In this document: piece by piece, positions 1 to 64,000 of the stretch
How positions within the stretch are numbered: the first letter of the stretch is position 1
Layout of the letters: each line of letters begins with the position of its first letter
Assembly (NCBI GenBank): GCA_014193115.1
Contig: BJHQ01000005.1
Span: 50,982-114,981, forward strand
Source of the DNA: Planctomycetota bacterium
Lineage (GTDB): Bacteria > Planctomycetota > UBA11346
Direction of reading: 5' to 3'
DNA length: 64,000 bases
Translations under genes and position numbers: made by a program
Notes under the pieces: model-generated
Told to the model about the DNA's origin: nothing
The model's database searches: none
What the model saw: the letters and a program-made list of their open reading frames with translations, nothing else

Positions 1-2
1 AG

Positions 3-452
3 GTCGCCAGCACCAAGCGCAGCTATGGCCAGGTCCGGGATCGCAGCCTGCCCCATCGCGTCGTCGTGCTCGGTCTGTGCCACCACGACGGCCGTTATCT
101 TGTGGCCAAACGTCCTGCCGACCGCCACGCCGGCGGGATGTGGGAACTGCCCGGAGGCAAGCGCGAGGTGGGTGAAGACGATCGCGTCGCATTGGCGAGG
201 GAATTAACTGAGGAACTTGGCGTCGAGCTGCTCGCCGCCCGCCACCTGATGCGCTACAGCTACAATTATCCTGATCGGGCTCTCACCTTTCAGGTCTATC
301 GCTGCCGCCTGTTCGATCCTCAGAACGCCCGGGCGTTGGACGGCCAAACCGACCTGCGCTGGGTCACGCCCCAGGGATTGCTCGCGCTGTCCTTCCCCCC
401 GGCCAATGCTGCGATCCTTGCCAGATTGCGCCGCTATCATCGGATTCTCTGA
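3..452 (+). CDS. NUDIX hydrolase (MutT-like); N-terminus unresolved or outside window
   Basis: Nudix box GGKREVGEDDRVALARELTEELGV (GX5EX7REUXEEXGU). The reading frame is open back to the window edge with no in-frame ATG upstream of VLGLCHHDG. Confidence 0.7.
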   Translation, partial: VASTKRSYGQVRDRSLPHRVVVLGLCHHDGRYLVAKRPADRHAGGMWELPGGKREVGEDDRVALARELTEELGVELLAARHLMRYSYNYPDRALTFQVYRCRLFDPQNARALDGQTDLRWVTPQGLLALSFPPANAAILARLRRYHRIL

Positions 453-469
453 TCCGCACCAATCACGAC

Positions 470-877
470 ATGATCGGAATACCCATGATCCGAAAAACCT
501 TCTCGCTGTACGCGCTGATCCTGATCATCGGCCTTACCGGCTGCATGGCGCGATCCGACGACTTCGTCGCCAGCCGGCTGTACCTTGGCCTCTCGAATAA
601 AGATGGGGAGATTTCCCAGGAGGATATCAGGGTTTTCACCGACCTTGAAGTGACGCCACGGTTCCCCGATGGCCTGACGATCTACCAGACCGAAGGCCGA
701 TGGCGGTCGAAAGATGGCACGATCGGCAAAGAGCGTTCCGTGGTCATCGAGATCATCCACCACGGCACCGCCGAGGATCACGCCCGCATCGAGCAGATCA
801 TCGACCGCTACAAGGCCCGTTTCCGCCAGGAATCCGTGCTGCTGGTGGTGACCCGGCCGACGGTCGAGTTCCGTTGA
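470..877 (+). CDS. DUF3574-family lipoprotein
   Basis: Signal peptide with lipobox LTGC. Conserved DUF3574-like segment YLGLS..GEISQEDIRVFTDLEVTPRFPDGLTIYQTEGRWRS...VVIEIIHHGTAEDHARIEQIIDRYKARFRQESVLLV. Confidence 0.6.
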   Translation: MIGIPMIRKTFSLYALILIIGLTGCMARSDDFVASRLYLGLSNKDGEISQEDIRVFTDLEVTPRFPDGLTIYQTEGRWRSKDGTIGKERSVVIEIIHHGTAEDHARIEQIIDRYKARFRQESVLLVVTRPTVEFR

Positions 878-1410
878 ACGTTCCGCCCGCCACCGGCGAC
901 CGCCGCTTTCAGCCGTATTATTGCGAGGAGAACATCTGGCATCTCGCCGCCGATCCGGCGCTGGGTGAGGGTGAGCGGGCAGCGTTGGTGATCAGTGGAA
1001 CCGGCGGGACCGTCGCGTTCTGGGAGCAACGTGCCGGGCCGGAGAACGGTCCGATCCTGTGGGATTACCACGTCGTGTTGCTGGCCAGCGGTCCGGCGTG
1101 GACCATTTGGGATTTTGATTGCCGCCGTGGCTGTCCGCTGCCTGCGGCGGCTTGGCTGGCAGCCTGTTTTCCATGCCCGGAACGGATCCGGTTGCGGTTT
1201 CAACCCAGATTCGCCTGGTTTTCAGCGGAGGACTGGCGAAACCGATTCAGCAGCGACCGTGCCCACATGCGCGATGCCGCTGGCGGTTGGCTGCAACCAC
1301 CGCCACCCTGGCCGGCAATCCAGGCAGGGGATCTGACACTGGACCTGGCCATCGCAGCAGCCCGCCAAGGATCCGACCTGCGCGGTCTTTCAGAACGCCT
1401 GCGAGTTTGA
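874..1410 (+). CDS. Protein N-terminal glutamine amidohydrolase homolog (Ntaq1/WDYHV1, Nt_Gln_amidase family); probable TTG start
   Basis: YYCEENIWHL matches eukaryotic CYCEENIWKL and GPILWDYHVVLL matches GPVIWDYHVVLL. SDRAHMRDAAGGWLQPPPPWP matches [21 protein letters not shown]. The Cys-His-Asp triad positions are conserved. Confidence 0.7.
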   Translation: MNVPPATGDRRFQPYYCEENIWHLAADPALGEGERAALVISGTGGTVAFWEQRAGPENGPILWDYHVVLLASGPAWTIWDFDCRRGCPLPAAAWLAACFPCPERIRLRFQPRFAWFSAEDWRNRFSSDRAHMRDAAGGWLQPPPPWPAIQAGDLTLDLAIAAARQGSDLRGLSERLRV

Positions 1411-1722
1411 CCAGATAGCGTACAGACGATCCGCGAGATGAAACGGTCATGATGCTCATCCTTGCCTGTCCAGGCTGGGCTTGAGCAAAGATACATCGCT
1501 TTCGCGTGGGCGGCAAATGTTCCATGATCGGTTGTGGCTCGCCACTGCTCACGTTCGATCCGTTTTGGCAAGGGACATGGCGTTCCTGGCCCAGGCATTT
1601 CGCCACAGCGCAAGCCGCTGATTTCCCTCGGCCAGGCCAGCATGACCACGAACCGGAGCGGAACCGGATCAACCGCCGGTTCTGCGCGATAGCCATTTCC
1701 CAAAGGTGGGTATGACCCATCC

Positions 1723-3524
1723 GTGCTTGCCGAGCCGCTTCCTGGGTTGAAGAACAGCGTCGCCCGCCCGAGTCGGCTCCGGATCGTGGATCTGCTGATG
1801 ATTCTGGGGATCATCGGTGTGGTGGTCGTTGCCATGTCCAGTCCTGGACATCCGGGCGGTGGTCCGGTCCAGCGCCAGGTCGCCATCGATCTGTCCTTCG
1901 CGGCGCTGCCCGGATACACCCTGGCATCGCTCCTGCGCGGCATGGCCGCCTATGCCATTTCGCTGGTTTTCACCTTGCTGGTCGGCTATTGGGCGGCGAA
2001 GCACGTAGCGTCCTCGCGGGTGCTGCTGCCGCTGCTCGACCTGTTGCAGAGCATCCCGGTGCTCGGATTCATGCCGGTGCTGGTGATCGGGTTGATCACG
2101 CTTTTCCCAGGATCGGACACCGGTCTCGAACTGGCGGCGATCCTGATGATCTTCACCGGGCAGGTGTGGAACATGACGTTCAGCTTCCACCAGAGCCTGA
2201 CTGCATTGCCCAGGGATCAGGTCGAAGCGGCGGAAGCCTTCCGCTTCGGCTGGTGGCGGAAGCTGCGTTGCCTGGAGCTGCCCTTCGCCACCACTGGCCT
2301 GGTCTGGAACAGCATGATGAGCATGGCCGGCGGCTGGTTCTTCCTGATGATCAGCGAATCATTTCGGCTCGGCGATCAGGACTTCAGGCTGCCTGGCATC
2401 GGGTCCTACATGAGCGTTGCCATGGAACGCGGTGATTGGACGGCGATGGTCGCCGGAGCGGCTGCCATGATCGTGATGATCGTGGTGCTCGACCAGCTGC
2501 TGTGGCGGCCGCTGGTGGTGTGGGCGGAACGGTTCCGGAGCGAGGAGTCATCGAGCGTCGTGGCGCAGCGATCGTGGGTCCTCGATCTGCTTCGGCGCTC
2601 GCGTCTCATCACCAGCATCCGCCATCTGCTGGCTCCGCGGAATCCGCAGGTTCCTGAGCGCAGCGGCCGGCCCGCTCTGCCGGTTCAGCCCACTGCGGCA
2701 CCCCAGCCTCGCTTCGGCCTGGCGGCCGTTCCGCCCGGACTAGCTGAGCGCATCGGCCAGTGGTTGGCCTGGGCCGGACTGGTGGTGCTGGTCGCCGCTC
2801 TGGTCTGGGGTTCTTGGGGTCTGATTGGACTGCTGGTGCAGGTCCCATGGAGCGATCCCGGCGAACGGCCAGAGGTCACTGGCTGGTCGGAGATCCTCGG
2901 CGGGACCGGCCTGACCGCACTGCGTGTCCTCGGCACCGTCGTCTTGGGCACGCTCTGGGCCCTGCCGGCCTGGCCATCGGCCGGTCGCCGCGCTGGTCGC
3001 AGTTCCTGCAGCCGGTGGTGCAGGTCGCCGCGTCTTTCCCCGCGCCGATGTTGTTCCCGCTCTGCCTGCTCGCATTCAGGGCCATCGGCCTGCCCCTCGG
3101 GGTCGGGTCGATGCTGCTCATGCTGATGGGCACCCAGTGGTACATCCTGTTCAATGTCATTGCCGGATCCCAGGGCATCCCATCGGATCTGCGGGAATCG
3201 GCCGCATCCTTCCGGTTCAGCCGGTGGCGGCGCTTCTGGACCTTGGAGGTCCCCGCGGTGTTCCCGAACCTGGTTACCGGCTGGGTCACCGCCGCCGGCG
3301 GTGCGTGGAACGCCTCGATCGTCGCTGAATACCTGACCTGGCACGGCGTGGTCACGTCGACGGTGGGCATCGGATCGACCATCAGCCAGGCGACCGCGCA
3401 TGGCGACCATCCCGGGCTGGCTGCCGCAGTGACCTGCATGGCGGTGGTGGTGGTTGCCATCAACAACACCTTGTGGCATCGCCTGTCCGCCCTCGCCAGC
3501 AACAGCTTTTCCCTGAGCAAATGA
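1723..3524 (+). CDS. Fused tandem ABC permease (NitT/TauT family, two BPD_transp_1 domains), interrupted by an apparent -1 frameshift near 2960-2970
   Basis: Two EAA loops: EAAEAFRFGWWRKLRCLELPFA and LRESAASFRFSRWRRFWTLEVPAVFP. Frame 1 reads ...VLGTLWALPA and frame 0 continues GLAIGRSPRWSQFLQPVVQVAASFPAPMLFPL, a typical permease segment. One missing base in ccggcc joins them. Confidence 0.7.
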
Positions 3525-3525
3525 G

Positions 3526-5319
3526 GTGACCGTGGCGATTCCCGATTCGGGCCAGAACCTGTGCGAGGTGGTCGGCGTCTCCCACGAGTTCCGGCAACCC
3601 AATGGCAGCCCGCTCACGGTGCTGCGCGACATCACCCTCGGGATTCGTCCGCGCGAGGTCATCGCCCTGCTCGGCCCGTCGGGCTGCGGCAAATCGACCC
3701 TGCTGCGGATCCTCGCCGGGCTGATCCAGCCGACCCAGGGAACCGTGCTCTATCGCGGAGCTCCCTTTCCCGGGATCAACCCCGGGATGGCGCTAGTCTT
3801 CCAGAGTTTCGCGTTGTTCCCGTGGTTGACGGTGGCTGAGAACATCCGCACGGTCCTGGAGGCTGCCGGCCTGACGCCGGGCGACTGCGCGGAACGGGCG
3901 GCCCATGCGATCAAGCAGGTCGGTCTGATCGGGTTTTCCGGCGCCTATCCCCGGGAACTTTCCGGCGGGATGAAGCAACGGGTGGGCGTCGCCCGGGCCA
4001 TCGCCCTGGATCCGGAAATCCTGTTCCTGGACGAGCCGTTCTGCCATGTCGACGCCCTGACCGCTGAAGGGCTGCGGGCCGAGGTCCTCGATCTGTGGGC
4101 GGCGCCCGGCGGCAATCCGTCTTCGATCCTGGTGGTCAGCCACGACATCGCCGAGGTCGTGCAGATGGCCGACCGCATCGTGCTGCTTGGGGCCAATCCT
4201 GGCCAGGTCCGGCAGATCGTGGCCAATCCCCTGCCCAGGCCACGGGATCTGCGCTCGGCTGCCGCTCAGCAGCTGATCGATCGCATGCATGACCTGATCA
4301 CCGGTCATGAACTGCCCGACCAGCAGCCCGACCAGACCGTGCTGGCGGCGAAGCCTGACCGCTTGGCGTCCCTGCCCTCTGTCCGCGCCAACCAGGTGAT
4401 GGGTCTGCTGGAGATGCTCGACTCGCGGGGTGGTACCGAGGATCTGTTCCGCTTGATCAAGGACACCGGCCACGAGTTCGGATCCTTGATCCAGGTGGTG
4501 AAGGCGGCGGAGCTGCTCGGCTGCGTCACCACTCCGAAGCGCCAGGTGGTGCTGAACGATGACGGCCGGAACCTGGTCCGCGCCGACCTGCCGCATCGGC
4601 CTGCGTTGTGGCGTGCCTGCCTCGAAAAGGTGGCCATCATCAACCAGATGGTCGAATTGGTGCGGCAACGCGGAGCAGTAGGCCTGAGCCGAGAGGTGCT
4701 GGTCGAAGCGCTGATCCTGGCCCTGCCGGGCGAGGACTATGACCAGCAGTTCGCCACCTTGATCGCCTGGTGCCGGATCGGCGAGCTGCTGAATTATGAG
4801 AGGAAAAACGGTGTCGTCTCGATCGCCACACCGACACGCCACATGCAGATTCCCCGGATCGACCTCGCCCCGTACCTGGATCCGCGGCGGATCCTGCTGA
4901 TGGAAGGCCAGCCAGCCAAGGCCGATGTGCTCGTTCGCCTGGCCGGTCTGTTCGCCACTTCGCCGGCGGTCGGCGATGGGCCAGCCTTCTCTGCCGCAGT
5001 CATGTCCCGCGAGGCCCTGGCCAATACCGGTGCCGGCCACCGCGTGGCGCTGCCCCACGCCCAGCTCGATTCGATCAGCGAGGTCGTGGCCGCCATCGCG
5101 GTGATCCGCGCCGGATGCGATTTCGCTGCAGCCGACGGCCAGACCGTGCAGGTCGTGGCAATGATCGCCGCACCGACCCGGGATCGGCCACGCTATTTGA
5201 AATTGCTGTCGGCGATCGCTGCCAGGCTCAGCCAGGAGGAGGTGCGTGAGCGGATCGTGCAGGCCAAGCATCCGGATCAGGTGATCGCGGCGATGGTTGA
5301 TCACGCAGTCCCTGGGTGA
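3526..5319 (+). CDS. ABC transporter ATP-binding protein (NitT/TauT-type) with a C-terminal AAA-associated-like middle domain and a PTS EIIA-2 (IIA-Ntr-like) domain
   Basis: GTG start with GAGG RBS. Walker A GPSGCGKST, signature LSGGMKQRV, Walker B ILFLDEP. C-terminal GHRVALPHAQLDS...VQVVAMIAAPTRDRPRYLKLLSAIAARL resembles PTS_EIIA_2 and retains the PH histidine. Confidence 0.75.
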   Translation: MTVAIPDSGQNLCEVVGVSHEFRQPNGSPLTVLRDITLGIRPREVIALLGPSGCGKSTLLRILAGLIQPTQGTVLYRGAPFPGINPGMALVFQSFALFPWLTVAENIRTVLEAAGLTPGDCAERAAHAIKQVGLIGFSGAYPRELSGGMKQRVGVARAIALDPEILFLDEPFCHVDALTAEGLRAEVLDLWAAPGGNPSSILVVSHDIAEVVQMADRIVLLGANPGQVRQIVANPLPRPRDLRSAAAQQLIDRMHDLITGHELPDQQPDQTVLAAKPDRLASLPSVRANQVMGLLEMLDSRGGTEDLFRLIKDTGHEFGSLIQVVKAAELLGCVTTPKRQVVLNDDGRNLVRADLPHRPALWRACLEKVAIINQMVELVRQRGAVGLSREVLVEALILALPGEDYDQQFATLIAWCRIGELLNYERKNGVVSIATPTRHMQIPRIDLAPYLDPRRILLMEGQPAKADVLVRLAGLFATSPAVGDGPAFSAAVMSREALANTGAGHRVALPHAQLDSISEVVAAIAVIRAGCDFAAADGQTVQVVAMIAAPTRDRPRYLKLLSAIAARLSQEEVRERIVQAKHPDQVIAAMVDHAVPG

Positions 5320-5420
5320 GCGGCCTCCCTGCAAATAATCTTGAAAAAGAGTTGGCGGTGGGACGCAGGCCTTGATCGGTCCAGAACCTTGGGGAACTAG
5401 CGCTTGCCCGGGTCCGCGCA

Positions 5421-6800
5421 TTGCCTATCGCCAACGCCGTGGACCAGAACACGCCGATTCCTTGCGGGCCGCCAGGTCTCGACCAGCTGCTGGCGCGGCT
5501 GGGATCGCAGCCGCAGGAGCAGGACTGGGCCGAACTCGTCCGGTGCATGGCCAAGCCGGTGCACACGGTGGCCTTTCGGATCTGCGGCGATGCGAGCTTG
5601 GCGGAGGATGTCTCCCAGGAGACCTTCCTGGCGGTGGCCCGGGCCCTGCCCCGCTACCGCAGCCAGGGCGATCTCCAGGCCAGAGCCTGGATCATGCGCA
5701 TCGCCGCCAATCGGGCGATCTCCATCACCGGGCGGCAGCCGCGGCATCGGCGCATCTTCACTGACGATCTCGCAGCGGCCGGTCCTGACGCGCCGTCAGG
5801 GGAGCTGCTCGACGCGGTGCGCAGCGAGATCTGCGACCTGCCAGACCGGTACCGGCTGCCTATCGTCCTGCGTTTCCTCGACGGCAGGAATTACGGAGAG
5901 ATCGCCAGCGTCCTGACCTGGACCGAGGCGCGGGCGCGAAAAGCCGTGGAACGCGGCTTGGACCTGTTGCGCAGCCGGCTGGCGCGCCGGGGCGTCCCGG
6001 CGTCACTGGCGCTGTGCGCGGCGTGGTGCAGCCAAGCAGGCGCGAGCGAGCCTCCGACGCCCCTGGCTTTGACCGGCGCCCTCGCCCGCCGGCCGGAGGT
6101 CACCGCCTGGCCGTTGACCAGCTCAGTCTTTGGCGCAGTCATCGGCTCGGCCATCGTCGCCGTCCTGGCGACGACGGTGGCGATCATCACGACCAGCAAT
6201 CCCAGCGCGGCGCCAAGCTCCACCACGGTAGGCACCCCGGCCCTCGAACGCTTTATCGCGGCGTTCCGGGCTGATCATCCTGCGACGCGGCGGCGCGACA
6301 CCCTGGAGCGGTTTGAGGCTGGAACTTGGCAGATGGAGGGTCCATGGCGAACGCTTGGCGATGGGACAGCCGCCATCGATCTGCCCGCGAGCAAGGATTG
6401 GACCGAGGCTCGGCTGGTCCTCGACCTCCCGCTCGACCTGGAACACGGCAACGCTCAATTGCTGGCGATCCGATGCGACCAAGCGGTTGAGGATGGTCGA
6501 TTCGCCATTGGGCTAGCCGGATTCGTCGCAAACAAGCAGGTGTTCGACTACCAGGTGGGCCGGGGCGATCGCCAAGCCGCCGAGTCGTTCTCTCGTGTTG
6601 CCGGAAAACTGGCGATGGCGATCCGGATCGACCGGCAAGGAGCGAGGCTCCTGGTGGATGAACGGAGCGATCTGCCCACCCGCAGTCTCGCCGAGCTTGG
6701 GGTATCTGCCGATCGCATCCGCCTGGGCGTGGTGGTTGCCGCCCGTGGCGCCGCCGTCGCCGGGCACATTCAGGTGGTGCAGATCCTGACCGCGCCGTAA
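5421..6800 (+). CDS. ECF (sigma-70 family) sigma factor fused to a C-terminal transmembrane helix and a ~230-aa extracytoplasmic domain
   Basis: Sigma region 2 (ETFLAVARALPRYRSQGDLQARAWIMRIAANRAIS) and region 4 HTH (YGEIASVLTWTEARARKAVERGLDLL). A TM helix VFGAVIGSAIVAVLATTVAIITT follows. The ORF runs a further ~230 aa with no stop. Confidence 0.65.
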   Translation: MPIANAVDQNTPIPCGPPGLDQLLARLGSQPQEQDWAELVRCMAKPVHTVAFRICGDASLAEDVSQETFLAVARALPRYRSQGDLQARAWIMRIAANRAISITGRQPRHRRIFTDDLAAAGPDAPSGELLDAVRSEICDLPDRYRLPIVLRFLDGRNYGEIASVLTWTEARARKAVERGLDLLRSRLARRGVPASLALCAAWCSQAGASEPPTPLALTGALARRPEVTAWPLTSSVFGAVIGSAIVAVLATTVAIITTSNPSAAPSSTTVGTPALERFIAAFRADHPATRRRDTLERFEAGTWQMEGPWRTLGDGTAAIDLPASKDWTEARLVLDLPLDLEHGNAQLLAIRCDQAVEDGRFAIGLAGFVANKQVFDYQVGRGDRQAAESFSRVAGKLAMAIRIDRQGARLLVDERSDLPTRSLAELGVSADRIRLGVVVAARGAAVAGHIQVVQILTAP

Positions 6801-7055
6801 GTCGATTTGGATGACGCAGTTGGAGAACTGCCAAGGCGCCAAACGTCACACGGAAGAAGGCTGAAGGCAGCGCCATCCGCACCTGGTCAGTCCTCCAGCC
6901 AGCGGAGCCTTTCCCAGGTTTTTCCTGATGTCTTGGCGTCTTGGCGGTTCATCTGCTGGCTCGCGGCGTAACCTGTTTAGTGTTTGAGACACCCGGTTGC
7001 GATGCCTGGGCTTGGCCGTCACGCCGACCCGGCCTCCAGGGATTGAGCATCCTGA

Positions 7056-10000
7056 ATGGAGCTCCCCATGCGACTGAGCCGTTTTCCGGTTTGGATCTAC
7101 CTCGTATTTGCCCTGGCCCTGATGGCGGCGATCCCTGCGGTGGAGACCGTCCCCTTTGGTACGGGCCGACTGATCGGCGACGTCGGAGTCGACGGCGTCC
7201 GCCTCGACTGGAACCTCGCGGCGGAAGGGGGCTATCTGGTCGAACGGCGCTCGGATGGCCGGTTCGTGGAGGTTGCTCGGCTTCCCGCCGGTGCCACCGG
7301 AATGACCGATCCGGTTCGCTTCGGGCAGTTCCGCTGGCGGGTCACAGCACTCGATCGCCGTGGTCGGCCAGAGTCGCGATCGGCCGAGCTGGTGCTGGCT
7401 GTGGAGGTGGTGCAGCGGGATGCAGGCGGAACCGTGCTGCGCTACGGCGATACGCCCAGATCAGATCTGGTTGGCGCCACTGCGTCGCCGCTGGCCGCTG
7501 CGGGGCTCACCGACCCGGCCGTTGCTCAAGCCAATGCCGTCACTTTGAGCGGCGATTACCGCATCGACGCCCTGCTCGGCGATGCCCTGCAACCTGGATT
7601 TACGCCGGTGTCCGATCTGAAATTCGCCTTCTCCACCGCCCCCGGCACCGTCCCCAGCGAAGGGATCAAGGCGAATTACCGCCTGATCTTCGCACGGTTG
7701 GCCCAGATCATCCCAGTCACTTGCACCGAGGTCGCCACCGGCGGCAACATCCTCATCAAACTCGCCCCGGTCGGCTATGGGATGGCAGGCCCCGGCCTGG
7801 TCATGCTCAACGCGAGCTACGACCGCACCGGCGACACCAATGGCTTTCGCAATCCGCCAGGATCCCACGGCTTCCAGGCCCTGGTCCATGAACTCGGGCA
7901 CGCCCTTGGGCTCAAGCATCCCTTCGACGGCAACATCCACCTTCCTCCGGCCGAGGATACCCAGGCGCACACGGTGATGACCTACAATTTCTCCGCCAAT
8001 GAACCCGGGACGTTCATGCCCTACGATATCCTGGCGCTGCAATACCTGTACGGGAGGCCGACCGCCGGGACCGGGGGCACCTATGCCTTCTCGACCCCGT
8101 GGACCTATCAGCGCAACGGGCAGACCTGGTTCGCAACGACCTGGACCACCCGCCAATGCCTCTGGGGGACCGGGGCAGACGTGCTCGATTTTTCTGGACT
8201 GGCGGCAGGGTCCTACCGGTTCGATCTCAATCCCGGAGGCCGCCTGGGAACCACCGGTGCGGTATCGGCAAGCACCTTCACCAACGGCACGGTTCTGGCC
8301 TACGGTTCATCGTTTCCGGCCATCGTCACCTCCATCGGCAATGACGAGGTGACGCTGAGCAGCCCAGCCAATCTGATCAGGGGCTATGTCGCCGGACGCA
8401 CGTGCGGGGCCGACCGCATGCTCAGCGGTCGTCCGGACGATCGCCTCGACCTGTCGGCCTTTCCCCGCAGTGCGGTGCAACGGACTCGTCAGGGCGACGA
8501 CCTGCGCCTCGACCTGCCGAGCGGGATCGGTTCGATCACCATACCCGGGTTCTATGCCGCGGGCTGGATCCAGGTGGTCTATGCCGACAGCCATCCGCCG
8601 GTGGCCTCCAGCCAGGATTTGCAGGCGATCGAGAACCTGGCGCTGCCGATCACCCTGGCCGCCAGCGATGCGGATGGAGACGCACTGGCTTGGACGGTGC
8701 AGGCGCCAGCACGGGGCCGCCTGCTCGGGACGGCGCCTTCGCTGATCTATCTGCCGCCGGCCAATTGGACTGGAACCGACACGGTCGCGTTTTTCGTGAA
8801 CGATGGCAAGGAAACGTCGAACACTGCCCAGGTGTCGATTGCCGTCCGTGCACCTGGCGTTACCCCGACCGTGGAAGCCGGACCCGACCGCTCCACCAAC
8901 CGCTTCACGCCCATCACCCTGTCCGGCACCGCCACCGACGCATCGGGTCAGGCGCTGTCGCTGACCTGGTCCCAGGACTCCGGCCCTGAAAAGACGGTGT
9001 TCACCAGCCCGGTTGGCGGGTCGGTGACCGCCGCTTTCACCGCGGTCGGCACCTACCAGCTGCGCCTGAGCGCCACCAATGGCACCGCTACTGCCAGCGA
9101 CACCACCACCGTCACCGTGGTTCCCAGCCAAAATCCCGGGGTCGTTTCGTTCACCGCCGCGACCGTTGCGGTGCGCGAAGCCTCCGGACGGGTCACGGTC
9201 ACCGTCCAACGCACTGGTGGGGATCACGGCCAAGCGTCGATCTCATGGAGGACGGTGGCGATCACGGCCACCGAAGAAGATTACATGCGCGGCGTTGGTG
9301 GCATCGTCAGCTGGAATGACCAGGATGACGAGACCCAACAGATTGACCTCTCCATCTACGACAACCTTCTCGTCGATGGTCCGCGTACCTTCCGGTTTGA
9401 ACTCTATCGGCCCACCGGCGGGGTCGTGCTCGGATCACCGGCAACCCTGCTGGCGACCATCGTCGATGATGACGGGGTCAACCGGCCGCCGACCGCCACG
9501 TCGGCGAGCGGGAGCGTGGTTCAAGACGGCTCCCTGCCCTTGGTGCTGACCGCATCCGATCCGGACAACGACCCGTTGAGCTGGACGGTTCAAGCTCCGG
9601 CCCACGGCGTCCTTGCGGGCACTGCGCCGCATCTGACGTACACCCCGGACAGTGGCTACCGCGGCACGGATGCCGTGGTCTTCAGAGTTTCCGATACCCG
9701 GGCCCAATCGCCCAGCGCGACCGTGGCCATCACCGTGCAGGCGGTGAACCGTCCGCCCAGGCCAAGCGCCGGTCCCGACCGGAAGCTGGTCCTGCCCGCC
9801 TCCATCGTCCTGGCCGGAGGCGGCTCTGATCCGGATGGGGATTCGCTGGCGTGGTCGTGGACCAAGGTCAGCGGGCCAAGCGCGCTCACCATTGCCAGCC
9901 CGACCGATCCGCAGTCGTCGGCCACATTCGCCGGCGCCGGTACCTACCGGCTCCGCCTGGCCGCCTCCGACGGCACCGCCACCGTCGCCGACGAGGTCGT

Positions 10001-13000
10001 CTTCATCACCAGGACGAACACTGCTCCAGTCGCCAATGCAGGTCCTGATCGGGTGCTGTCGAGCCCAGGAGCAGTGACAATCAACGGGGAAGGACCTGAT
10101 GCTGATGGCGATCCCGTGCAGGCGCTGTGGACCCAGGTTTCTGGTCCGGCTGCCGCGGTGATCGACCAGCCGCGTCAACTGACAACGTCCATCCGCTTTC
10201 CAGTGACCGGGATCTACCGGCTGGTGTTGACGGTGGCCGACGGCCTGGCAACGACCAGTGACGAGGTGGTGGTCTCGGTGGGGAATCCTGGCGTGGCCCT
10301 GGATACTATTGAGTCGAAGGGCAATACCTCGTTGCTGAAGCATCCCATTGACAAGAAATACTTCGCCCGACCAGGAACGGGGACGCCGGTCCAGATCAGC
10401 AATCTGGGTCAGCAGATTTACGAAGGCATATATTCCGGCTGGACCCTGCTCGCGGCAGAAAATCTCAACAGCGAAAATCGTGCGCTCTGGCGCAACGAAT
10501 CAGGCCATTACCTGCACATCTGGCATCTGAATGCAAATTGGCAATGGACTTCCTCAGAAGGGCAGTGGAACTTCGGGACGGCCGAGGCGAACGCCCTCGA
10601 GGTCGCATTCCAAATTGATGCTGACGGGAATGGGACGATCGGCGGACCAGTGAATCAAGCCCCGACGTTCACCACCCATCCGCCGAACGCCGTGGTGACC
10701 GCAGGTCAGACCGCGACGTTCACCGTCGTCGCCAGCGGTACCCCGGCGCCGACGTACCAGTGGCAATCCGCACCGGCCACGGGCGCGTTCACCAACATCA
10801 GCGGCGCGACCGCAGCGAGCTACACCACGTCGGCGACGACGCTGGCGCAGAGCGGTACCCGCTTCCAGGTCATCGCGACCAACAGCGTGAGTGCGGTGAC
10901 TTCGGCCGTGGCGACGTTGACGGTCAATCCCGCCCCGGTCGGCCCGACGTTCACCACCCATCCGGGGAACGCCGTGGTGACCGCAGGTCACACCGCGACA
11001 TTCGCCGTCGTCGCCAGTGGCACCCCGACGCCGACGTACCAGTGGCAATCCGCACCGGCCTCGGGCGCGTTCGCCAACATTAGCGGCGCGACCGCGGCGA
11101 GCTACACCACGCCGGCGACGACGCTGGCGCAGAGCGGTACCCGCTTTCAGGTCATCGCGACCAACAGCGTGAGCGCGGTAACTTCGTCGGTGGCGACGTT
11201 GACGGTCAATCCCGCCCCGGTCGGCCCGACGTTTACCACCCAACCGGTGAACGCCGCGGTGACCGCAGGTCAAACCGCGACGTTCACCGTCGTCGCCAGC
11301 GGCACCCCGGCGCCGACGTACCAGTGGCAATCCGCACCGGCCTCGGGCGCGTTCGCCAACATTAGCGGCGCGACCGCGGCGAGCTACACCACGCCGGCGA
11401 CGACCTTGGCGCAGAATGGTACCCGCTTCCAGGTCATCGCGACCAACAGCGTGAGTGCGGTGACTTCGTCGGTGGCGACGTTGACGGTCAACCCCGCCCC
11501 GGTCGGCCCGAGGTTTACCACCCAACCGGTGAACGCCGCGGTGACCGCAGGTCAGACCGCGACGTTCACCGTCGTCGCCAGCGGCACCCCGGCGCCGACG
11601 TACCAGTGGCAATCCGCACCGGCCACGGGCGCGTTCACCAACATCAGTGGCGCGACCGCGGCAAGCTACACCACGCCGGCGACGACCTTGGCGCAGAACG
11701 GTACCCGCTTCCAGGTCATCGCGACCAACAGCGTGAGCGCGGCAACTTCGTCGGTGGCGACGCTGACGGTCAATGTGACCGCGGGCGCCAATCTGGTGCT
11801 GAACTGGACCTTGGACGAGTCCAGCGGTACGGGCGCTGCCGATGCTTCCGGCCGCGGCAATACGGGTGCGGTGGGCGGCGGCGCGACCTGGGTCGCCGGC
11901 AAGGTCGGCGGGGGGCTCCAGTTCGATGGGAACAGCGGGGCCGTGGTCGCCACAAACGTAGGCGGCCTGCCAAGCGGCAATCAGCCGCACACCCTGGCGG
12001 CCTGGGTGAAAGTGACGGCCCTGCCAGCGAAACGAGCCTGGATCGCCCTGCTGGGGGACGTGGGCAGTGGTGCGCACCATTGGCTGATCAACAGCAATGG
12101 TGTTACCCAGTTCGGGGTGTGGAACGAGAACCAGGTGGCTCCGGTGCTCGGCGTCGGGACCTGGAAACACCTCGCCGTCACCTTCGATGGCGCGACCCAG
12201 ACCGGCTACGTCGATGGGGTGGCGATTGGCAGCACGGCAGCGACCTACAACCTCAAAGGCGTCTCCCTGAAGGTGGCCAGGGCGGTGGATTGGGAGAACG
12301 CATTTAACGGCCTGGTGGATGACGTCCGCGTCTACACCAGAGCCTTGACCGCCAGCGAAGTCTCGGCGCTGGCAGGCGCGACCCTCAACACCGGTCTAGT
12401 GCTCAACTGGAGACTGGACGAGACCAGCGGTGGCGTCGCAGCCGATTCTTCTGGCCGCAGCAATTCAGGGGTGGTAGGCGGAGGCGTGACCTGGACGGCC
12501 GGCAAGCTCGGTGGGGCGCTCCAGTTCGATGGAGTGAACGGCGCAGTGGCCACGACCAGCCTGGGAGGGCTGCCGACCGGCAACCAGGCGCACACCTTGG
12601 CGGCGTGGGTGAAGGTCACTGCCCTACCGGCGAACCGCGCCTGGATCGCCCTGCTCGGCGATGCGGGGGTCGGAGCGCACCACTGGTTGATCTACCGCTC
12701 CGGAGCCACGCAGTTCGGAGCGTGGAGCTCCGGCCAGGTCACGCCTGCGCTTGGCGTCGGCACCTGGAAGCACCTCGCCGTTACCTTCGATGGCACCACG
12801 TTGACCGGATACATGAATGGAGTGGCGATCGGAACCACCGCGGCGACCTTCAGTCTCAAGGGCGTATCGCTAAGCCTGGCCCGAGCCCAGGAGGGTGAAA
12901 ACGCCTTCAAAGGCCAGGTGGATGACGTCCGCGTCTACGCTCGGGCCTTGACTGCCAGCGAGATTTCCGCCCTTGCCGGAACGACTGCGCAAGCGGCCGC

Positions 13001-13145
13001 CCTCGCCTTCACCGAGCCGGTGAACGAAACGGAAACTTCCACCGGCATCGGTGGAGGCAGCAGCGGCTGCGGGCTTGGCAGTGGATTGGCCCTGATCGGC
13101 CTTGCATTCGGGATCGCCCTGGGAGGACGAAGGAGGTGGAGCTGA
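7056..13145 (+). CDS. Secreted multidomain metzincin (M10/serralysin-like) protein with cadherin/PKD/Calx-beta/Ig/LamG domains and a MYXO-CTERM-like tail
   Basis: Signal peptide. VHELGHALGLKHPFDG (HEXXHXXGXXH), Met-turn VMTYNF and YDILALQYLYG. PKD-like and Big/cadherin-like domains, a Calx-beta domain, four near-identical ~94-aa Ig repeats and two LamG-like domains. C-terminus SSGCGLGSGLALIGLAFGIALGGRRRWS. Confidence 0.8.
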   Translation: MELPMRLSRFPVWIYLVFALALMAAIPAVETVPFGTGRLIGDVGVDGVRLDWNLAAEGGYLVERRSDGRFVEVARLPAGATGMTDPVRFGQFRWRVTALDRRGRPESRSAELVLAVEVVQRDAGGTVLRYGDTPRSDLVGATASPLAAAGLTDPAVAQANAVTLSGDYRIDALLGDALQPGFTPVSDLKFAFSTAPGTVPSEGIKANYRLIFARLAQIIPVTCTEVATGGNILIKLAPVGYGMAGPGLVMLNASYDRTGDTNGFRNPPGSHGFQALVHELGHALGLKHPFDGNIHLPPAEDTQAHTVMTYNFSANEPGTFMPYDILALQYLYGRPTAGTGGTYAFSTPWTYQRNGQTWFATTWTTRQCLWGTGADVLDFSGLAAGSYRFDLNPGGRLGTTGAVSASTFTNGTVLAYGSSFPAIVTSIGNDEVTLSSPANLIRGYVAGRTCGADRMLSGRPDDRLDLSAFPRSAVQRTRQGDDLRLDLPSGIGSITIPGFYAAGWIQVVYADSHPPVASSQDLQAIENLALPITLAASDADGDALAWTVQAPARGRLLGTAPSLIYLPPANWTGTDTVAFFVNDGKETSNTAQVSIAVRAPGVTPTVEAGPDRSTNRFTPITLSGTATDASGQALSLTWSQDSGPEKTVFTSPVGGSVTAAFTAVGTYQLRLSATNGTATASDTTTVTVVPSQNPGVVSFTAATVAVREASGRVTVTVQRTGGDHGQASISWRTVAITATEEDYMRGVGGIVSWNDQDDETQQIDLSIYDNLLVDGPRTFRFELYRPTGGVVLGSPATLLATIVDDDGVNRPPTATSASGSVVQDGSLPLVLTASDPDNDPLSWTVQAPAHGVLAGTAPHLTYTPDSGYRGTDAVVFRVSDTRAQSPSATVAITVQAVNRPPRPSAGPDRKLVLPASIVLAGGGSDPDGDSLAWSWTKVSGPSALTIASPTDPQSSATFAGAGTYRLRLAASDGTATVADEVVFITRTNTAPVANAGPDRVLSSPGAVTINGEGPDADGDPVQALWTQVSGPAAAVIDQPRQLTTSIRFPVTGIYRLVLTVADGLATTSDEVVVSVGNPGVALDTIESKGNTSLLKHPIDKKYFARPGTGTPVQISNLGQQIYEGIYSGWTLLAAENLNSENRALWRNESGHYLHIWHLNANWQWTSSEGQWNFGTAEANALEVAFQIDADGNGTIGGPVNQAPTFTTHPPNAVVTAGQTATFTVVASGTPAPTYQWQSAPATGAFTNISGATAASYTTSATTLAQSGTRFQVIATNSVSAVTSAVATLTVNPAPVGPTFTTHPGNAVVTAGHTATFAVVASGTPTPTYQWQSAPASGAFANISGATAASYTTPATTLAQSGTRFQVIATNSVSAVTSSVATLTVNPAPVGPTFTTQPVNAAVTAGQTATFTVVASGTPAPTYQWQSAPASGAFANISGATAASYTTPATTLAQNGTRFQVIATNSVSAVTSSVATLTVNPAPVGPRFTTQPVNAAVTAGQTATFTVVASGTPAPTYQWQSAPATGAFTNISGATAASYTTPATTLAQNGTRFQVIATNSVSAATSSVATLTVNVTAGANLVLNWTLDESSGTGAADASGRGNTGAVGGGATWVAGKVGGGLQFDGNSGAVVATNVGGLPSGNQPHTLAAWVKVTALPAKRAWIALLGDVGSGAHHWLINSNGVTQFGVWNENQVAPVLGVGTWKHLAVTFDGATQTGYVDGVAIGSTAATYNLKGVSLKVARAVDWENAFNGLVDDVRVYTRALTASEVSALAGATLNTGLVLNWRLDETSGGVAADSSGRSNSGVVGGGVTWTAGKLGGALQFDGVNGAVATTSLGGLPTGNQAHTLAAWVKVTALPANRAWIALLGDAGVGAHHWLIYRSGATQFGAWSSGQVTPALGVGTWKHLAVTFDGTTLTGYMNGVAIGTTAATFSLKGVSLSLARAQEGENAFKGQVDDVRVYARALTASEISALAGTTAQAAALAFTEPVNETETSTGIGGGSSGCGLGSGLALIGLAFGIALGGRRRWS
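10650..11780 (+). repeat. Intragenic tandem repeat, ~282 bp x4, >90% DNA identity, encoding Ig-like domains
   Basis: PTFTT(H/Q)P.NA.VTAGQTATFTVVASGTP.PTYQWQSAPA.GAF.NISGATAASYTTPATTLAQ.GTRFQVIATNSVSAVTS.VATLTVNPAPVG is repeated four times. Unit starts are near 10662, 10941, 11226 and 11508. Confidence 0.85.
11780..12975 (+). repeat. Intragenic duplication of a ~590-bp LamG-like (Laminin_G_3) domain, two diverged copies
   Basis: LVLNW.LDE.SG...AAD.SGR.N.G.VGGG.TW.AGK.GG.LQFDG..GAV.T...GGLP.GNQ.HTLAAWVKVTALPA.RAWIALLGD.G.GAHHWLI appears twice. Confidence 0.8.
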
Positions 13146-13280
13146 ACCTCGAACTGGAGCCAGATCTGGCCAGGTCGGGTAGGGTTCTGACCGCTGCTAA
13201 ATGGGTGTTTGAGACACCCGGTCGTTGAGCAAGAGCTTGGCCGTCACGCCGACCCGGCCTCCTGGGATTGAGCATCCTGA

Positions 13281-16200
13281 ATGGAGCTCCCCATGCGACT
13301 GAGCCGTTTTCCGGATTGGATCTACCTCGTATTTGCCCTGGCCCTGATGGCGGTGATCCCTGCGGTGGAGACCGTCCCCTTCGGTACGGGCCGATTGATC
13401 GGTGACGTCGGAACCGACGGCGTCCGCCTCGACTGGAACTTCGCGTCGGAAGGGGGCTCCCTGGTCGAGCGGCGCTCGGATGGCCGGTTCGTCGAGGTCG
13501 CTCGGCTTCCGGCCGGTGCCACTGGAATGACCGATCCGGTTCGCTTCGGGCAGTTCCGCTGGCGGGTCACCGCCCTCGATCGCAGTGGTCGACAGATGGT
13601 GCGTTCGGCCGAACTGGTGCTGGCGGTGGAGGTGGTGCAGCAGGATGCTGGCGGAACTGTGCTGCGCTACGGAGATACGCCCCGACCAGGCCAGTTTGGT
13701 GCCGCTGCGTCGCCGCTGGCCGCTGCAGGACTCACTTCCCCGGCCGCGGCCCAAACGGATACCGTCACCATGAGCGGCGATTACCGCATCGATGCCCTGC
13801 TTGGTGATGCCCTTCAGGCCGGATTCATCCCGATCCGGACCTGGACCTACTCCTTCGCCACCGCTTCCGGCAGCGTCCCCAGTGATGCGATCAAGGCCAG
13901 TTATCGTCTGATCTTTGCAAACATGCCCCAGATCATCCCTGCCACCTTCACCGAGGTCGCCATCGGCGGCAACATTGGCATCGGACTCGGCCCAGCCGAC
14001 TATGCGATGGGCGGCGGCGGTTCGATCATCCTCAACCCAAGTTATGACCGCACCGGGGACACCAACGGCTTCCGTAATCCACCAGGTTCGCACGGCTTCC
14101 AGGCCCTGGTCCACGAACTCGGGCATGTCCTCGGACTCAAGCATCCCCATGACGGCAATATCCACCTGCCGCCTGCGGAAAATTCCCAGGCCTACACGGT
14201 GATGACCTACAATTTTTCGGCCAATGAACCGGCGACCTTCATGCCCTACGATGTCATGGCCTTGCAGTACCTGTACGGCAAGCCGGCGGTCGGCGCCGCG
14301 AGCACCTATGTCTTCTCGACCCCATGGACCTTCAGGCGCAACGGGCTGACCTGGTTCGCAACGACCCTGACCACCCGCCAGTGCATCTGGGGGACCGCTG
14401 CCGACGTGCTCGATTTTTCGGCTCTGGCGGCTGGATCCTACCGCTACGACCTCAATCCCGGAGGCCGCCTGGGAACCACCAGTGCGGTGTCGGGAACGAC
14501 CTTTTCCAGCGGCACCGTCCTGGCCCAAGATTCATCCTTCGCTTCCATCATTACCTCCATCGGCAATGACGAGGTGACGTTGAGCAGCCCAGCCAACCTG
14601 ATCAGCGGTTTTGTCTCCGGACGTTCGTGCGGAGCAGACCGCCTGCTTGGCGGCCGTCCGGACGATCGCCTCGACCTGTCGGTGTTCTCGCGCAGCGCGG
14701 TGCTGCGGACCCGTCAGGGCGACGATCTGCGCCTCGACCTGCCAGGCGGGATCGGGTCGATCACCATCGCCGGATTTTATGCCGCGGGGTGGGTCCAGGT
14801 GATTTATGCCGACAGCCATCCACCGGTGGCCTCCAGTCTGAATCTGCAGGCGGTCGAGAACCAGGCCCTGCCGATCACCCTGGTTGCCAGCGATGCGGAT
14901 GGCAATCCCTTGAGCTGGACGGTGCAGGCACCGGGACGGGGCCGCCTGATCGGGGCCGCGCCGTCGCTGATCTACCTGCCGCCAGCCAATTGGACTGGCA
15001 CCGATACTTTCACGTTTTCGGTGAATGATGGCCTGGATTCCTCCAATACTGCCCAAGTATCGATCACCGTCCTTCCGCCTGGCTCCATCCCGTCGGTGGA
15101 GGCCGGACCCGATCGCACCACCAATCGCTTCTTACCCATCGCCCTGTCCGGCACCGCCACGAACGCGTCCGGTCAGGTCCTGGCTCTGTCCTGGTCGCAG
15201 GACTCCGGCCCCGCCCAGACCGTTTTCAGCAGCCCGGCGGGCGGGTCGGCGACTGCTGCCTTCGCGGCCGTTGGCACGTACCACCTGCGCCTGACCGCCA
15301 CCAACGGCTCCGCCACCGCTAGCGACACCACCACCGTGACCGTGGTTCCCAGCTCAAATCCTGGCGTCGCCTCTTTCACCGCCGCGACCGCTGCGGTGAG
15401 CGAATCGTCCGGGCGAGTTACCGTTACCATCCAACGCACCGATGGGGATCACGGTCAGGCCTCGATCTCATGGAGAACGGTGGCGATCACCGCCACCGAA
15501 GACGATTATATCCACGGCATTGGCGGCACCGTCACATGGAATGACCAGGATGACGAGGCCCAGCAGTTCGACCTCTCCATTTACGACAACGACCTCGTCG
15601 ATGGTCCGCGTACGTTCCGGTTTGAACTCTATCGACCCACCGGCGGGGTCGTGCTCGGATCGCCGGCGATTCAGGTGGTGACCATAGTCGATGATGATGG
15701 CGTCAACCGGCCGCCGACTGCCACGTCGGCGAATGCGAGCGTACTCCAGGATGGCGTTCTATCCTTGGTGCTGACCGCCTCCGATCCAGATCATGACCCG
15801 TTGATCTGGACCGTGCGGCCGCCTGCTCATGGCGTCCTGACCGGCACCCCACCCAACCTGAGCTATGCACCTGCCCACGGATATCGCGGCACGGACGCCG
15901 TGGTCTTCTCGGTCTCCGATACCCGGGTCCAGTCGCCCAACGCGACCGTGGCCATCACCGTGCAGGCAGTGAACCATCCGCCTGTGGCGAGCGCTGGTCC
16001 CGACCGGAATCTGGTCCTGCCCGCTGCCATCGCCTTGGCTGGAGGCGGTTCAGATCCGGATGGCGATTCGCTGACCTGGTCGTGGACCAAGGTCAGCGGG
16101 CCAAGCGCGCTCACCATTGCCAATCCGACCGATCCGCGTTCCTCGGCCACGTTCGCCGCCGTCGGCACCTACCGGCTCCGCCTGACCGCCTCAGACGGCT

Positions 16201-16679
16201 CTGCCACCGCCGCCGACGAGGTCGTCATCGCCATCAGGGCCAACACCACCCCGGTCGCGAATGCGGGTCCCGATCTGGTTCTGTTGGGTCCAGGATCAGC
16301 CACGATCGGCGGGCAGGCCCCTGATGCTGATGGCGATCCGGTGCAGACTTTATGGACTCAGGTCTCCGGCCCAGTTGTCGCGGTGATCGACCAGCCGCGC
16401 CAACTGGCGACTTCCATCCGCTTCCCGGTCACCGGAATCTATCGGCTGTTGTTGACCGTGACCGACGGCCTGGCTTCGACCAGCGATGAGGTGGTCGTAT
16501 CGGTTGCCGTCCGGCGCATGATCGAGATTCGCCTGGTCCCCAATGGGGTGGATGCCGCCATCCAACTGGACGGCCGAAATCCGGATCAGGTCAGGCCTGA
16601 CGGCACTGCCCAGTTCACCACCTCGGCTTCATCCAACCACGTGGCATCCTTCCTGACGCCTCCGAGAGGAAAGAACTGA
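13281..16679 (+). CDS. Truncated paralog of the upstream metzincin protein: protease, cadherin-like, PKD and Calx-beta domains only, with no Ig/LamG region and no C-terminal tag
   Basis: About 85% aa identity to residues 1-1075 of the 7056..13145 product, including HELGHVLGLKHPHDG. Homology ends near 16497 and a unique ~60-aa tail follows. The ~75 bp upstream of the ATG are almost identical between the two genes. Confidence 0.75.
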   Translation: MELPMRLSRFPDWIYLVFALALMAVIPAVETVPFGTGRLIGDVGTDGVRLDWNFASEGGSLVERRSDGRFVEVARLPAGATGMTDPVRFGQFRWRVTALDRSGRQMVRSAELVLAVEVVQQDAGGTVLRYGDTPRPGQFGAAASPLAAAGLTSPAAAQTDTVTMSGDYRIDALLGDALQAGFIPIRTWTYSFATASGSVPSDAIKASYRLIFANMPQIIPATFTEVAIGGNIGIGLGPADYAMGGGGSIILNPSYDRTGDTNGFRNPPGSHGFQALVHELGHVLGLKHPHDGNIHLPPAENSQAYTVMTYNFSANEPATFMPYDVMALQYLYGKPAVGAASTYVFSTPWTFRRNGLTWFATTLTTRQCIWGTAADVLDFSALAAGSYRYDLNPGGRLGTTSAVSGTTFSSGTVLAQDSSFASIITSIGNDEVTLSSPANLISGFVSGRSCGADRLLGGRPDDRLDLSVFSRSAVLRTRQGDDLRLDLPGGIGSITIAGFYAAGWVQVIYADSHPPVASSLNLQAVENQALPITLVASDADGNPLSWTVQAPGRGRLIGAAPSLIYLPPANWTGTDTFTFSVNDGLDSSNTAQVSITVLPPGSIPSVEAGPDRTTNRFLPIALSGTATNASGQVLALSWSQDSGPAQTVFSSPAGGSATAAFAAVGTYHLRLTATNGSATASDTTTVTVVPSSNPGVASFTAATAAVSESSGRVTVTIQRTDGDHGQASISWRTVAITATEDDYIHGIGGTVTWNDQDDEAQQFDLSIYDNDLVDGPRTFRFELYRPTGGVVLGSPAIQVVTIVDDDGVNRPPTATSANASVLQDGVLSLVLTASDPDHDPLIWTVRPPAHGVLTGTPPNLSYAPAHGYRGTDAVVFSVSDTRVQSPNATVAITVQAVNHPPVASAGPDRNLVLPAAIALAGGGSDPDGDSLTWSWTKVSGPSALTIANPTDPRSSATFAAVGTYRLRLTASDGSATAADEVVIAIRANTTPVANAGPDLVLLGPGSATIGGQAPDADGDPVQTLWTQVSGPVVAVIDQPRQLATSIRFPVTGIYRLLLTVTDGLASTSDEVVVSVAVRRMIEIRLVPNGVDAAIQLDGRNPDQVRPDGTAQFTTSASSNHVASFLTPPRGKN

Positions 16680-16737
16680 GATCTCGGAAAAATGCAAGGA
16701 ATCGACGACACTCGTCGACGGATTCGACGCTCCAGCG

Positions 16738-17943
16738 TCACACCGCCAGACCGGCAGCGTGCCCCGAAGCCCAGGCCCAATGGAAGTTGTAGCCACCCAG
16801 CCAGCCGGTGACGTCGACGACTTCGCCGATGCAGAACAGGCCGGGGACATTCCTGGCTTCCATGGTTTGCGAGGACAGTCCGTGGGTGTCGATCCCGCCG
16901 CGAGTGACTTCGGCTTTGCGGTAGCCCTCGGTTCCGGTCGGGCTTAGGGTCCAAGCATGGAATGCGGTTTCGAGAGCCGCGAGATCCCGTCGCTCCAGGC
17001 GCGCTGCCGGCCGGTCGCCGAAATCCGCCAGCCGCGCCTGCACCAGGCGCTTGGGCAGCAGTTCAGCCAGATGGGTTGAAACCAGGGCCTGGGAGCCGGC
17101 GTCCTGGGCTTTCACCAGAAGTTCAGCAGCGCTGGCGCCAGGCAGCAGATCCACCGTGATCTCGTCGCCGGGATTCCAGTACGACGATATTTGGAGCACG
17201 GCCGGTCCGCTGATGCCGCCATGGGTGAACAGCAGGTTTTCGCGGAATTCAGCCGAACCGCAGGTGATCCGGGCGTCGACCGCGATGCCCGACAGGGCCG
17301 ACAACCCGAGGCCGGGATCAAGCGTGAATGGAACTAGGGCAGGTGCGGTCGGGCGGACGGCCAAGCCGAACTGCCGGGCAAGACGATGACCGAAGTCCGT
17401 GGCGCCGATGGTGGGGAGCGACAATCCGCCCGTGGCCAGCACCAGGCGTTGGGCGACCACCGGTCCGGCAGAGGTCGCCAGGTGGAATCCATCGGCATTT
17501 CTTTCGACCGATCCGACTCTGCAGCCGGGATGGACCGTGGCGCCGGCGCTGGCGCACTCGGCGAGCAACAGGGCGACGATCTCCTTGGCTGAGCCAGTGC
17601 AGAACAGCTGGCCATGGTCGCGTTCGTGATAGACGATGCCGTGGCGCTCGACCAGGGCGATGAAGTCCTCTGGGGTATAGCGGGCTAGCGCCGACCGGCA
17701 GAAATGCGGGTTGCCCGACAAGTAATTGTCGGCGCTGACCTGGCGGTTGGTGAAATTGCAGCGCCCGCCGCCCGAGATCAGAATCTTCCGCCCGATCTTG
17801 TCGCTGTGGTCGAGCACCAGCACGGACCGGCCACGGCGCCCGGCGGTGGCGGCGCAGAACAGGCCGGCAGCGCCGCCGCCGATCACCACGACATCCCAGC
17901 TCGGCACGGCGGGGGGACCTTCTGGCCGGATGGGCCGGTGCAA
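16738..17943 (-). CDS. HI0933/YhiN/BaiN-family FAD-dependent oxidoreductase; the true start may be a downstream GTG
   Basis: WDVVVIGGGAAGLFCAATAGRRGRSVLVLDHSDKIGRKILISGGGRCNFTN is typical of the family. The family-level protein length fits. Confidence 0.75.
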   Translation of the reverse strand: MHRPIRPEGPPAVPSWDVVVIGGGAAGLFCAATAGRRGRSVLVLDHSDKIGRKILISGGGRCNFTNRQVSADNYLSGNPHFCRSALARYTPEDFIALVERHGIVYHERDHGQLFCTGSAKEIVALLLAECASAGATVHPGCRVGSVERNADGFHLATSAGPVVAQRLVLATGGLSLPTIGATDFGHRLARQFGLAVRPTAPALVPFTLDPGLGLSALSGIAVDARITCGSAEFRENLLFTHGGISGPAVLQISSYWNPGDEITVDLLPGASAAELLVKAQDAGSQALVSTHLAELLPKRLVQARLADFGDRPAARLERRDLAALETAFHAWTLSPTGTEGYRKAEVTRGGIDTHGLSSQTMEARNVPGLFCIGEVVDVTGWLGGYNFHWAWASGHAAGLAV

Positions 17944-17970
17944 GCCGGCGGGTGCGGTCCGGGATCACGG

Positions 17971-18090
17971 CCAGCCGGCTTGAACCAGCCAGTCGGCTTG
18001 GTTCAGGGCCATCCGGCTTGGTTCAGGGCCATCCGCCGTGGATCAGGGCCATCCGCCGTGGATCAGGGCCATCCGCCGTGGATCAGGGCC
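17971..18090. repeat. Tandem repeat of a 20-bp unit, about 6 copies, with the 3 distal copies identical
   Basis: atccgccgtggatcagggcc occurs three times, preceded by atccggcttggttcagggcc, agtcggcttggttcagggcc and ccagccggcttgaaccagcc. The array abuts the stop codon of the 18083..19096 gene and lies upstream of the flavoprotein gene. Confidence 0.85.
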
Positions 18091-19096
18091 AGCCGGCCAG
18101 GACCAGCTTGCCAGTGACGCCACCGGCTTTGATCTGGTCGTGGGCCTTCATCACGTTGGCGGCGGTGATCTGACCGAGGTTCGCGGTCATGGTCGAACGC
18201 AGCACGCCGGCATCGACCAGCGCGGAAACTTCGTCCAGCAGATGGCCCTGGGCAGCCAGGTCGTCGGTCGCGAACTGCGACCGGGTGAACATGAATTCCC
18301 AGTGCAATGAGCCGCTTTTTCGCTTCAGCAGCCGGGCATCAATGGATTGGGGGTCGTCGATCAGGGCGAGGTGCCCCTGGGGCGTCAGGGCCTCGACCAA
18401 CGCTGGGAAATGCTGCTGGCTGCCGGCGCAGGCCACGATCAGGTCGACCGTTGGGAAGCCCAAGGCCGTGAGCTGGGCGACCAGCGGCTGGGTGTGGTCG
18501 ATGACGTGATGGGCACCATGGGCCAGGACCCACTCCCGACCGGCCGGACGCGACGTCGTGGCGATGACGATGAGGGACGTCAGCCGCCGGGCGAGCTGGG
18601 TGAGGATCGATCCGACCCCGCCGGCGGCTCCGAGCACCAGCAGCGAGCGCTGCCGGCCCGATTTGCCCGGCGCCACGCCGAGCCGCTCGAAAAGCAGTTC
18701 CCAGGCGGTGATGGAGGTCAGCGGCAAGGCAGCGGCCGCGGCGAAATCCAAGGATTTCGGCTTGTGCCCGACCAGCCGCTCATCCACCGCGTGCAATTGG
18801 CTGTTCGCCCCGGGGCGATTCAAGGCACCGGCGTAGAAGACCTCGTCGCCGACTGAAAAACGCCGCACCGCTGCGCCGACCTTGACCACCATGCCGGCCG
18901 CATCCCAGCCGAGGATTTTGGTCTCCCCGGCCGGCGGCACGAACGATGGGCTGGGTCGGACCTTGGTGTCCACCGGATTGACCGAGATGGCGCGGACCTC
19001 GACCAGCAGATCGCGCTCGCCGGGAACCGGGTCGGGCACATCGGTGTCCACCAGGGCGGGGGCAGGAAGATCGCGATGGAATCCGACGGCGCGCAT
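18083..19096 (-). CDS. Zinc-type alcohol dehydrogenase / quinone oxidoreductase-like protein (MDR superfamily)
   Basis: LLVEVRAISVNPVDTKVR, LGWDAAGMVVKVG and the GAAGGVGS Rossmann motif, with YhdH/Qor-like length and layout. Confidence 0.75.
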   Translation of the reverse strand: MRAVGFHRDLPAPALVDTDVPDPVPGERDLLVEVRAISVNPVDTKVRPSPSFVPPAGETKILGWDAAGMVVKVGAAVRRFSVGDEVFYAGALNRPGANSQLHAVDERLVGHKPKSLDFAAAAALPLTSITAWELLFERLGVAPGKSGRQRSLLVLGAAGGVGSILTQLARRLTSLIVIATTSRPAGREWVLAHGAHHVIDHTQPLVAQLTALGFPTVDLIVACAGSQQHFPALVEALTPQGHLALIDDPQSIDARLLKRKSGSLHWEFMFTRSQFATDDLAAQGHLLDEVSALVDAGVLRSTMTANLGQITAANVMKAHDQIKAGGVTGKLVLAGWP

Positions 19097-19203
19097 AGGG
19101 TGCTCCTGGTACGATCGTTGTGGCCGTGATCGTGGTTGGAGGCGTCGTATGCAGCTTTCTTGGCCGGGATAGGGTGGGCTTGGTAGTGGCCGGCAGCGGT
19201 CGG

Positions 19204-19932
19204 TCAGGGTCGCAGGATCGGCAACACCTGGCTGGTCAGCCGGTTGAGCCAGACCTTCACCCGTTGGCGGTCGAGCAGCCCGAGGGTTGCCGGGTCCTTA
19301 TCGCTGCGATGGATCGCGGCCCAGAAACTGGTGCTGTGCTGGTCGATCAGGTGCATCGTCGACGGGTACAGTTTCGGCATGGTGATCCAGGTGGCGCCGA
19401 GCCGATCAGCTTCAATGCCGGCGGCAGAGGTCCGCACCCCGGCGAAATCATTGCCGCGACCTTCATTGAGAACCACCACCCAGGTGACCGCCGCTCCGAA
19501 TTGCTTGAGCGCCAGATCGAGGGTGAGGACCGCGTCATGGGAGTCGTCCATGACATGCCACAGCACGATCCGGTGGCCGCTGGCTGCCAGGACCTCGGCC
19601 AAGCCCGAGGCGGCGAACCACGTCTGGAGGGGGGCGAGGGTCTGCGCCGCCAGATCGACGATCACCTGGCGCGGTGGATCTTCGAGCAGCGGAGCGATCA
19701 CGTTGTCGAGGCTCTCGAACCGGTCGATCACCACCGGAGCCGCGAAATCGCTGTAGAATCGGCGGAAGCTTCCGTGGGACCGGTCGCTGTCGAAGCCGAG
19801 GAACGGAATCTGCTGGTCGATGCAGGTCTGGGCCACGACCCGGGCCAGGACCGACTTGCCGACGCCGCCTTTTTCCCCGCCGATGAAGTGGATAGACGCC
19901 ATGGAGCCTCCCGGAGTTGGTGCGGGTGGCAT
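19204..19932 (-). CDS. ParA/MinD-superfamily P-loop ATPase, TraL/MobD-like; alternative start at MASIHF (19902)
   Basis: Deviant Walker A SIHFIGGEKGGVGKS followed by an FDSD motif. About 240 aa, similar to conjugative TraL-type proteins. No other transfer genes are nearby. Confidence 0.5.
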   Translation of the reverse strand: MPPAPTPGGSMASIHFIGGEKGGVGKSVLARVVAQTCIDQQIPFLGFDSDRSHGSFRRFYSDFAAPVVIDRFESLDNVIAPLLEDPPRQVIVDLAAQTLAPLQTWFAASGLAEVLAASGHRIVLWHVMDDSHDAVLTLDLALKQFGAAVTWVVVLNEGRGNDFAGVRTSAAGIEADRLGATWITMPKLYPSTMHLIDQHSTSFWAAIHRSDKDPATLGLLDRQRVKVWLNRLTSQVLPILRP

Positions 19933-20008
19933 GGTTCAGGCACCGGGCCAAGCGCTATGCTGCACGACCCGGCAATGCGCCCTGGTTGTCCCCTCGTCTG
20001 GCCTCGGG

Positions 20009-20521
20009 TCAGCCATCGACCAGTCGGGGATCGGCCTGGCTGCGCAGCCAGCCGGCGACATCGCTGCTGGGCTGGAGCAGGGAAAAATCTGCGAAATCGA
20101 ACCCCGGAGCGACCGTGCAGCCGACCAGGGCGTGGTCGCCGACCGGCCGGGCTGCCTGCCAGGTTCCGGCTGGGACCACGGCTTGCGGAGTCCGGCCTGC
20201 ATCATCGACCGGGCCTAACCGGTGCACCTGGACCGGCTGGCCCGGCCCTGGGCAGCGCAGCAGTTCCAGATCGCCGCCTTCGTACCAGTTCCAGATTTCA
20301 TCCGAACGTACCAAGTGCCATCTGCTGCACTGACCAGCGGTGAGCAGATACCAGATGGCGGTCACCGCGGCGCGGGTTCCGCCATGGGCTGGAAGGGCAT
20401 GGGGTGAGCGGAACAGCTCTGCGTAATGCCCGCCTTCGGGGTGGGGTCTCAGGCCCAACTGGGCGATCAGCCCGGCTGCCCGCGACCCAGGAACCACGAT
20501 CTGGCTGGCGGCGCTGGTCAT
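20009..20521 (-). CDS. Cupin-fold protein, DUF985/Cupin_5 family
   Basis: GLIAQLGLRPHPEGGHYAELFRS...AIWYLLTAGQCSRWHLVRSDEIWNWYEGGDLELL. Start chosen at MTSAAS, just after the upstream gene's stop; the longer ORF extension is low-complexity. Confidence 0.65.
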   Translation of the reverse strand: MTSAASQIVVPGSRAAGLIAQLGLRPHPEGGHYAELFRSPHALPAHGGTRAAVTAIWYLLTAGQCSRWHLVRSDEIWNWYEGGDLELLRCPGPGQPVQVHRLGPVDDAGRTPQAVVPAGTWQAARPVGDHALVGCTVAPGFDFADFSLLQPSSDVAGWLRSQADPRLVDG

Positions 20522-20555
20522 GTCCCGAGTGTCGCCGGCCGCCGCGACCGATCCA

Positions 20556-21293
20556 TCACGCACGGGGGCCGTCGCGGTGCTCGACCCAGCGATCGTCAGC
20601 GTAGCGTTGCCCGAAGATCCGCTCGGCGGCGGCGGTCTCTGCTGGTGTCGGCCGATCCTCGACCAAGTGCATGGCGAAGGCTTCGGAGATGCCCTCCACC
20701 ACAGCGGCGGCCGCCGCTTCTGGGTCAAGCCCGCAACCAGCGGCGGAGGCCCCATCCCAGGGATTGCTCGCCAGCTTCAGACTGCCATGGACCAGGACCC
20801 TGGCGCCGCGGCGGCGGGCGGCCGAGCCGAGGACCTTCCCGCCATCCACCGCCAGCAGGTCGTCGGTCGCAGGCGACGCGAAACAACGCGGCTCGTCGCG
20901 GTAGCGGCGGTCGCCAACGCTGGTCGGCTGTCGGCGGAGCCTGCCTCCACGACCCTCGACTGATGCTTGGATCGCCTGATGCAGGCGATGATACAGCTCG
21001 GCCGGCCGCTCCGGAACCACGCCGATATCGGCGGCCAGGGCATAGGTGACCTCCTGTTCATGCCAGATGGCTCCTCCGCCGGTGATCCTCCGCACCAGAT
21101 CGATGCCGGCTGGTAATTGCCTACGGATCGGGGCCGCCTCCTGAAAATACCCCAAGGACACGGCCGGAGGTTCCCATCGATACAACCGCAGCACCGCACC
21201 GGTGGATGCCTCCAGCAGGGCCTCATCCCAGGCCATCTGGACCGCTCCCGCGGTCGCGGTGGTCGGCAGCAGCCGACATCTGATCCGTGACAT
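20556..21293 (-). CDS. Lipoate-protein ligase / octanoyltransferase family protein (BPL_LplA_LipB domain)
   Basis: N-terminal AVQMAWDEALLE, then LYRWEPPAVSLGYFQ and ...RRITGGGAIWHEQEVTYAL, consistent with the LplA/LipB catalytic domain. Confidence 0.65.
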   Translation of the reverse strand: MSRIRCRLLPTTATAGAVQMAWDEALLEASTGAVLRLYRWEPPAVSLGYFQEAAPIRRQLPAGIDLVRRITGGGAIWHEQEVTYALAADIGVVPERPAELYHRLHQAIQASVEGRGGRLRRQPTSVGDRRYRDEPRCFASPATDDLLAVDGGKVLGSAARRRGARVLVHGSLKLASNPWDGASAAGCGLDPEAAAAAVVEGISEAFAMHLVEDRPTPAETAAAERIFGQRYADDRWVEHRDGPRA

Positions 21294-21367
21294 CAGGTCC
21301 GGTTGTCACGGCCGATCCGGTACCTACAAGACCCGGACGCGGCCGGCAAACCGCAGGAGTTCAGCCC

Positions 21368-22957
21368 ATGTCCAAGGACGTGATCATCTCTGGCATCGTC
21401 GTGGTGCTGTGCATGGGATTGGTGGTCATCGCCTTCACCGTGGGGTCGCCACCGAACCGCAGCCCATCGCCCGGACCGCTGGCCCAGAACGATGATTTCG
21501 GAGTGCCTCCGCCAGGCCCGAATCCCGGAACCAGTCCTGGATTCAGCATCGATCGGACGCCGCCTCCGTTGGATCCGCTTGGCAGACCCGGGCCGCCGAG
21601 TGCGCCGGCGCCGCTGCCGCAGAACGATTTCGGCTCATTCCCGCCAGCTCCTGCCCCGGGCACCGCGCCAGGCGGATTCCAGAGCTTCCCGCTCGACCCG
21701 ATCCCGACGGTCGCACCGGCTCCGATCGCAGCACCGGCTCCGATCGCAGCACAGGAGTCGGCGTTCGGAGTGCCGCAGGTTGCGCCAACCGCAGTGGTTC
21801 CTGCCTCTGCGCCGACGGCGGCCACCACCCATACCATCGCCAAAGGTGAGACCCTCGGCGACATCAGCACACATTACTACAAGACCAGCAAGCAGTGGAA
21901 GAAGATCGCCGACGCGAACCCGTCCATCGATCCATCCAGGTTGAAGGTCGGAACCGTTCTGAACATTCCTGGCGCCGAGAGCGGGGGCGCGGATGAACGC
22001 GCGCCGAGCGTGGCGCAAGGCACCACCTACAAGGTTCAAAAGGGCGATTCGTATTATTCCATCGCTGGTCGCCAGCTTGGCGATAAGGGCCGCTGGAAGG
22101 AACTTGAACAGCTCAACAAGATTCCCGCCGAAGAATTGCTGCCGGGCATGACGATCAAACTTCCGTCGAAGGATCATGGCAAGGTCGCCGGCGCCGATGT
22201 GTGGGTGGTCCGCGCTGGCGACACGCTGGGCGAGATCAGCCAGCAGCACTACGGCACGACCCAGCAGTGGCAGGCCATTGCCGAGGCCAATCCGGGGATC
22301 AATCCGGAAGATCTCAAGGTCGGTCAGCGTCTGCACCTGCCCAAGGTCGAGGTGTCGAATGTCCATGTCGTCGCCAAGGGCGATACTTTGGGCGAGATCA
22401 GCCAGCAGCACTACGGCACGTCGAAAAAGTGGCAGGACATCGTCAAGGCCAATCCCGGCCTTGATCCCGAAGGCTTGAAAGTCGGACAGAAGCTGATCAT
22501 CCCCGGAAAGACCAAAGTCGCCGCTGAGCACGCCCATTCCGCCGCCGCACACGCGGCTGGCGACTACGTCGTCGAGAAGGGCGACACCTTCGGCACGATC
22601 GCGGCTAAGCTGCTCGGTTCGGCCCAGCGCGCCAAGGAGATCGCCGAGGCCAATCCGGGCGCCGACAGCAGCCAGCTGCGCATTGGCCAACGGTTGGTGA
22701 TCCCTGGTCGGTCCACGGCTGCCCTCGGCGGCTCGTCGACACAAGGCACTCCTGGCGGCGCTCCTGCGCTCGGCGGCGCTCCGGTGCTCGGCGGTGCTCA
22801 GCCGCAGGGCGGCGGTCCGGGCACTCCGGTGGTTCCACCCAGGCCGGAGATCGTTGTACCCCCGGAGGACCTGTTCGAGCCGATCCCGGTGGTTGCTCCG
22901 CGCCCTGCGCCTGGAGCAGTCTCGGCGCCGTCCCCAGCAGGATTCAGCCTGCAATAA
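21368..22957 (+). CDS. Membrane-anchored, Pro-rich protein with five LysM domains; alternative upstream start at 21287
   Basis: TM helix ISGIVVVLCMGLVVIAF. Five copies of the LysM pattern (e.g. HTIAKGETLGDISTHYYKTSKQWKKIADANP...LKVGTVLNIPG). Pro/Ala-rich linkers. Confidence 0.75.
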   Translation: MSKDVIISGIVVVLCMGLVVIAFTVGSPPNRSPSPGPLAQNDDFGVPPPGPNPGTSPGFSIDRTPPPLDPLGRPGPPSAPAPLPQNDFGSFPPAPAPGTAPGGFQSFPLDPIPTVAPAPIAAPAPIAAQESAFGVPQVAPTAVVPASAPTAATTHTIAKGETLGDISTHYYKTSKQWKKIADANPSIDPSRLKVGTVLNIPGAESGGADERAPSVAQGTTYKVQKGDSYYSIAGRQLGDKGRWKELEQLNKIPAEELLPGMTIKLPSKDHGKVAGADVWVVRAGDTLGEISQQHYGTTQQWQAIAEANPGINPEDLKVGQRLHLPKVEVSNVHVVAKGDTLGEISQQHYGTSKKWQDIVKANPGLDPEGLKVGQKLIIPGKTKVAAEHAHSAAAHAAGDYVVEKGDTFGTIAAKLLGSAQRAKEIAEANPGADSSQLRIGQRLVIPGRSTAALGGSSTQGTPGGAPALGGAPVLGGAQPQGGGPGTPVVPPRPEIVVPPEDLFEPIPVVAPRPAPGAVSAPSPAGFSLQ

Positions 22958-23229
22958 GGCTTCATTGTTCTGCGCGCCAGCCAGGCACGGTGCGCTCTGA
23001 GCAGTCGCAGGCTGTGCGAGGGAACCGCAGGCTGGTTGAAGGAGCGGTTCAATCCCAACGCAGACAACTCGAACGGGCTGGCGTCAGTTGGACTGCGTTT
23101 CCATGCGAAGCAGAGGAAACGAGAGCGTTCTGCTGCGTCTCGACGAAGAACTGGGACTCACGGTCTAACGCCGCCAGACGCCGCCTCAGCGCAGTGTAAT
23201 GATACGAAAATAACGCTAAACCTGGTCGG

Positions 23230-25206
23230 TTACGGCGCGCCGGCCGCCCAGGGCCAGCACCGTCCGCCGGCCACCAGGCCCTGTCGGGTGGCCACTGGCG
23301 GCTCGTGCTGGTTCAGCAAGTCCGCCGGCAAGGCCACCGGCCGCATCCCGGGCCAGACAGCCGCGGTACCATCTGTGAACGCGATGACCGCCTCGCGACC
23401 CAGGCCCGCCACCCATCGCGCTGGACGAGGCAGCGCAGCGCTCGTCTCGCCCGTAGGCGACAGGACCTCGATCCGGGTACCGACACCGAGCGGTCCGACC
23501 TGGACCAGGGCGGGGAGGCTGGTCAGCACCGCCACCTGGCTGGCGATCAGGGTCAGCTGGCTCGGGCGAAGGTCGGCGAGGCAGACACCGCTGCCGGCGT
23601 CGAGGACCAGCGCTCGGCCCTCGCCCTCGCTGACCACCACCGCTTGACCGCGGATCTCGATCCCGACCACCGGCGCCGCCAGGAAACCGCCAGCATCCCA
23701 GGACGAACGCCAGCGGCCCGGAGCGTCGATCACGATCTGGTCGCGGCCGCGACGCAGCACCAGCCCCAACGGTTCTTGGCTCCACGGCTCGGACACGGAG
23801 CGGACCGGACCGCTGCCAGCGGTCTGTGGAACGTCTCCTGAATGCTGATTCAGGCGCCAGCCGCGGGAGGTCAGGCGATGACGCCAGGCGGAGGAATCCC
23901 GCCACAAGGCATCGGCCGGATCCAGGCTGATCTCCCAGTCGCTTTCGCCCAAGGCGGATAGCTGCGCTGGATCGATCCGCCGCTGTCCGGCAACCACCGG
24001 CGCGCGGGCGGCCGCGAGCAGGGCGCGGTCGCGGGGCGTCCGTGCAAGCCGGTCGAGGGCCGGATCGTTGGCCTGGGACATGCCCAGAGCCGCCCGCAGC
24101 CCGAGTCCTCCAGCGCTGGAAACCGCTGCGAAATGCCGCGCCGACAGGTTGGTGCGATCACGTTCGGTTTCCTCGGCCAAAGAATCCGCGAGGGACGGGA
24201 CCCGCCACCACGAGGTCCCATCACCCAGGCTGATGCCGCTGCGATCCTCCGTGAGCCGCCAACCACCATCCACGGGCAGACCGTGATCGACGATGCCTGC
24301 TACAGCTGCGCCGACGCTGCGGGCCATGGTGGTCCGTCCCAGCCACCACGCGTGCAGACCGTGGATCAGCGGTGCGGCCAGCGGCGGTTCGGGCAGGACC
24401 AGGCGGAGTACTTCGCCCGTGTCCAGATCCGATCTCCAAGCGACCGGGCTTCCCTGGAGGTTGAACCAGACGCCGCCACCGCCCACCGCCACCGGCAGGA
24501 TGGCCTGGGACATGGCGGGTAGGGGCGGCAATCGGCGGAGCGATCCGTCGGCATCGACGATCCGGGCCGAGCGCTCCCCAGCCAAGACAGCGGCGCCGGC
24601 GCCGGTCAGCACCCGCTCGCCCGGGGCGCGGCGGATCTGCCAGGCGATGCGGCCATCGGCGCCAAGCCGGAGCAGCCAGTGGGCAGTGATCCGCCAGCCG
24701 GCTGCGTCTCGGCTGAGAACAGGTGGACGGGATGCGGCCAACGGAAGGCCCGGCTCAGGCAGTTCGCCGGCACCGCTCCAGCCGGCCAGCGCCAAGGCCA
24801 CCGCCCGCCGCGGGTCGCTCGCGCCAGACCACAGCTGATCGAGGAAATCCTCGAAACGTCCGCGGTCGAAGGCGCGGTCAGCGGCGCGTTGGGGGACGCA
24901 ACCAGCCAGGGCCTGCTCGACGGCAGCCAGGGCCGGCGGATGCCGTTCCGCCGCCGCCGGCAGCAGCCTGGCCCATTGCCGATACAGGTCGGGTTGGAGC
25001 GGATCGGGCAGCGCTGCGCCGCCGACCAGGGTCTCGGGCGGAAGCGCGAGCAGCGGAGCTGGATCGCCTCGGCGCAGCGCTTGCAGCACCGCCACCGCCG
25101 CCGCCGCCTGGGGACCAGCGACTGGCAGTACGGCCACCTCGCTGGCGCCGGCTTGAAGGAGCACCGAGGCTGCGGCGAGCCAGGTCCACAAGGTCGCCCG
25201 GTCCAT
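23230..25206 (-). CDS. Hypothetical secreted protein, 658 aa, Ala/Arg/Leu-rich, co-directional with and downstream of an ECF sigma gene
   Basis: Long ORF with N-terminal signal-like helix TLWTWLAAASVLLQAGASE. No recognisable domain and no cytoplasmic anti-sigma domain. Confidence 0.5.
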   Translation of the reverse strand: MDRATLWTWLAAASVLLQAGASEVAVLPVAGPQAAAAVAVLQALRRGDPAPLLALPPETLVGGAALPDPLQPDLYRQWARLLPAAAERHPPALAAVEQALAGCVPQRAADRAFDRGRFEDFLDQLWSGASDPRRAVALALAGWSGAGELPEPGLPLAASRPPVLSRDAAGWRITAHWLLRLGADGRIAWQIRRAPGERVLTGAGAAVLAGERSARIVDADGSLRRLPPLPAMSQAILPVAVGGGGVWFNLQGSPVAWRSDLDTGEVLRLVLPEPPLAAPLIHGLHAWWLGRTTMARSVGAAVAGIVDHGLPVDGGWRLTEDRSGISLGDGTSWWRVPSLADSLAEETERDRTNLSARHFAAVSSAGGLGLRAALGMSQANDPALDRLARTPRDRALLAAARAPVVAGQRRIDPAQLSALGESDWEISLDPADALWRDSSAWRHRLTSRGWRLNQHSGDVPQTAGSGPVRSVSEPWSQEPLGLVLRRGRDQIVIDAPGRWRSSWDAGGFLAAPVVGIEIRGQAVVVSEGEGRALVLDAGSGVCLADLRPSQLTLIASQVAVLTSLPALVQVGPLGVGTRIEVLSPTGETSAALPRPARWVAGLGREAVIAFTDGTAAVWPGMRPVALPADLLNQHEPPVATRQGLVAGGRCWPWAAGAP

Positions 25207-25328
25207 GGGTCAATCCTGCGGTCCAGGACCGGCCAAGGCCAGCCCAGGGAATCGGCTGCGGGATCTGGTCATGCGCAGGCGAGCGGCAGACAGCGCCAGC
25301 CAGCGGCAACCTCCGCGCAGCCAGCTGC

Positions 25329-25865
25329 TCACGACTCCCAATTCGGGTCCCGTTCCAGTCGTTCCTGGAGCGCAGCCCGGGCCCGTTGCAGCCGCTTCTC
25401 AGCCGTGCCCGAGCTCAGTCCGAGGGTCGCGGCGATGCCGTCGACGTCGAGACCGGCCTCGTATTTCAAGGCCAGGATCGCCCGTTGGTCGGGGTCGAGC
25501 TTGGTCAGGTGGACCCTCACCAGGTCGAGGCGCGGATCTTCGATCTCGTCGATCGGCGCCACCACCTGCGAGACCGATTCCTGGGAGGGCCGGTCGCGCT
25601 GCATCCGGCGCATCGTGACCAGGGCCTCGTTGCGGACGATCGAGGACAACCACGGGGCGTAGCGTCCCGGCTCGGACAATTCGCCCAGACGATCATAAGC
25701 CTTCAAAAAAGCTTCTTGGACCGCGTCGTCGGCGAGGGGATCCCGGCCGATGATCGCATGGGCGATCGCCCTGGCCCGTCGCAGGTGGCGCGCCACCAGG
25801 GCTTCATAGGCGGAGCGTTCCCCATTCAGGGTGCGTTCCACCAGGGCGGCGTCGATCTCATCCAT
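25329..25865 (-). CDS. ECF-type RNA polymerase sigma factor
   Basis: Region 2 (DAVQEAFLKAYDRLGELSEPGRYAPWLSSIVRNEAL) and region 4 (RAILALKYEAGLDVDGIAATLGLSSGTAEKRLQRARAAL). Confidence 0.8.
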   Translation of the reverse strand: MDEIDAALVERTLNGERSAYEALVARHLRRARAIAHAIIGRDPLADDAVQEAFLKAYDRLGELSEPGRYAPWLSSIVRNEALVTMRRMQRDRPSQESVSQVVAPIDEIEDPRLDLVRVHLTKLDPDQRAILALKYEAGLDVDGIAATLGLSSGTAEKRLQRARAALQERLERDPNWES

Positions 25866-26030
25866 GGGCGGCGATGGAGCCTATCCTGGACTTGGGCTTA
25901 CAAGCCTTGGCAGGTTCCGCCACGGCGGTCCCTGGCTGACATGGGAACGAAATTTGTGTACCCATCGAGTGAGTCACCCGGTGTGACACCCGCCATGCAA
26001 CGACTGGAACGCCCTCAGGTGCCAGATACC

Positions 26031-27398
26031 ATGTCACAAACCATGTCCTCCTCCGTTTTGCGCTCGCCGGGCGACCCTTACCAGGTCGTCGACAATTTCA
26101 CGGTGCTCAAGCAGCTCGGGGCAGGCGCCATGGGCGAGGTCTTCCTCGCCCGTGAATCGTTGACCAATCGCACGGTGGCGCTGAAGCTGATGGCCGCGAA
26201 GTATTCGAAGGATGAGCAATACCGCAAGCGCTTCGAGCGAGAGATCCACGTCGTCGCCCAGCTCGAACACCCCAATGTCGCAGGCTATGCCGGACACGGC
26301 GAGTGGAACGGCCGGCCCTATCTGGCGGTCGAATACATCCCCGGGGCAACCTTGTCGGACTTCATCCGCGGCGGTAAGCGCCTGGAGGAAGACCTGGCCC
26401 TGGCCATCGCCATCCAGATCGCCCAGGGATTGAACTATGCCCACCAGCGCTGCGACCTGATCCATCGCGACATCAAACCAGGAAATCTGCTCGCTGATTT
26501 GCATGGCGCCAAGCAGTTCACTGACGAAGCGACGATCAAGATCATCGATTTCGGTCTGGCCCGGGCCCGGGCCGCCCATGACAGCCTGAATTATGACTTG
26601 GGCAGCGGCGGCACCGAGGTCGGCATCGAGGATGCCGGGGAACGGTTCCAGACCATCGACCAGCAGGAATTGGCAGCCCTGGGCCAGCAGGCCAACGGCG
26701 GACTGACCTTGGCCGGTCAGGTCATGGGAACCCCGAATTACATGTCGCCGGAACAGTGCCGCGGAGAAAACGAGCTGACGTTCAGCTCGGATCTCTATGC
26801 CCTTGGCGCGACCTTGTTCCATCTGATCACCGGCCGGGCGCCATTCATCGCCCGTACGCCAGGCATGGTCATCGTCGCCCATATCACAGAACCTGCGCCA
26901 GATCCCGGAGCGATCATCCGGACCCTGCGCCCGGCGACCCGTGAGCTGATCATCCGCGCCATGGGCAAGCAACCCAAGGATCGACATCGCAGCTACGAAT
27001 TATTCATCGCTGCCGCGGTCGGTGCGCGCAAGCTGCTCCACATGGGCCAGGCCCAGCGAGCGGCTCCGCCGGCGCCGGCCCAGCGCCGGATGTCGGGGGA
27101 GGACTTCCAGGGCATGATCGAGGAAGTCGCAAGTGATCTCCCACAAGGCCGACAGCTGAGCGGCGCTGACGCGCTGCGCGAGATCAGCACCCGGATGATC
27201 CGGCGCAACCAGCCGACGTCCGGCCTCCATCGCCGGTCCCAGGAACCGCCCGATCAGCAGGCCGCGCAGCCGCCGACGCCGCGCTTCGCCATACCGCGGC
27301 CGGAAGAGCAGCCCGCGAAGCCAGACCAGGCTCCGGTCAAGCCTGCAAACAAAACGTCATCCTTTTTCAGGAAATTGCTCAAACCACCGGGAGGATGA
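26031..27398 (+). CDS. Hanks-type Ser/Thr protein kinase, cytoplasmic, with a Pro/Gln-rich C-terminus; alternative start at 25941
   Basis: Gly-rich loop LGAGAMGEV with VALK, catalytic loop HRDIKPGNLL, DFG, and activation-loop end GTPNYMSPE. No TM segment. Confidence 0.8.
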   Translation: MSQTMSSSVLRSPGDPYQVVDNFTVLKQLGAGAMGEVFLARESLTNRTVALKLMAAKYSKDEQYRKRFEREIHVVAQLEHPNVAGYAGHGEWNGRPYLAVEYIPGATLSDFIRGGKRLEEDLALAIAIQIAQGLNYAHQRCDLIHRDIKPGNLLADLHGAKQFTDEATIKIIDFGLARARAAHDSLNYDLGSGGTEVGIEDAGERFQTIDQQELAALGQQANGGLTLAGQVMGTPNYMSPEQCRGENELTFSSDLYALGATLFHLITGRAPFIARTPGMVIVAHITEPAPDPGAIIRTLRPATRELIIRAMGKQPKDRHRSYELFIAAAVGARKLLHMGQAQRAAPPAPAQRRMSGEDFQGMIEEVASDLPQGRQLSGADALREISTRMIRRNQPTSGLHRRSQEPPDQQAAQPPTPRFAIPRPEEQPAKPDQAPVKPANKTSSFFRKLLKPPGG

Positions 27399-27424
27399 CG
27401 GCACCACCAAGCCAACGCCAGAGC

Positions 27425-28486
27425 TCACCCAGCAGCGAATTGACGTAGACAACGCAGGTCGGCGCCGTTGAAAACCCGGATATCAGTGATGCCGTGGCGG
27501 ATCATGGTCAGGCGTTCCAGCCCAAGGCCGAAGGCGAAGCCGCGCTGACGTTCCGGATCCAGGCCGCCCGCAGCCAGCACAGTTGGATGGATCATCCCGC
27601 AGCCAAGCAATTCCATCCAGCGATGGTAGCGCACGGACGGACCGGCGCCGGTGCAGCGCACATCGACATCGAAACCGGGCTCAACGAACGGGTAATAGGC
27701 CGGACGCAGGCGCACTTCGACATCGTCGCGGCGCAGTACCGCGCCGAGCAGAGCGCGGATGGTGCCCACCAGGTGGGCGACGGTGATGTCGCGATCGACC
27801 ACGAAGCCTTCGACCTGGGTGAAGGTGTGGTCATGGGTGGCATCGGTGGCCTCGTAACGGAAGACCTTGCCCACCACCACCCGGCGGAAAGGTTCGTCGC
27901 GAGCGATGCGGCCTTCCTTCGCCCAGCGTCCGAAGCGCTCATAGACCCTGCTTTGCACTGAGCTGGTGTGGGTACGCAGGAGCTTCTGCTGCCCATTCCA
28001 CGCCGGACAGGTCAGCCAGAAGGTGTCCTGGGCATCGCGGGCGGGATGGTCGGCGGGAATATTGAGCCGGGTGAAATTGTAGTCGTCGAACTCGACGTGG
28101 GGGCCGTCCTCCAAGGTAAAACCCAGACCGTGGAAGACCTGCTCGATTTCGGCACCGACCTGGCTGAGGGGATGGATCGACCCGGGACGGTGGCGGGTGG
28201 TCGGCAGGGTCAGATCGATCGGCGGATCGGATGAGGTCGCCGCCACCCGCGCCGCAGCCTGGTGCCAGGCTGATTCGATCGCCGACTTCACTGCGTTCAG
28301 CACCGGACCGAGCCGCCGCTTGTCTTCAGGAGCAGCTGCACGGAAGGCGTCCTGAATGTCCTTCAGCCGACCCTGCCGGCCGAGCACCGCCACCCGAGCG
28401 GCCTCGACGGCAACGCCATCGGCTGCCGCGGCGAACGCCGCAGCGGCCTCAGAACGCAGGGATTCAAGATCGTGATCCAGCGCCAT
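27425..28486 (-). CDS. pheS: Phenylalanine--tRNA ligase alpha subunit
   Basis: Class II aaRS motifs FRYEATDATHDHTFTQVEGFVVD and AYYPFVEPGFDVDVRC. GGAGGAA Shine-Dalgarno sequence upstream of the ATG at 28486. Confidence 0.85.
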   Translation of the reverse strand: MALDHDLESLRSEAAAAFAAAADGVAVEAARVAVLGRQGRLKDIQDAFRAAAPEDKRRLGPVLNAVKSAIESAWHQAAARVAATSSDPPIDLTLPTTRHRPGSIHPLSQVGAEIEQVFHGLGFTLEDGPHVEFDDYNFTRLNIPADHPARDAQDTFWLTCPAWNGQQKLLRTHTSSVQSRVYERFGRWAKEGRIARDEPFRRVVVGKVFRYEATDATHDHTFTQVEGFVVDRDITVAHLVGTIRALLGAVLRRDDVEVRLRPAYYPFVEPGFDVDVRCTGAGPSVRYHRWMELLGCGMIHPTVLAAGGLDPERQRGFAFGLGLERLTMIRHGITDIRVFNGADLRCLRQFAAG

Positions 28487-28590
28487 GGCGGTTCCTCCAA
28501 CCGGTCTCGTCGAGGGGGCGGACGCTACGGCCACCGCCGAAACCCACAACGCTGGCGTTGCGCGCCGGTGCTGCACGACAGTCTGCAGCC

Positions 28591-29247
28591 GTGCGCCACC
28601 TGCTGGTCATCACGCTGCCATGGATGCTGGCTGCGGCAGATCCGCCGCCCGATCCGCCGCATCTCATCCTGGCCCGCTCGCTGGTGGCGACCATTGCCGA
28701 TGCCGACAACACCTATGTCGGCGGCCCAGCCCGCATCACCTGGCCCGAGCCGGGCAGACGTGCGTCGAACGCCAGCGTCTGCTCGTCATTCCTGGTGGCG
28801 ACCCTGCAGCGTGCCTATGCCCTGCCCGATGGCCTGATCCGCGAACGCTTTGGCGAACGCTGGCCCGAAGCCGACGAATGCTGCGCCGCCATCCGCGGCG
28901 GTCGCGGATTCCGCCAGCGGCAACGCCTCGACCAGGTCCGGCCAGGCGATGTCATCGCGATTGACTATCAGAGCGCCAAGCGCATCCCGACCGGTCATGT
29001 CCTGTTCGTCGATGCCCTGCCCGAACGCCGTGCGGATGGCACGTTCACGGTGAACATCATCGATTCCACTGGTTCTCCCCATGGCCCAGAAGATCAACGC
29101 GGGTCCGATGGCGGAGCGGGCCGCGGCGCCATCCGACTGCGCTGCGACACGACGGGCCAAATCAACGCCTACGCCTGGAGCCCATCCTCGAACCATTGGC
29201 ATAGCGTGACAGAACGCCCGGTCCTGCTGGCGGTGGTGACACCCTGA
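28591..29247 (+). CDS. Hypothetical secreted protein with a possible CHAP/NlpC-P60-like Cys...His signature; GTG start
   Basis: Signal peptide VRHLLVITLPWMLAAA. Cys in ASVCSSFLVATL and a downstream PGDVIAIDY....TGHVLFVD, resembling the papain-fold amidase Cys/His arrangement. Confidence 0.4.
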   Translation: MRHLLVITLPWMLAAADPPPDPPHLILARSLVATIADADNTYVGGPARITWPEPGRRASNASVCSSFLVATLQRAYALPDGLIRERFGERWPEADECCAAIRGGRGFRQRQRLDQVRPGDVIAIDYQSAKRIPTGHVLFVDALPERRADGTFTVNIIDSTGSPHGPEDQRGSDGGAGRGAIRLRCDTTGQINAYAWSPSSNHWHSVTERPVLLAVVTP

Positions 29248-29408
29248 GCCGATCCGCCCACGATTTCCGCAGGAAATCGAGCGCCGGCCAAGGCCGGGGG
29301 GCGGAGCAGGCGCCGCCGCAGGCGGCAGCAGGCCAAAGGCCTGCGACCTGCACAGCGCGGAGCGAAGCGGAGCTGGACGGCCCAACGGGCCGTGGGGGCG
29401 AAGTCCCC
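29248..29408. repeat. Copy A of a ~160-bp direct repeat containing the hairpin/palindrome ATTTCCGCAGGAAAT
   Basis: gccgatccgcccacgatttccgcaggaaatcgagcgcc...ggcggagcaggcgccgccgcaggcggcagcaggccaaaggcctgcgacctgc...gagctggacggcccaacgggccgtgggggcgaagtcccc. About 95% identical to copy B. Confidence 0.85.
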
Positions 29409-29484
29409 AGAAGGAAGGGGTCCCCGGAGCGAAGCGAGAGGGGAATGGCCGTAGGCGGAGCGGTGGGCGGATAGAATCGGCGGA

Positions 29485-29645
29485 GCCGATCCGCCCACGA
29501 TTTCCGCAGGAAATCGAGCGCCGACAAAGGCCGGGGGGCGGAGCAGGCGCCGCCGCAGGCGGCAGCAGGCCAAAGGCCTGCGACCTGCGCAGCGGAGCGA
29601 AGCGGAGCTGGACGGCCCAACGGGCCGTGGGGGCCGAAGCCCCCA
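29485..29645. repeat. Copy B of the ~160-bp direct repeat, ending 8 bp from the 3' end of tRNA-Leu
   Basis: Near-identical to 29248..29408. Ends in the GGGGGCCGAAGCCCCC hairpin. Confidence 0.85.
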
Positions 29646-29652
29646 AGAAAAC

Positions 29653-29737
29653 TGCCGGGAGCGGGAATCGAACCCGCACGACCATTACGGTCGGGGGATT
29701 TTAAGTCCCCTGCGTCTGCCTGTTCCGCCATCCCGGC
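29653..29737 (-). tRNA. tRNA-Leu (anticodon UAA), type II with a long variable arm; CCA not encoded
   Basis: The minus-strand sequence GCCGGGATGGCGGAACAGGCAGACGCAGGGGACTTAAAATCCCCCGACCGTAATGGTCGTGCGGGTTCGATTCCCGCTCCCGGCA folds as a cloverleaf. The anticodon loop is CTTAAAA and the T-arm is GGTTCGATTCC. Confidence 0.85.
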
Positions 29738-30005
29738 ATCGTTGCCTGCCGCCTGCTCCCGGCGCGGCTGCCTGGCCGCCCATGCGGCGTGCGATTCTGC
29801 GGAAATCAGATCAGGAGGCAATCGCGACGGCTGGTTTTCACATGGGTTCACTCCAGGCAGGCATGCCCGGATGAAATTCGGATCAATTGATGGAAACACG
29901 ATGGATGGAAATGGTGCAGAGGAAATGAGCATGCATTGGTCGTGACCCTATGCGGCCATTGCCCTGGCTGACGGCCACCGCACGTTCAAACCTTCGGAGT
30001 TCAGT

Positions 30006-31454
30006 ATGCCGACGTTGTCGACTGTGGACCATTCCCGACTGCTCGATGCGGTGATCCGGTCGCTGCGGCACCTTTTCAAGATCGGTTCAGGCCGAGGGTA
30101 CCACGGGCTGTTCCCGTCGCTGGTTGATCTCGACAAACCGGCGATGCTCTATGGCATTCCGCCCTGCGTTGGCGGGCAGCGCAGCACTGAGCGCAGTCCG
30201 TTCGGGGTCAATCTGATCCATGATCAGACCACCTTGCGGCTGGCCTATGAGCTGGGACAGCTCTGCGACCAGCCCGATCTCATCCGAGGTGCCGATGCGT
30301 ACCTCAGTTATTTCGCTCGGTATTGCACCAATACGCCGACGGGGCTGTTCCCGTGGGGCGAGCACGCCTTCTGGGATCTGGTCCACCGCAGGCCGGGCGC
30401 GAGCCATTGGCATGTGCCGTGGCTCCAGGACCGTTTCGTGGTCTATGACCATCAGTGCCAGGTCCCAGGCTGGCTGTGGGACAAGCTCTGGCAATTCAAT
30501 CCGGAATGCGTGATCCGTCACGCCGAGGGTCTCGACTGGCATTGGCAGGTGCTGCCCGGACCTGATGGCAAGCGGACCTTCTGCCGGCATGCCTTCGTCG
30601 TCGAGCGGCAGGTCTATGGACCCAATGGCGGCGACGACACCAACATCGGCTACGATTTTCCGCGGCACGCTGGATTTTTTCTCGTCGATCTTGCCCACGT
30701 CTATCGTCACACCCGGCGCGACGACATGCGGGCCAGGTTCGTCGAATGGGCGGAGTACCATTGGCAGCGCCGCGACCGCAACGGTCTGCTGTGGATGCTC
30801 GGTCACCTCGACCCGTGTTGCACTTTGTCGCTCGGTGTCTCGCTGCTCGATGCCACGGAGCTTATCAAGGAGGCTGATCCGGCATTGGCGGCGCTTTGGC
30901 GGGAACGGGCGGAGCGCTACCTGGATGCCTTCCTGACTGGTTCCCACGATCCGGCTGCGGGCCGGGTCACCTGTGATTTCTCTGATGATCCGACCAAGAT
31001 GGAGGCCAGTCGTCTGCCCGTGCTGGTGCCGCGCTGGACCGGCAACGCTTTTGGACCAGCGGCGACCATCGGACTGCTCTGCTTCGCCGCCTGGCGTCAC
31101 ACCGGACGCGCAGATCTCCGCCGATTCGCGCTGGATCTCGCCCAGCACTATGCCGGCCTGGACCTGCCGGAGGCCAATTCCCTGCCCGCCCGGGACGTGG
31201 CCCAGGCTCTGCTGCTTTTCGCGGATGCTTTTGAGCTGACCGGAGAGGAACGCTGGCGCCAGGTCGCCGATCGCTGGCTGGTGCAGGTTGAGAAACGATT
31301 CTTCGATCGGCCGCTGGTCAGGGCTTGGACCGGCCTGGATTATTACGAGTCGCATCAATCTCCTGGATTGCTGCTGATTGCCGTGGCGCGGCTGGTCTCC
31401 CTGCTCGGCCCGGGATTCTCGCGCCCGGTTTCGCCTGACTACACGCGCCGCTGA
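30006..31454 (+). CDS. Hypothetical protein, 482 aa, Trp/His-rich, no confident family
   Basis: Long ORF with coding-like composition, immediately upstream of a sigma-54 activator gene. Confidence 0.55.
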   Translation: MPTLSTVDHSRLLDAVIRSLRHLFKIGSGRGYHGLFPSLVDLDKPAMLYGIPPCVGGQRSTERSPFGVNLIHDQTTLRLAYELGQLCDQPDLIRGADAYLSYFARYCTNTPTGLFPWGEHAFWDLVHRRPGASHWHVPWLQDRFVVYDHQCQVPGWLWDKLWQFNPECVIRHAEGLDWHWQVLPGPDGKRTFCRHAFVVERQVYGPNGGDDTNIGYDFPRHAGFFLVDLAHVYRHTRRDDMRARFVEWAEYHWQRRDRNGLLWMLGHLDPCCTLSLGVSLLDATELIKEADPALAALWRERAERYLDAFLTGSHDPAAGRVTCDFSDDPTKMEASRLPVLVPRWTGNAFGPAATIGLLCFAAWRHTGRADLRRFALDLAQHYAGLDLPEANSLPARDVAQALLLFADAFELTGEERWRQVADRWLVQVEKRFFDRPLVRAWTGLDYYESHQSPGLLLIAVARLVSLLGPGFSRPVSPDYTRR

Positions 31455-31625
31455 TCTGGGCTGAGCGGGACTTGAACGGTCGATTCTCTGCCCGGTGGTC
31501 GTCTGGGAGTGCGGCGAATCGTTCGGGCCGGCCCGGGCGTTGGGCGTCGCTGGTAGACTGGCCCCACGGAGTGCGGCGGTCCGGGCTCGACTGGTGTTGT
31601 TGAGCGTGCGAACGGAATCCCGGTC

Positions 31626-33173
31626 TTGCGCCGCTCGGACATCCAGTGGATCCTGCGCCCCGCTATGGAGACCGCACTGCTGGACCTGCTCGACGCCCTG
31701 ACCGAGGCGCGGGTGACTAACCCGCACCTGCGGCCATCGGTGCTGGCGGCGCTGCGCTTGGCGACCGGTGCGGCGATCTGCAAAGCCGGACGCCTGTTGG
31801 TGTTGCGTCACGATGGCGCCCTGCGCGAGATCATTGCCCACGGTGAGCCGGCTCAGGATGAAGCTGCCGACCTGGTGCTGCTTGAGCGTGCCCGCGAGGC
31901 CCGGTTGCCGGTGGAGGCCCAGCTCGGCGACCTGCCGATCACCGCCTGGCCTTTGGGCAAAGGTAAGCGGGTCCACGCCGTGCTGATCCTCGAACGTCCG
32001 GCCCCGGGCAGCGGTCAATTACTTGGCGATGTGCTGTTGCAGTGGTGCGCCATGGCCGAGGTGGCGACTTTGGAAAAAGCCGAACTGATCGATGAGAATC
32101 ACCAGTTGCGTGAGGAATTGCGGGCGCAGTTCTCGGAGCGCAACGTGGTCGCGGTGTCGGGCTCGATGCGCCGGGTGCTGGACAGCGCCGCGCGGGTCGC
32201 GGCCTCGACCGCCACCGTGCTGATCCAGGGCGAGACCGGAACCGGCAAGGAGATGATCGCCCGGCTGATTCACGAGCATTCGCCGCGGGTCAACAAGGCG
32301 TTCATTGCGGTGAACTGCGGGGCGTTGTCGGAATCGCTGCTCGAATCTGAGCTGTTCGGCCACGTCAAAGGCGCGTTCACCGGCGCCGTCGCCGACCGCA
32401 AAGGCCGGTTCGAGGCCGCCGATGGCGGCACGGTGTTCCTCGACGAAATCGGGGAGGTTTCCCAGGGCATGCAGGTCCGCCTGCTCCGCGTGCTGCAGGA
32501 AATGGAAGTGCAGCGGGTCGGCGACACCGTGACCCGCAAGCTCGACGTGCGGGTGGTGGCGGCGACCAATCGGAACCTTGAGGTCGAAGTGCAACGCGGA
32601 TCCTTCCGCGCCGATTTGTTCTATCGCCTGAACGTGGTCCACCTGCAAGTACCGCCGCTGCGCCAGCGGCCCGAGGACATCCCCCATCTGTTCGAGCATT
32701 TCCTCAGCCGTTTCTGCCAGCAGAACGTGAAATACATCGAGTCGGTGCATCCCGAGGTGCTCGCCACCATGGCCCGCTATCCATGGCCGGGGAACATCCG
32801 CGAGCTGGAAAACTGCGTGGAAAAGATGGTGGTGATGGCTCCCGGCCGGGAGATCACTCCGGATTTGCTGCCGATGCCGCTGGTCGCTTTCGATCCGCAC
32901 GCCGAGGGCGACCGCCAGCATGGTCTGGCCAGCTTCGAGGACCGGATCAAGTCGTGGATGCAGTCTTCGGTGCATAACCACCTGGAACGTGGCGGCACCG
33001 CTCTCTACGACGAAGTCCGGGCCAAATGGGAGCGCTACCTGTTCGAGGCCGTGCTCGCCGCCACCCAGGACAACAAGAGCAAAGCAGCCCAGGTGCTGGG
33101 CATCACCCGCAACACGTTGGCGGCGCGGCTCAAGGAGCTGTGCGACGTGAAGCGCGAGTGGACCGTCGCCTGA
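31626..33173 (+). CDS. Sigma-54-dependent transcriptional activator (N-terminal sensory/GAF-like domain, AAA+ domain, Fis-type HTH)
   Basis: Walker A GETGTGKE, GAFTGA motif in ELFGHVKGAFTGA, arginine-finger region RADLFYRLNV, and a C-terminal HTH AAQVLGITRNTLAARLKEL. Confidence 0.85.
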   Translation: MRRSDIQWILRPAMETALLDLLDALTEARVTNPHLRPSVLAALRLATGAAICKAGRLLVLRHDGALREIIAHGEPAQDEAADLVLLERAREARLPVEAQLGDLPITAWPLGKGKRVHAVLILERPAPGSGQLLGDVLLQWCAMAEVATLEKAELIDENHQLREELRAQFSERNVVAVSGSMRRVLDSAARVAASTATVLIQGETGTGKEMIARLIHEHSPRVNKAFIAVNCGALSESLLESELFGHVKGAFTGAVADRKGRFEAADGGTVFLDEIGEVSQGMQVRLLRVLQEMEVQRVGDTVTRKLDVRVVAATNRNLEVEVQRGSFRADLFYRLNVVHLQVPPLRQRPEDIPHLFEHFLSRFCQQNVKYIESVHPEVLATMARYPWPGNIRELENCVEKMVVMAPGREITPDLLPMPLVAFDPHAEGDRQHGLASFEDRIKSWMQSSVHNHLERGGTALYDEVRAKWERYLFEAVLAATQDNKSKAAQVLGITRNTLAARLKELCDVKREWTVA

Positions 33174-33184
33174 GCGATGGGATG

Positions 33185-33382
33185 GCGATGCCGGATGAAT
33201 CCCGTGTGCTGATCACGTGGCTGACCGCGGACGGCGAAGAGCACGAGGAGCGTTGGCCTTCGGTGGAGCGATTCCGCGCCTGGGCCCTGGCCGAACGGCT
33301 CGACGGTTCCTTCACGGCTTCAGTCGAAGACGAAGACGGAGACTACCAATTCATCGAGCGTGGGCGGATCTCACCGAGCTGA
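33185..33382 (+). CDS. Possible small acidic protein, 65 aa
   Basis: ATG ORF MAMPDESRVLITWLTADGEEHEERWPSVERF... directly after the activator gene. A GC-rich hairpin GGCGATGCCCCCATCGCC lies downstream. No homology was recognised. Confidence 0.3.
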   Translation, partial: AMPDESRVLITWLTADGEEHEERWPSVERFRAWALAERLDGSFTASVEDEDGDYQFIERGRISPS

Positions 33383-33594
33383 CGCTGGTGGAGGCAGGTA
33401 TGGCCTACTTCAGATCTTGCACGGATCCGGTGCGGCGATGCCCCCATCGCCGGGAATGCTCAGAGTCGCGGAACCATTCCCATATCCAAACCAGCCACCA
33501 TCTGACCAAACTGCCGTCAGAACCGGCGTCGCGCCGGAGATGAGGGCATCGCCGCTCCGAAACCCGTACCATGGTGCTGCGTACGTATCACAAA

Positions 33595-34401
33595 TCATTT
33601 TGCCGGCGGTGCTGGTGCAGGAGCGGGCGCTAACGCAGGGCCTTGGGCCTGAGCTGGTGCGGGCGCAGGCGCAGGTCCAGGCCCAGGAGCTGGTCCAGGT
33701 GCAGGTGCAGGCGCTGGACCAGGTGCTGGCGCAGCGGCCGGCACATTCCGCGATGACAGCGCGACCCAGACGGATCCGTTGGCGTTGAGCTGATCGATGT
33801 TGCGCAGACGCCAACCTGACAAGGCGTCAGCTTGCACCTGATTGACCGTCAGTTCGTCAAAAGTCCCGCCGACGAAAGAAATGGCGGCAATGCGGTGTTC
33901 CACGGTGTTCTGGGCATTCGACGACTTGGAACCGATCACGGCTGACAAACCGGGCTTGCCATCGGCTGGCGGAGCGATCACGGCGAAGCCCATGGCCCGC
34001 TGGCCGTCGGCCGCCAACTTGTCGAGCTTGGCCTTGCCTTCGGCAGTGGGCAAGCCGTCGGCCTGCAAAGTGACGGTGATGAGACTGATGGTGGTGGTGA
34101 CCGGCGGAACCTTGGGCGGCGCTGAGCGGATGTTGTGGACCAGCACCCGGGCCGGCCATTCGCCGCGTGGGGAGACCAGGCGGAGCGATTCCGGGCGCCA
34201 GCCGGCATCGCCAAGTTTCGCCAGAAATGCAGCGCTTTCCGGCGCGACTGAGCCGTCAGCGGAAATGTCGACGGTCCCCACCCAGGACGCGAACTTGCTC
34301 TCGGGCAGGCTGAGAGTCATCGGCTTGGGCTCGCCCGCGACGGCGGAGCTGGCCAGGAGCAAGGAGGCGAGGCAGAGGACGGAGCGACGAAGCATGGACA
34401 T
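33595..34401 (-). CDS. Hypothetical secreted protein with a C-terminal Pro-Ala-Gly low-complexity tail
   Basis: Signal peptide MSMLRRSVLCLASLLLASSAVA. C-terminal PAPAPGPAPAPAPGPAPGPGPAPAPAPA. Confidence 0.55.
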   Translation of the reverse strand: MSMLRRSVLCLASLLLASSAVAGEPKPMTLSLPESKFASWVGTVDISADGSVAPESAAFLAKLGDAGWRPESLRLVSPRGEWPARVLVHNIRSAPPKVPPVTTTISLITVTLQADGLPTAEGKAKLDKLAADGQRAMGFAVIAPPADGKPGLSAVIGSKSSNAQNTVEHRIAAISFVGGTFDELTVNQVQADALSGWRLRNIDQLNANGSVWVALSSRNVPAAAPAPGPAPAPAPGPAPGPGPAPAPAPAQAQGPALAPAPAPAPPAK

Positions 34402-34595
34402 GGAGGACGTGCATGACGGCAGAACCTGTCCTTCGCAACCGCCAAGTGGTCGTCGCCTGGCCCGGTGTCATGGAAGGCGGCAGTCATGACACCAACCAGG
34501 AGCCGGGCGGTTGCCATAGCCAGGTTCCAGCCGCCGCCGCAGCCCGGCAGGCGGGTTCCCCCTGGCGTCCCGATCGCCATAATCACTCCTTGCCG

Positions 34596-36347
34596 ATGCT
34601 GAATCCCGCCCGCCCGTGGAAGGAGCGCGTTCCACCACCCGAACTGGTCCGCGAGCTTGAACACGATTTACGCCTGGCACCGCTCACTGCCCGGTTGCTC
34701 GCCCTGCGCGGGATCCACGGATCGACTGACGCCCGCAGCTGGCTGGCCCGCCGGCTTGGCGATTTGCTGCCCCCCGAGGGCATGGCCGATCTGCCGGTGG
34801 CAGCCCAGCTGCTGGCCGACGCCATCAACCAGCGCAAGCGGATCCTGATCCACGGCGACTACGACGTTGATGGATCAACCTCGGCCAGTTTGTTGGCGTT
34901 GTTCGTGCGCGCGTGCAGCCACCACGCCACGGTCTTCATCCCCCACCGCCGGATCGACGGTTATGGCCTGGGCGAGGCCAGTCTGGCGGCAGCAGTCGAG
35001 CATCAGGCAGAACTGCTCATCACCGTCGATTGCGGGATCGCTGACCATGGCTGGGCGGCGCGGATCGAGGCCGAGAGCGGCTGCCGGGTGGTCATCACCG
35101 ACCACCATTTGCCCCAGGGCGAGCTGCCCCGGTGCAGCGCCGTGGTCAATCCCAACCGCGGCAATTGTCCGTATCCGGACAAGCATCTCGCTGGAGTCGG
35201 CGTCGCCTGGAAGCTGGCTTGGGCCACGGCGAAAATCCTCTCCGGTTCAGTCGAGACCGACGGCAAGGTCACCACCCACCTGCGCTCTGCGCTTCTCGAC
35301 GCCCTGGCCCTGGTGGCGGTCGGCACCGTCGCGGATTGCGCGCAACTGATGGGCGAAAACCGCATCCTGGTCCACCATGGGCTGGCGGCATTGGCGCGGA
35401 CATCGAACCATGGATTGCGCGCCCTGCTCAACCGCACCGGCCTGGGCGAGGCGATCGCCGCCGGCGACGTCGGCTGGAAGCTCGGTCCGCTGCTCAACGC
35501 CAGCGGCCGGGTGGGCAGCGCCATGGCCAACATCCGCCTGCTCACCGCCACCGACCAGGCCACTGCCGAAACCGAACTCGATGCGATCGTCGAAGAAAAC
35601 GAGGAGCGCAAGCGGATCACCGGCATCCTGACCAGCGAACTGCTGGCCGAGGCCGCTACGCCGGCCCAGCAGGCCCGGATCACCCTGGTCTTCGCCGGCG
35701 AGGGCTGGCATCCCGGCGTGGTCGGCATCGTCGCCTCGCGGCTGACCGAACAGTTCGCCAAGGCCGCCTGCGTGATCGCCATCACCGACGGTGTCGGCAA
35801 AGGCAGCCTGCGCACGGTTCCGGGCATCCACCTCGGCGAGGCGATCGACGCCTGCCGCAGCCATCTGCTGCGGGGCGGCGGGCATGCCATGGCCGCCGGC
35901 ATCACCATCGCTCCAGAAAACGTCGCTGGCTTCCGCGCGGCCTTCGAGGCCCACGCCGTCGGCAGGCTCGGAGGAGTCGTCGCCCAGCCGGTCACCGATC
36001 ATGACGGCCCGGCGGCGATGGCTGAACTTGATGGAGAATTCTTCGCCCAGCTCGACGCCATGGCGCCGTTCGGCACCGGCAACCCCGAGCCGGTGCTTCG
36101 CCTGTCCGACATCGGTTTTCTCGGGCGGCCGCGCTTGTTCGGAGTCAATGGCGATCATCTGAAAGGCCCGGTCACTGATCCGGGCGGCGGCATGCGTGAA
36201 CTGGTGGTGTGGAAGGCCAAGGCCATCGCTGTGCCCCTGTCGGCGCCGGGTGGGCGGTTCGACCTGCTGGTCAGACCGCAGGCCAGCCGCTGGCGCGGTG
36301 AAATCCAGCCGCGCCTGGTCTATGTCGACGGCCGCAGCCGGAGCTAG
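34596..36347 (+). CDS. recJ: Single-stranded-DNA-specific exonuclease RecJ
   Basis: DHH family motifs ILIHGDYDVDGSTS, TVDCGI and ITDHHLP, followed by a DHHA1 region GGGHAMAAG. Start chosen at MLNPARP, since the ORF extension upstream is not RecJ-like. Confidence 0.85.
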   Translation: MLNPARPWKERVPPPELVRELEHDLRLAPLTARLLALRGIHGSTDARSWLARRLGDLLPPEGMADLPVAAQLLADAINQRKRILIHGDYDVDGSTSASLLALFVRACSHHATVFIPHRRIDGYGLGEASLAAAVEHQAELLITVDCGIADHGWAARIEAESGCRVVITDHHLPQGELPRCSAVVNPNRGNCPYPDKHLAGVGVAWKLAWATAKILSGSVETDGKVTTHLRSALLDALALVAVGTVADCAQLMGENRILVHHGLAALARTSNHGLRALLNRTGLGEAIAAGDVGWKLGPLLNASGRVGSAMANIRLLTATDQATAETELDAIVEENEERKRITGILTSELLAEAATPAQQARITLVFAGEGWHPGVVGIVASRLTEQFAKAACVIAITDGVGKGSLRTVPGIHLGEAIDACRSHLLRGGGHAMAAGITIAPENVAGFRAAFEAHAVGRLGGVVAQPVTDHDGPAAMAELDGEFFAQLDAMAPFGTGNPEPVLRLSDIGFLGRPRLFGVNGDHLKGPVTDPGGGMRELVVWKAKAIAVPLSAPGGRFDLLVRPQASRWRGEIQPRLVYVDGRSRS

Positions 36348-36350
36348 CTC

Positions 36351-37244
36351 ATGAGTCGCGACCCGTTGGCGGGCTGGCCTCGGCTGCGCCGCACCGCGTG
36401 GCGGGCGATGCGCGGCGTGGCCAGGTCGCTGCCGCTCGATGGCGGCCGGCTGCTGGCCTCGGTAGTCGGTCGGCTGGTCTGGGCCTGCGACGCCCGTGGC
36501 CGCAAGGTGGTCGCCGGCAATCTGGCTCCGTTGCAACCGGCGGCCTGCCGGGACGCCGCCAACCGGGCGGTCCAGCGCAGCTACATCGCTGCCGGGCTGG
36601 CGGTCGCCGAGGGCCTGCGCCTCGACCGGCTGCCCGCCCGGCAATTCGAAGCCGACCGGTTTTCACTGGATGATCCCTGGCAGGTTTTCGCCAACCGGCC
36701 GCTGGCCGGACCGGCCATCCTCGTCGGCATCCATGCCAATCAGGAGATGCTGTTGGCTGCCCTCCACCACCTTGGCTTGGTCCGGGGCATCGAGACGGCG
36801 GCACTCGACGAGGTCGATCCGTGGCTGACCGCCGAGCGCACCCGCCTGCGCGCAGCAGTCGGTTGCCGTGCGGTCACTCTCGATCGCGCCCCGCTCGCCG
36901 CGTTGCGGGCACTGCGCGAACGCCGGGTGCTGGCGCTTGCTGCTGATCGGGATTATTCGGGTCGCGGACTGGTAACCGCTGTGCGCGGACGTGCGATGCG
37001 TCTGCCGCCGGGCCCGGCAGCCCTCGCCGCCCAGACCGGAGCGATGATCGTGCCGTTGCTGCTAGCCCGACGGGGTTGGCGGAAGTTCCGACTGGTGGTC
37101 GGACGACCCTTGCGGCCTCAGCCAGGCGCCGACCCGGTCGACGAGGTGACGCGTCTGACCGCTGGACTGGCAGACGCGATCGGGCGCTTCCTGGTAGCCG
37201 TGCCAGCGCAATGGGTCGCCTTCCACCCGGTGTGGGCACGTTGA
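36351..37244 (+). CDS. Lipid A biosynthesis / lysophospholipid acyltransferase (LpxL/HtrB family)
   Basis: HANQEM motif in ILVGIHANQEMLLAALHHLG, and a C-terminal AADRDYSGRGLVTAVRGRAMRLPPGPAALA. Confidence 0.65.
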   Translation: MSRDPLAGWPRLRRTAWRAMRGVARSLPLDGGRLLASVVGRLVWACDARGRKVVAGNLAPLQPAACRDAANRAVQRSYIAAGLAVAEGLRLDRLPARQFEADRFSLDDPWQVFANRPLAGPAILVGIHANQEMLLAALHHLGLVRGIETAALDEVDPWLTAERTRLRAAVGCRAVTLDRAPLAALRALRERRVLALAADRDYSGRGLVTAVRGRAMRLPPGPAALAAQTGAMIVPLLLARRGWRKFRLVVGRPLRPQPGADPVDEVTRLTAGLADAIGRFLVAVPAQWVAFHPVWAR

Positions 37245-37290
37245 ACCGGTGGGTGGTGACTCGTGATGGAGTCGAACACGCTCGGACCGG

Positions 37291-38007
37291 TCAATTCCTG
37301 ACGAACCGCATTACGGTTGCCGGCGGCAGATTCAGCCACACCCGCCGTGAAGGCCCGGCTGAGAAGCCTGGCATCGCAAAGCGTTTCCAGGCTCGCGGCG
37401 CGTACGTGAATTGTACATATGACCGGCCAGGTGGCAGCACGGCGGCGATCGCGGCCAGTATGCGCTGGGGCAGGTCTCCGGGCAGGGACAGCAGCGGAAG
37501 GCCGCTGACAACGACACCAACGTCGCTGGGTGCAAGGTGATGGGCGGCCAGGTGATCGACGAGGATCGACGCGCATCCCTGGACCACTGGCACGGTCGGC
37601 AGATCGGCGCGCAATCGTGAGACGAACTCCGGATTGGCTTCGACCGCGACCAAGCGGTGTCCTGGATAGCGGCGCAGGATGGCCTTAGTGAAGACGCCGG
37701 TTCCAGGTCCAAGTTCGACGATGGCAGTCTGGTTGGGCAGGGGGCCGATGGCGTCGATCATGGCCTTCGCGAGTCCCTGACCTGACGGCAGCACGGCACC
37801 GGTCTGGCGACCATGGCGGATGAGCTGGCCGAGGAACAAGATGCTTCCAGGAAGGCGCAAACGGCCCAGGAACCTTTCTGGTCCGCGGTGCGCTGGTTCG
37901 CGGACTTTGGAAGGCGCCTCGGCCCCGAAGGCTGCCTCGCTCAGCGGGCGGCCTCCCTCATCCCCGGACTCGCCGTCCTGCCCTTCCCTATGCATCCTGG
38001 AGCTCAC
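37291..38007 (-). CDS. Class I SAM-dependent methyltransferase (RrnaAD/PmtA-like, COG3963-type); start uncertain
   Basis: FLGRLRLPGSILFLGQLIRHGRQTGAVLPSGQGLAKAMIDAI followed by the SAM motif VELGPGTGVFT. Confidence 0.65.
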   Translation of the reverse strand: MSSRMHREGQDGESGDEGGRPLSEAAFGAEAPSKVREPAHRGPERFLGRLRLPGSILFLGQLIRHGRQTGAVLPSGQGLAKAMIDAIGPLPNQTAIVELGPGTGVFTKAILRRYPGHRLVAVEANPEFVSRLRADLPTVPVVQGCASILVDHLAAHHLAPSDVGVVVSGLPLLSLPGDLPQRILAAIAAVLPPGRSYVQFTYAPRAWKRFAMPGFSAGPSRRVWLNLPPATVMRFVRN

Positions 38008-38190
38008 GCCTCGGGTCCGTCAGCGTGCAGGGGTGCCTGGTCGAGACCCGAAACGGCTAAGCGTGCATCCATTGGCAAAGGTTGCGAAGCAGGACTTCGA
38101 TGCACAAGAGGGCCTCGCGTCGCTCGGCGATCGGTGTCTCCGCATCACCCGAATATCACGACATGAGTACTGCCGCCAGACCAGTGTAAG

Positions 38191-38236
38191 TCATTATCGG
38201 ATAATGAGATAATAATTATTAATGATATCGCATATG
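38191..38236 (+). promoter_or_regulatory. AT-rich palindromic operator-like element of GATAAT/ATTATC hexamers (Fur-box-like) upstream of the 2668-aa gene
   Basis: TCATTATCgGATAATGA is an 8-1-8 inverted repeat and TAATAATTATTA is a 12-bp palindrome. The block is about 85% AT in a ~67% GC genome, 140 bp upstream of the ATG at 38376. Confidence 0.5.
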
Positions 38237-38375
38237 CCGATCTGGTGTGCCACTCGCGACTGGCCGGTCTGAAATTGCCGCGCTACCGCGGTCGCCATCC
38301 TGGTTAGAACCGCCCAAGCGCAGAGGGCGTTCCGCTCTCGTGCCTCCCGCTGCCGACCGTTCAGGAACCGCCGCC

Positions 38376-41300
38376 ATGGCAATCAACCTTTCACGCATTG
38401 CTCTTCCCGCACTGCTGGCCATTGCGGCCTCGGTACCGGCTATGGCAGGGGATGCAGACATTCCGATCTCGGAGCTGGATGGATCGAGCAAGATGGATTG
38501 GTCGACTTTCAAGCTGCCTGGGGCGGTCTATCCAAAAGAAGGGTTCGGCCCGGGCGGTTGGTACAAAGGCCCGGTCAACAAGAAGCTGTATGATCGGCAG
38601 CATCCCAAGCCGAACGGAGTTGGGATTCGCGCTGGTGGGTATAACGGCGCTTTGGCAGGCGGCGCCCGCGGCCGCTACGAACTGCTCTACATCCGCACCC
38701 GCTTTCCTGATGATATGCGCGAGCAGATCACCGAAATCGGTGCGAACAACCTGATGGAGATCGTCAATCGCTGGTTCGTCGACGCGAGCTACAATACGTT
38801 TTCGATCACCACCACGGTCACGCCCGTGCTGACCATGCCGTATCCGATGCGGTACTATGATACGTATAATCCGGTGCACGATGCCGCTGTTCCGATGTCA
38901 GGTCTGGATGCGTTCACCGCCGATGCCGACACGGCTGCAGCAGTCGCCGGGTATAGTGGAGGATTCGACCTGCGCAGCATTCGTCTGAGTGGTTTGACCA
39001 CCTGGCCTTTTGGCGGTCTGGGCGGCGGTGGTCGTACCTGGTACAAGACCGACGGAATCGGCCTGTATGTGCACGAGCTCGGCCACGCCATCGGTCTGCC
39101 CCACGCAAACTTCTGGGATACTGCCGGTCGCAGTATTTTCGGCGCAACCGACGCGATTTTCCAAAACTATCGGTACTGCATCGAAAACATCGAATACGGC
39201 GATCCCTGGGATGTCATGGGGAGCGGCCTTAACCGACCAGGCCACTTCAATGTTCTTTTCAAGAACAGCCTGGGCTGGCTGACCGAAGACCATGTGCTCG
39301 ACATCACCGAGAGCACCACATTCCGCATGCATGCATTCGATGTGGACCGTTTGGATTCCGGAAAGATCTATGCGGCCCGGATGTCGAAGCATCCCGGCGA
39401 GTTCACCGATCCGCAGTTCTGGTTTGGCTATCGCAACCGCAAGATCAATCCGACCGGGAACAATGCTCCCTTCCCGCAGTACGCGAATGTCGATTTCATG
39501 CCCCACAGCCTGCAAGTGCACATCAATGCGGCTGATTTCTACACCCAGAAGAACGGAAATGACAATTCTCGCGCTCCCAATGAAGTACTGTTGGATGTGA
39601 CCCCGGGAACGCCTCCGGGACAGAACGATGGCGGTGTCGCTGTTGGGCGCACGTTCAGTGATCCCGCTGGCAATTTCCATGTGACGGTGGTCGATGAGGT
39701 GAACAGCGAACCGAATGCCCTGGATGTGGTGGTCAAGCGCGGAGACTTCACAAGCAATCGTCCGCCGATGGTCAGCATCGAGCCGGTCGGCGCCACCTGG
39801 ACTCCCGGCAAGCCGTTGCTGGTGACGTATCCTTATAGCGCCACCACACAGATCGCCGCTGATTTCTCTGACCTCGTGAAGTTCAAGGCCACAGCCAGCG
39901 ATCCGGACGGCGACGCCCTGGCCTATTACTGGGAATTCGGCGACTGGAAATTCGCCTCGAAGAATTCAGACCAGATCAGCTACGCCTATCCGAAGTCCAG
40001 CGTACCGTTGATCACTCCCGGAAATGGCAACGTCCTGATCTATGACCCTGCGCAGAAAGGCCCGCGCGGCCAGTTGTTCACCGTGCGCTGCACCGTGACC
40101 GACATGAAGGGTGGGATCGCCATCGCGGAATTCCCGGTCAACGTCGGCATGAAGGAGTTCCCAGCGTTCGATGCTGCCGATACCGGTGGCCGCTTCCGTA
40201 CCAACATCCGCGGTCGGATCCTGGACCAGGCCGGCAAGCCGGTGGTCGGAGTGCGGGTGACCGCCCAGGGGCCGATTACTGTCTACGCCTACTCGGACTC
40301 GGATGGATATTACCTGTTGTCCGGCCTGATTCCGAACCAAGGCTACGTGTTCAGCCCAGTCAAAGAAGGCTTCAACTTCAATGGCAAGGATAACGCCCAG
40401 GCATTGACCGATAGCGTGGCATCGTCCAGTCCTATCACGGTCCCCGCTGGACGGGATCTGAACGATTTCAATTTAATCGCCCGCAAACGGCATGAAGTTT
40501 ATATTGATACTTTGGCGGCAACATGGAACGACGCGAATCTCAATGGCCAGGTGGATGGGGGTGAGGTCACCCCAATCCTGACCGATGGTAAGGTAACCAT
40601 CATCGACCAGATCGCAGAACCGGCGACCGGGAAGGTTCCGGTGATTTTCCGGGTCCGCCGCGAAGGTCCGGCAAAGCATGTGAAGAGCTATGATCGGGAT
40701 TATGAGATCACCGAAGACTTCAAGGATAATTGGCTCTGCGTTCGTTTGTACACCGGTGGCGGGACTGCGACTAAGGATGACGTCGATTACGACCTGTGGA
40801 CCACGTTTCTCGACATGCCCTTCCGGCTTTCCCAGCCGACCTTTATTGGCGGTGTTAGACAGCCGACGAATCACTCCGAATTCAAGACTTATTCCGGTCG
40901 TCCACCATTGCTGAATGATACCAATCCCAATGTGGAATCAGGAACCGTGACGGTGGTGAATCCTGAGAAGCCCACAGCCATTCGTACGCACGATTCTTTT
41001 CCAGCTAGAGGAGCTCCGCCTGACTACGCCACCGGGAATCAAGCGGACCGCTACGTAGTCATCCGCGGTACGATCAACTTGCCCGGCATTGGCATCAGCA
41101 GCAGGCCGGATGGAAGTTTTGTCTATCCGGAAACGAACGGTCTTGGCGAGACCTACACCGACATCGTGGCCGTGGTCAATGCCGACTCGGTGGCTGAAAA
41201 CCCCGAGACCATCTCGATCATGATCCCGCACAGCCCGGATTATTTTGCTGCGAAATGCGTTGCGAGCGTCAAGGTGATCAGCCACCCGAGCAACGGGCTG

Positions 41301-44300
41301 GTGCCCACGCCAACCGTCTCTGCTGCAGGCGGATCAGCCTATGAATCGGGAAGCTCCAACGGCCAGTTCGTTTTCTATCGCAGTGCTGCCGGTGATATCA
41401 CCCAAAGTTTGACGGTACATTTCGCGCTCTCGGGCACAGCGGTCTATGGCAAGGATTATTCGATCCCCCTGACGCCACCAGTGACCTTTGACAGCGTCAA
41501 TTCACGATACACCGGTTCGATTGTCATTCCTGCCGGTATCGCATCGGTAAAACTGCCTGTGTACGCCATTCCCGACAACGTCCGCGATCCCAATGAGGTC
41601 GTCTCTCTGACCATTTTGGATGGTACTGGATACGTTGCCGGCAGCGGGGCGCAGATAGTGATCGTCGAAGACGACCTGCCCCAAGTTTGGGTGGTCAACA
41701 CCGGCGGCATTGCCCGCGAAAGCGTACTGGCAAATGCGAGTGGAACTCCAGGCGCGCCGGCCAACGGCCAGTTCAGTATCATCCGATTCGGATCCCTCGA
41801 CGAGGATCTTCCGGTGAAGGTCAAGTTCAGTGGATCTGCCACCTATCTCGATGATTACACCCCGCAGGTGACCGAGGTGTCGAACCTGAAATCGACCACC
41901 CGCACGTTGACGGAAACTAATGATTTCGTGACCATTGCCGCCGGCGACACCACGGTGGTCGTCACGATCAAGCCGGTGAACGACGCCACTGCGGCTGAGG
42001 GTGACGAATTTGTCAACGTCACCATCGAGAAATCCTCAACGTATAATACGGTCAATCCGGCCTTGGCCGACCTGGTCATCCAGGACTCGTCGCTGCCCGA
42101 TGTCACCCTGTCGATCACCCCGGGTTTCGGCACGAATCTGAATGAAAATCAGCAGACCAAACTGCGTTTCCAACGGTATCGCGGCAACATCAACAATTCC
42201 CTGCTGATCCGTTACCTGGTTAGCGGTAGTGCTGACAATGGCTATGACTACACCATTGACACCGGCAGCGTCGGATTCGGCGAAGCACTGATTCCCGATG
42301 GCCAGACCATAACCGACATCTCCTTCAATGTTGCTGAGGACATCATCCGCGAAGACCCGGAATTGATCAGCATTATTCTGATTCCGCAATCGACCTATAA
42401 CGTCGATCTGGCCAGCGACGATGCCCAGCTCGCGATTGTCGCGAATGACTTCAATGGCCAGAAAAATCACTCGTTCAAATTCGACAAACAGACGATCAAA
42501 GTAGTGGAATCCAATGGTACGGCGGACTTCTTCGTCGATGTGGTGCTGAGCTCATCGCCAGCAGGCAATAATGTTTATGCGCCTTTGGACGGAACGCGCA
42601 GCCAGAACAACAAAAATCAGCAGATCTGGGTCGGTTGGGAGGTCATCCAGAACCCGACGTCCGATGTCAATGATGCGACCGGAACCACCGACTTCGTCCT
42701 CGCCAACGGCGTGATGATCTTCGCACCGCAAGAAGACATGCAGAACGGGAATCCGTCGTGGGACCGCAATTCGCCGCCGGACAGTCCAACCCTGTCTGAT
42801 GGAAGTCCGTATAACGTCTATGGCTTTCATGGTCTGAATCCCCGCCCGCCGATCGACTACATCCGGCGCAGCCTGTGGTTCCATGTGGTCGGTGATACCG
42901 ACCCGGAACGGGACGATTCAATTGCTAAAACCGGCGATGAGACGTTCCTCATCCGGCTCAGCGAACGCGCTACGGGTCAGCCCTTGGTCAGCGGCTTGCC
43001 GGTGGCTGGCGATATTTGGGGAGTGGCTCCGACTCCGGCAGTCAGCAATGCGGAACCGCTGACCGAGTGCCGGGTGACGATCATCAATGACGACTCAAGT
43101 GTGATCTCCCTGTCGTCGGATTCGACGACTCTGCCGGAAGGGAACCAGGCCCACCTGACCTTGACCCGGACGGGCAATACGCAAGGCGATGCCACGGTGA
43201 CCTTCGAAATTTCCGGTTCAGCTTCGCCATTCGGTGATTACACGATCACCGGTGCAACCAGGGTCCTCCGCAAGGAAGCGGAAAACAGCCTGTTGTATAC
43301 GGTGACTTTCGTCGGCGACCGGATTGATCCGGTAACGTCGGCTTTGATTCCTGGCGAAACCAGCAAAACCGTAACGCTTGACGTCGCCCTGGACCAGACC
43401 GTGGAACGGGCCGAGACCATTGCGGTCCGGCTCTTGAATGGTCTGTACAATCTTCCCGGTCGTAGTGCCGGTGCTGGCGGAATCGGTCCGGACGATACCG
43501 GCATCTCGCATCCAGTGATCTATCCGGATGTGGACGGCCTGAGCTGGAACCCGCTGGTGCAAAAAGAAACACTGACCACTGGTGCGAAGATCAATCCATC
43601 CGCGTCCTTCGTATCATTGGATATTACCGACTCCAATTTGACCGATCCGGCCGAGCAGGGGACGCTGCCAATCGTCAGCGTTACCGTTGAGGATGGCGTG
43701 GGTTCCGAACCCGATCGCGGCCTTGGGAACATCATCTTCAAGCTCAGCCGCACCGGGGACACCACCAGTTCGTTGACCGTTCCGATCCAGATCAGCAAAA
43801 TGTCCACGGCGACGGTCACAGGGACGAAAGACGGCGACATCGATTTCGAGCGTCCGCCTGTGTCGTTGACGTTCGCTCCGGGAACATCGGATGTCACCGT
43901 CATGGTCCGGGTGGTGGATGACACCAAGCTGGAAGACACCGAGACGGTGATTTTAGGCATTGTGCCGACCGAACAGTTCCGGGCCGGCGATCCGGCCGGA
44001 GCGATTGCCTATATCATCGACGATGAAAGCCCGCCAGCAGTGATCACCATCAAGGCAGTGAAGGATAGTACGAGCGAGACCAGCACCGATCAGCTCGTCT
44101 ATGAGGTCCGACGCAGCCGGGACTTCGTGGCACCGCTGGACGTGATCATCCAGATCACCGGCACAGCGTCGGCTGGGGTCGACTACCTGGTCTCGACGGT
44201 CCCAACGTTGTCACCAGTGACCTTGCCAGGAGTGACTGGGACGTTCTCACTGACCATCCCCGCGGCTCAGGAGACGACGTTGATCACTGCCAATCCGGTC

Positions 44301-46253
44301 GAGGATGTCACGGCAGAAGGTGACGAATCGGTCACAATCGCATTGTTGCCTGACATAAACACGACCAATCCGAATTATGTCGTCGGCCCGATCAACCAGT
44401 CGAGTGCGGTCGGAGTCATCATTGATGATGACGCCCCAAGTGTCTATGTGAGCCGGACGGCCGATGCCAATGAAGAAGGTCAAGTACCTGGATACTTTGC
44501 TGTCAAACGAAGCCTCATCACCAACACTGGCTTGGCGGTAAACCTGACGTGGAGCGGGACTGCCGCATCAGGGGACTATGTGTCGGTTCCCAGTGTGGTC
44601 ACCATCCCGGCAGACCAGAGCGAGGTGACGGTCGGGATCATTCCAGTGAATGATGCGGAAATGGAGATTGATGAGACCGTGATCGTAACTATTGCCACCG
44701 GTAGCGGCTACACGGTTGGCGGTGTGGATGGCAGTGAGACCGCGACCCTGTTGATCCTAGATAATGATCGGCCGCGACTCAGCGTCGGCATCAACCGACC
44801 GATCGGTTACGAAGTACTTGACGGGTCTTCCCCGCCAACGGTGGGCATCGCTGAATTTGTCATCAGCCGGACGGCGAGCTCCGAAGGCCTGGCCTTGGCG
44901 ACGGAAGTGAAGTTCTCCTTGTCGGGAACTGCGGTGGATGGCGCAGACTATGTGCGGATCGTTCCGACCAATTCGGTGATTGGGACGGTGACCTTCTCGG
45001 CCAGCGCTGCGGATGTGTATGTGCCTATCACGCCGATCGACGATGAACTGGTCGAGAACGATGAAACCGTGATCTTAACCCTGGCGGAAGATGTCAATTC
45101 GTACAATCTGACGACCGACCCGAAGAAACGGACTGCCGAGGTGGTTATCAAGAGCGACGACTTGGTGCGCGTTTCAGTGGCGGCGGTACCGAAGTACCTG
45201 GTGAAGACCGGGTGCAATGTGCCAGCGACCTTCGTCTTCACCCGCACCGGCAGCACGGATGGGCGTCTGCGGGTTGAGTTCGTGGTTGACGACTTGGCCG
45301 GTCCACCGTCCACGCTGCCGATCAGCCAATTGGCGCAAAAATTGATCGATTACCGCTTCAAAGTGCCTGGCGGAGTGACGTCGACAGTGGACTTCAATGA
45401 CGGAAGCGACACCGCCACGGTCGAGGTCGAGGCCATTTCGGACCTGACCGAGAAGCAGATCTGGTTGAAGGTCAAGGATCGCGCGGATGGCAGCTATCTG
45501 CCGAAAGTCGGGAAGGAGAAGACCTTTATCACCTTGCTGCCAGCGGGCACGCCGTACGTCACGATCAGCGCGGCGTCAGACAATACCACCGCCGAAGGCA
45601 TCGATACCGGCAAGTTCGTGATCTCCCGTACTGGAAGCTTCAACAACCCGATCACGGTGAATCTGGGTTGGTCGGGCACCGGCAAGATTGATGACGACTA
45701 CACGGTGAGCCTCGGCGGCACAGTCCAGGTCGGTCTGCCGCCCTTTGTGACCATCCCGGCTTCGTTCGGGTTCGTCGATGTGGTGGTCACCGCTGTGACT
45801 GACCAAATTGTCGAAGGTGACGAAACGATCATCTGCACCCTGCTTGACTCCACCGCAAATGATCCGGTGACCGGTAAGCCATTGTATTACCAGGCCTGCT
45901 CGGTGAAGGACACGGTCACCATTACCGATGTGCCGCCGCCGCGCCCACGCATCGTCAGCGAGCCGGTGATCTTCGTTCAACAGGGCTCGGCGCTGAGCTA
46001 CCAAGTGCAAACGGTGGTGGCAGGTGGTCTGCCTGGATTGCCCGCACCAAAATACTATCTGGAGCCGAGCCAGATCGATCTGCCGATCCCCTTGGGCATG
46101 ACGATCGATAGCGGGACGGGACTGCTGAGCTGGTCAGCGGTCACCGGCACCGGCCATCTGCGGGTGAGGGTCCGTACTGAAAATGTGCCCAATAATTCTG
46201 ATTCACAAGACTTGTTGATCTTCATCGTTCCTCCCCCGACCAGCCCGAACTGA
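38376..46253 (+). CDS. Giant secreted protein (~2625 aa) with an N-terminal metzincin-like HEXXHXXGXXH domain, a PKD-like domain, a carboxypeptidase-regulatory-like domain, at least 10 Calx-beta domains and a C-terminal putative Ig domain
   Basis: Signal peptide MAINLSRIALPALLAIAASVPAMAG. YVHELGHAIGLPHANF with DVMGSG. Repeated Calx-beta pattern (F/V)xLSGTA..G.DY...........V.IPAG........PV.D...E.DE.V..T. An AGGAA RBS precedes the start. Confidence 0.8.
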   Translation: MAINLSRIALPALLAIAASVPAMAGDADIPISELDGSSKMDWSTFKLPGAVYPKEGFGPGGWYKGPVNKKLYDRQHPKPNGVGIRAGGYNGALAGGARGRYELLYIRTRFPDDMREQITEIGANNLMEIVNRWFVDASYNTFSITTTVTPVLTMPYPMRYYDTYNPVHDAAVPMSGLDAFTADADTAAAVAGYSGGFDLRSIRLSGLTTWPFGGLGGGGRTWYKTDGIGLYVHELGHAIGLPHANFWDTAGRSIFGATDAIFQNYRYCIENIEYGDPWDVMGSGLNRPGHFNVLFKNSLGWLTEDHVLDITESTTFRMHAFDVDRLDSGKIYAARMSKHPGEFTDPQFWFGYRNRKINPTGNNAPFPQYANVDFMPHSLQVHINAADFYTQKNGNDNSRAPNEVLLDVTPGTPPGQNDGGVAVGRTFSDPAGNFHVTVVDEVNSEPNALDVVVKRGDFTSNRPPMVSIEPVGATWTPGKPLLVTYPYSATTQIAADFSDLVKFKATASDPDGDALAYYWEFGDWKFASKNSDQISYAYPKSSVPLITPGNGNVLIYDPAQKGPRGQLFTVRCTVTDMKGGIAIAEFPVNVGMKEFPAFDAADTGGRFRTNIRGRILDQAGKPVVGVRVTAQGPITVYAYSDSDGYYLLSGLIPNQGYVFSPVKEGFNFNGKDNAQALTDSVASSSPITVPAGRDLNDFNLIARKRHEVYIDTLAATWNDANLNGQVDGGEVTPILTDGKVTIIDQIAEPATGKVPVIFRVRREGPAKHVKSYDRDYEITEDFKDNWLCVRLYTGGGTATKDDVDYDLWTTFLDMPFRLSQPTFIGGVRQPTNHSEFKTYSGRPPLLNDTNPNVESGTVTVVNPEKPTAIRTHDSFPARGAPPDYATGNQADRYVVIRGTINLPGIGISSRPDGSFVYPETNGLGETYTDIVAVVNADSVAENPETISIMIPHSPDYFAAKCVASVKVISHPSNGLVPTPTVSAAGGSAYESGSSNGQFVFYRSAAGDITQSLTVHFALSGTAVYGKDYSIPLTPPVTFDSVNSRYTGSIVIPAGIASVKLPVYAIPDNVRDPNEVVSLTILDGTGYVAGSGAQIVIVEDDLPQVWVVNTGGIARESVLANASGTPGAPANGQFSIIRFGSLDEDLPVKVKFSGSATYLDDYTPQVTEVSNLKSTTRTLTETNDFVTIAAGDTTVVVTIKPVNDATAAEGDEFVNVTIEKSSTYNTVNPALADLVIQDSSLPDVTLSITPGFGTNLNENQQTKLRFQRYRGNINNSLLIRYLVSGSADNGYDYTIDTGSVGFGEALIPDGQTITDISFNVAEDIIREDPELISIILIPQSTYNVDLASDDAQLAIVANDFNGQKNHSFKFDKQTIKVVESNGTADFFVDVVLSSSPAGNNVYAPLDGTRSQNNKNQQIWVGWEVIQNPTSDVNDATGTTDFVLANGVMIFAPQEDMQNGNPSWDRNSPPDSPTLSDGSPYNVYGFHGLNPRPPIDYIRRSLWFHVVGDTDPERDDSIAKTGDETFLIRLSERATGQPLVSGLPVAGDIWGVAPTPAVSNAEPLTECRVTIINDDSSVISLSSDSTTLPEGNQAHLTLTRTGNTQGDATVTFEISGSASPFGDYTITGATRVLRKEAENSLLYTVTFVGDRIDPVTSALIPGETSKTVTLDVALDQTVERAETIAVRLLNGLYNLPGRSAGAGGIGPDDTGISHPVIYPDVDGLSWNPLVQKETLTTGAKINPSASFVSLDITDSNLTDPAEQGTLPIVSVTVEDGVGSEPDRGLGNIIFKLSRTGDTTSSLTVPIQISKMSTATVTGTKDGDIDFERPPVSLTFAPGTSDVTVMVRVVDDTKLEDTETVILGIVPTEQFRAGDPAGAIAYIIDDESPPAVITIKAVKDSTSETSTDQLVYEVRRSRDFVAPLDVIIQITGTASAGVDYLVSTVPTLSPVTLPGVTGTFSLTIPAAQETTLITANPVEDVTAEGDESVTIALLPDINTTNPNYVVGPINQSSAVGVIIDDDAPSVYVSRTADANEEGQVPGYFAVKRSLITNTGLAVNLTWSGTAASGDYVSVPSVVTIPADQSEVTVGIIPVNDAEMEIDETVIVTIATGSGYTVGGVDGSETATLLILDNDRPRLSVGINRPIGYEVLDGSSPPTVGIAEFVISRTASSEGLALATEVKFSLSGTAVDGADYVRIVPTNSVIGTVTFSASAADVYVPITPIDDELVENDETVILTLAEDVNSYNLTTDPKKRTAEVVIKSDDLVRVSVAAVPKYLVKTGCNVPATFVFTRTGSTDGRLRVEFVVDDLAGPPSTLPISQLAQKLIDYRFKVPGGVTSTVDFNDGSDTATVEVEAISDLTEKQIWLKVKDRADGSYLPKVGKEKTFITLLPAGTPYVTISAASDNTTAEGIDTGKFVISRTGSFNNPITVNLGWSGTGKIDDDYTVSLGGTVQVGLPPFVTIPASFGFVDVVVTAVTDQIVEGDETIICTLLDSTANDPVTGKPLYYQACSVKDTVTITDVPPPRPRIVSEPVIFVQQGSALSYQVQTVVAGGLPGLPAPKYYLEPSQIDLPIPLGMTIDSGTGLLSWSAVTGTGHLRVRVRTENVPNNSDSQDLLIFIVPPPTSPN

Positions 46254-46286
46254 ACCCGCATCACCACCGATCGGAAAGTCCACACT

Positions 46287-47279
46287 ATGATCACATCACG
46301 CGATCTGCTTCGATTGGGATGCCTGGCGCTTGTCGCTGGCGTCCTGGTGACCGGATGCAAAGGCGGCGGGGGCGGAGGCGGAAGTGGCCCCGGTGATTCG
46401 CCAATCACTCCAGGCGGTGGCGGTGGAGGTGGTGGAGATCCAACACCCCCACCACCACCCCCGCCACCACCGCCGCCACCGCCCAGCAGCGCCTATTTGG
46501 TGCTGAACTTGTTGGATCCGTTGGCTGGGCTGGAGCAGAAAGATTCGACGTTTGATCCAAAGACGGCGACGGACAACCAGCTGGTGTTCATCAAGCTGCC
46601 TTCTGGTTCGGTGACGACCGGGTCGCCGGTGACGGAACTCGGTCACGATGCGGATGAGATCCAGTCGCCGGGGCTGGTACGTGAATTCTATTTGAGCACA
46701 TTCGAACTGAAGCAGATTCAATGGCGTTATCTGACGGACGCGTTCAATGAACCGTGGAAATCGGTCCAGCCCCGCGCGGTCGTCGGTACGGAGACATCGG
46801 TGTTCGCTGACCGTATGCCGGCGTTCGGCATCAGTTGGCAGGCGCTGAACTCGGCGGTCGATGCCCGTAACTTGGTGTTCCTGACCAATGGAGCCACCCA
46901 CCGCATCGGCATTCCGACTTCTGCCGAGTGGCAATATGCGGCTCGTTACAAATCGGTTGACAAGACCACACCGTACAGCTGGGGCACCGATGAGAGTGTC
47001 GTGGTGGTGTCCGAGTTCGCTGTGGTTCGGGAAACCGCAGGCACGGTGCGCGGACCTCGTCTGGTCGGTGGTCGCAAAGCCAACCCAGCTGGTTTGTTCG
47101 ACATGCACGGCAATGTCTGGGAATGGACGAAGACCCCGGATAGCGCCAATCTGACCTATATCCTGCAAGGTGGTTCATGGAATGATAATCTGCTCTCGGC
47201 CCGTGTCGCCAACGTGCAGCACCAATTGCCCGATGTCGGCTACGCGACCGCTGGAGTCCGACTGACCTTGATCCCGTAA
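46287..47279 (+). CDS. Lipoprotein with a Gly/Pro-rich linker and an FGE-sulfatase (SUMF1-like) domain
   Basis: Lipobox LVTGC, poly-Gly and poly-Pro linker, then GFRCARS-type family motifs: RVIRGGSW-like GGSWNDN and HGNVWEWTKTP. Confidence 0.75.
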   Translation: MITSRDLLRLGCLALVAGVLVTGCKGGGGGGGSGPGDSPITPGGGGGGGGDPTPPPPPPPPPPPPPSSAYLVLNLLDPLAGLEQKDSTFDPKTATDNQLVFIKLPSGSVTTGSPVTELGHDADEIQSPGLVREFYLSTFELKQIQWRYLTDAFNEPWKSVQPRAVVGTETSVFADRMPAFGISWQALNSAVDARNLVFLTNGATHRIGIPTSAEWQYAARYKSVDKTTPYSWGTDESVVVVSEFAVVRETAGTVRGPRLVGGRKANPAGLFDMHGNVWEWTKTPDSANLTYILQGGSWNDNLLSARVANVQHQLPDVGYATAGVRLTLIP

Positions 47280-47300
47280 GTTCCATCAACGTATCACCGG

Positions 47301-47340
47301 CACCACCCCGCCTTTGGCAAGGCGGGGTGGTGCTTTTTTG
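47301..47340 (+). terminator. Rho-independent terminator
   Basis: 12-bp GC-rich stem CACCACCCCGCC / GGCGGGGTGGTG with loop TTTGGCAA, followed by CTTTTTTG. It lies 22 bp after the stop codon of the FGE-domain gene. Confidence 0.8.
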
Positions 47341-47344
47341 CGAG

Positions 47345-48700
47345 ATGCTCATGCGATTCCTTGTTTTGCTGCTGCTTTCGGCACCGGTTTTCGCCGCCGT
47401 CAGTCCGACGGTGACGATCACTGCGCCGACGTCGAGTGGTGACTATTACGCGAATAACGGGAATCCCATCGTCATTTCAGGCACAGCGGGCCATTCGTCT
47501 GGCATCAGCTCGGTGACGTGGTCGATCACCGGCGGCGCGGTGGTACAGACAGGTACCGCCGCGGGTACGTCTTCGTGGTCCTTCACCTTTACGCCATTTG
47601 CGTATTCGGCAGTTCGTTCCCATACCACGTCACGTTTCTACTCGGTGCAGATCATCGCAACGGCCACTGACGCATCGACCACGGTGGCGACCCTGAATGT
47701 GACCTTGGAGGACATCCTACCCGAACTGGCCATTGAAGTTCCAACGGCTGGTTTGGTGGCGCAGGTCCGATCAGGCGCTCCACTGACCGTATCTGGTCGG
47801 GTGACCGATAATACAGGCATCCAATCGGTGCTCTGGGCCACCACCGGCGCGCTCGTGGCGAACGGGGCGGCGACTGTTTCGACCGGTTTTTCCTTTGACT
47901 TGCCAAGCCTGCCGGCTGGTCAAATCGACCTGGCCGTCACCGCCCGCGACTTGGCCGGGAATGTCACCGTCAAGACCTTGTCGATCCAGGCTGATGGAGC
48001 CGATCCCAGTCTGATCATCACAGCGCCGGCCGCGACCGGTGCGGTGAACGTGGCGACTGCCACGCCGACGGTCAGCGGGACGGCCAATGATAATTTCGGA
48101 CTTTTCCAGGTGACTTGGGCGATGACTGGTGCCTCGACCGGAACGGGTACGGCCTCGGGTCTGTCAGTTTGGTCGTTCACGCCGACCTTGAATTTTGGTA
48201 GCACGATCGTCTCCGTCACCGCCGTGGACATCGTCGGCCGGACCACTGTTCGCCAGGTGACCTTGGTGTATGTGGTTGGAGCACCAGTCTTGAACGTGAG
48301 CAGTCCTGCAACCACCACCGTGTCGGTCACTACCGGAGCGTCTTTGCCAGTGAGCGGGACCGCAAGTGATCCGGACGGACTCGTCTCAGTCCGCTGGCAG
48401 GTGACAGGATCGACAACCGGTTCAGGAACTGCCGCTGGGACCACCAGCTGGTCATTCACCTCGCCCAGCTTCGCTGTCGGAGTGTCGACTGTGAGCGTGA
48501 CCGCGCTGGATGCCACTGGCGCTACGTCCGCTGCGGTGTTCCAGGTCACCGCCACCGATGCTGGTGGCGGAATGGGTGGTGGAGGCAGCAGTGGTGGAGG
48601 TGGAGGTGGCGGAGGCTGTGGAGTCGGCTTGGGCGGCCTGTCGGCGCTGATCGGCCTCGCGTTTTTCCTGGACTCGTTGGCCAAGCGTCGTCGGGGTTGA
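47345..48700 (+). CDS. Secreted Ig-like repeat protein with a MYXO-CTERM-like C-terminal sorting tag
   Basis: Signal peptide MLMRFLVLLLLSAPVFAAV. Repeated ~95-aa Ig-like modules (TA.D..GN.....L.I). C-terminus GGGGCGVGLGGLSALIGLAFFLDSLAKRRRG. Confidence 0.7.
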   Translation: MLMRFLVLLLLSAPVFAAVSPTVTITAPTSSGDYYANNGNPIVISGTAGHSSGISSVTWSITGGAVVQTGTAAGTSSWSFTFTPFAYSAVRSHTTSRFYSVQIIATATDASTTVATLNVTLEDILPELAIEVPTAGLVAQVRSGAPLTVSGRVTDNTGIQSVLWATTGALVANGAATVSTGFSFDLPSLPAGQIDLAVTARDLAGNVTVKTLSIQADGADPSLIITAPAATGAVNVATATPTVSGTANDNFGLFQVTWAMTGASTGTGTASGLSVWSFTPTLNFGSTIVSVTAVDIVGRTTVRQVTLVYVVGAPVLNVSSPATTTVSVTTGASLPVSGTASDPDGLVSVRWQVTGSTTGSGTAAGTTSWSFTSPSFAVGVSTVSVTALDATGATSAAVFQVTATDAGGGMGGGGSSGGGGGGGGCGVGLGGLSALIGLAFFLDSLAKRRRG

Positions 48701-48745
48701 CTCGGGACCATCCACCTGGGTGATTGGCACCTCCCCATCGTTCCG

Positions 48746-49276
48746 GTGGCGGATCGGAGCCCGTCGATGATGTCCCGTTCGCTGCTGGGTGTGTTCGTTG
48801 GGTTCCTGGTTGGTTGTGGAGGCCGCGCCGAGTCCAGTCCTCAGGGGCCTGACCCAGCCCGATCACCAGACGCCACTCAAACTGCAACAGGCGCTGGACA
48901 GGCTACGCAGTCTCCCTCGGCTCCAACATCGCTTGAGGTAAAATCTGAGGTGTCAGGAGATAAAGGATCCGCTGAGTCCGCTCCCACGGCAGCCGAGCCT
49001 GCCGATCAGACAAAGACCGATGCAAGGACGGACGGAGAAACGAAGACCCCAGACGGTGAAACGCTGGTGGTCGAGAGCCCAGAACAGCGCAAGGCGCGAG
49101 AAACCGCCGAGCGGAAAAAGGCAGTCAATCGCCTGCTTGAGGATATGCGTGATGAATTGCGTCAGGACCTCGGGCAGGCCGATCAGGCACCGGCTGGCCA
49201 AGGGAATCCCGACCGGAAGACAACGTCACCGACGGCGGTTCCAGTGCAGGGGGCTCAGCCTGATACGCAGAAATGA
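48746..49276 (+). CDS. Hypothetical lipoprotein, low complexity (Thr/Ala/Glu/Lys-rich)
   Basis: Lipobox LVGCGG. No recognisable domain. Confidence 0.5.
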   Translation: MADRSPSMMSRSLLGVFVGFLVGCGGRAESSPQGPDPARSPDATQTATGAGQATQSPSAPTSLEVKSEVSGDKGSAESAPTAAEPADQTKTDARTDGETKTPDGETLVVESPEQRKARETAERKKAVNRLLEDMRDELRQDLGQADQAPAGQGNPDRKTTSPTAVPVQGAQPDTQK

Positions 49277-49694
49277 CGGCGAGATCCGCCGAATTCCGGT
49301 CGCGGCCATGATGTCCTGAAGTTGCAATAGCCCGACTCAGACAATCGGCTGGGCCGCGCCGGGCGCCATGAGGCTTCTGAAAATCCTGGAAGACGCTTCG
49401 CTTGCTGGAAGTCCCACCGGAGGCGGATGGTGCTTTCCGGAACCTGCCACCGATCGCCGCTGCTAAGCCCGCTCTGTGCTGAGTCCTGAGCGCTGGGCGT
49501 TGAGGCAATTTGGCGGTTTGCCATCAGCGATCAGCGGGATCACGATCCTCCGGCGATTGTGACCAGTGAGCGCGGCTCAAAACGGTGCCTGGATTCACTC
49601 ACTGGATCCTCGGCCCTGCAATGCAGAAGCAGAGGATTGGTCTCTGGACAATCGGTCTATCTAGTGTATTGTGACACTCATACACACGACACCT

Positions 49695-50081
49695 ATGGCC
49701 ACCCTCCTCTTCGCCGTCGATCCCCAGCGCGGCGTCCCGATCTACCGGCAGCTGGTCGATCAGGTCATCCACCTGATTGCTGCCGGCCAATTGGCTCCCG
49801 GATCGCTGCTGCCCTCGGTACGCGAGTTGTCCGCCAGCCTGCGGGTCAACGCCATGACCGTGTCCAAAGCGTGGGCGGAACTGGCCAGGCTCGGCGTGGT
49901 CGAGTCCGAACGCGGCACCGGCATGCGGGTTGCCGCGCCTCGCGAATCGGCTGCGGTCCGGCTGCGCCGGCTCGATCCCCTGCTTGACCAAGTGGCCGAA
50001 ACCGCGCGCAGGCTCGACCTGGCGCCAGCTGCCGTGGCCGATCGGCTGAGGTCCCGATTGGAACGAGGCAGCAGCTCGTGA
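49695..50081 (+). CDS. GntR-family transcriptional regulator (short YtrA-like subfamily)
   Basis: Winged HTH PIYRQLVDQVIHLIAAGQLAPGSLLPSVRELSASLRVNAMTVSKAWAELARLGVVESERGTGMRV with a short C-terminus. Its stop overlaps the start of an ABC ATPase gene. Confidence 0.75.
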   Translation: MATLLFAVDPQRGVPIYRQLVDQVIHLIAAGQLAPGSLLPSVRELSASLRVNAMTVSKAWAELARLGVVESERGTGMRVAAPRESAAVRLRRLDPLLDQVAETARRLDLAPAAVADRLRSRLERGSSS

Positions 50082-50989
50082 TCTCCCTTGCCAGCCAGAT
50101 CTCCCAGGAGCCGATCGTGACCGACCCCATCATCTCCATCCGTGGCGCGACCAAGCGCTTTGGCCGCAAGGCAGCCCTCGACGGCGTCGATGTTGACCTG
50201 CCGGCTGGATCGGTGACCGGTCTGGTGGGCGTGAACGGTTCGGGCAAATCGACCTTGCTTCATGCCCTGGTCGGTCTGATCCGTCTCGACGCTGGCAGTT
50301 GCCGGATCCGCGATGCGGACTCGGCGAACCTGCCGCCTGAGATCAAGGCCGATCTCGGCTGGGCGCCGCAGAAACCTGATCTGCTCGGCCATTTGCGGGT
50401 GCGGGATCTGCTGAGCTTTACTGCAACCTTTTATCGCGGCTGGGACAACAGCCTGGCAGCGGATCTGCTCCACCGCTTCGAGCTCGATCCGCTGGTCCGT
50501 GCGGCTTCGCTGTCGCTCGGCCAGCAACAGCGTCTGGCGCTGGTCCTCGCCTTGGCCCATCGGCCGAGTGTGCTGGTGCTCGACGAACCCGCCGCGTCCC
50601 TCGATCCGCTGGCCAGGCGCGAAGCGTTGGCGGAATTGACCCGCGCCGCCGCCGACGGCGCCACGATCCTGATCAGTACGCATCTGGTGAGCGACCTGGC
50701 CCGGCTCGCGGATCGCCTGGTCATCCTCGACCGCGGCCGGGTGCGCTGGACCGGAGCTGTGGATGACCTCCTGGAAAGCACCAAACGACTGCGGTTGCAT
50801 CGGGCTGAGGGAGTGCCCGTCGACCTGGTGCTGCCCGGTCAACGGCATCGCCAAACGGATGGCGCCCATGCCCAGATCACCGTCCATGGCGATGTCGCGG
50901 CGGCCATGGCCATTGCCCGATCGGCTGGGTGCGATGTGACTGTGGATGACCTCGGGCTTGAGGATGCCGTGCTTGAGGTGGTCAAATGA
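50078..50989 (+). CDS. ABC transporter ATP-binding protein (ABC-2/YtrB-like)
   Basis: Walker A GVNGSGKST, signature LSLGQQQRL, Walker B VLVLDEP. Confidence 0.8.
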   Translation: MISLASQISQEPIVTDPIISIRGATKRFGRKAALDGVDVDLPAGSVTGLVGVNGSGKSTLLHALVGLIRLDAGSCRIRDADSANLPPEIKADLGWAPQKPDLLGHLRVRDLLSFTATFYRGWDNSLAADLLHRFELDPLVRAASLSLGQQQRLALVLALAHRPSVLVLDEPAASLDPLARREALAELTRAAADGATILISTHLVSDLARLADRLVILDRGRVRWTGAVDDLLESTKRLRLHRAEGVPVDLVLPGQRHRQTDGAHAQITVHGDVAAAMAIARSAGCDVTVDDLGLEDAVLEVVK

Positions 50990-52431
50990 AAGCCACGTCG
51001 ATCAAGTTGATCGAGGCGCCCTCCAGGTGGGGAGTGAGCGCCGGCCAAGTCGGCTGTTTGCTGCGGGCAGGGCTGATGCGCTGGTCGACTCTCGGGATCC
51101 TGGCAATCACACTCGTCCTGGTATTGCCCCTTGCCATGGCAATGCTTGGGAAAAAATCACCGGATTCTTTTTCTCGCAACCTATTTCTCAGTCAATTCGC
51201 ACTGTGGGCGGCCATCCTGATCCAGCTCCATATTTTCCTGTTTCTGCAGACTGGTCGTCACCAGCGGGTTCTGCTCATGCCCGCAGGCCCGATGGCGAGT
51301 GCATGGATCTTGACGGTGGGTCTACCGCTTGCCGTCGCCGCAGCCGCGGTTGGCCTGGGTGCTTTCAGCACCTGGTCGTGGAATGCCGTCCTGACCGCGG
51401 CACTCTGTATGCTGGCGATACTTGCGTGGAAGACCCGTCCTGGCAGTTCGTCGGCGGCCCAGGTTGGCGCGGGGCTGTTGCTGATGGTCCTGGGATATCA
51501 AGGAACCTTGCATGAGGTGATTCTGCCGATGCTGGCTCATCCGCCGGTTGAAGCGACCATCGCTGCCGCGGTCGCGGCGGCCTGGCAGCTGATTGCTCTG
51601 CACCTCGCGATCCGCCACCACCCGGTGATAGCAAAGTCAGCCGGGTCGCGGTGGTGGGACCGATCCGGATGGGCGATCCGCTGGAGGACTGCGCCAGCAT
51701 CTGGAACTTCCGTGACCACTGTGGCTGACCTGTTCAGACACACGCTGAACCTGCGTCGAGCCATGTTCGGATCCTGGTGGTGGGTGCCGCTCGGTGGCAT
51801 CACGGTGCTTGCCTTCACGGCCTTGATCGATTGGTTGACCGGGAGCGGAACCGGTGGTCGATCGCTTCCGAAATTTCCCCTGCTCGCAGTATTCGGTATC
51901 ATGGGCGCCGTGGGGTGCCAGGCCATCGCTTCGACGCCGGTTCTGCTTCGCCGCCTTTCCACCTGGCCGCTGTCCCGCGCATCAACTCTGGCCTGCGTCT
52001 GGTCAGCAACGGCGATTTCCAGTGTGTGGACCCTGGGAATCTTCGTTGCGCTCGCCTACCTCACCCACGTTCCCTTCTGGTTAGCGGGAAAAGCGTCCCA
52101 CGAAACCAACCTGCTGATAGCTCTGGCTTTTTCGGTTCCGTGCTGCCTCGTGGCCTGCGCGGGAGTCATCCGCATTCTGGAACTGATGCCGTGGCCGATC
52201 GTGCGAGGGCTATCGGTAGCGACTGTGTTCTTCGGATCGCTTTCTCCCGTGTTTTTCCTGAGGCCCAATTCCGGCATGGTCACAGGGGTTTCGCAGTGGA
52301 TGCTGCTTGCTGGCGGCTACGCCGTGATCGCTGTGATCACGCATGTACTCGCCTGGAAGTGGTGGCTGCGGGCCGATCTCGACGCTGCCAGCCGGGGCGC
52401 CGACGATCTGGTCACTCCGCAGACCGGTTGA
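50986..52431 (+). CDS. Polytopic membrane protein (ABC-2-type permease-like) of the GntR-ABC operon
   Basis: At least 10 predicted hydrophobic helices. Start/stop overlaps link it to the ATPase gene. Confidence 0.6.
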   Translation: MKATSIKLIEAPSRWGVSAGQVGCLLRAGLMRWSTLGILAITLVLVLPLAMAMLGKKSPDSFSRNLFLSQFALWAAILIQLHIFLFLQTGRHQRVLLMPAGPMASAWILTVGLPLAVAAAAVGLGAFSTWSWNAVLTAALCMLAILAWKTRPGSSSAAQVGAGLLLMVLGYQGTLHEVILPMLAHPPVEATIAAAVAAAWQLIALHLAIRHHPVIAKSAGSRWWDRSGWAIRWRTAPASGTSVTTVADLFRHTLNLRRAMFGSWWWVPLGGITVLAFTALIDWLTGSGTGGRSLPKFPLLAVFGIMGAVGCQAIASTPVLLRRLSTWPLSRASTLACVWSATAISSVWTLGIFVALAYLTHVPFWLAGKASHETNLLIALAFSVPCCLVACAGVIRILELMPWPIVRGLSVATVFFGSLSPVFFLRPNSGMVTGVSQWMLLAGGYAVIAVITHVLAWKWWLRADLDAASRGADDLVTPQTG

Positions 52432-52484
52432 TCCATGGTTTGATCGACCGTTTTGCGTCAGCGACCCGGCGGCAAGCTCGTACC

Positions 52485-54131
52485 ATGGTCACCATGACGC
52501 TCCGTTCCCACATCGCCCTCGCCTTGTGCCTGCTGTGCCATCTCGGCGCGTCCGATCTCTTCCAATACCGGCTGACTCTGGCGCCAGAGCCGATTCCAGA
52601 ATCCGTTGGCAGTGCGACCGCTGCCGCAGCTTTGCAGGCAGCGAACGAAAAGACCTACCGTGCCTGGCTGTGGCTGCCCGAAGCCAGTGAGAAAATCCGC
52701 GGGGTGGTCTTGTCATCGTGGATCATGGATCCATGGAACGATGATGGGATCCGTGCTGCTTTGGCCGGTGCCGATCTCGGCATCGTTTGCATCGATCCGC
52801 ATTTCGACACGACCTGGGAAAATGCCGAAGGCGCCAGCAGCAAACGCTTCGAACGCATGATGCGGGATCTCGCCGCCCTTTCCGGCCATCCCGAGCTGGC
52901 CGCTGCACCGGTGCTGCCGGTGGGCCATTCGGTGGGTACGTTGTTCGCCAGTCGTTTCCCCTACGCCCACCCCGAGCGCTGCTTCGGCGCCATCACCTTC
53001 AAAGGCGGCTTCTGCCTGAATGATGACCAGCCAGCCAAGGTGGTCGGCATCCCCTGGCTGCACATCCAAGGCCAGTTCGAGGAGTTCGGCCCCGGACCGA
53101 GCGGCGTGCTGCGCGAAAACGAAGACCGCAGCACCGGCGCCCATACTGCGATGACCTCTCAGCTCGCCCACCGCGCCAAACATCCTGGATTGCTCCTCGG
53201 GCTGCTGGTCGATCCCGGCACCACCCACATGTGCTGGAATCCGCAGACCTATGCCGTGGTCGCCAGGCATATCATCACCGCCGCCAAGCTGCGCATCGCC
53301 GCCGATGGCAGCCTGCGGCCGGTGGCGGTGGCCGAGGGCGCCTTCGGTTCTGGCGATGTCTTCCATCCAGGCACTCCGCTGCTGGCCAAGGATGCTCCTG
53401 AAAAGAATGCCGGTTCATTCTGGTACGGCGACTTGGACATCGCCCAGGAGGTCACCCGGCTGCACCAGCTTACCGGCAAGAAAACTCAGTTCGTCGCTCT
53501 GGCGGACGCCAAGGGCAAGCCGGTGGATGTCGGCCATGACCTGCGGCTCAAGTTCACCCCGGCATTCGATGGCCCGGACACGTTCACCCTCGTCGGCGCA
53601 TTCGTCACCGACAAGATTCCCAAGAAGTTTCCTGCGGAAGCACTGCCCATCGGCCACGCCGACGGGCCGATCCGCTTCCGTACCGGCCGGTCCACCAGCC
53701 GGGCGCTGACCCAGATCGATGCCGATACGTTCCGCCTCGGCTGGGATGGACGTGGCCAAGGCATGATCCTGGCCTGGCATCCGGGTGATGGCACCTATCG
53801 CCCGGCCGAGCAGCCGGCGCGGCTGATGCTGCCGGATCTCAAAGGCGCGACCGCCCAGACCATCGCTTGGGAACCCGCAACCACTATCACCGCAGCGCAA
53901 TTGCCGTTGGTTCTGACCGCGACCGCAAGCAGCGGACTGACTGTGCGCTTCGCTGTCGTCTACGGTCCGGCGGTCATCGATGAGCAGGGTCGCCTGGCCT
54001 TGGCCGAGGTCCCGCGCAACGCACCTTGGCCACTGTCCATCGAGGTTGGCGCCTTCCAGGTCGGCAGCTATGTCGCGCCGCTGGTGGCAAAGGCTGAACC
54101 GGTGGTGAAGACCTTCGTCGTCACGAAATGA
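52485..54131 (+). CDS. Secreted alpha/beta-hydrolase-like protein (GHSxG nucleophile elbow) with a long C-terminal domain
   Basis: Signal peptide MVTMTLRSHIALALCLLCHLGA. Nucleophile-elbow motif VGHSVGT. Confidence 0.5.
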   Translation: MVTMTLRSHIALALCLLCHLGASDLFQYRLTLAPEPIPESVGSATAAAALQAANEKTYRAWLWLPEASEKIRGVVLSSWIMDPWNDDGIRAALAGADLGIVCIDPHFDTTWENAEGASSKRFERMMRDLAALSGHPELAAAPVLPVGHSVGTLFASRFPYAHPERCFGAITFKGGFCLNDDQPAKVVGIPWLHIQGQFEEFGPGPSGVLRENEDRSTGAHTAMTSQLAHRAKHPGLLLGLLVDPGTTHMCWNPQTYAVVARHIITAAKLRIAADGSLRPVAVAEGAFGSGDVFHPGTPLLAKDAPEKNAGSFWYGDLDIAQEVTRLHQLTGKKTQFVALADAKGKPVDVGHDLRLKFTPAFDGPDTFTLVGAFVTDKIPKKFPAEALPIGHADGPIRFRTGRSTSRALTQIDADTFRLGWDGRGQGMILAWHPGDGTYRPAEQPARLMLPDLKGATAQTIAWEPATTITAAQLPLVLTATASSGLTVRFAVVYGPAVIDEQGRLALAEVPRNAPWPLSIEVGAFQVGSYVAPLVAKAEPVVKTFVVTK

Positions 54132-54221
54132 GGCGACCTTCAGCGACTGCCGCGCAGCTTCGTTGCATGTTGGCGGAATCCCGCCGTTTTTTGCAGCGGA
54201 CCGCTGGCGAGTGCCGGTCCA

Positions 54222-54956
54222 TTATCCGATCAGCCGGCGAAGCCGACGTTGGCATTCGCCGTGCGCAAAGGTTTCGGCGAACAGGTCGGCTTCGGCGGTG
54301 CTGTCGATGGAACCATGGCGGTCCAGACGCAGGCTGCGGATCGCCTCGATTCCAGACGCCGGCCAGTCGCGGTGGCGTCGGGCGATGTTCAAGGCGTCAT
54401 CGAGCTCATCGATCACTTCGTTGACCAGGCCGAGTTCCAGCCCCTGGGCCGACGTGATGACCTCGCCGGCCAAGAACAGACGGGTGCTGACGCCCTGATC
54501 CATCCGGCACGCCAGCCGGCGCAGTCCGCCCAGGCACGGCATCAAGGCCAAAGGCAGGCCGGGCAATCCGAACCGGCCGGTGCGGGTGGCGACGATCAGG
54601 TCGCAGCCCAGTGCCAGCTCGAGTCCTGCGCCCAGGCAAAAGCCATCGACCGCGGCGATCGTCACCCCGGGCCAGCGCTCCAGGGCCGCCACTGCCTGAT
54701 GACCGAGCTGGCTGTACACGGTGGCCGACAAGGCGTCGAATCCGGCCAATTCGGGCAGATCACTGCCCACTGAGAAGACGCCGGTGGCGCCTTCGACCAG
54801 CAAAGGCACCGCCGGATGGTCGCGCCGATCCAGCACTTCGATCAGGCAAAGCAGGGTCGCGGTGTCGATGGCGTTCCAGCGGTCCGGCCGGTCCAGAGCC
54901 AGGCGCACCACGCCATCGACGTAATCCAGCGTCAAAGATTCGCCGGCCTCATGCAT
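54222..54956 (-). CDS. Enoyl-CoA hydratase/isomerase (crotonase) family protein
   Basis: VVRLALDRPDRWNAID...GVFSVGSDL...AAVDGFCLGAGLELALGCDLIVA is a crotonase-fold signature. Start chosen at MHEAGE, since the longer ORF extension is low-complexity. Confidence 0.7.
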   Translation of the reverse strand: MHEAGESLTLDYVDGVVRLALDRPDRWNAIDTATLLCLIEVLDRRDHPAVPLLVEGATGVFSVGSDLPELAGFDALSATVYSQLGHQAVAALERWPGVTIAAVDGFCLGAGLELALGCDLIVATRTGRFGLPGLPLALMPCLGGLRRLACRMDQGVSTRLFLAGEVITSAQGLELGLVNEVIDELDDALNIARRHRDWPASGIEAIRSLRLDRHGSIDSTAEADLFAETFAHGECQRRLRRLIG

Positions 54957-55086
54957 CGATCGGGCCTCCGCCTTATTATACGCTGGAAAAAGCTGGCCCG
55001 CCACGTTCGGCGGTGATGCCCGAGCTGCTAAACCCCGAGTGGCCGCCGCAGTTGCAGTGGCCGCACTCGGTCCCACCCTGGTACCG

Positions 55087-56139
55087 ATGGGCCTGTTCGA
55101 CCGTCTCCTGGCGCTGCTCAGCCTCGACCTGGGGATCGACCTGGGCACGGCGAACACCTTGGTGGCGGTGCAGGGCAAAGGCGTGGTGATCAGCGAGCCC
55201 AGCGTGGTCGCGGTGAAAAAAGGCACCAAACAGGTGCTGATGGATGGCAACGCCGTGGGCGATCAGGCCAAGATCATGCTTGGAAAGAATCCAGGCAATA
55301 TCGATGTGGTCAGGCCCCTGAAGGATGGCGTGATCAGCGATCTCGAAATCACCGAGGCGATGCTCTCGTATTTCATCCGGAAGGCGTGCGGACGGCGCAA
55401 GCCGTTCCGCCCGCGGCTGGTGATCGCGGTCCCGTCCGGCCTCAACGAAGTGGAAAAGGGCGCGGTCACCAACAGCGCGATGAACGCCGGCGCCCGCGAG
55501 GTCTTCCTGATCTCCCAGCCGATGGCGGCGGCGATCGGCGCCGGCCTGCCGGTGGCCGATCCGATCGGTTCGATGATCGTCGATATCGGTGGCGGCACGA
55601 CCGAGGTCGCGGTGATCTCGTTGGCCGGCATCGTCGCCAGCGAGTCCCAGCGGGTCGCCGGGGACGAACTGAACCTGTCGATCATCAAGTATTTGAAGGC
55701 CCAGTATTCGGTGGTGGTGGGCGAAAACACCGCCGAGTTGGTCAAGTGCAGCATCGGCTGCGCCGTGCCCCAGGCCGAAGACCAGCGGATGATGATCCGC
55801 GGCCGCGACCTGCGCACTGGCATGCCGCGGCAGATCGAAGTCTCCGCCAACGAAGTGATGGAAGCGATGCGGCCCTCGGTGCAACAGATCGTCACCAGCA
55901 TCCGCATGGTCTTGGAACGCACCCAGCCTGAACTCGCCGCTGACCTGATCGAGCGCGGCATCACCATGGCCGGCGGCACCAGCCAGCTGCGCGGACTCTG
56001 CGACCTGGTAGCCCAGGAAACCGGGTTGCCAGTGCGTCTGGCCAACGATCCGTTGACCTGCGTCGCCCGGGGCTGCGCCGCGTTGCTCGACAATCTCGAC
56101 GCGCTGAAGCAGATTCTCGAAACCGGCACCGAGCGCTGA
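55087..56139 (+). CDS. mreB: Rod shape-determining protein MreB
   Basis: LDLGIDLGTANTLVAV..EPSVVAV, DIGGGTTEVAVIS and MAGGTSQLRGL, which are actin-fold MreB motifs. Confidence 0.85.
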   Translation: MGLFDRLLALLSLDLGIDLGTANTLVAVQGKGVVISEPSVVAVKKGTKQVLMDGNAVGDQAKIMLGKNPGNIDVVRPLKDGVISDLEITEAMLSYFIRKACGRRKPFRPRLVIAVPSGLNEVEKGAVTNSAMNAGAREVFLISQPMAAAIGAGLPVADPIGSMIVDIGGGTTEVAVISLAGIVASESQRVAGDELNLSIIKYLKAQYSVVVGENTAELVKCSIGCAVPQAEDQRMMIRGRDLRTGMPRQIEVSANEVMEAMRPSVQQIVTSIRMVLERTQPELAADLIERGITMAGGTSQLRGLCDLVAQETGLPVRLANDPLTCVARGCAALLDNLDALKQILETGTER

Positions 56140-56201
56140 TCCCGGAAGCTGAGGCGGCGCCGTGCGCTTACCAGGGCGCCGGGTGATGTTCCAATACCGC
56201 C

Positions 56202-58376
<2,175 letters not shown>

Positions 58377-58564
58377 GGATGGTCCCCAGAAATGCACGGG
58401 ATGGTAGCCTGATCAAGGCCGGGTATTTCAGGGGATTTCAATGAAAATTGCAGGAGATCGGCCGCCTCAGAAGGGATTCGGCGCTCCAGGATTGGCAGCA
58501 TAATCTTCATCGGTCCTTCATTGAAGGGGTCCATGACGTGCGCAACACCCGTCCGGAGCACCTC

Positions 58565-59539
58565 ATGCCCTCCCCGACCCTCGCCAAGACTGTCTCCATC
58601 CTCGGTGCAGCACTGGCGTTCTCCGTCTCGACCGCCGCCGAAGGCGTGCAACTGGATCCGAAGCTGACCGCCTACACCCAGGTCAGCGGCATCTCGGGGA
58701 ATCTGAACAGCATCGGCTCGGATACGCTGAACAACCTGATGACGTTCTGGGCCGAAGGGTTCTCGACCATTTACCCCAATGTCAACATTGGCATCGAAGG
58801 CAAAGGCTCGTCCACCGCCCCGCCAGCGCTGATCCAGGGCACCGCCCAGTTCGGCCCGATGAGCCGCGAGATGAGCGCCAGCGAGATCGACCGCTTCGAA
58901 ACCAAGTTCGGCTATAAGCCCACCCAGATCCGGGTCGCCATCGACGCCTTGGCGGTATTCGTCCACAAGGACAACCCGATCACCGGACTCACCCTGCAAC
59001 AGATCGACGGCATCTTCTCCAGCAGCCGCAAGCGCGGCGGCAAGGATGTCTCCCTGTGGTCCGAACTCGGCTTGAAGGAATGGCAGGGCCGCTCGATGTC
59101 CCTCTATGGCCGTAACAGCGCCTCGGGGACGTACGGCTTCTTCAAAGAGATCGCCTTGGCCAAGGGCGATTACAAAGCGACCGTGAAGGAACAGCCGGGT
59201 TCCTCATCGGTGGTCCAGGGCGTCGCCAGCGACCTGAATGGCATCGGCTACTCGGGCATCGGCTATGTCACCGCCTCGGTGAAGGCCCTGCCGCTCGGCG
59301 AAAAGGCCGGTGAATTGGCTGCGCCCACCTATCAGAACTGCCTCGAAGGAACCTATCCGCTGGCCCGGTTCCTGTATGTCTACATCAACCGCAAACCCGG
59401 CCAGCCGATTGAACCCCTGACCCTGGAATTCATCAAGTTCATCCTGTCGAAGAACGGTCAGGAATCGGTCATTAAAGAGGGTTATTACCCCCTGACCGCC
59501 GAGATGGAAGCCGAAGAGCACGCCAAAGTCACCAAGTGA
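58565..59539 (+). CDS. pstS: Phosphate ABC transporter substrate-binding protein PstS
   Basis: Signal peptide, GSSTAP and ASGTYGFF segments. It is followed by pstC, pstA and pstB. Confidence 0.8.
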   Translation: MPSPTLAKTVSILGAALAFSVSTAAEGVQLDPKLTAYTQVSGISGNLNSIGSDTLNNLMTFWAEGFSTIYPNVNIGIEGKGSSTAPPALIQGTAQFGPMSREMSASEIDRFETKFGYKPTQIRVAIDALAVFVHKDNPITGLTLQQIDGIFSSSRKRGGKDVSLWSELGLKEWQGRSMSLYGRNSASGTYGFFKEIALAKGDYKATVKEQPGSSSVVQGVASDLNGIGYSGIGYVTASVKALPLGEKAGELAAPTYQNCLEGTYPLARFLYVYINRKPGQPIEPLTLEFIKFILSKNGQESVIKEGYYPLTAEMEAEEHAKVTK

Positions 59540-59637
59540 GGTGACGGCGTGGATCAGGACGATCTGCGCCCGGCGGAACTCTTCTTACCAACCGCCCCCG
59601 CCGCCCTGCGCGGCGGGGTCTAGCAAAGGCCCTGTCG

Positions 59638-61962
59638 GTGCGAGAGATCCTTCCTCCTGAAAAGCGGTTTGCCACGTCAACCCTGACGTTGCTGACGGAC
59701 CGGTTCATGACCTGGTTTATCATCATCGGCGGACTGTCGATCATCTTTGCCGTCTTCGGCATCCTGATCTTCATTTCGGCCGAAGTCCTGCCATTGTTCC
59801 GTTCTGCTTCGGTCACCGAGGGGAAATCGATCTCCATCCCCGACAAGGAGCATATCCTGCTCGGTGTCGATGAGTGGGGCGATCTGCCGTTCACCTTGGA
59901 TCGCAAGGGCGAGCTCCAGTTCCTCAACTTGGCCAAGGGCCAGCCGGGTGAACGGAAAATCCTCGACCTAGGCGGAACCACCATCTCGTCGAACGAATAC
60001 GACCCGCGCAAACAGCGCATCGCGATCGGCACCGAAGACGGCCGGTTCCTGTTGGCGACCGTCGCCTACACCTCGAATTTGGTCAAGAATGAACGGGGCG
60101 ATGGTCAACGGGAGGTCACTGGCGATGCCAAAATCGATTTGACCTTGCCGGTGGGCGTGGCCGGAAAGCCGATCATTGCCATATCCTACGGCGATTCCGG
60201 CGGCGACCGCCTGGCCGGTGTGATCCAGGAAGTCGACGGCAAACGTCAGGTCAATATCCTTCCCTTGATCAGCAAGAAAAAAGGTTTGGGCAAGGCAGCA
60301 ACCGTGACGGTGGGCGAGGTCTACGATCTCACCGCCGAAATCAAAGGCACGCCCGTTTCGATCAAGGTCGACGAGCGCGGTGAAAGCGCTCTGGTCGTCA
60401 CCAAGGAAGGAGAAGTCGAATACTTCTTCAAAAAGGAAGGCAAGTTCCTTCTCCGCCAACGCTTCAAGCCCTTCGAGGAAGTCGTCGATCCGGCCGGCCA
60501 GTCCATCGCCACCATGGATTTCGTCCTGGGCGATGTCTCACTGATCTTCACCAACCACCGCGGCCTGGTGCGGAAGTACAGCATCTTCCAAACCGGAGAA
60601 ACCGAAGGCGCTGACGCGATCCCGATCCGGAAATATGGAAAGGTGCTCGATTTCGCGGCGATGCCTGGCGACACCAAGGCGTTCGACGCGAGCACCCGGA
60701 ACAAGGTCTTCGTGGTCGCTGGCGACAAGTTCGCGGCCATGCTCCACGCGACTTCAGGAACCGTGCGGTGGCAGCAGCCCGTGCCCTATCAGGTCCAATC
60801 GGCCATCTTCAGCGGAAAGTTCGATAAATTGCTGCTGGCCGACAACGACAACCGGTTGCATAGCTTCGCCATCGACGATCCGCACCCCGAGGGCGGTCTG
60901 AACGCGGTCTTCGGCAAGGTCTGGTACGAAGGGCGCAGCGAACCGTCCTACGAATGGCAGTCATCCGGCGCCACTGATGATTTTGAACCCAAGCTGAGCC
61001 TGATTCCGCTGATTTTCGGTACTTTGAAAGGCACGATCTATGCCATGCTGATCTCGGTTCCTATCGCCCTGCTCGCGGCGATCTATGTCAGCGAGTTCAT
61101 GCACCCCAAGTTCAAGATGATCGTCAAGCCGTCGGTCGAGGTCATGGCCTCGCTGCCCTCGGTCGTGCTCGGATTCCTCGCCGCCCTTTGGATTGCGCCA
61201 CTCGTCGAGGACAAGGTTCCGTCGGTGATCGCGGTGCTGCTCACGCTTCCCATCGGCAGCATGATCATCGGATTCGTCTGGTCGCGGCTGCCTTCCAAAA
61301 CCCGCATCCTGGTGCCGCCTGGCCACGAGTTCCTCGCCTTCTTCCCGGTCCTGCTGGCCTTGCTGGTCTTCTCCTGGGTGGTCGTCGGGCCGATCCTCGA
61401 AAACACCATGTTCACCGTCAAATTGGCCGATGGCACCGTGATCGCGGATTTTCGCCTGTGGTGGTCGGACTGGCTCGGCAACAAGCCTGGATCCTTCGAA
61501 CAGCGCAACTCGCTGGTGGTCGGGGTGATCATGGGATTCGCCGTTATCCCGATCATCTTCACCATCGCCGAGGACAGCTTGTCCAATGTTCCCAAGGCCA
61601 TGCGTTCGGGTTCTCTGGCACTCGGCGCTAGCCGCTGGCAGACCGCCATCCGAGTGGTCCTGCCCACGGCCAGCCCTGGCATCTTCTCGGCGCTGATGAT
61701 CGGTCTCGGCCGGGCGATCGGCGAGACCATGATCGTGGTCATGGCCACCGGGAACACCGCGGTGATGGATTGGAATATCTTCAATGGCATGCGGACGCTC
61801 TCGGCGAACATTGCCGTCGAATTGCCCGAGGCGCCCCAGGCCAGCACTTTGTACCGCACGTTGTTCCTCGGTGCGGTCCTGCTCTTCCTGCTCACCTTCG
61901 TCATCAACACCGCGGCTGAGCTGCTCCGGCAGCACCTCCGCGAAAAGTACAAGACGGTCTGA
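59638..61962 (+). CDS. pstC: Phosphate ABC transporter permease PstC, long form with a ~440-aa N-terminal periplasmic extension
   Basis: The C-terminal ~300 aa form a PstC permease core (EAA-like region SLSNVPKAMRSGSLALGASRWQT). The N-terminal 440 aa after the first TM helix are soluble-like. Confidence 0.8.
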   Translation: MREILPPEKRFATSTLTLLTDRFMTWFIIIGGLSIIFAVFGILIFISAEVLPLFRSASVTEGKSISIPDKEHILLGVDEWGDLPFTLDRKGELQFLNLAKGQPGERKILDLGGTTISSNEYDPRKQRIAIGTEDGRFLLATVAYTSNLVKNERGDGQREVTGDAKIDLTLPVGVAGKPIIAISYGDSGGDRLAGVIQEVDGKRQVNILPLISKKKGLGKAATVTVGEVYDLTAEIKGTPVSIKVDERGESALVVTKEGEVEYFFKKEGKFLLRQRFKPFEEVVDPAGQSIATMDFVLGDVSLIFTNHRGLVRKYSIFQTGETEGADAIPIRKYGKVLDFAAMPGDTKAFDASTRNKVFVVAGDKFAAMLHATSGTVRWQQPVPYQVQSAIFSGKFDKLLLADNDNRLHSFAIDDPHPEGGLNAVFGKVWYEGRSEPSYEWQSSGATDDFEPKLSLIPLIFGTLKGTIYAMLISVPIALLAAIYVSEFMHPKFKMIVKPSVEVMASLPSVVLGFLAALWIAPLVEDKVPSVIAVLLTLPIGSMIIGFVWSRLPSKTRILVPPGHEFLAFFPVLLALLVFSWVVVGPILENTMFTVKLADGTVIADFRLWWSDWLGNKPGSFEQRNSLVVGVIMGFAVIPIIFTIAEDSLSNVPKAMRSGSLALGASRWQTAIRVVLPTASPGIFSALMIGLGRAIGETMIVVMATGNTAVMDWNIFNGMRTLSANIAVELPEAPQASTLYRTLFLGAVLLFLLTFVINTAAELLRQHLREKYKTV

Positions 61963-61965
61963 CCC

Positions 61966-63624
61966 ATGGCGGCATCGCCCGATCCCAAGGCCCTGACCAT
62001 CCCGACCCGCCGGTACGTTGCCGGCGAGCCGATGGTATGGCTCACCGCGATGGGGCTGACTCTCAGCCTCACCCTGGTCTTCTTCCTGCTCTGCGTCGTC
62101 GTCTGGAACGGCCTCGGCGTATTCTGGCCGAGCCGGGTGGTGGAATTCTCCGTCGACCAGGGCGGCAAGCGCGAGGTCTTTCTCGGCATCGAGATCAAGC
62201 GCCAGCTCAAGCGCGCTCCCGGCAAGGCCGGTGTGAACGAAATCCAGATTTTCACGGGCAACAAAGAAAACTATAACGGCCAAGCCTTCCAATACTTCGA
62301 TGTCTCGAGCATCACCACTCGCACGCCTGAGGGGGTTATGCTGGTCGAGCGGATGGAACGTGGACATGCCATCGGACAACCGGTCGAACTTCGGATCAAA
62401 GGTGAAGCGCCTCTGAAGGCCGATGACGCCAAATTCGATTCCCGCCTGGCGCAACTGATCAGCGAAGTCGGCCACCGCCGCGAAGAGATCAAGTCTTTTG
62501 AAAAAGGCGTGATTGGCCGCGGTGCCCAGGAGATGAAGGAGCTTGAAGACGAGAAACGGGCGATGGCCGCGACCAAGCGACTCGACCCGGCCCGTATCAA
62601 GCAGATCGACGAAAAGATCGCCGAGCTCAACAAGGATTTCACCGACAACCTTGATCCCAAGCGCAAAGCCCTGCGCGCCCAGCAGGATGACCATCAGCTG
62701 GTGCTCAAAATTGCCTCGGGCGAAGAAAAGGTCATTTCCCTTGGTGTGGTCATCGATACGGTTTATCCCAACAAACTCAGTGTCATCGGGCAGTTCGGAC
62801 GATTCCTGCGCAATGCCTTCCTGTTTGTCTGGGAGGATCCTCGGGAGGCCAATACCGAAGGTGGCATCTTCCCGGCCATCGTCGGCACGTTCGTGATGAC
62901 CATCCTGATGTCGGTCGCCGTGGTGCCGTTCGGGGTGCTGGCTGCGATCTACCTGCGCGAATACGCCAAGCAGGGTTTGTTCGTCCGCATCGTCCGGATC
63001 TCGGTGAACAACCTGGCTGGTGTGCCCTCAATTGTGTTCGGCGTCTTTGGCCTCGGATTTTTCGTCTACATCGTCGGCGGTTCGATCGACAGCTTCTTCT
63101 ATCCGGGTCGCCCAGATCCGGTGTTCGGTACCGGCGCCGTGCTCTGGGCCTCGCTCACCTTGGCGCTGATGACGGTTCCGGTGGTGATCGTCGCTACTGA
63201 GGAATCCATCGCCTCGGTGCCTCGCGGCATGCGCGAAGGCAGCCTGGCCTGCGGCGCGTCGAAATGGCAGACGATCCAACGTATCGTTCTCCCCGCATCG
63301 ATCCCCGGCATCCTGACCGGATTGATCCTGGCCATGGCCCGCGGTGCCGGCGAAGTCGCACCGCTGATGCTGGTGGGCGTGGTCAAACTGGCTCCGGCCC
63401 TGCCGGTTGGCGGAGATTTCCCCTTCTTGCATCTCGACTACAAGTTCATGCACTTGGGTTTCCATATCTATGATGTCGGATTCCAGTCGCCTGATTCCGA
63501 AGCCGCCAAGCCGATGGTCTTCGCCACCACTCTCGTGCTCATCCTGCTCGTCCTCGCCCTCAACCTGTCCGCCATCATGATCCGTGAACGGTTGCGCCGG
63601 AAGTACGCCACCGGCGCGTTCTGA
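61966..63624 (+). CDS. pstA: Phosphate ABC transporter permease PstA, long form with a ~250-aa insertion after TM1
   Basis: PstA core with EAA region VPRGMREGSLACGASKWQT. The inserted region has coiled-coil character (KELEDEKRAMAATKRLD...). Confidence 0.8.
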   Translation: MAASPDPKALTIPTRRYVAGEPMVWLTAMGLTLSLTLVFFLLCVVVWNGLGVFWPSRVVEFSVDQGGKREVFLGIEIKRQLKRAPGKAGVNEIQIFTGNKENYNGQAFQYFDVSSITTRTPEGVMLVERMERGHAIGQPVELRIKGEAPLKADDAKFDSRLAQLISEVGHRREEIKSFEKGVIGRGAQEMKELEDEKRAMAATKRLDPARIKQIDEKIAELNKDFTDNLDPKRKALRAQQDDHQLVLKIASGEEKVISLGVVIDTVYPNKLSVIGQFGRFLRNAFLFVWEDPREANTEGGIFPAIVGTFVMTILMSVAVVPFGVLAAIYLREYAKQGLFVRIVRISVNNLAGVPSIVFGVFGLGFFVYIVGGSIDSFFYPGRPDPVFGTGAVLWASLTLALMTVPVVIVATEESIASVPRGMREGSLACGASKWQTIQRIVLPASIPGILTGLILAMARGAGEVAPLMLVGVVKLAPALPVGGDFPFLHLDYKFMHLGFHIYDVGFQSPDSEAAKPMVFATTLVLILLVLALNLSAIMIRERLRRKYATGAF

Positions 63625-63647
63625 GATCACCAGGAACTCCACCAGCC

Positions 63648-64000
63648 ATGCCTGCTATGACCGCCAACGACATCAAAACCTCCGCGCCTTCCGTCGTCTC
63701 CCACGCGGCCGGCAGCGGCGCACCGGGCGTACCTGATTATATCTCGTGCCGGAACTACAGTTTCTATTACGGCCCAAACAAGGTCCTGCACGAGATCAGC
63801 CTGGACATCCCTGAGCGCCAGGTGACCGCCTTCATCGGCCCCTCGGGCTGCGGCAAATCGACCCTGCTGCGGAATTTCAACCGGATGAACGACTTGATCG
63901 ATGGCGTCCACCACGATGGCGACATCATCGTCAGCGGCCGGACCATCTACGATCCCCACCTGGAAGTCACCAGCCTGCGCAAGCGCATCGGGATGGTCTT
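63648..64000 (+). CDS. pstB: Phosphate ABC transporter ATP-binding protein PstB (C-terminus outside window)
   Basis: Walker A GPSGCGKST. N-terminal pattern CRNYSFYYGPNKVLHEISLDI is typical of PstB. Confidence 0.8.
   Translation, partial: MPAMTANDIKTSAPSVVSHAAGSGAPGVPDYISCRNYSFYYGPNKVLHEISLDIPERQVTAFIGPSGCGKSTLLRNFNRMNDLIDGVHHDGDIIVSGRTIYDPHLEVTSLRKRIGMV

Follow-up and report, generated by a model that had tools for sequence, protein, structure and literature searches.

Two signal-peptide proteins of a freshwater Planctomycetota bacterium share a C-terminal tail of MYXO-CTERM-like design

Introduction

What kind of signal ends two otherwise unrelated proteins encoded in the same stretch of bacterial DNA, and what might it do to its carriers? 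The stretch analysed here (64,000 nucleotides, hereafter the window) is part of a 328-kb contig. The initial annotation noted a Gly-rich spacer, a Cys, a hydrophobic helix and an Arg-Arg-Arg cluster at the C-termini of a 2029-residue protein and of an Ig-repeat protein, placed both tails in the MYXO-CTERM class of sorting signals, and took them as pointing to a myxobacterial-type host. The inferred host was wrong: the two proteins (records GDY12713.1 and GDY12735.1) belong to the 'Planctomycetota bacterium' LBMAG53, a freshwater metagenome-assembled genome (MAG) from Lake Biwa. Lake Biwa MAGs were placed phylogenomically with PhyloPhlAn and GTDB-Tk (bioRxiv 10.1101/655167); the Planctomycetota label of LBMAG53 is the deposited assignment and is taken as given.

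The host bears directly on the class of the signal. According to the family's curator, true MYXO-CTERM signals are confined to Myxococcota and Bradymonadales, and matches elsewhere are false positives (bioRxiv 10.1101/2023.06.07.544157). In Myxococcus, the dependence of MrtX cleavage on cysteines has been shown experimentally, while the lipidation step and routing through the T2SS are proposals in the authors' model (PMC11980579).

Results

Translation of the two genes bears out the tail pattern first described, with Gly-rich spacer, Cys, helix and RRR present at both C-termini. The longest open reading frame of protein 1 (7056..13145, + strand) encodes 2029 residues; the C-terminal end reads ...GGGSSGCGLGSGLALIGLAFGIALGGRRRWS, and the translated frame finishes ...TSTGIGGGSSGCGLGSGLALIGLAFGIALGGRRRWS at its stop codon. 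A signal peptide, read by eye from the sequence as MRLSRFPVWIYLVFALALMAAIPAV..., is followed by a metzincin-type zinc protease region (HELGHALGLKH), Big_9/PKD/Calx-beta repeats, a W_rich_C domain, four I-set Ig domains and two LamG domains, and then by the tail. Protein 2 consists of a signal peptide (predicted by eye as MLMRFLVLLLLSAPVFA/AV), four Big_7 Ig-like domains, a poly-Gly linker and the tail; its C-terminal end reads ...GGGGGGGGCGVGLGGLSALIGLAFFLDSLAKRRRG, and a frame longer than the deposited one (47327..48700, + strand) finishes ...GGGGSSGGGGGGGGCGVGLGGLSALIGLAFFLDSLAKRRRG at the stop codon. Outside the tails the carriers are unrelated, the best BLASTP match between them having an E-value of 0.077.

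Both tails have a common layout, in which a Gly/Ser-rich linker leads to a single Cys within G-C-G-[LV]-G, then to approximately 16-18 hydrophobic residues and an RRR cluster that ends 1-3 residues ahead of the stop codon (Table 1). Charged residues and Pro are excluded from the helix region in MYXO-CTERM; that of tail 1 is free of both, and tail 2 has an Asp between the hydrophobic core and its KRRR cluster. Of the attributes of a generic tripartite C-terminal sorting signal listed by Haft (10.1101/2023.06.07.544157, section 5), the pair shows C-terminal location, a shared motif, a helix with a basic cluster of 2-5 residues, signal peptides and unrelated carriers, and homologues without the signal, or with a different one, are described below.

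Table 1. Coordinates of the tail-bearing genes, their signal-peptide and tail elements, and the tandem paralog, counted from the first nucleotide of the window.
Feature	Position	Strand	Basis
Gene for tail protein 1, LBMAG53_15910, GDY12713.1, 2025 aa	7068..13145	+	deposited call
Predicted N-terminal Sec signal peptide of protein 1, MRLSRFPVWIYLVFALALMAAIPAVE...	7068..7145 (end approximate)	+	inspection
Tail 1 Gly/Ser-rich linker, GIGGGSSG	13044..13067	+	translation
Tail 1 signature Cys codon TGC, residue 2005 of the 2029-aa frame, in G-C-G-L-G	13068..13070	+	
Tail 1 hydrophobic membrane-spanning segment, LGSGLALIGLAFGIALGG	13074..13127	+	
Tail 1 Arg-Arg-Arg cluster, Trp-Ser, stop codon	13128..13145	+	
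Tandem paralog of protein 1, 1132 aa	13281..16679	+	alignment
Gene for tail protein 2 (Ig-repeat), LBMAG53_16130, GDY12735.1, 451 aa	47345..48700	+	deposited call
Tail 2 Gly-rich linker, GGGMGGGGSSGGGGGGGG	48563..48616	+	
Tail 2 signature Cys codon TGT, in G-C-G-V-G	48617..48619	+	
Tail 2 hydrophobic segment, VGLGGLSALIGLAFFL, then DSLA	48623..48682	+	
Tail 2 Lys-Arg-Arg-Arg cluster, Gly, stop codon	48683..48700	+	

A loose scan of all six-frame open reading frames of at least 80 residues in the window returned these two tails only, so that the sample from this genome is two examples in 64 kb. A strict pattern ([GS]{2}CG, 14-26 residues, [RK]{3}, at most 4 residues, end) matched 2 of 402 window frames and none of 5,270 control frames drawn from 883 kb of unrelated GC-rich loci. 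Identity between the tails is 60%, and the 7-mer ALIGLAF occurs in both; a shared 7-mer or longer arises in composition-preserving shuffles with P ~9e-4. Within the ALIGLAF codons there are four synonymous and no non-synonymous differences between the tails, so the peptide has been conserved and is not the product of a recent DNA copy. Another assembly contains a 92%-identical variant of protein 2, in which GCGVGLGGLS and KRRRG are kept while substitutions have crept into the helix (A to I, A to M, L to M and L to W). Judged from these comparisons, selection acts on the tail peptide. The G-C-G-[LV]-G motif is common to both tails and to the variant P0242, which is a very small sample.

Scanning with the MYXO-CTERM model TIGR03901.2 (34 positions; cut-off 20 bits) gave 9.9 bits for tail 1 (E 0.95), under the cut-off, with an alignment that runs end to end, residues 4-31 on model positions 2-32 of 34. 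The model did not match tail 2, nor either protein when the whole sequences were scanned; the genuine MYXO-CTERM peptide of TraA, included in the same run as a positive control, scored 20.6 bits. MYXO-CTERM was the sole sorting-signal model to register for tail 1, none of the library's other models of C-terminal sorting signals matched either tail, and HMMER searches with a tail profile returned nothing significant. No class claims either tail; the assignment to a different class, which would have refuted the initial annotation, did not occur. What stands of the proposed MYXO-CTERM membership is the tripartite design with its motif Cys, on adhesin/hydrolase cargo with signal peptides; the model cut-off and the host speak against it.

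Other families were considered individually. JDVT-CTERM (NF033191, cut-off 27 bits), Synerg-CTERM and the archaeal CGP-CTERM of Thermococcales resemble the window tails in that an invariant Cys opens a short C-terminal domain, with a helix and then basic residues behind it; Synerg-CTERM and CGP-CTERM also have a similarly short distance between Cys and helix. All three belong to other taxa, however, and each has a feature that the tails lack: in JDVT-CTERM a nearly invariant Asp-Pro ahead of the Leu-rich helix (no match), in Synerg-CTERM an invariant Pro within the Leu-rich helix (no match) and in CGP-CTERM a Cys-Gly-Pro, where these bacterial tails read Cys-Gly-Leu and Cys-Gly-Val. PEP-CTERM (TIGR02595) carries Pro-Glu-Pro ahead of the helix; the motif is absent from the tails, and the model did not match them. 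GlyGly-CTERM (TIGR03501, cut-off 15.5 bits), defined by a GG signature without Cys, also matched neither tail. The 'invert_tail' (lipo-invert) model NF058595 (113 positions, cut-off 37 bits), whose name alone suggests a comparable curated domain, one that anchors at the C-terminus and mirrors a lipoprotein signal, matched neither the whole proteins nor the tails on their own. Within the window this model gave only a weak 15.6 bits, against its cut-off of 37, on the ordinary N-terminal lipoprotein signal of 48746..49276.

The tandem paralog of protein 1 is 80% identical to it over residues 1-1075, then diverges and stops without the W_rich_C, Ig and LamG domains or the tail, in agreement with the annotation of this copy as untagged. 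Among 150 representatives of the protease-domain homologues, tripartite tails occur in two, both of the Cys type, and are absent from the other 148. P0318, a metalloprotease-domain homologue from another metagenome, has a very similar tail (KCGLGGSLSLVVVALLAFRRRR) that passes TIGR03901.2 with 24 bits, while P0298 has a different Cys tail that scores as JDVT-like. Most homologues of the Ig-repeat protein likewise lack a tripartite tail; Cys-type tails were found in P0019 (GGGGCGLTGLELLLAWAVVRRRR), P0012 and P0054, the latter two both labelled Planctomycetota, and one other contig carries two Cys-type tails together. The G-C-G-[LV]-G motif and the Gly-rich linker are seen again in three further proteins, P0318, P0019 and L123. 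This pattern, with most homologues tail-less and some tailed, is what would be expected of a swappable sorting tag.

No gene for a CPBP, rhomboid, exosortase or sortase protein was found in ~82 kb (the 64-kb window with 8.3 kb upstream and 10 kb downstream), and this region around the genes likewise holds no PF02517/CPBP protein as a candidate myxosortase. For the myxosortase core domain, NF040914, a survey of over 14,000 proteomes reported matches in Myxococcota and Bradymonadales alone (10.1101/2023.06.07.544157), so LBMAG53 may have no canonical myxosortase.

Discussion

We favour, with a rough probability of 0.6, the reading that the tails are two copies of a single divergent, lineage-specific, cysteine-type tripartite C-terminal sorting and anchoring signal in LBMAG53. 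In design they are relatives of MYXO-CTERM (TIGR03901), the signal processed by the CPBP/Rce1-type glutamic intramembrane proteases MrtX, MrtC and MrtP. Both kinds of tail sit at the C-terminal extreme, with a Gly/Cys signature that includes the invariant Cys (one in each GCG here), a helix and an Arg cluster; both follow a disordered linker and have tail-less homologues; and the signal peptides and zinc protease, PKD, Ig and LamG domains of the carriers correspond to those in the Myxococcus cargo list (PMC11980579, Table S1 legend). The near-identical tail of P0318 is accepted by the family model. The window tails differ from MYXO-CTERM, however, in having a single Cys in GCG[LV]G where GCGC is often found, in a Cys that abuts the hydrophobic segment where TraA has a spacer of ~10 residues, in a Gly-rich helix that in tail 2 is separated from the basic cluster by Asp-Ser-Leu-Ala, and in a Planctomycetota host outside the range of Myxococcota and Bradymonadales. 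They cannot be filed in the MYXO-CTERM family.

The alternative that fares best, although we consider it unlikely, is a plain, uncleaved C-terminal anchor that would tether both proteins to the cytoplasmic membrane on its periplasmic side, the Cys having no special role. A hydrophobic segment with a basic cluster suffices for stop-transfer, and such an anchor would fit both the lack of a processing-enzyme gene in the ~82 kb and the failure of either tail to reach the cut-off of any sorting-signal model. A plain anchor needs neither a conserved G-C-G-[LV]-G nor a Gly-rich linker, however, and here both are common to two unrelated proteins, are kept in the 92% variant despite the drift of the helix, and recur in other proteins. 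Very large Ig/PKD/LamG adhesin or protease proteins are, moreover, typical surface-displayed cargo.

Rather less probable is that the tails are bona fide, low-scoring MYXO-CTERM signals cut by an orthologous myxosortase of the MrtX/MrtC/MrtP type. According to the author of the model, low scores are usual for lineage-specific variants, which call for custom models. This statement, the end-to-end alignment of tail 1, its exclusive registration with this model and the 24 bits of P0318 lend the explanation some support; against it stand the shortfall of tail 1, the unmatched tail 2, the Planctomycetota host, the reported restriction of both the curated signal and the myxosortase core to Myxococcota and Bradymonadales, and the single Cys without GCGC or a spacer before the helix.

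A GlyGly-CTERM-like signal, cut at the Gly-rich stretch by a rhombosortase-type rhomboid protease with the Cys incidental or serving as a small P1 residue, is very improbable. The likeness lies in the long Gly run directly ahead of the helix and basic cluster in both tails and in the large secreted hydrolase cargo, and the related P0019 tail does reach 12.8 bits with TIGR03501 (cut-off 15.5). The model leaves both window tails unmatched, however, the conserved Cys in GCG is foreign to GlyGly-CTERM, and the region covered holds no rhomboid gene. Chance likeness of two short, Gly/Ala/Leu-rich, low-complexity hydrophobic C-termini, with which the empty profile searches would agree, is disfavoured to the point of being scarcely credible by the control frames, the shuffles, the synonymous-only changes in the core and the motif conserved in the variant strain.

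On the favoured reading, the tails probably work like MYXO-CTERM, with Cys modification, helix removal and surface anchoring. The logic proposed for MYXO-CTERM, with cleavage at a modified Cys that lies beside a helix or a short tail, is likened to that of bacterial lipoproteins and of eukaryotic CAAX/Rce1 processing (PMC11980579). Read in reverse, a window tail gives the basic residues, helix, small residues and Cys of a lipoprotein signal peptide (lipobox, Lgt/LspA); unlike that signal the tails are C-terminal and opposite in topology, and they have neither a defined lipobox nor a CAAX box. From their N-terminal signal peptides, both carriers are predicted to be exported by Sec. The helix and RRR would then stop transfer, leaving an N-out/C-in protein in the cytoplasmic membrane, and by the positive-inside rule G-C-G-[LV]-G would be placed at the periplasmic face behind the flexible Gly-rich linker. 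By analogy with MYXO-, JDVT-, Synerg- and CGP-CTERM, the Cys would be modified, probably with lipid, after which an intramembrane endopeptidase, most likely of the CPBP/Rce1 type, would cut off the helix and Arg cluster and leave the large adhesin or protease lipid-anchored on the cell surface. The paralog, having no tail, would remain soluble or be released.

We also entertain, more tentatively and as a doubtful possibility, that the tails represent a fifth class of cysteine-type sorting signal, hitherto undescribed and specific to Planctomycetota, made up of Gly-rich linker, C-G-[LV]-G, helix and RRR and served by an enzyme of its own that escapes the current myxosortase models. In that case, a CAAX-like surface route, in which the Cys is modified and the helix then clipped, would reach the PVC superphylum.

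Two secreted proteins share a cysteine-containing C-terminal tail

The 2029-residue metalloprotease/Ig/LamG protein (protein 1) ends, on translation, in ...TSTGIGGGSSGCGLGSGLALIGLAFGIALGGRRRWS, and the Ig-repeat protein (protein 2) in ...GGGGSSGGGGGGGGCGVGLGGLSALIGLAFFLDSLAKRRRG; in each, a Gly-rich linker is followed by a single Cys in a G-C-G-[LV]-G motif, a hydrophobic helix and an RRR cluster. Re-translation and exact look-up bore out the tail sequences and the coordinates of both proteins given in the initial annotation. The proteins are deposited as GDY12713.1 (LBMAG53_15910; called start 7068, 2025 aa) and GDY12735.1 (LBMAG53_16130; called start 47345, 451 aa), on the same 328,597-bp contig of a MAG labelled 'Planctomycetota bacterium'. 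Outside the tail they are unrelated (best BLASTP E 0.077), while alignment of the tails shows 60% identity, with G-C-G, the seven-residue block ALIGLAF and RRR invariant. When the residues of each tail were shuffled, only 0.09% of trials gave a common block of seven residues or more. The DNA encoding ALIGLAF differs between the tails by four synonymous and no non-synonymous changes and the signature Cys codons also differ, which argues that the similarity has been kept at the peptide level and does not stem from a recent DNA duplication. In a 92%-identical variant of protein 2 from another assembly (P0242), GCGVGLGGLS and KRRRG are unchanged and four helix residues are conservatively substituted.

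A loose six-frame scan for ORFs that end in a hydrophobic stretch and then a basic cluster picked out just these two in the window. The strict pattern ([GS]{2}CG, 14-26 residues, [RK]{3}, ≤4 residues, end) occurs in 2 of 402 window ORFs and in none of 5,270 control ORFs, a convenience set drawn from unrelated GC-rich genomic loci that total 883 kb. Scans for terminators and promoters around the tail gave nothing above chance.

Features of the window, with their positions in it
Feature	Coordinates	Description
ABC-transporter ATPase with C-terminal PTS EIIA(2) domain	3526..5319	ABC_tran, AAA_assoc_C, PTS_EIIA_2; uncommon architecture
ECF sigma factor	5421..6800	long C-terminal extension, one membrane helix; directly upstream of protein 1
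Protein 1	7056..13145 (+)	
Protein 1, N-terminus		signal-peptide-like
Protein 1, protease region		metzincin-type HELGHALGLKH motif; weak serralysin and matrixin matches
Protein 1, repeats		Big_9, PKD, Calx-beta
Protein 1, further domain		W_rich_C
Protein 1, four nearly identical I-set Ig domains	10661..11774	4.0-copy 282-bp tandem repeat, 94% matches
Protein 1, C-terminal end		two LamG domains, then tail 1
Signature Cys codon, tail 1	13068..13070	TGC
Paralog of protein 1	13281..16679	directly downstream, in tandem; 80% identical over residues 1-1075
Low-G+C block	38000..48000	G+C 0.55-0.60 (0.63-0.70 either side)
Block member, 2668-aa protein	38247..46253	weak Peptidase_M66 match, Calx-beta
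Block member, lipoprotein	46287..47279	FGE-sulfatase domain
Protein 2	47327..48700 (+)	classic signal peptide (MLMRFLVLLLLSAPVFA/AV), four Big_7 Ig-like domains, 18-residue Gly-rich linker, tail 2
Signature Cys codon, tail 2	48617..48619	TGT
Small lipoprotein	48746..49276	…FLVGCGG…
ABC ATPase and 481-aa protein	50078..52431	translationally coupled, overlapping ATGA

The near-identity of the I-set domains of protein 1 suggests a recent repeat expansion. Its tandem paralog diverges after residue 1075 and terminates 57 residues on with no tag, as first annotated; the entire C-terminal half is absent, comprising W_rich_C, the four Ig domains, both LamG domains and the tail. The low-G+C block, which also contains protein 2, may be an acquired island; tail 2 nonetheless matches tail 1, which is encoded in DNA of normal G+C.

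The tails fall outside the known sorting-signal models

Neither the whole proteins nor the isolated tails gave a sorting-signal match in NCBIfam release 20 (E ≤10) or Pfam. The scan was repeated with shorter tail fragments and, as a positive control, the TraA MYXO-CTERM peptide (PMC11980579, Fig. 1F legend). On TIGR03901.2 (MYXO-CTERM; cut-off 20) the control scored 20.6 bits and tail 1, aligned nearly end to end, 9.9 bits (E 0.95); tail 2 had no match to this model, even as a shorter fragment. The original assignment of both tails to MYXO-CTERM is thus not upheld by the model. GlyGly-CTERM, PEP-CTERM, JDVT-CTERM and the newer PFE, PID and PVV C-terminal models did not match the tails either, and these absences are informative, since small C-terminal models are detectable in the same set-up (Heimdall-CTERM matches P0101 at E 0.07). 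Unlike the described motifs, the tails have neither the DP of JDVT-CTERM, nor the helix Pro of Synerg-CTERM, nor the CGP of CGP-CTERM (10.1101/2023.06.07.544157). Of eight generic attributes that the same source gives for C-terminal sorting signals, they show seven; for the eighth, multiple copies per genome, two copies are seen in 64 kb.

Cysteine-type tails recur in metagenomic relatives

The N-terminal 520 residues of protein 1, its unique part, were run as a full HMMER query against 1.84 billion representatives; of the 150 homologues obtained, two carry a tripartite tail, in both cases Cys-type behind a Gly-rich linker. That of P0318 (...GGSGSNKCGLGGSLSLVVVALLAFRRRRES) contains C-G-L-G-G, is strikingly like the window tails and, scanned alone, scores 24.0 bits on TIGR03901.2, above the cut-off. 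That of P0298 (...GGGGGGGGGGCDIAPNTSPLSSWLLLMTLLTLGVIVHRRILSAN) stays under the cut-off of two models, with 16.7 bits for JDVT-CTERM and 14.1 for MYXO-CTERM. Several homologues of protein 2 also have Cys-type tails, among them P0019 (GGGGCGLTGLELLLAWAVVRRRR) and two labelled Planctomycetota by NCBI, P0012 (MCGCTGLELLLALGAAWARRR) and P0054 (KRCGCGAASAPGVATQFALAGLLALAAAYFSRKQGL). A 73%-GC metagenomic contig (L123) encodes two different proteins with Cys-type tripartite tails 5 kb apart, at 50..2107 (…NDRCPIGALGAG…ALLRRR) and 7787..10333 (…GGGGGGGGGGGGCGATGLEALLLLLLLRSVVIQRR); the two genes flank genes for an imelysin, a di-haem oxidoreductase and an HTTM (vitamin-K carboxylase-like) protein. Taken together, these relatives place the window tails in a continuum of Gly-linker/Cys/helix/Arg tails at the edge of the MYXO-CTERM model. 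Such a continuum fits the lineage-specific forms, co-evolving with their enzyme, that the author of the model has described (10.1101/2023.06.07.544157).

Other searches for relatives were uninformative. The C-terminal 950 residues of protein 1 returned a swamp of Ig-repeat proteins and no informative tails. A profile of the tail alone, run against 5.8 billion proteins, gave 136 candidates, none at E ≤10, because tails so short and low in complexity cannot attain significance in a database of that size. The ALIGLAF DNA pattern gave at least 120 matches in the genome collection, and among the matches listed all are ordinary membrane helices, with no C-terminal Cys tail and none from the MAG itself. 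Against JGI metagenome contigs, 600 pattern matches yielded none confirmed by tblastn.

Search for a processing enzyme

Among about 45 window ORFs scanned with Pfam, none matched CPBP/Rce1 (PF02517), rhomboid, exosortase or sortase families. The flanks, read through the identical ENA scaffold ERZ28619504 scaffold_11 (202 kb), hold Pst/PhoU/PhoBR, MlaD, ProS and others in the 10 kb after the window end, and MutY, a sigma-54 regulator and several single-helix proteins in the 8.3 kb before its start; no processing-enzyme candidate was found in either. Between 2.4 and 5.3 kb before the window start, two adjacent genes (L128, 3003..5911) encode a 397-aa protein with a Tat signal, whose only matches, to squalene-cyclase/prenyltransferase repeats, are faint, and a 572-aa protein anchored in the membrane, for which no Pfam match is on record. 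The neighbourhoods of three other Cys-tail proteins likewise showed no CPBP, rhomboid or exosortase gene, as expected if one housekeeping sorting enzyme serves many substrates. No searchable paper was found to mention myxosortase together with Planctomycetes.

Two window proteins were considered and rejected for roles in processing. Of the polytopic membrane proteins in the window, only the 481-aa protein at 50986..52431, with eight predicted helices, lacks an annotation. Pfam, NCBIfam and PDB gave it no match, it does not contain the Glu-Glu motif of CPBP proteins, and AlphaFold run on the single sequence reached a pLDDT of 46, too low to be of use; with an ABC ATPase as neighbour, its simplest reading is an ABC-2-type permease and not an intramembrane protease. 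The gene for the FGE-sulfatase-domain lipoprotein precedes the called start of protein 2 by 65 bp. Enzymes of this type recognise C-x-P-x-R, which the tails lack, and it was set aside as a candidate modifier of the Cys. In P0052, from another metagenome, the two domain types (PF17957 and PF03781) are fused in one protein, suggesting that the lipoprotein and the Big_7 tail protein form a functional pair.

Other neighbours merit mention. An ECF sigma factor gene adjoins protein 1, and ECF sigma/anti-sigma pairs (L121, 7472..8017 and 13378..13914) likewise lie on either side of P0086, another protein with a Cys tail, so such surface proteins may be under ECF control. The ABC/PTS EIIA(2) fusion suggests a transporter regulated by phosphorylation. 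The N-terminal signal region of the small lipoprotein after protein 2 weakly matches NF058595 (15.6 bits, cut-off 37), a recently curated 'lipo-invert putative C-terminal anchoring domain' whose name suggests an inverted-lipoprotein-signal anchor; NF058595 matches neither tail, and a literature search found no paper describing it.

Discussion

We consider it probable (about 0.8) that the tails are a true signal for sorting or anchoring, shared by the two proteins; among the known cysteine-type C-terminal sorting signals they are best described as a new, lineage-specific variant. Each protein has a signal peptide and, at its C-terminus, a hydrophobic segment with Arg residues after it; the conserved Cys sits on the outer side of this segment, preceded by a flexible linker, and the precursor would lie N-out/C-in. 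In Myxococcus, cleavage of MYXO-CTERM by MrtX is Cys-dependent, and the authors' model includes lipidation of the Cys and T2SS routing to the surface (PMC11980579). By analogy, the Cys of the tails would be modified, an intramembrane protease would then remove the helix and Arg cluster, and the product would be a lipid-anchored protein on the cell surface; the tail-less paralog would be a released form. We rate this Cys-dependent processing as somewhat favoured, and a CPBP-type enzyme as a tentative choice, at best an even bet.

The helix and Arg cluster would also serve a plain, uncleaved membrane anchor; with the Cys and Gly-rich linker retained across the relatives, this is unlikely. Less likely still is true MYXO-CTERM with an orthologous myxosortase. 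The MYXO-CTERM reading holds as to architectural class, in that the tails have the Gly linker, Cys, helix and RRR and P0318 passes the model, and fails as to family, on the scores, and as to host. Curated MYXO-CTERM is reported to be confined to Myxococcota, plus Bradymonadales with an MrtP-type enzyme, and matches in other lineages were singletons judged false (10.1101/2023.06.07.544157). The supposed myxobacterial-type host is at odds with the Planctomycetota label of the MAG, the Lake Biwa MAGs having been placed by PhyloPhlAn and GTDB-Tk (10.1101/655167); neither membership nor such a host is supported. Rhombosortase-type processing is improbable, with no GlyGly-CTERM match to the tails and no rhomboid found in the window or the two flanks read. 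Chance resemblance, for all the shortness of the tails, is highly improbable in view of the control ORFs and shuffled tails.

With two genes, a handful of metagenomic relatives and analogy behind it, the case is a lead and not a result. C-terminal sorting tags determine which proteins bacteria display on their surface, and past tags have each, through analysis of co-occurrence, brought a new sorting enzyme to light: sortase, exosortase, rhombosortase and myxosortase. The cell envelope of Planctomycetota is unusual and much debated, and their repertoires of giant surface proteins are very large; in the searchable literature no Cys-type sorting signal is documented for this phylum, nor was a myxosortase found linked to it. 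A lineage-specific tag would help to catalogue the surface proteins of freshwater planctomycetes that have not been cultured, would let phylogenetic profiling find its processing enzyme, and would show whether the Rce1-like lipidate-and-clip mechanism extends past the two curated lineages. The tails are thus a useful lead towards a planctomycetal sorting enzyme.

What the first reader, a model, noticed from the sequence alone, without database searches (positions are those of the whole stretch)
29248..29830. tRNA-Leu(UAA) flanked by two ~160-bp direct repeats and an inverted partial copy of their palindromic core
Two ~95%-identical 160-bp units (29248..29408 and 29485..29645), spaced 237 bp apart, lie between the stop of a secreted-protein gene and the 3' end of tRNA-Leu. 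Each unit contains the hairpin ATTTCC-GCAG-GAAAT and ends in the GGGGGCCGAAGCCCCC hairpin. The spacer holds a perfect inverted repeat gtgggcggat...atccgcccac. A partial copy in inverted orientation (gattctgcggaaatcag, ~29797-29815) sits on the 5' side of the tRNA. Candidate explanations are a small-RNA gene duplicated in tandem, a repeated protein-binding operator, a MITE-like element or remnants of integration at a tRNA. No integrase is present.
Basis: seen in the sequence. Interest (0 to 1): 0.5.

Follow-up and report, generated by a model that had tools for sequence, protein, structure and literature searches.

The report
Structured mobile repeat beside tRNA-Leu
The two repeats next to the tRNA-Leu gene are copies of a previously undescribed, roughly 185-bp non-coding repeat that is scattered through the genomes of Planctomycetota bacteria, behaves like a miniature transposon, and folds into a strongly conserved three-armed shape; that conserved shape is unusual for such elements.

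Summary
Two direct copies (29246-29408 and 29483-29645, 97% identical, 237-nt period) lie between a CDS stop and the 3' end of tRNA-Leu(UAA). A decayed inverted fragment lies on the other side of the tRNA.

They are neither unique nor tRNA-specific. Where carriers are named, they are Planctomycetota.

A covariance model built only from the metagenome copies hits window 29443-29534 at 77 bits (E about 1e-16).

The core folds into a three-way junction:
- 96% of cells are paired, with 125 compensatory cells against 29 in shuffles.
- The unpaired loops are invariant.
- Hairpin loops are C-GNA-G on one strand only.

The canonical subfamily (182-189 bp) has 13-bp terminal inverted repeats and 8-9-bp target-site duplications, so it is MITE-like. 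Neighbouring copies are almost always head-to-tail.

There is no Rfam match and no hit in the searched literature. No transposase partner was found, and the reason the fold is conserved is unknown. I class it as a new variant of a known kind, of moderate interest.

The parts
28591..29247 (+). Upstream CDS (218 aa, no Pfam family). Its last codons and its stop codon overlap the start of the truncated repeat unit.
   Evidence: Gene call in L001, ORF list, Pfam scan with no hit.
29236..29248 (+). Possible remnant of the family's 5' terminal inverted repeat (GTGACACCCTGAG, against consensus GTAACWACTCAGG). It contains the CDS stop codon. This is an inference, not tested statistically.
   Evidence: Read from the sequence and compared with the 5' ends listed.
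29246..29408 (+). Unit A, a 5'-truncated copy. It lacks P0, the 5' strands of P1 and P2, and the 5' half of P3. It keeps the 3' half of P3, P4, the 3' strands of P2 and P1, the extra hairpin module and a P6-like hairpin (GGGGGC-GAA-GTCCCC).
   Evidence: Repeat. Covariance model R1 gives a partial hit at 29225-29297, 19.1 bits, E=0.024.
29417..29444 (+). P0-like hairpin of unit B (TCCCC...GGGGA with a GC-GAA-GC apex).
   Evidence: Sequence. The homologous module occurs in L061 and L062.
29443..29534 (+). Complete three-way-junction core of unit B. P1 is GGCC 29447-29450 with 29529-29532. P2's 3' strand is GCGCC 29518-29522. P3 is 29463-29498 with an inner ATCGGC-GGA-GCCGAT hairpin. P4 is 29498-29516 (CGATTTCC-GCA-GGAAATCG).
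   Evidence: R1, built only from JGI copies, scores 77.3 bits, E=1.4e-16. The single-sequence MFE reproduces P1-P4 with both RNA and DNA parameters, z = -4.2 and -5.2.
29535..29644 (+). 3' part of unit B. It holds an extra hairpin module (GCCGCC-GCA-GGCGGC 29549-29563, GCAGGCC-AAA-GGCCTGC 29565-29581, GCGAAGC 29597-29603), then the P5-like CGGCCC-AAC-GGGCCG 29613-29627 and P6 GGGGGC-CGAA-GCCCCC 29629-29644.
   Evidence: Sequence. The module is shared with L061 and L062 (84-88%) and with L176, L077, L151 and L073. The P5/P6 part is shared with many loci.
29652..29738 (-). tRNA-Leu(UAA), convergent with the repeat units. No CCA is encoded. The 3' trailer is GUUUUCUU followed by the antisense of P6.
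   Evidence: ARAGORN, Rfam RF00005 at 56.7 bits.
29745..29807 (-). Decayed partial copy in inverted orientation (P4 plus about 45 nt of the 3' part), directly upstream of the tRNA.
   Evidence: Local alignment score 38, against a maximum of 31 in 300 shuffles and 33 in 234 control segments. R1 does not detect it.

Best explanation
The repeats are a local head-to-tail array of a non-coding, multi-copy repeat family that is dispersed in Planctomycetota genomes. The array holds one 5'-truncated unit, one complete unit and, across the tRNA, a decayed inverted fragment.

Canonical family members are 182-189 bp. They are bounded by 13-bp terminal inverted repeats (5'-GTAACWACTCAGG ... CCTGAGCWGTYAC-3') and flanked by 8-9-bp duplications of the target. 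[quoted passage not shown]

What sets the family apart from ordinary MITEs is its interior. On one strand (the window's plus strand) it folds into a three-way junction: P1, an internal loop, P2, then arms P3 and P4. GC hairpins flank the junction. The stems change by compensatory substitutions. The internal loop (GCCGA / GACAAA) and the junction bases stay invariant. Nearly all hairpin loops are C-GNA-G.

Once inserted, units multiply and shrink locally by unit-level or part-unit duplication and deletion. That process gives head-to-tail arrays like the one here.

The position next to tRNA-Leu is incidental. The elements settle in any intergenic space, in either orientation.

Shown:
- family membership of the window copies;
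- dispersal of the family;
- the covariation-supported fold;
- strand asymmetry;
- terminal repeats and target duplications in one subfamily;
- array copy-number polymorphism.

Inferred:
- transposition by a DDE-type enzyme;
- that the single-stranded fold (ssDNA or RNA) is recognised by some factor;
- that the window array arose by local duplication after its ends decayed.
For: Membership: R1, built from 40 JGI copies only, hits window 29443-29534 at 77.3 bits, E=1.4e-16, and the truncated unit at 19.1 bits.

Dispersal:
- 154 core hits in 122 loci.
- 122 hits at E<1e-5 in 98 sources, 16 of them cut by contig ends.
- ENA contigs L061 and L062 hold copies in other gene contexts.
- NCBI assembly contig L183 has 5 copies in 13.9 kb.
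- Proteins on one carrier contig (L085, WGS set JFJP01) are named Planctomycetota by NCBI, as is the window's own protein.

Fold:
- RNAalifold independently predicts P1-P4.
- 96% of cells are paired.
- 125 double-change cells, against 29 +/- 4 in shuffles (0 of 500 reach the observed value).
- Slid controls give 31-41% paired.
- One variant in L183 has a different but still complementary P3 stem.

Invariant unpaired bases.

Strand asymmetry:
- C-GNA-G against C-TNC-G loops, 51:3 and 106:1.
- In P2, G.T 45 against A.C 12.

Mobility:
- Terminal inverted repeats and flanking 8-9-bp duplications: L126 9/9; L110, L102, L138 and L158 7/8; L150 10/10.
- The 8-mer at offsets 9-11 after P6 recurs upstream in 13-17% of 53 single copies, against about 5% of mismatched pairs. 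Seven of those recurrences lie at -46 to -50 from the core start.
- A group II intron maturase ORF is interrupted by a copy in P0099 but is not interrupted at that position in the related fragment P0098.

Arrays:
- 24 of 25 neighbouring pairs are direct.
- The same tRNA array carries 6 half-units in one sample and 4 in another.

Not tRNA-specific: only the window, L083/L091 and the three tRNA-Glu loci are tRNA-adjacent.

Not previously described, as far as tested: no Rfam match for the window or for canonical copies, and no hit in the searched literature.
Against: - The window units have no clear terminal inverted repeats or target duplication. Only a subset of the family does: 18 of 97 copies match a strict 5' motif.
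- No autonomous element with the same ends was found in about 760 kb of loci, and no recurrent neighbouring transposase.
- A DDE-type cut-and-paste mechanism does not explain why an elaborate internal fold and invariant loops are conserved.
- Copy number in the window's own genome is unknown. There is only one locus in 64 kb.
- P3 invariance and its GNA loop are partly imposed by the search pattern used.
- Gene orientation statistics rest on crude ORF calls, which mis-call the window's own neighbour.
- Copies are related by descent, so the counts are not independent events.
Confidence: 0.68

Rival explanations
1. A family of genuine small-RNA genes, or a structured RNA module carried as a passenger. 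The three-way junction would be a functional RNA, for example a protein-binding or sponge RNA. The tandem units would be gene duplicates, and the transposon-like ends would only be the vehicle.
For: - Strong covariation, invariant internal loop and junction bases, and tolerance of G.U-type wobble on one strand.
- Tandem sheared G.A motifs next to P2 and inside P4 are typical of RNA-protein sites (read from the alignment).
- The sense strand in the window equals the strand of the upstream CDS, so the units could be transcribed as its 3' UTR.
Against: - No conserved sequence lies upstream of the element.
- No sigma-70-like promoter or intrinsic terminator is found in the window region.
- Orientation relative to flanking genes looks random, and copies also sit between divergent genes.
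- All five hairpin types carry 3-nt GNA loops closed by C-G. That is the hallmark of very stable DNA minihairpins (PMC13037366, PMC3201870), not the GNRA/UNCG tetraloops usual in RNAs.
- No expression data are available.
Confidence: 0.17
2. A REP/BIME-type element mobilised as single-stranded DNA by a RAYT or IS200-like HUH tyrosine transposase. P3 (GTGG + palindrome) would be the REP.
For: - The structure is strand-specific.
- GNA minihairpin loops are abundant.
- A GTGG tetranucleotide sits at the foot of P3, resembling the GT[AG]G tag.
- The location is intergenic.
Against: - Units are about 165-185 nt with a three-way junction, not 20-40-bp palindromes.
- Neighbours are head-to-tail in 24 of 25 cases. 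REPs are mostly head-to-head or tail-to-tail dimers and head-to-tail is rare (PMC3733652).
- Target duplications of 8-9 bp are not made by HUH Y1 enzymes (own knowledge).
- tblastn with recalled RAYT and IS608 TnpA sequences found nothing in 758 kb, which is a weak test.
Confidence: 0.07
3. Remnants of integration (att sites) of a mobile element at tRNA-Leu, or a locus-specific regulatory operator for the tRNA or its neighbours.
For: - The repeats are close to a tRNA gene, a classic integration target.
- Repeated copies lie on both sides of the tRNA.
- Five family loci sit just 3' of tRNA genes, always convergent with them.
Against: - The repeats contain no tRNA sequence.
- There is no integrase within +/-10 kb.
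- More than 110 family copies are not near a tRNA.
- The P4 palindrome sequence is not conserved across the family, only its pairing is.
- Three of the tRNA-adjacent loci are the same tRNA-Glu locus in related genomes.
Confidence: 0.03
4. The tandem arrangement in the window is an assembly artefact: two dispersed copies collapsed or mis-joined by the assembler.
For: - Two other assemblies of the same population end inside copy B.
- 16 of the 122 family hits are cut by contig ends.
- L162 compared with L110 shows a switch of flank exactly at the element.
Against: - The two copies differ at several positions and are joined by unique sequence that is itself the 5' half of a natural unit.
- Head-to-tail arrays with similar periods are seen in many independent assemblies.
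- Contigs that end inside copy B are what a real repeat would also produce.
Confidence: 0.05

Closest known systems
Bacterial MITEs (for example Correia/NEMIS elements of Neisseria, bcr1 of Bacillus cereus)
   Same: Non-coding, about 100-200 bp and multi-copy. They have terminal inverted repeats and short target-site duplications, sit in intergenic regions in either orientation, and can extend or terminate neighbouring ORFs.
   Different: The interior is a covariation-supported three-way junction with invariant loops. It is not just a long hairpin made by the inverted ends. Many copies lack the ends and occur as head-to-tail arrays or part-units. No parent insertion sequence is known.
BOX elements of Streptococcus pneumoniae (boxA-(boxB)n-boxC) and enterobacterial ERIC/IRU repeats
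   Same: Modular, mosaic, structured intergenic repeats with variable numbers of tandem sub-units and no coding capacity. No dedicated transposase is known. (The BOX and ERIC features are from own knowledge.)
   Different: The sequence and the phylum differ. This family has a three-way junction, clear strand asymmetry (GNA loops) and, in one subfamily, terminal inverted repeats with target duplications.
REP/BIME elements with RAYT transposases (GTAG and CGTC superfamilies, PMC3733652)
   Same: GC-rich, hairpin-forming, abundant and intergenic. Their structure matters in single-stranded form. A GTGG sits at the foot of one hairpin.
   Different: The units are five times longer and branched. Neighbours are head-to-tail, not inverted dimers. 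Target duplications are present. No RAYT was found.
Rhodopirellula-1 and Rhizobiales-1 motifs (Weinberg et al. 2010, PMC2864571)
   Same: Multi-copy structured motifs found by comparative genomics and flagged as possible repeats. They are not in Rfam. Rhodopirellula-1 occurs in Planctomycetes.
   Different: Both are single hairpins. The Rhodopirellula-1 sequences (AACAA..GAU..GAAC...GUUAUC..GUU) bear no resemblance to this element.
IS66-family insertion sequences (lead from memory only)
   Different: Beyond GTAA the ends do not resemble the usual GTAAGCG. No IS66-type transposase was seen near any copy. This was not tested.

Membership tests
The Planctomycetota three-way-junction repeat family defined here (model R1) | A match to a covariance model built without the window sequence. 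| tested here: met
   77.3 bits, E=1.4e-16 at 29443-29534. The family range is 66-118 bits.
MITE | Terminal inverted repeats. | tested here: inconclusive
   Canonical relatives have GTAACWACTCAGG / CCTGAGCWGTYAC, matching at 9-10 of 13 positions. The window units have only a possible 5' remnant at 29236-29248.
MITE | Target-site duplication of fixed length. | tested here: inconclusive
   Met for relatives, with 8-9 bp in at least 8 loci and enrichment over mismatched controls. It cannot be assessed for the window array, because its ends are truncated or decayed.
MITE | Non-coding, small, multi-copy and dispersed. | tested here: met
   154 hits in 122 loci. All six frames are open, but no protein family is encoded.
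MITE | A related autonomous insertion sequence with the same ends. | tested here: not met
   No orphan end motifs flanking a transposase in the fetched loci. The test is limited to about 0.76 Mb.
REP/BIME (RAYT-associated) | A 20-40-bp single imperfect palindrome with a GTAG or CGTC tag. | tested here: not met
   The unit is about 165-185 nt and branched. Only a GTGG at the foot of P3 resembles the tag.
REP/BIME (RAYT-associated) | Predominantly inverted (head-to-head or tail-to-tail) dimers. | tested here: not met
   24 direct pairs against 1 inverted within 1.5 kb. The criterion comes from PMC3733652.
REP/BIME (RAYT-associated) | An associated RAYT (Y1 HUH) gene flanked by the repeats. | tested here: inconclusive
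   No tblastn hit with recalled YafM and IS608 TnpA sequences in 758 kb. Complete genomes were not available.
Any Rfam 15 RNA family | A covariance-model match. | tested here: not met
   In the whole window at gathering thresholds only the tRNA matches. No credible non-tRNA match in 29100-30000 at E<=10. No hit at E<=1 in 10 loci holding canonical copies.
Integrase att site at a tRNA gene | Direct repeats that include the 3' part of the tRNA, with an integrase gene adjacent. | tested here: not met
   The repeats stop 7 nt before the tRNA and share no sequence with it. Gene calls within +/-10 kb include no integrase.
Intrinsic (Rho-independent) terminator | A GC hairpin followed by a U-tract. 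| tested here: not met
   No site on either strand in 29000-30100. After P6 the sense strand is A-rich, not T-rich.
Integron attC site | RYYYAAC / GTTRRRY core sites at the ends, in arrays next to intI. | tested here: not met
   The consensus contains no GTTRRRY or RYYYAAC. Copies are dispersed among housekeeping genes.

The most novel reading that the evidence does not exclude
The three-way-junction core, with its invariant GCCGA/GACAAA internal loop, tandem G.A pairs and C-GNA-G minihairpins, is a new functional nucleic-acid module. It could be a new class of structured RNA, or a single-stranded-DNA recognition structure for an unknown enzyme. Either way it has colonised Planctomycetota genomes on a transposon-like vehicle. 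Its conserved fold would then reflect a molecular function or a mobilisation mechanism not yet described for bacterial repeats.
Probability: 0.3. Interest if true: 0.78.

Novelty: new variant of a known kind. Interest (0 to 1): 0.6.

Why it matters
Planctomycetota genomes are large and poorly annotated, and I found no description of their repeat content. This family has three practical consequences:
- It breaks assemblies: 16 of the 122 hits end at contig ends.
- It generates spurious proteins in public databases, because all six frames are open.
- It remodels gene ends.

A model of the family lets annotators mask it.

Scientifically, the family pairs transposon hallmarks with a fold that is conserved by compensatory change and has invariant unpaired bases. 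Ordinary MITEs do not need such a fold. This gives a concrete, testable handle on what recognises these structures, whether they act as ssDNA or RNA, and how tandem arrays form.

Tried and rejected
1. The 19-mer palindrome as a probe. CGATTTCCGCAGGAAATCG found 56 loci in species-representative genomes of many phyla. None has the unit or matches the model. There is no shared neighbouring protein and no tRNA link.

2. The orthologous locus through the downstream 482-aa protein. The nearest relative (69% identity) sits on a non-syntenic 2.3-kb contig with no tRNA.

3. Repeating the look-up with P0001 returned the same three contigs, so that call was wasted.

4. Literature string searches for the hairpin and for P3 found nothing. 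Keyword searches for Planctomycete repeats found nothing relevant. Rhodopirellula-1 was checked and is different.

5. RAYT/IS200 tblastn with sequences recalled from memory found nothing. All-against-all clustering of neighbouring ORFs found only translations of the repeat itself.

6. Viral contigs and plasmids gave no hits.

7. Orientation relative to genes showed no bias, but my GC3-based gene caller mis-calls the window's own upstream gene, so this is weak.

8. Comparing orthologous copies to look for selection (L110, L156, L162) showed only identical sequence and then a flank switch.

9. DNA for the maturase-interrupting copy (P0098, P0099) could not be fetched.

10. The weak model hit at 41629-41726 lies inside a 2668-aa ORF and is treated as chance.

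11. A first automatic test for terminal repeats and target duplications missed the ends, because every copy shares them. They were found by reading the flanks.
Full report
**The observation.**
The window's plus strand carries two direct copies, 29246-29408 and 29483-29645.
- The repeat finder reports 97% identity over the first 112 nt and 92% over the last 52 nt, with spacing 237/235.
- BLAST gives 96.8% over 154 nt and finds no further copy in the 64-kb window.
- The pairwise alignment shows one 2-nt indel.

tRNA-Leu(UAA) lies at 29652-29738 on the minus strand.
- Only copy B ends in GGGGGCCGAAGCCCCC. Copy A has GGGGGCGAAGTCCCC.
- The right arm of the "spacer" inverted repeat already belongs to copy B.

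The inverted partial copy upstream of the tRNA is real and longer than described. The minus strand of about 29745-29807 aligns to about 65 nt of the unit with score 38. The maximum was 31 in 300 shuffles and 33 in 234 other segments of the window.

**Source of the window.**
The window is part of an ENA metagenome scaffold. Its 482-aa downstream protein is named by NCBI as coming from "Planctomycetota bacterium" (locus tag LBMAG53). Two other assemblies of the same population stop inside copy B.

The gene caller's 256-aa "protein" over the repeats and the tRNA is spurious.

Rfam finds only the tRNA. No sigma-70-type promoter or hairpin-plus-T-run terminator is present on either strand.

**A false lead.**
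The 19-nt palindrome of the unit occurs in 56 loci of unrelated genomes. None has the unit or matches the later model.

**The lead that worked.**
The real lead came from translating the spurious ORF and searching proteins. Two ENA contigs, L061 and L062, carry homologous hairpin arrays between unrelated genes.

They also showed that the AT-containing palindrome is the variable part.

The hits come from many projects and often sit at contig ends. Proteins on one carrier contig (L085) are named Planctomycetota by NCBI. An NCBI assembly contig (L183) has five copies in 13.9 kb.

**Anatomy of the family.**
The consensus reads, in order:
- a GC hairpin, P0;
- the 5' strand of P1 (CGGSC);
- GCCGA;
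- the 5' strand of P2;
- GG;
- P3 (TGGGCGGAT-ATAMA-ATGGGC-GNA-GCCCAT-CCGCCCA);
- P4 (typically CGGTTTCG-GA-GC-GNA-GC-GA-CGAAACCG; in the window the short form CGATTTCC-GCA-GGAAATCG);
- A;
- the 3' strand of P2;
- GACAAA;
- the 3' strand of P1;
- hairpins P5 and P6.

RNAalifold predicted the P1-P4 three-way junction unaided.

On a 40-sequence core alignment:
- 96% of cells pair.
- 18 of 33 pairs show changes on both sides.
- 125 cells are compensatory, against 29 +/- 4 in shuffles (0 of 500 reach the observed value).
- Sliding the partners drops pairing to 31-41%.

P3's own sequence, and the G and A of its GNA loop, were fixed by my search pattern, so their invariance carries no weight. A diverged copy in L183 has a different but still complementary P3 stem.

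The unpaired GCCGA, GACAAA, GG and A bases were not imposed by the pattern, and they are 85-100% conserved.

**The window copies belong to the family.**
A covariance model built only from the JGI copies scores window 29443-29534 at 77.3 bits, E=1.4e-16. It scores the truncated unit at 29225-29297 at 19.1 bits. The family range is 66-118 bits.

The natural parse of the locus is therefore:
- unit A, 5'-truncated, starting in the middle of P3 right at the CDS stop codon;
- unit B, complete;
- tRNA-Leu, convergent;
- a decayed inverted fragment.

The window lineage, like L061 and L062, also carries an extra hairpin module in the 3' part. That module recurs in some JGI copies, sometimes on the other side of the core. 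The family is therefore mosaic.

The single-sequence folds of the window core reproduce the junction with both RNA and DNA parameters.

**Strand asymmetry.**
- In the regions not constrained by my pattern, hairpin loops are C-GNA-G rather than the complementary C-TNC-G by 51:3 (P0) and 106:1 (P5/P6). The middle base varies freely.
- In P2, G.T wobbles outnumber A.C by 45 to 12 over 119 distinct copies.

The conserved structure therefore belongs to one strand, the window's plus strand.

d(GCGNAGC)-type minihairpins with GNA loops closed by C-G are known to be extraordinarily stable in DNA (PMC13037366, PMC3201870). RNAs usually favour GNRA or UNCG tetraloops (own knowledge). This tilts me towards a single-stranded-DNA fold, but it does not exclude RNA.

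**Evidence for mobility.**
Reading the flanks of single copies showed that a canonical subfamily, 182-189 bp long, begins with GTAACWACTCAGG and ends with CCTGAGCWGTYAC (9-10 of 13 complementary). The 8-9 nt just outside the two ends are duplicated:
- L126: TGATCACGG, 9/9.
- L110: GCGAGAT, 7/8.
- L102, L138 and L158: 7/8.
- L150: CGCATGGAAG, 10/10.
- L089 and L177: 6/8.

Statistically, the 8-mer at offsets 9-11 after P6 recurs upstream in 13-17% of 53 single copies, against about 5% of mismatched pairs. Seven of these recurrences fall at -46 to -50 from the core start.

One group II intron maturase fragment is interrupted by a copy, while a related fragment is not interrupted at that position.

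These are MITE hallmarks. Against a complete MITE picture:
- No autonomous partner with the same ends was found.
- No recurrent neighbouring transposase was found.
- The window units themselves have no clear ends. The sequence GTGACACCCTGAG at 29236-29248 may be a 5'-end remnant that now supplies the CDS stop codon. That is an inference only.

**Arrays.**
Within 1.5 kb, 24 of 25 neighbouring cores are head-to-tail, with periods of 92-94 nt (half-units), 126-164 nt, or 244-363 nt. The same 13-tRNA array sampled in two metagenomes has six copies of a 93-95-nt half-unit in one and four in the other. The window's 237-nt-period array fits this pattern of local duplication and deletion.

**Context.**
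Copies lie in all kinds of intergenic regions and in both orientations. L183, for example, has copies between divergent genes. My gene calls are crude, so this is weak evidence.

Only five loci are next to tRNA genes. The element is always convergent with the tRNA there, but three of the five are the same tRNA-Glu locus in related genomes. I regard the tRNA-Leu position as incidental.

**Comparison with known elements.**
- Closest kind: bacterial MITEs and modular structured repeats such as BOX and ERIC.
- Not a REP/BIME: the size, branching, head-to-tail arrangement and target duplications all disagree with the criteria in PMC3733652.
- Not an att remnant, an attC site or a terminator.
- Not in Rfam 15.
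- Not the Rhodopirellula-1 motif of Weinberg et al. 2010.
- No sequence-string hit in the paper library.
- Ends starting with GTAA plus 8-9-bp duplications recall the IS66 family. That comes from memory and was not tested.

**Verdict.**
The tRNA-integration and operator readings are not supported.
- What is new is a widespread Planctomycetota repeat family that combines transposon-like ends with a three-way junction conserved by compensatory change, invariant loops and strand-specific GNA minihairpins.
- The function of that fold and the enzyme that moves the element remain unknown.

Noticed in passing
window 29498-29516; loci L004-L059: The 19-mer CGATTTCCGCAGGAAATCG occurs in 56 loci of species-representative genomes from many phyla. 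Carriers include Rhodobacter/Tabrizicola twin-hairpin repeats, an Oscillospiraceae/Clostridiales multi-copy element, Methanomicrobiales, Acidobacteriota-like long palindromes and Burkholderiaceae. It usually forms the apex of a longer palindrome. By my estimate a random 19-mer would give about 4 hits. None of these loci matches the Planctomycetota family model.
   Followed up: partly
window 29162-29932 (-) = L001 9157-9927: A public gene call of 256 aa spans the repeats and the tRNA and is spurious. All six reading frames of the family consensus are free of stops, or nearly so. As a result the element seeds spurious proteins and C-terminal extensions of real proteins in databases (P0080-P0108).
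   Followed up: partly
L083 1290-2090 versus L091 1710-2320: The same 13-tRNA gene array, sampled in two metagenomes, differs by six versus four tandem copies of a 93-95-nt half-unit of the element. The half-units lie between tRNA-His and tRNA-Gln.
   Followed up: yes
L162 versus L110/L156: The sequences are identical up to the end of hairpin P6 and unrelated beyond it. This is either recombination between copies or a chimeric assembly at the repeat.
   Followed up: partly
P0098 / P0099 (JGI sample 3300059473): In P0099 a group II intron maturase (GIIM) fragment is interrupted by a copy of the element. In P0098 the related fragment continues past that position, and its ORF runs into a copy only after the maturase-like part ends. 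The DNA could not be fetched.
   Followed up: partly
L183 3000-3900 (NCBI GCA_038231435.1): Three tandem units (142-nt period) plus one inverted, diverged unit fill the divergent intergenic region between recJ and a peptidase M16 gene. This contig shares the RecJ / lipid A acyltransferase neighbourhood with the window.
   Followed up: partly
window 41629-41726 (+): A weak hit of the family model (19.2 bits, E=0.023) lies inside a 2668-aa ORF (38247-46253). It is probably chance.
   Followed up: partly
window 28856-28895 and 29096-29135: A 40-nt direct repeat (73% identical, 240 nt apart) lies inside the upstream CDS. It may be an internal protein repeat.
   Followed up: no
family 3' ends (for example L174, L110, L102): The terminal inverted repeats contain TAA (GTAAC) on both strands. 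A reading frame entering from either side would therefore meet a stop triplet in one of its three phases. The window's upstream CDS appears to stop inside a possible end remnant.
   Followed up: no
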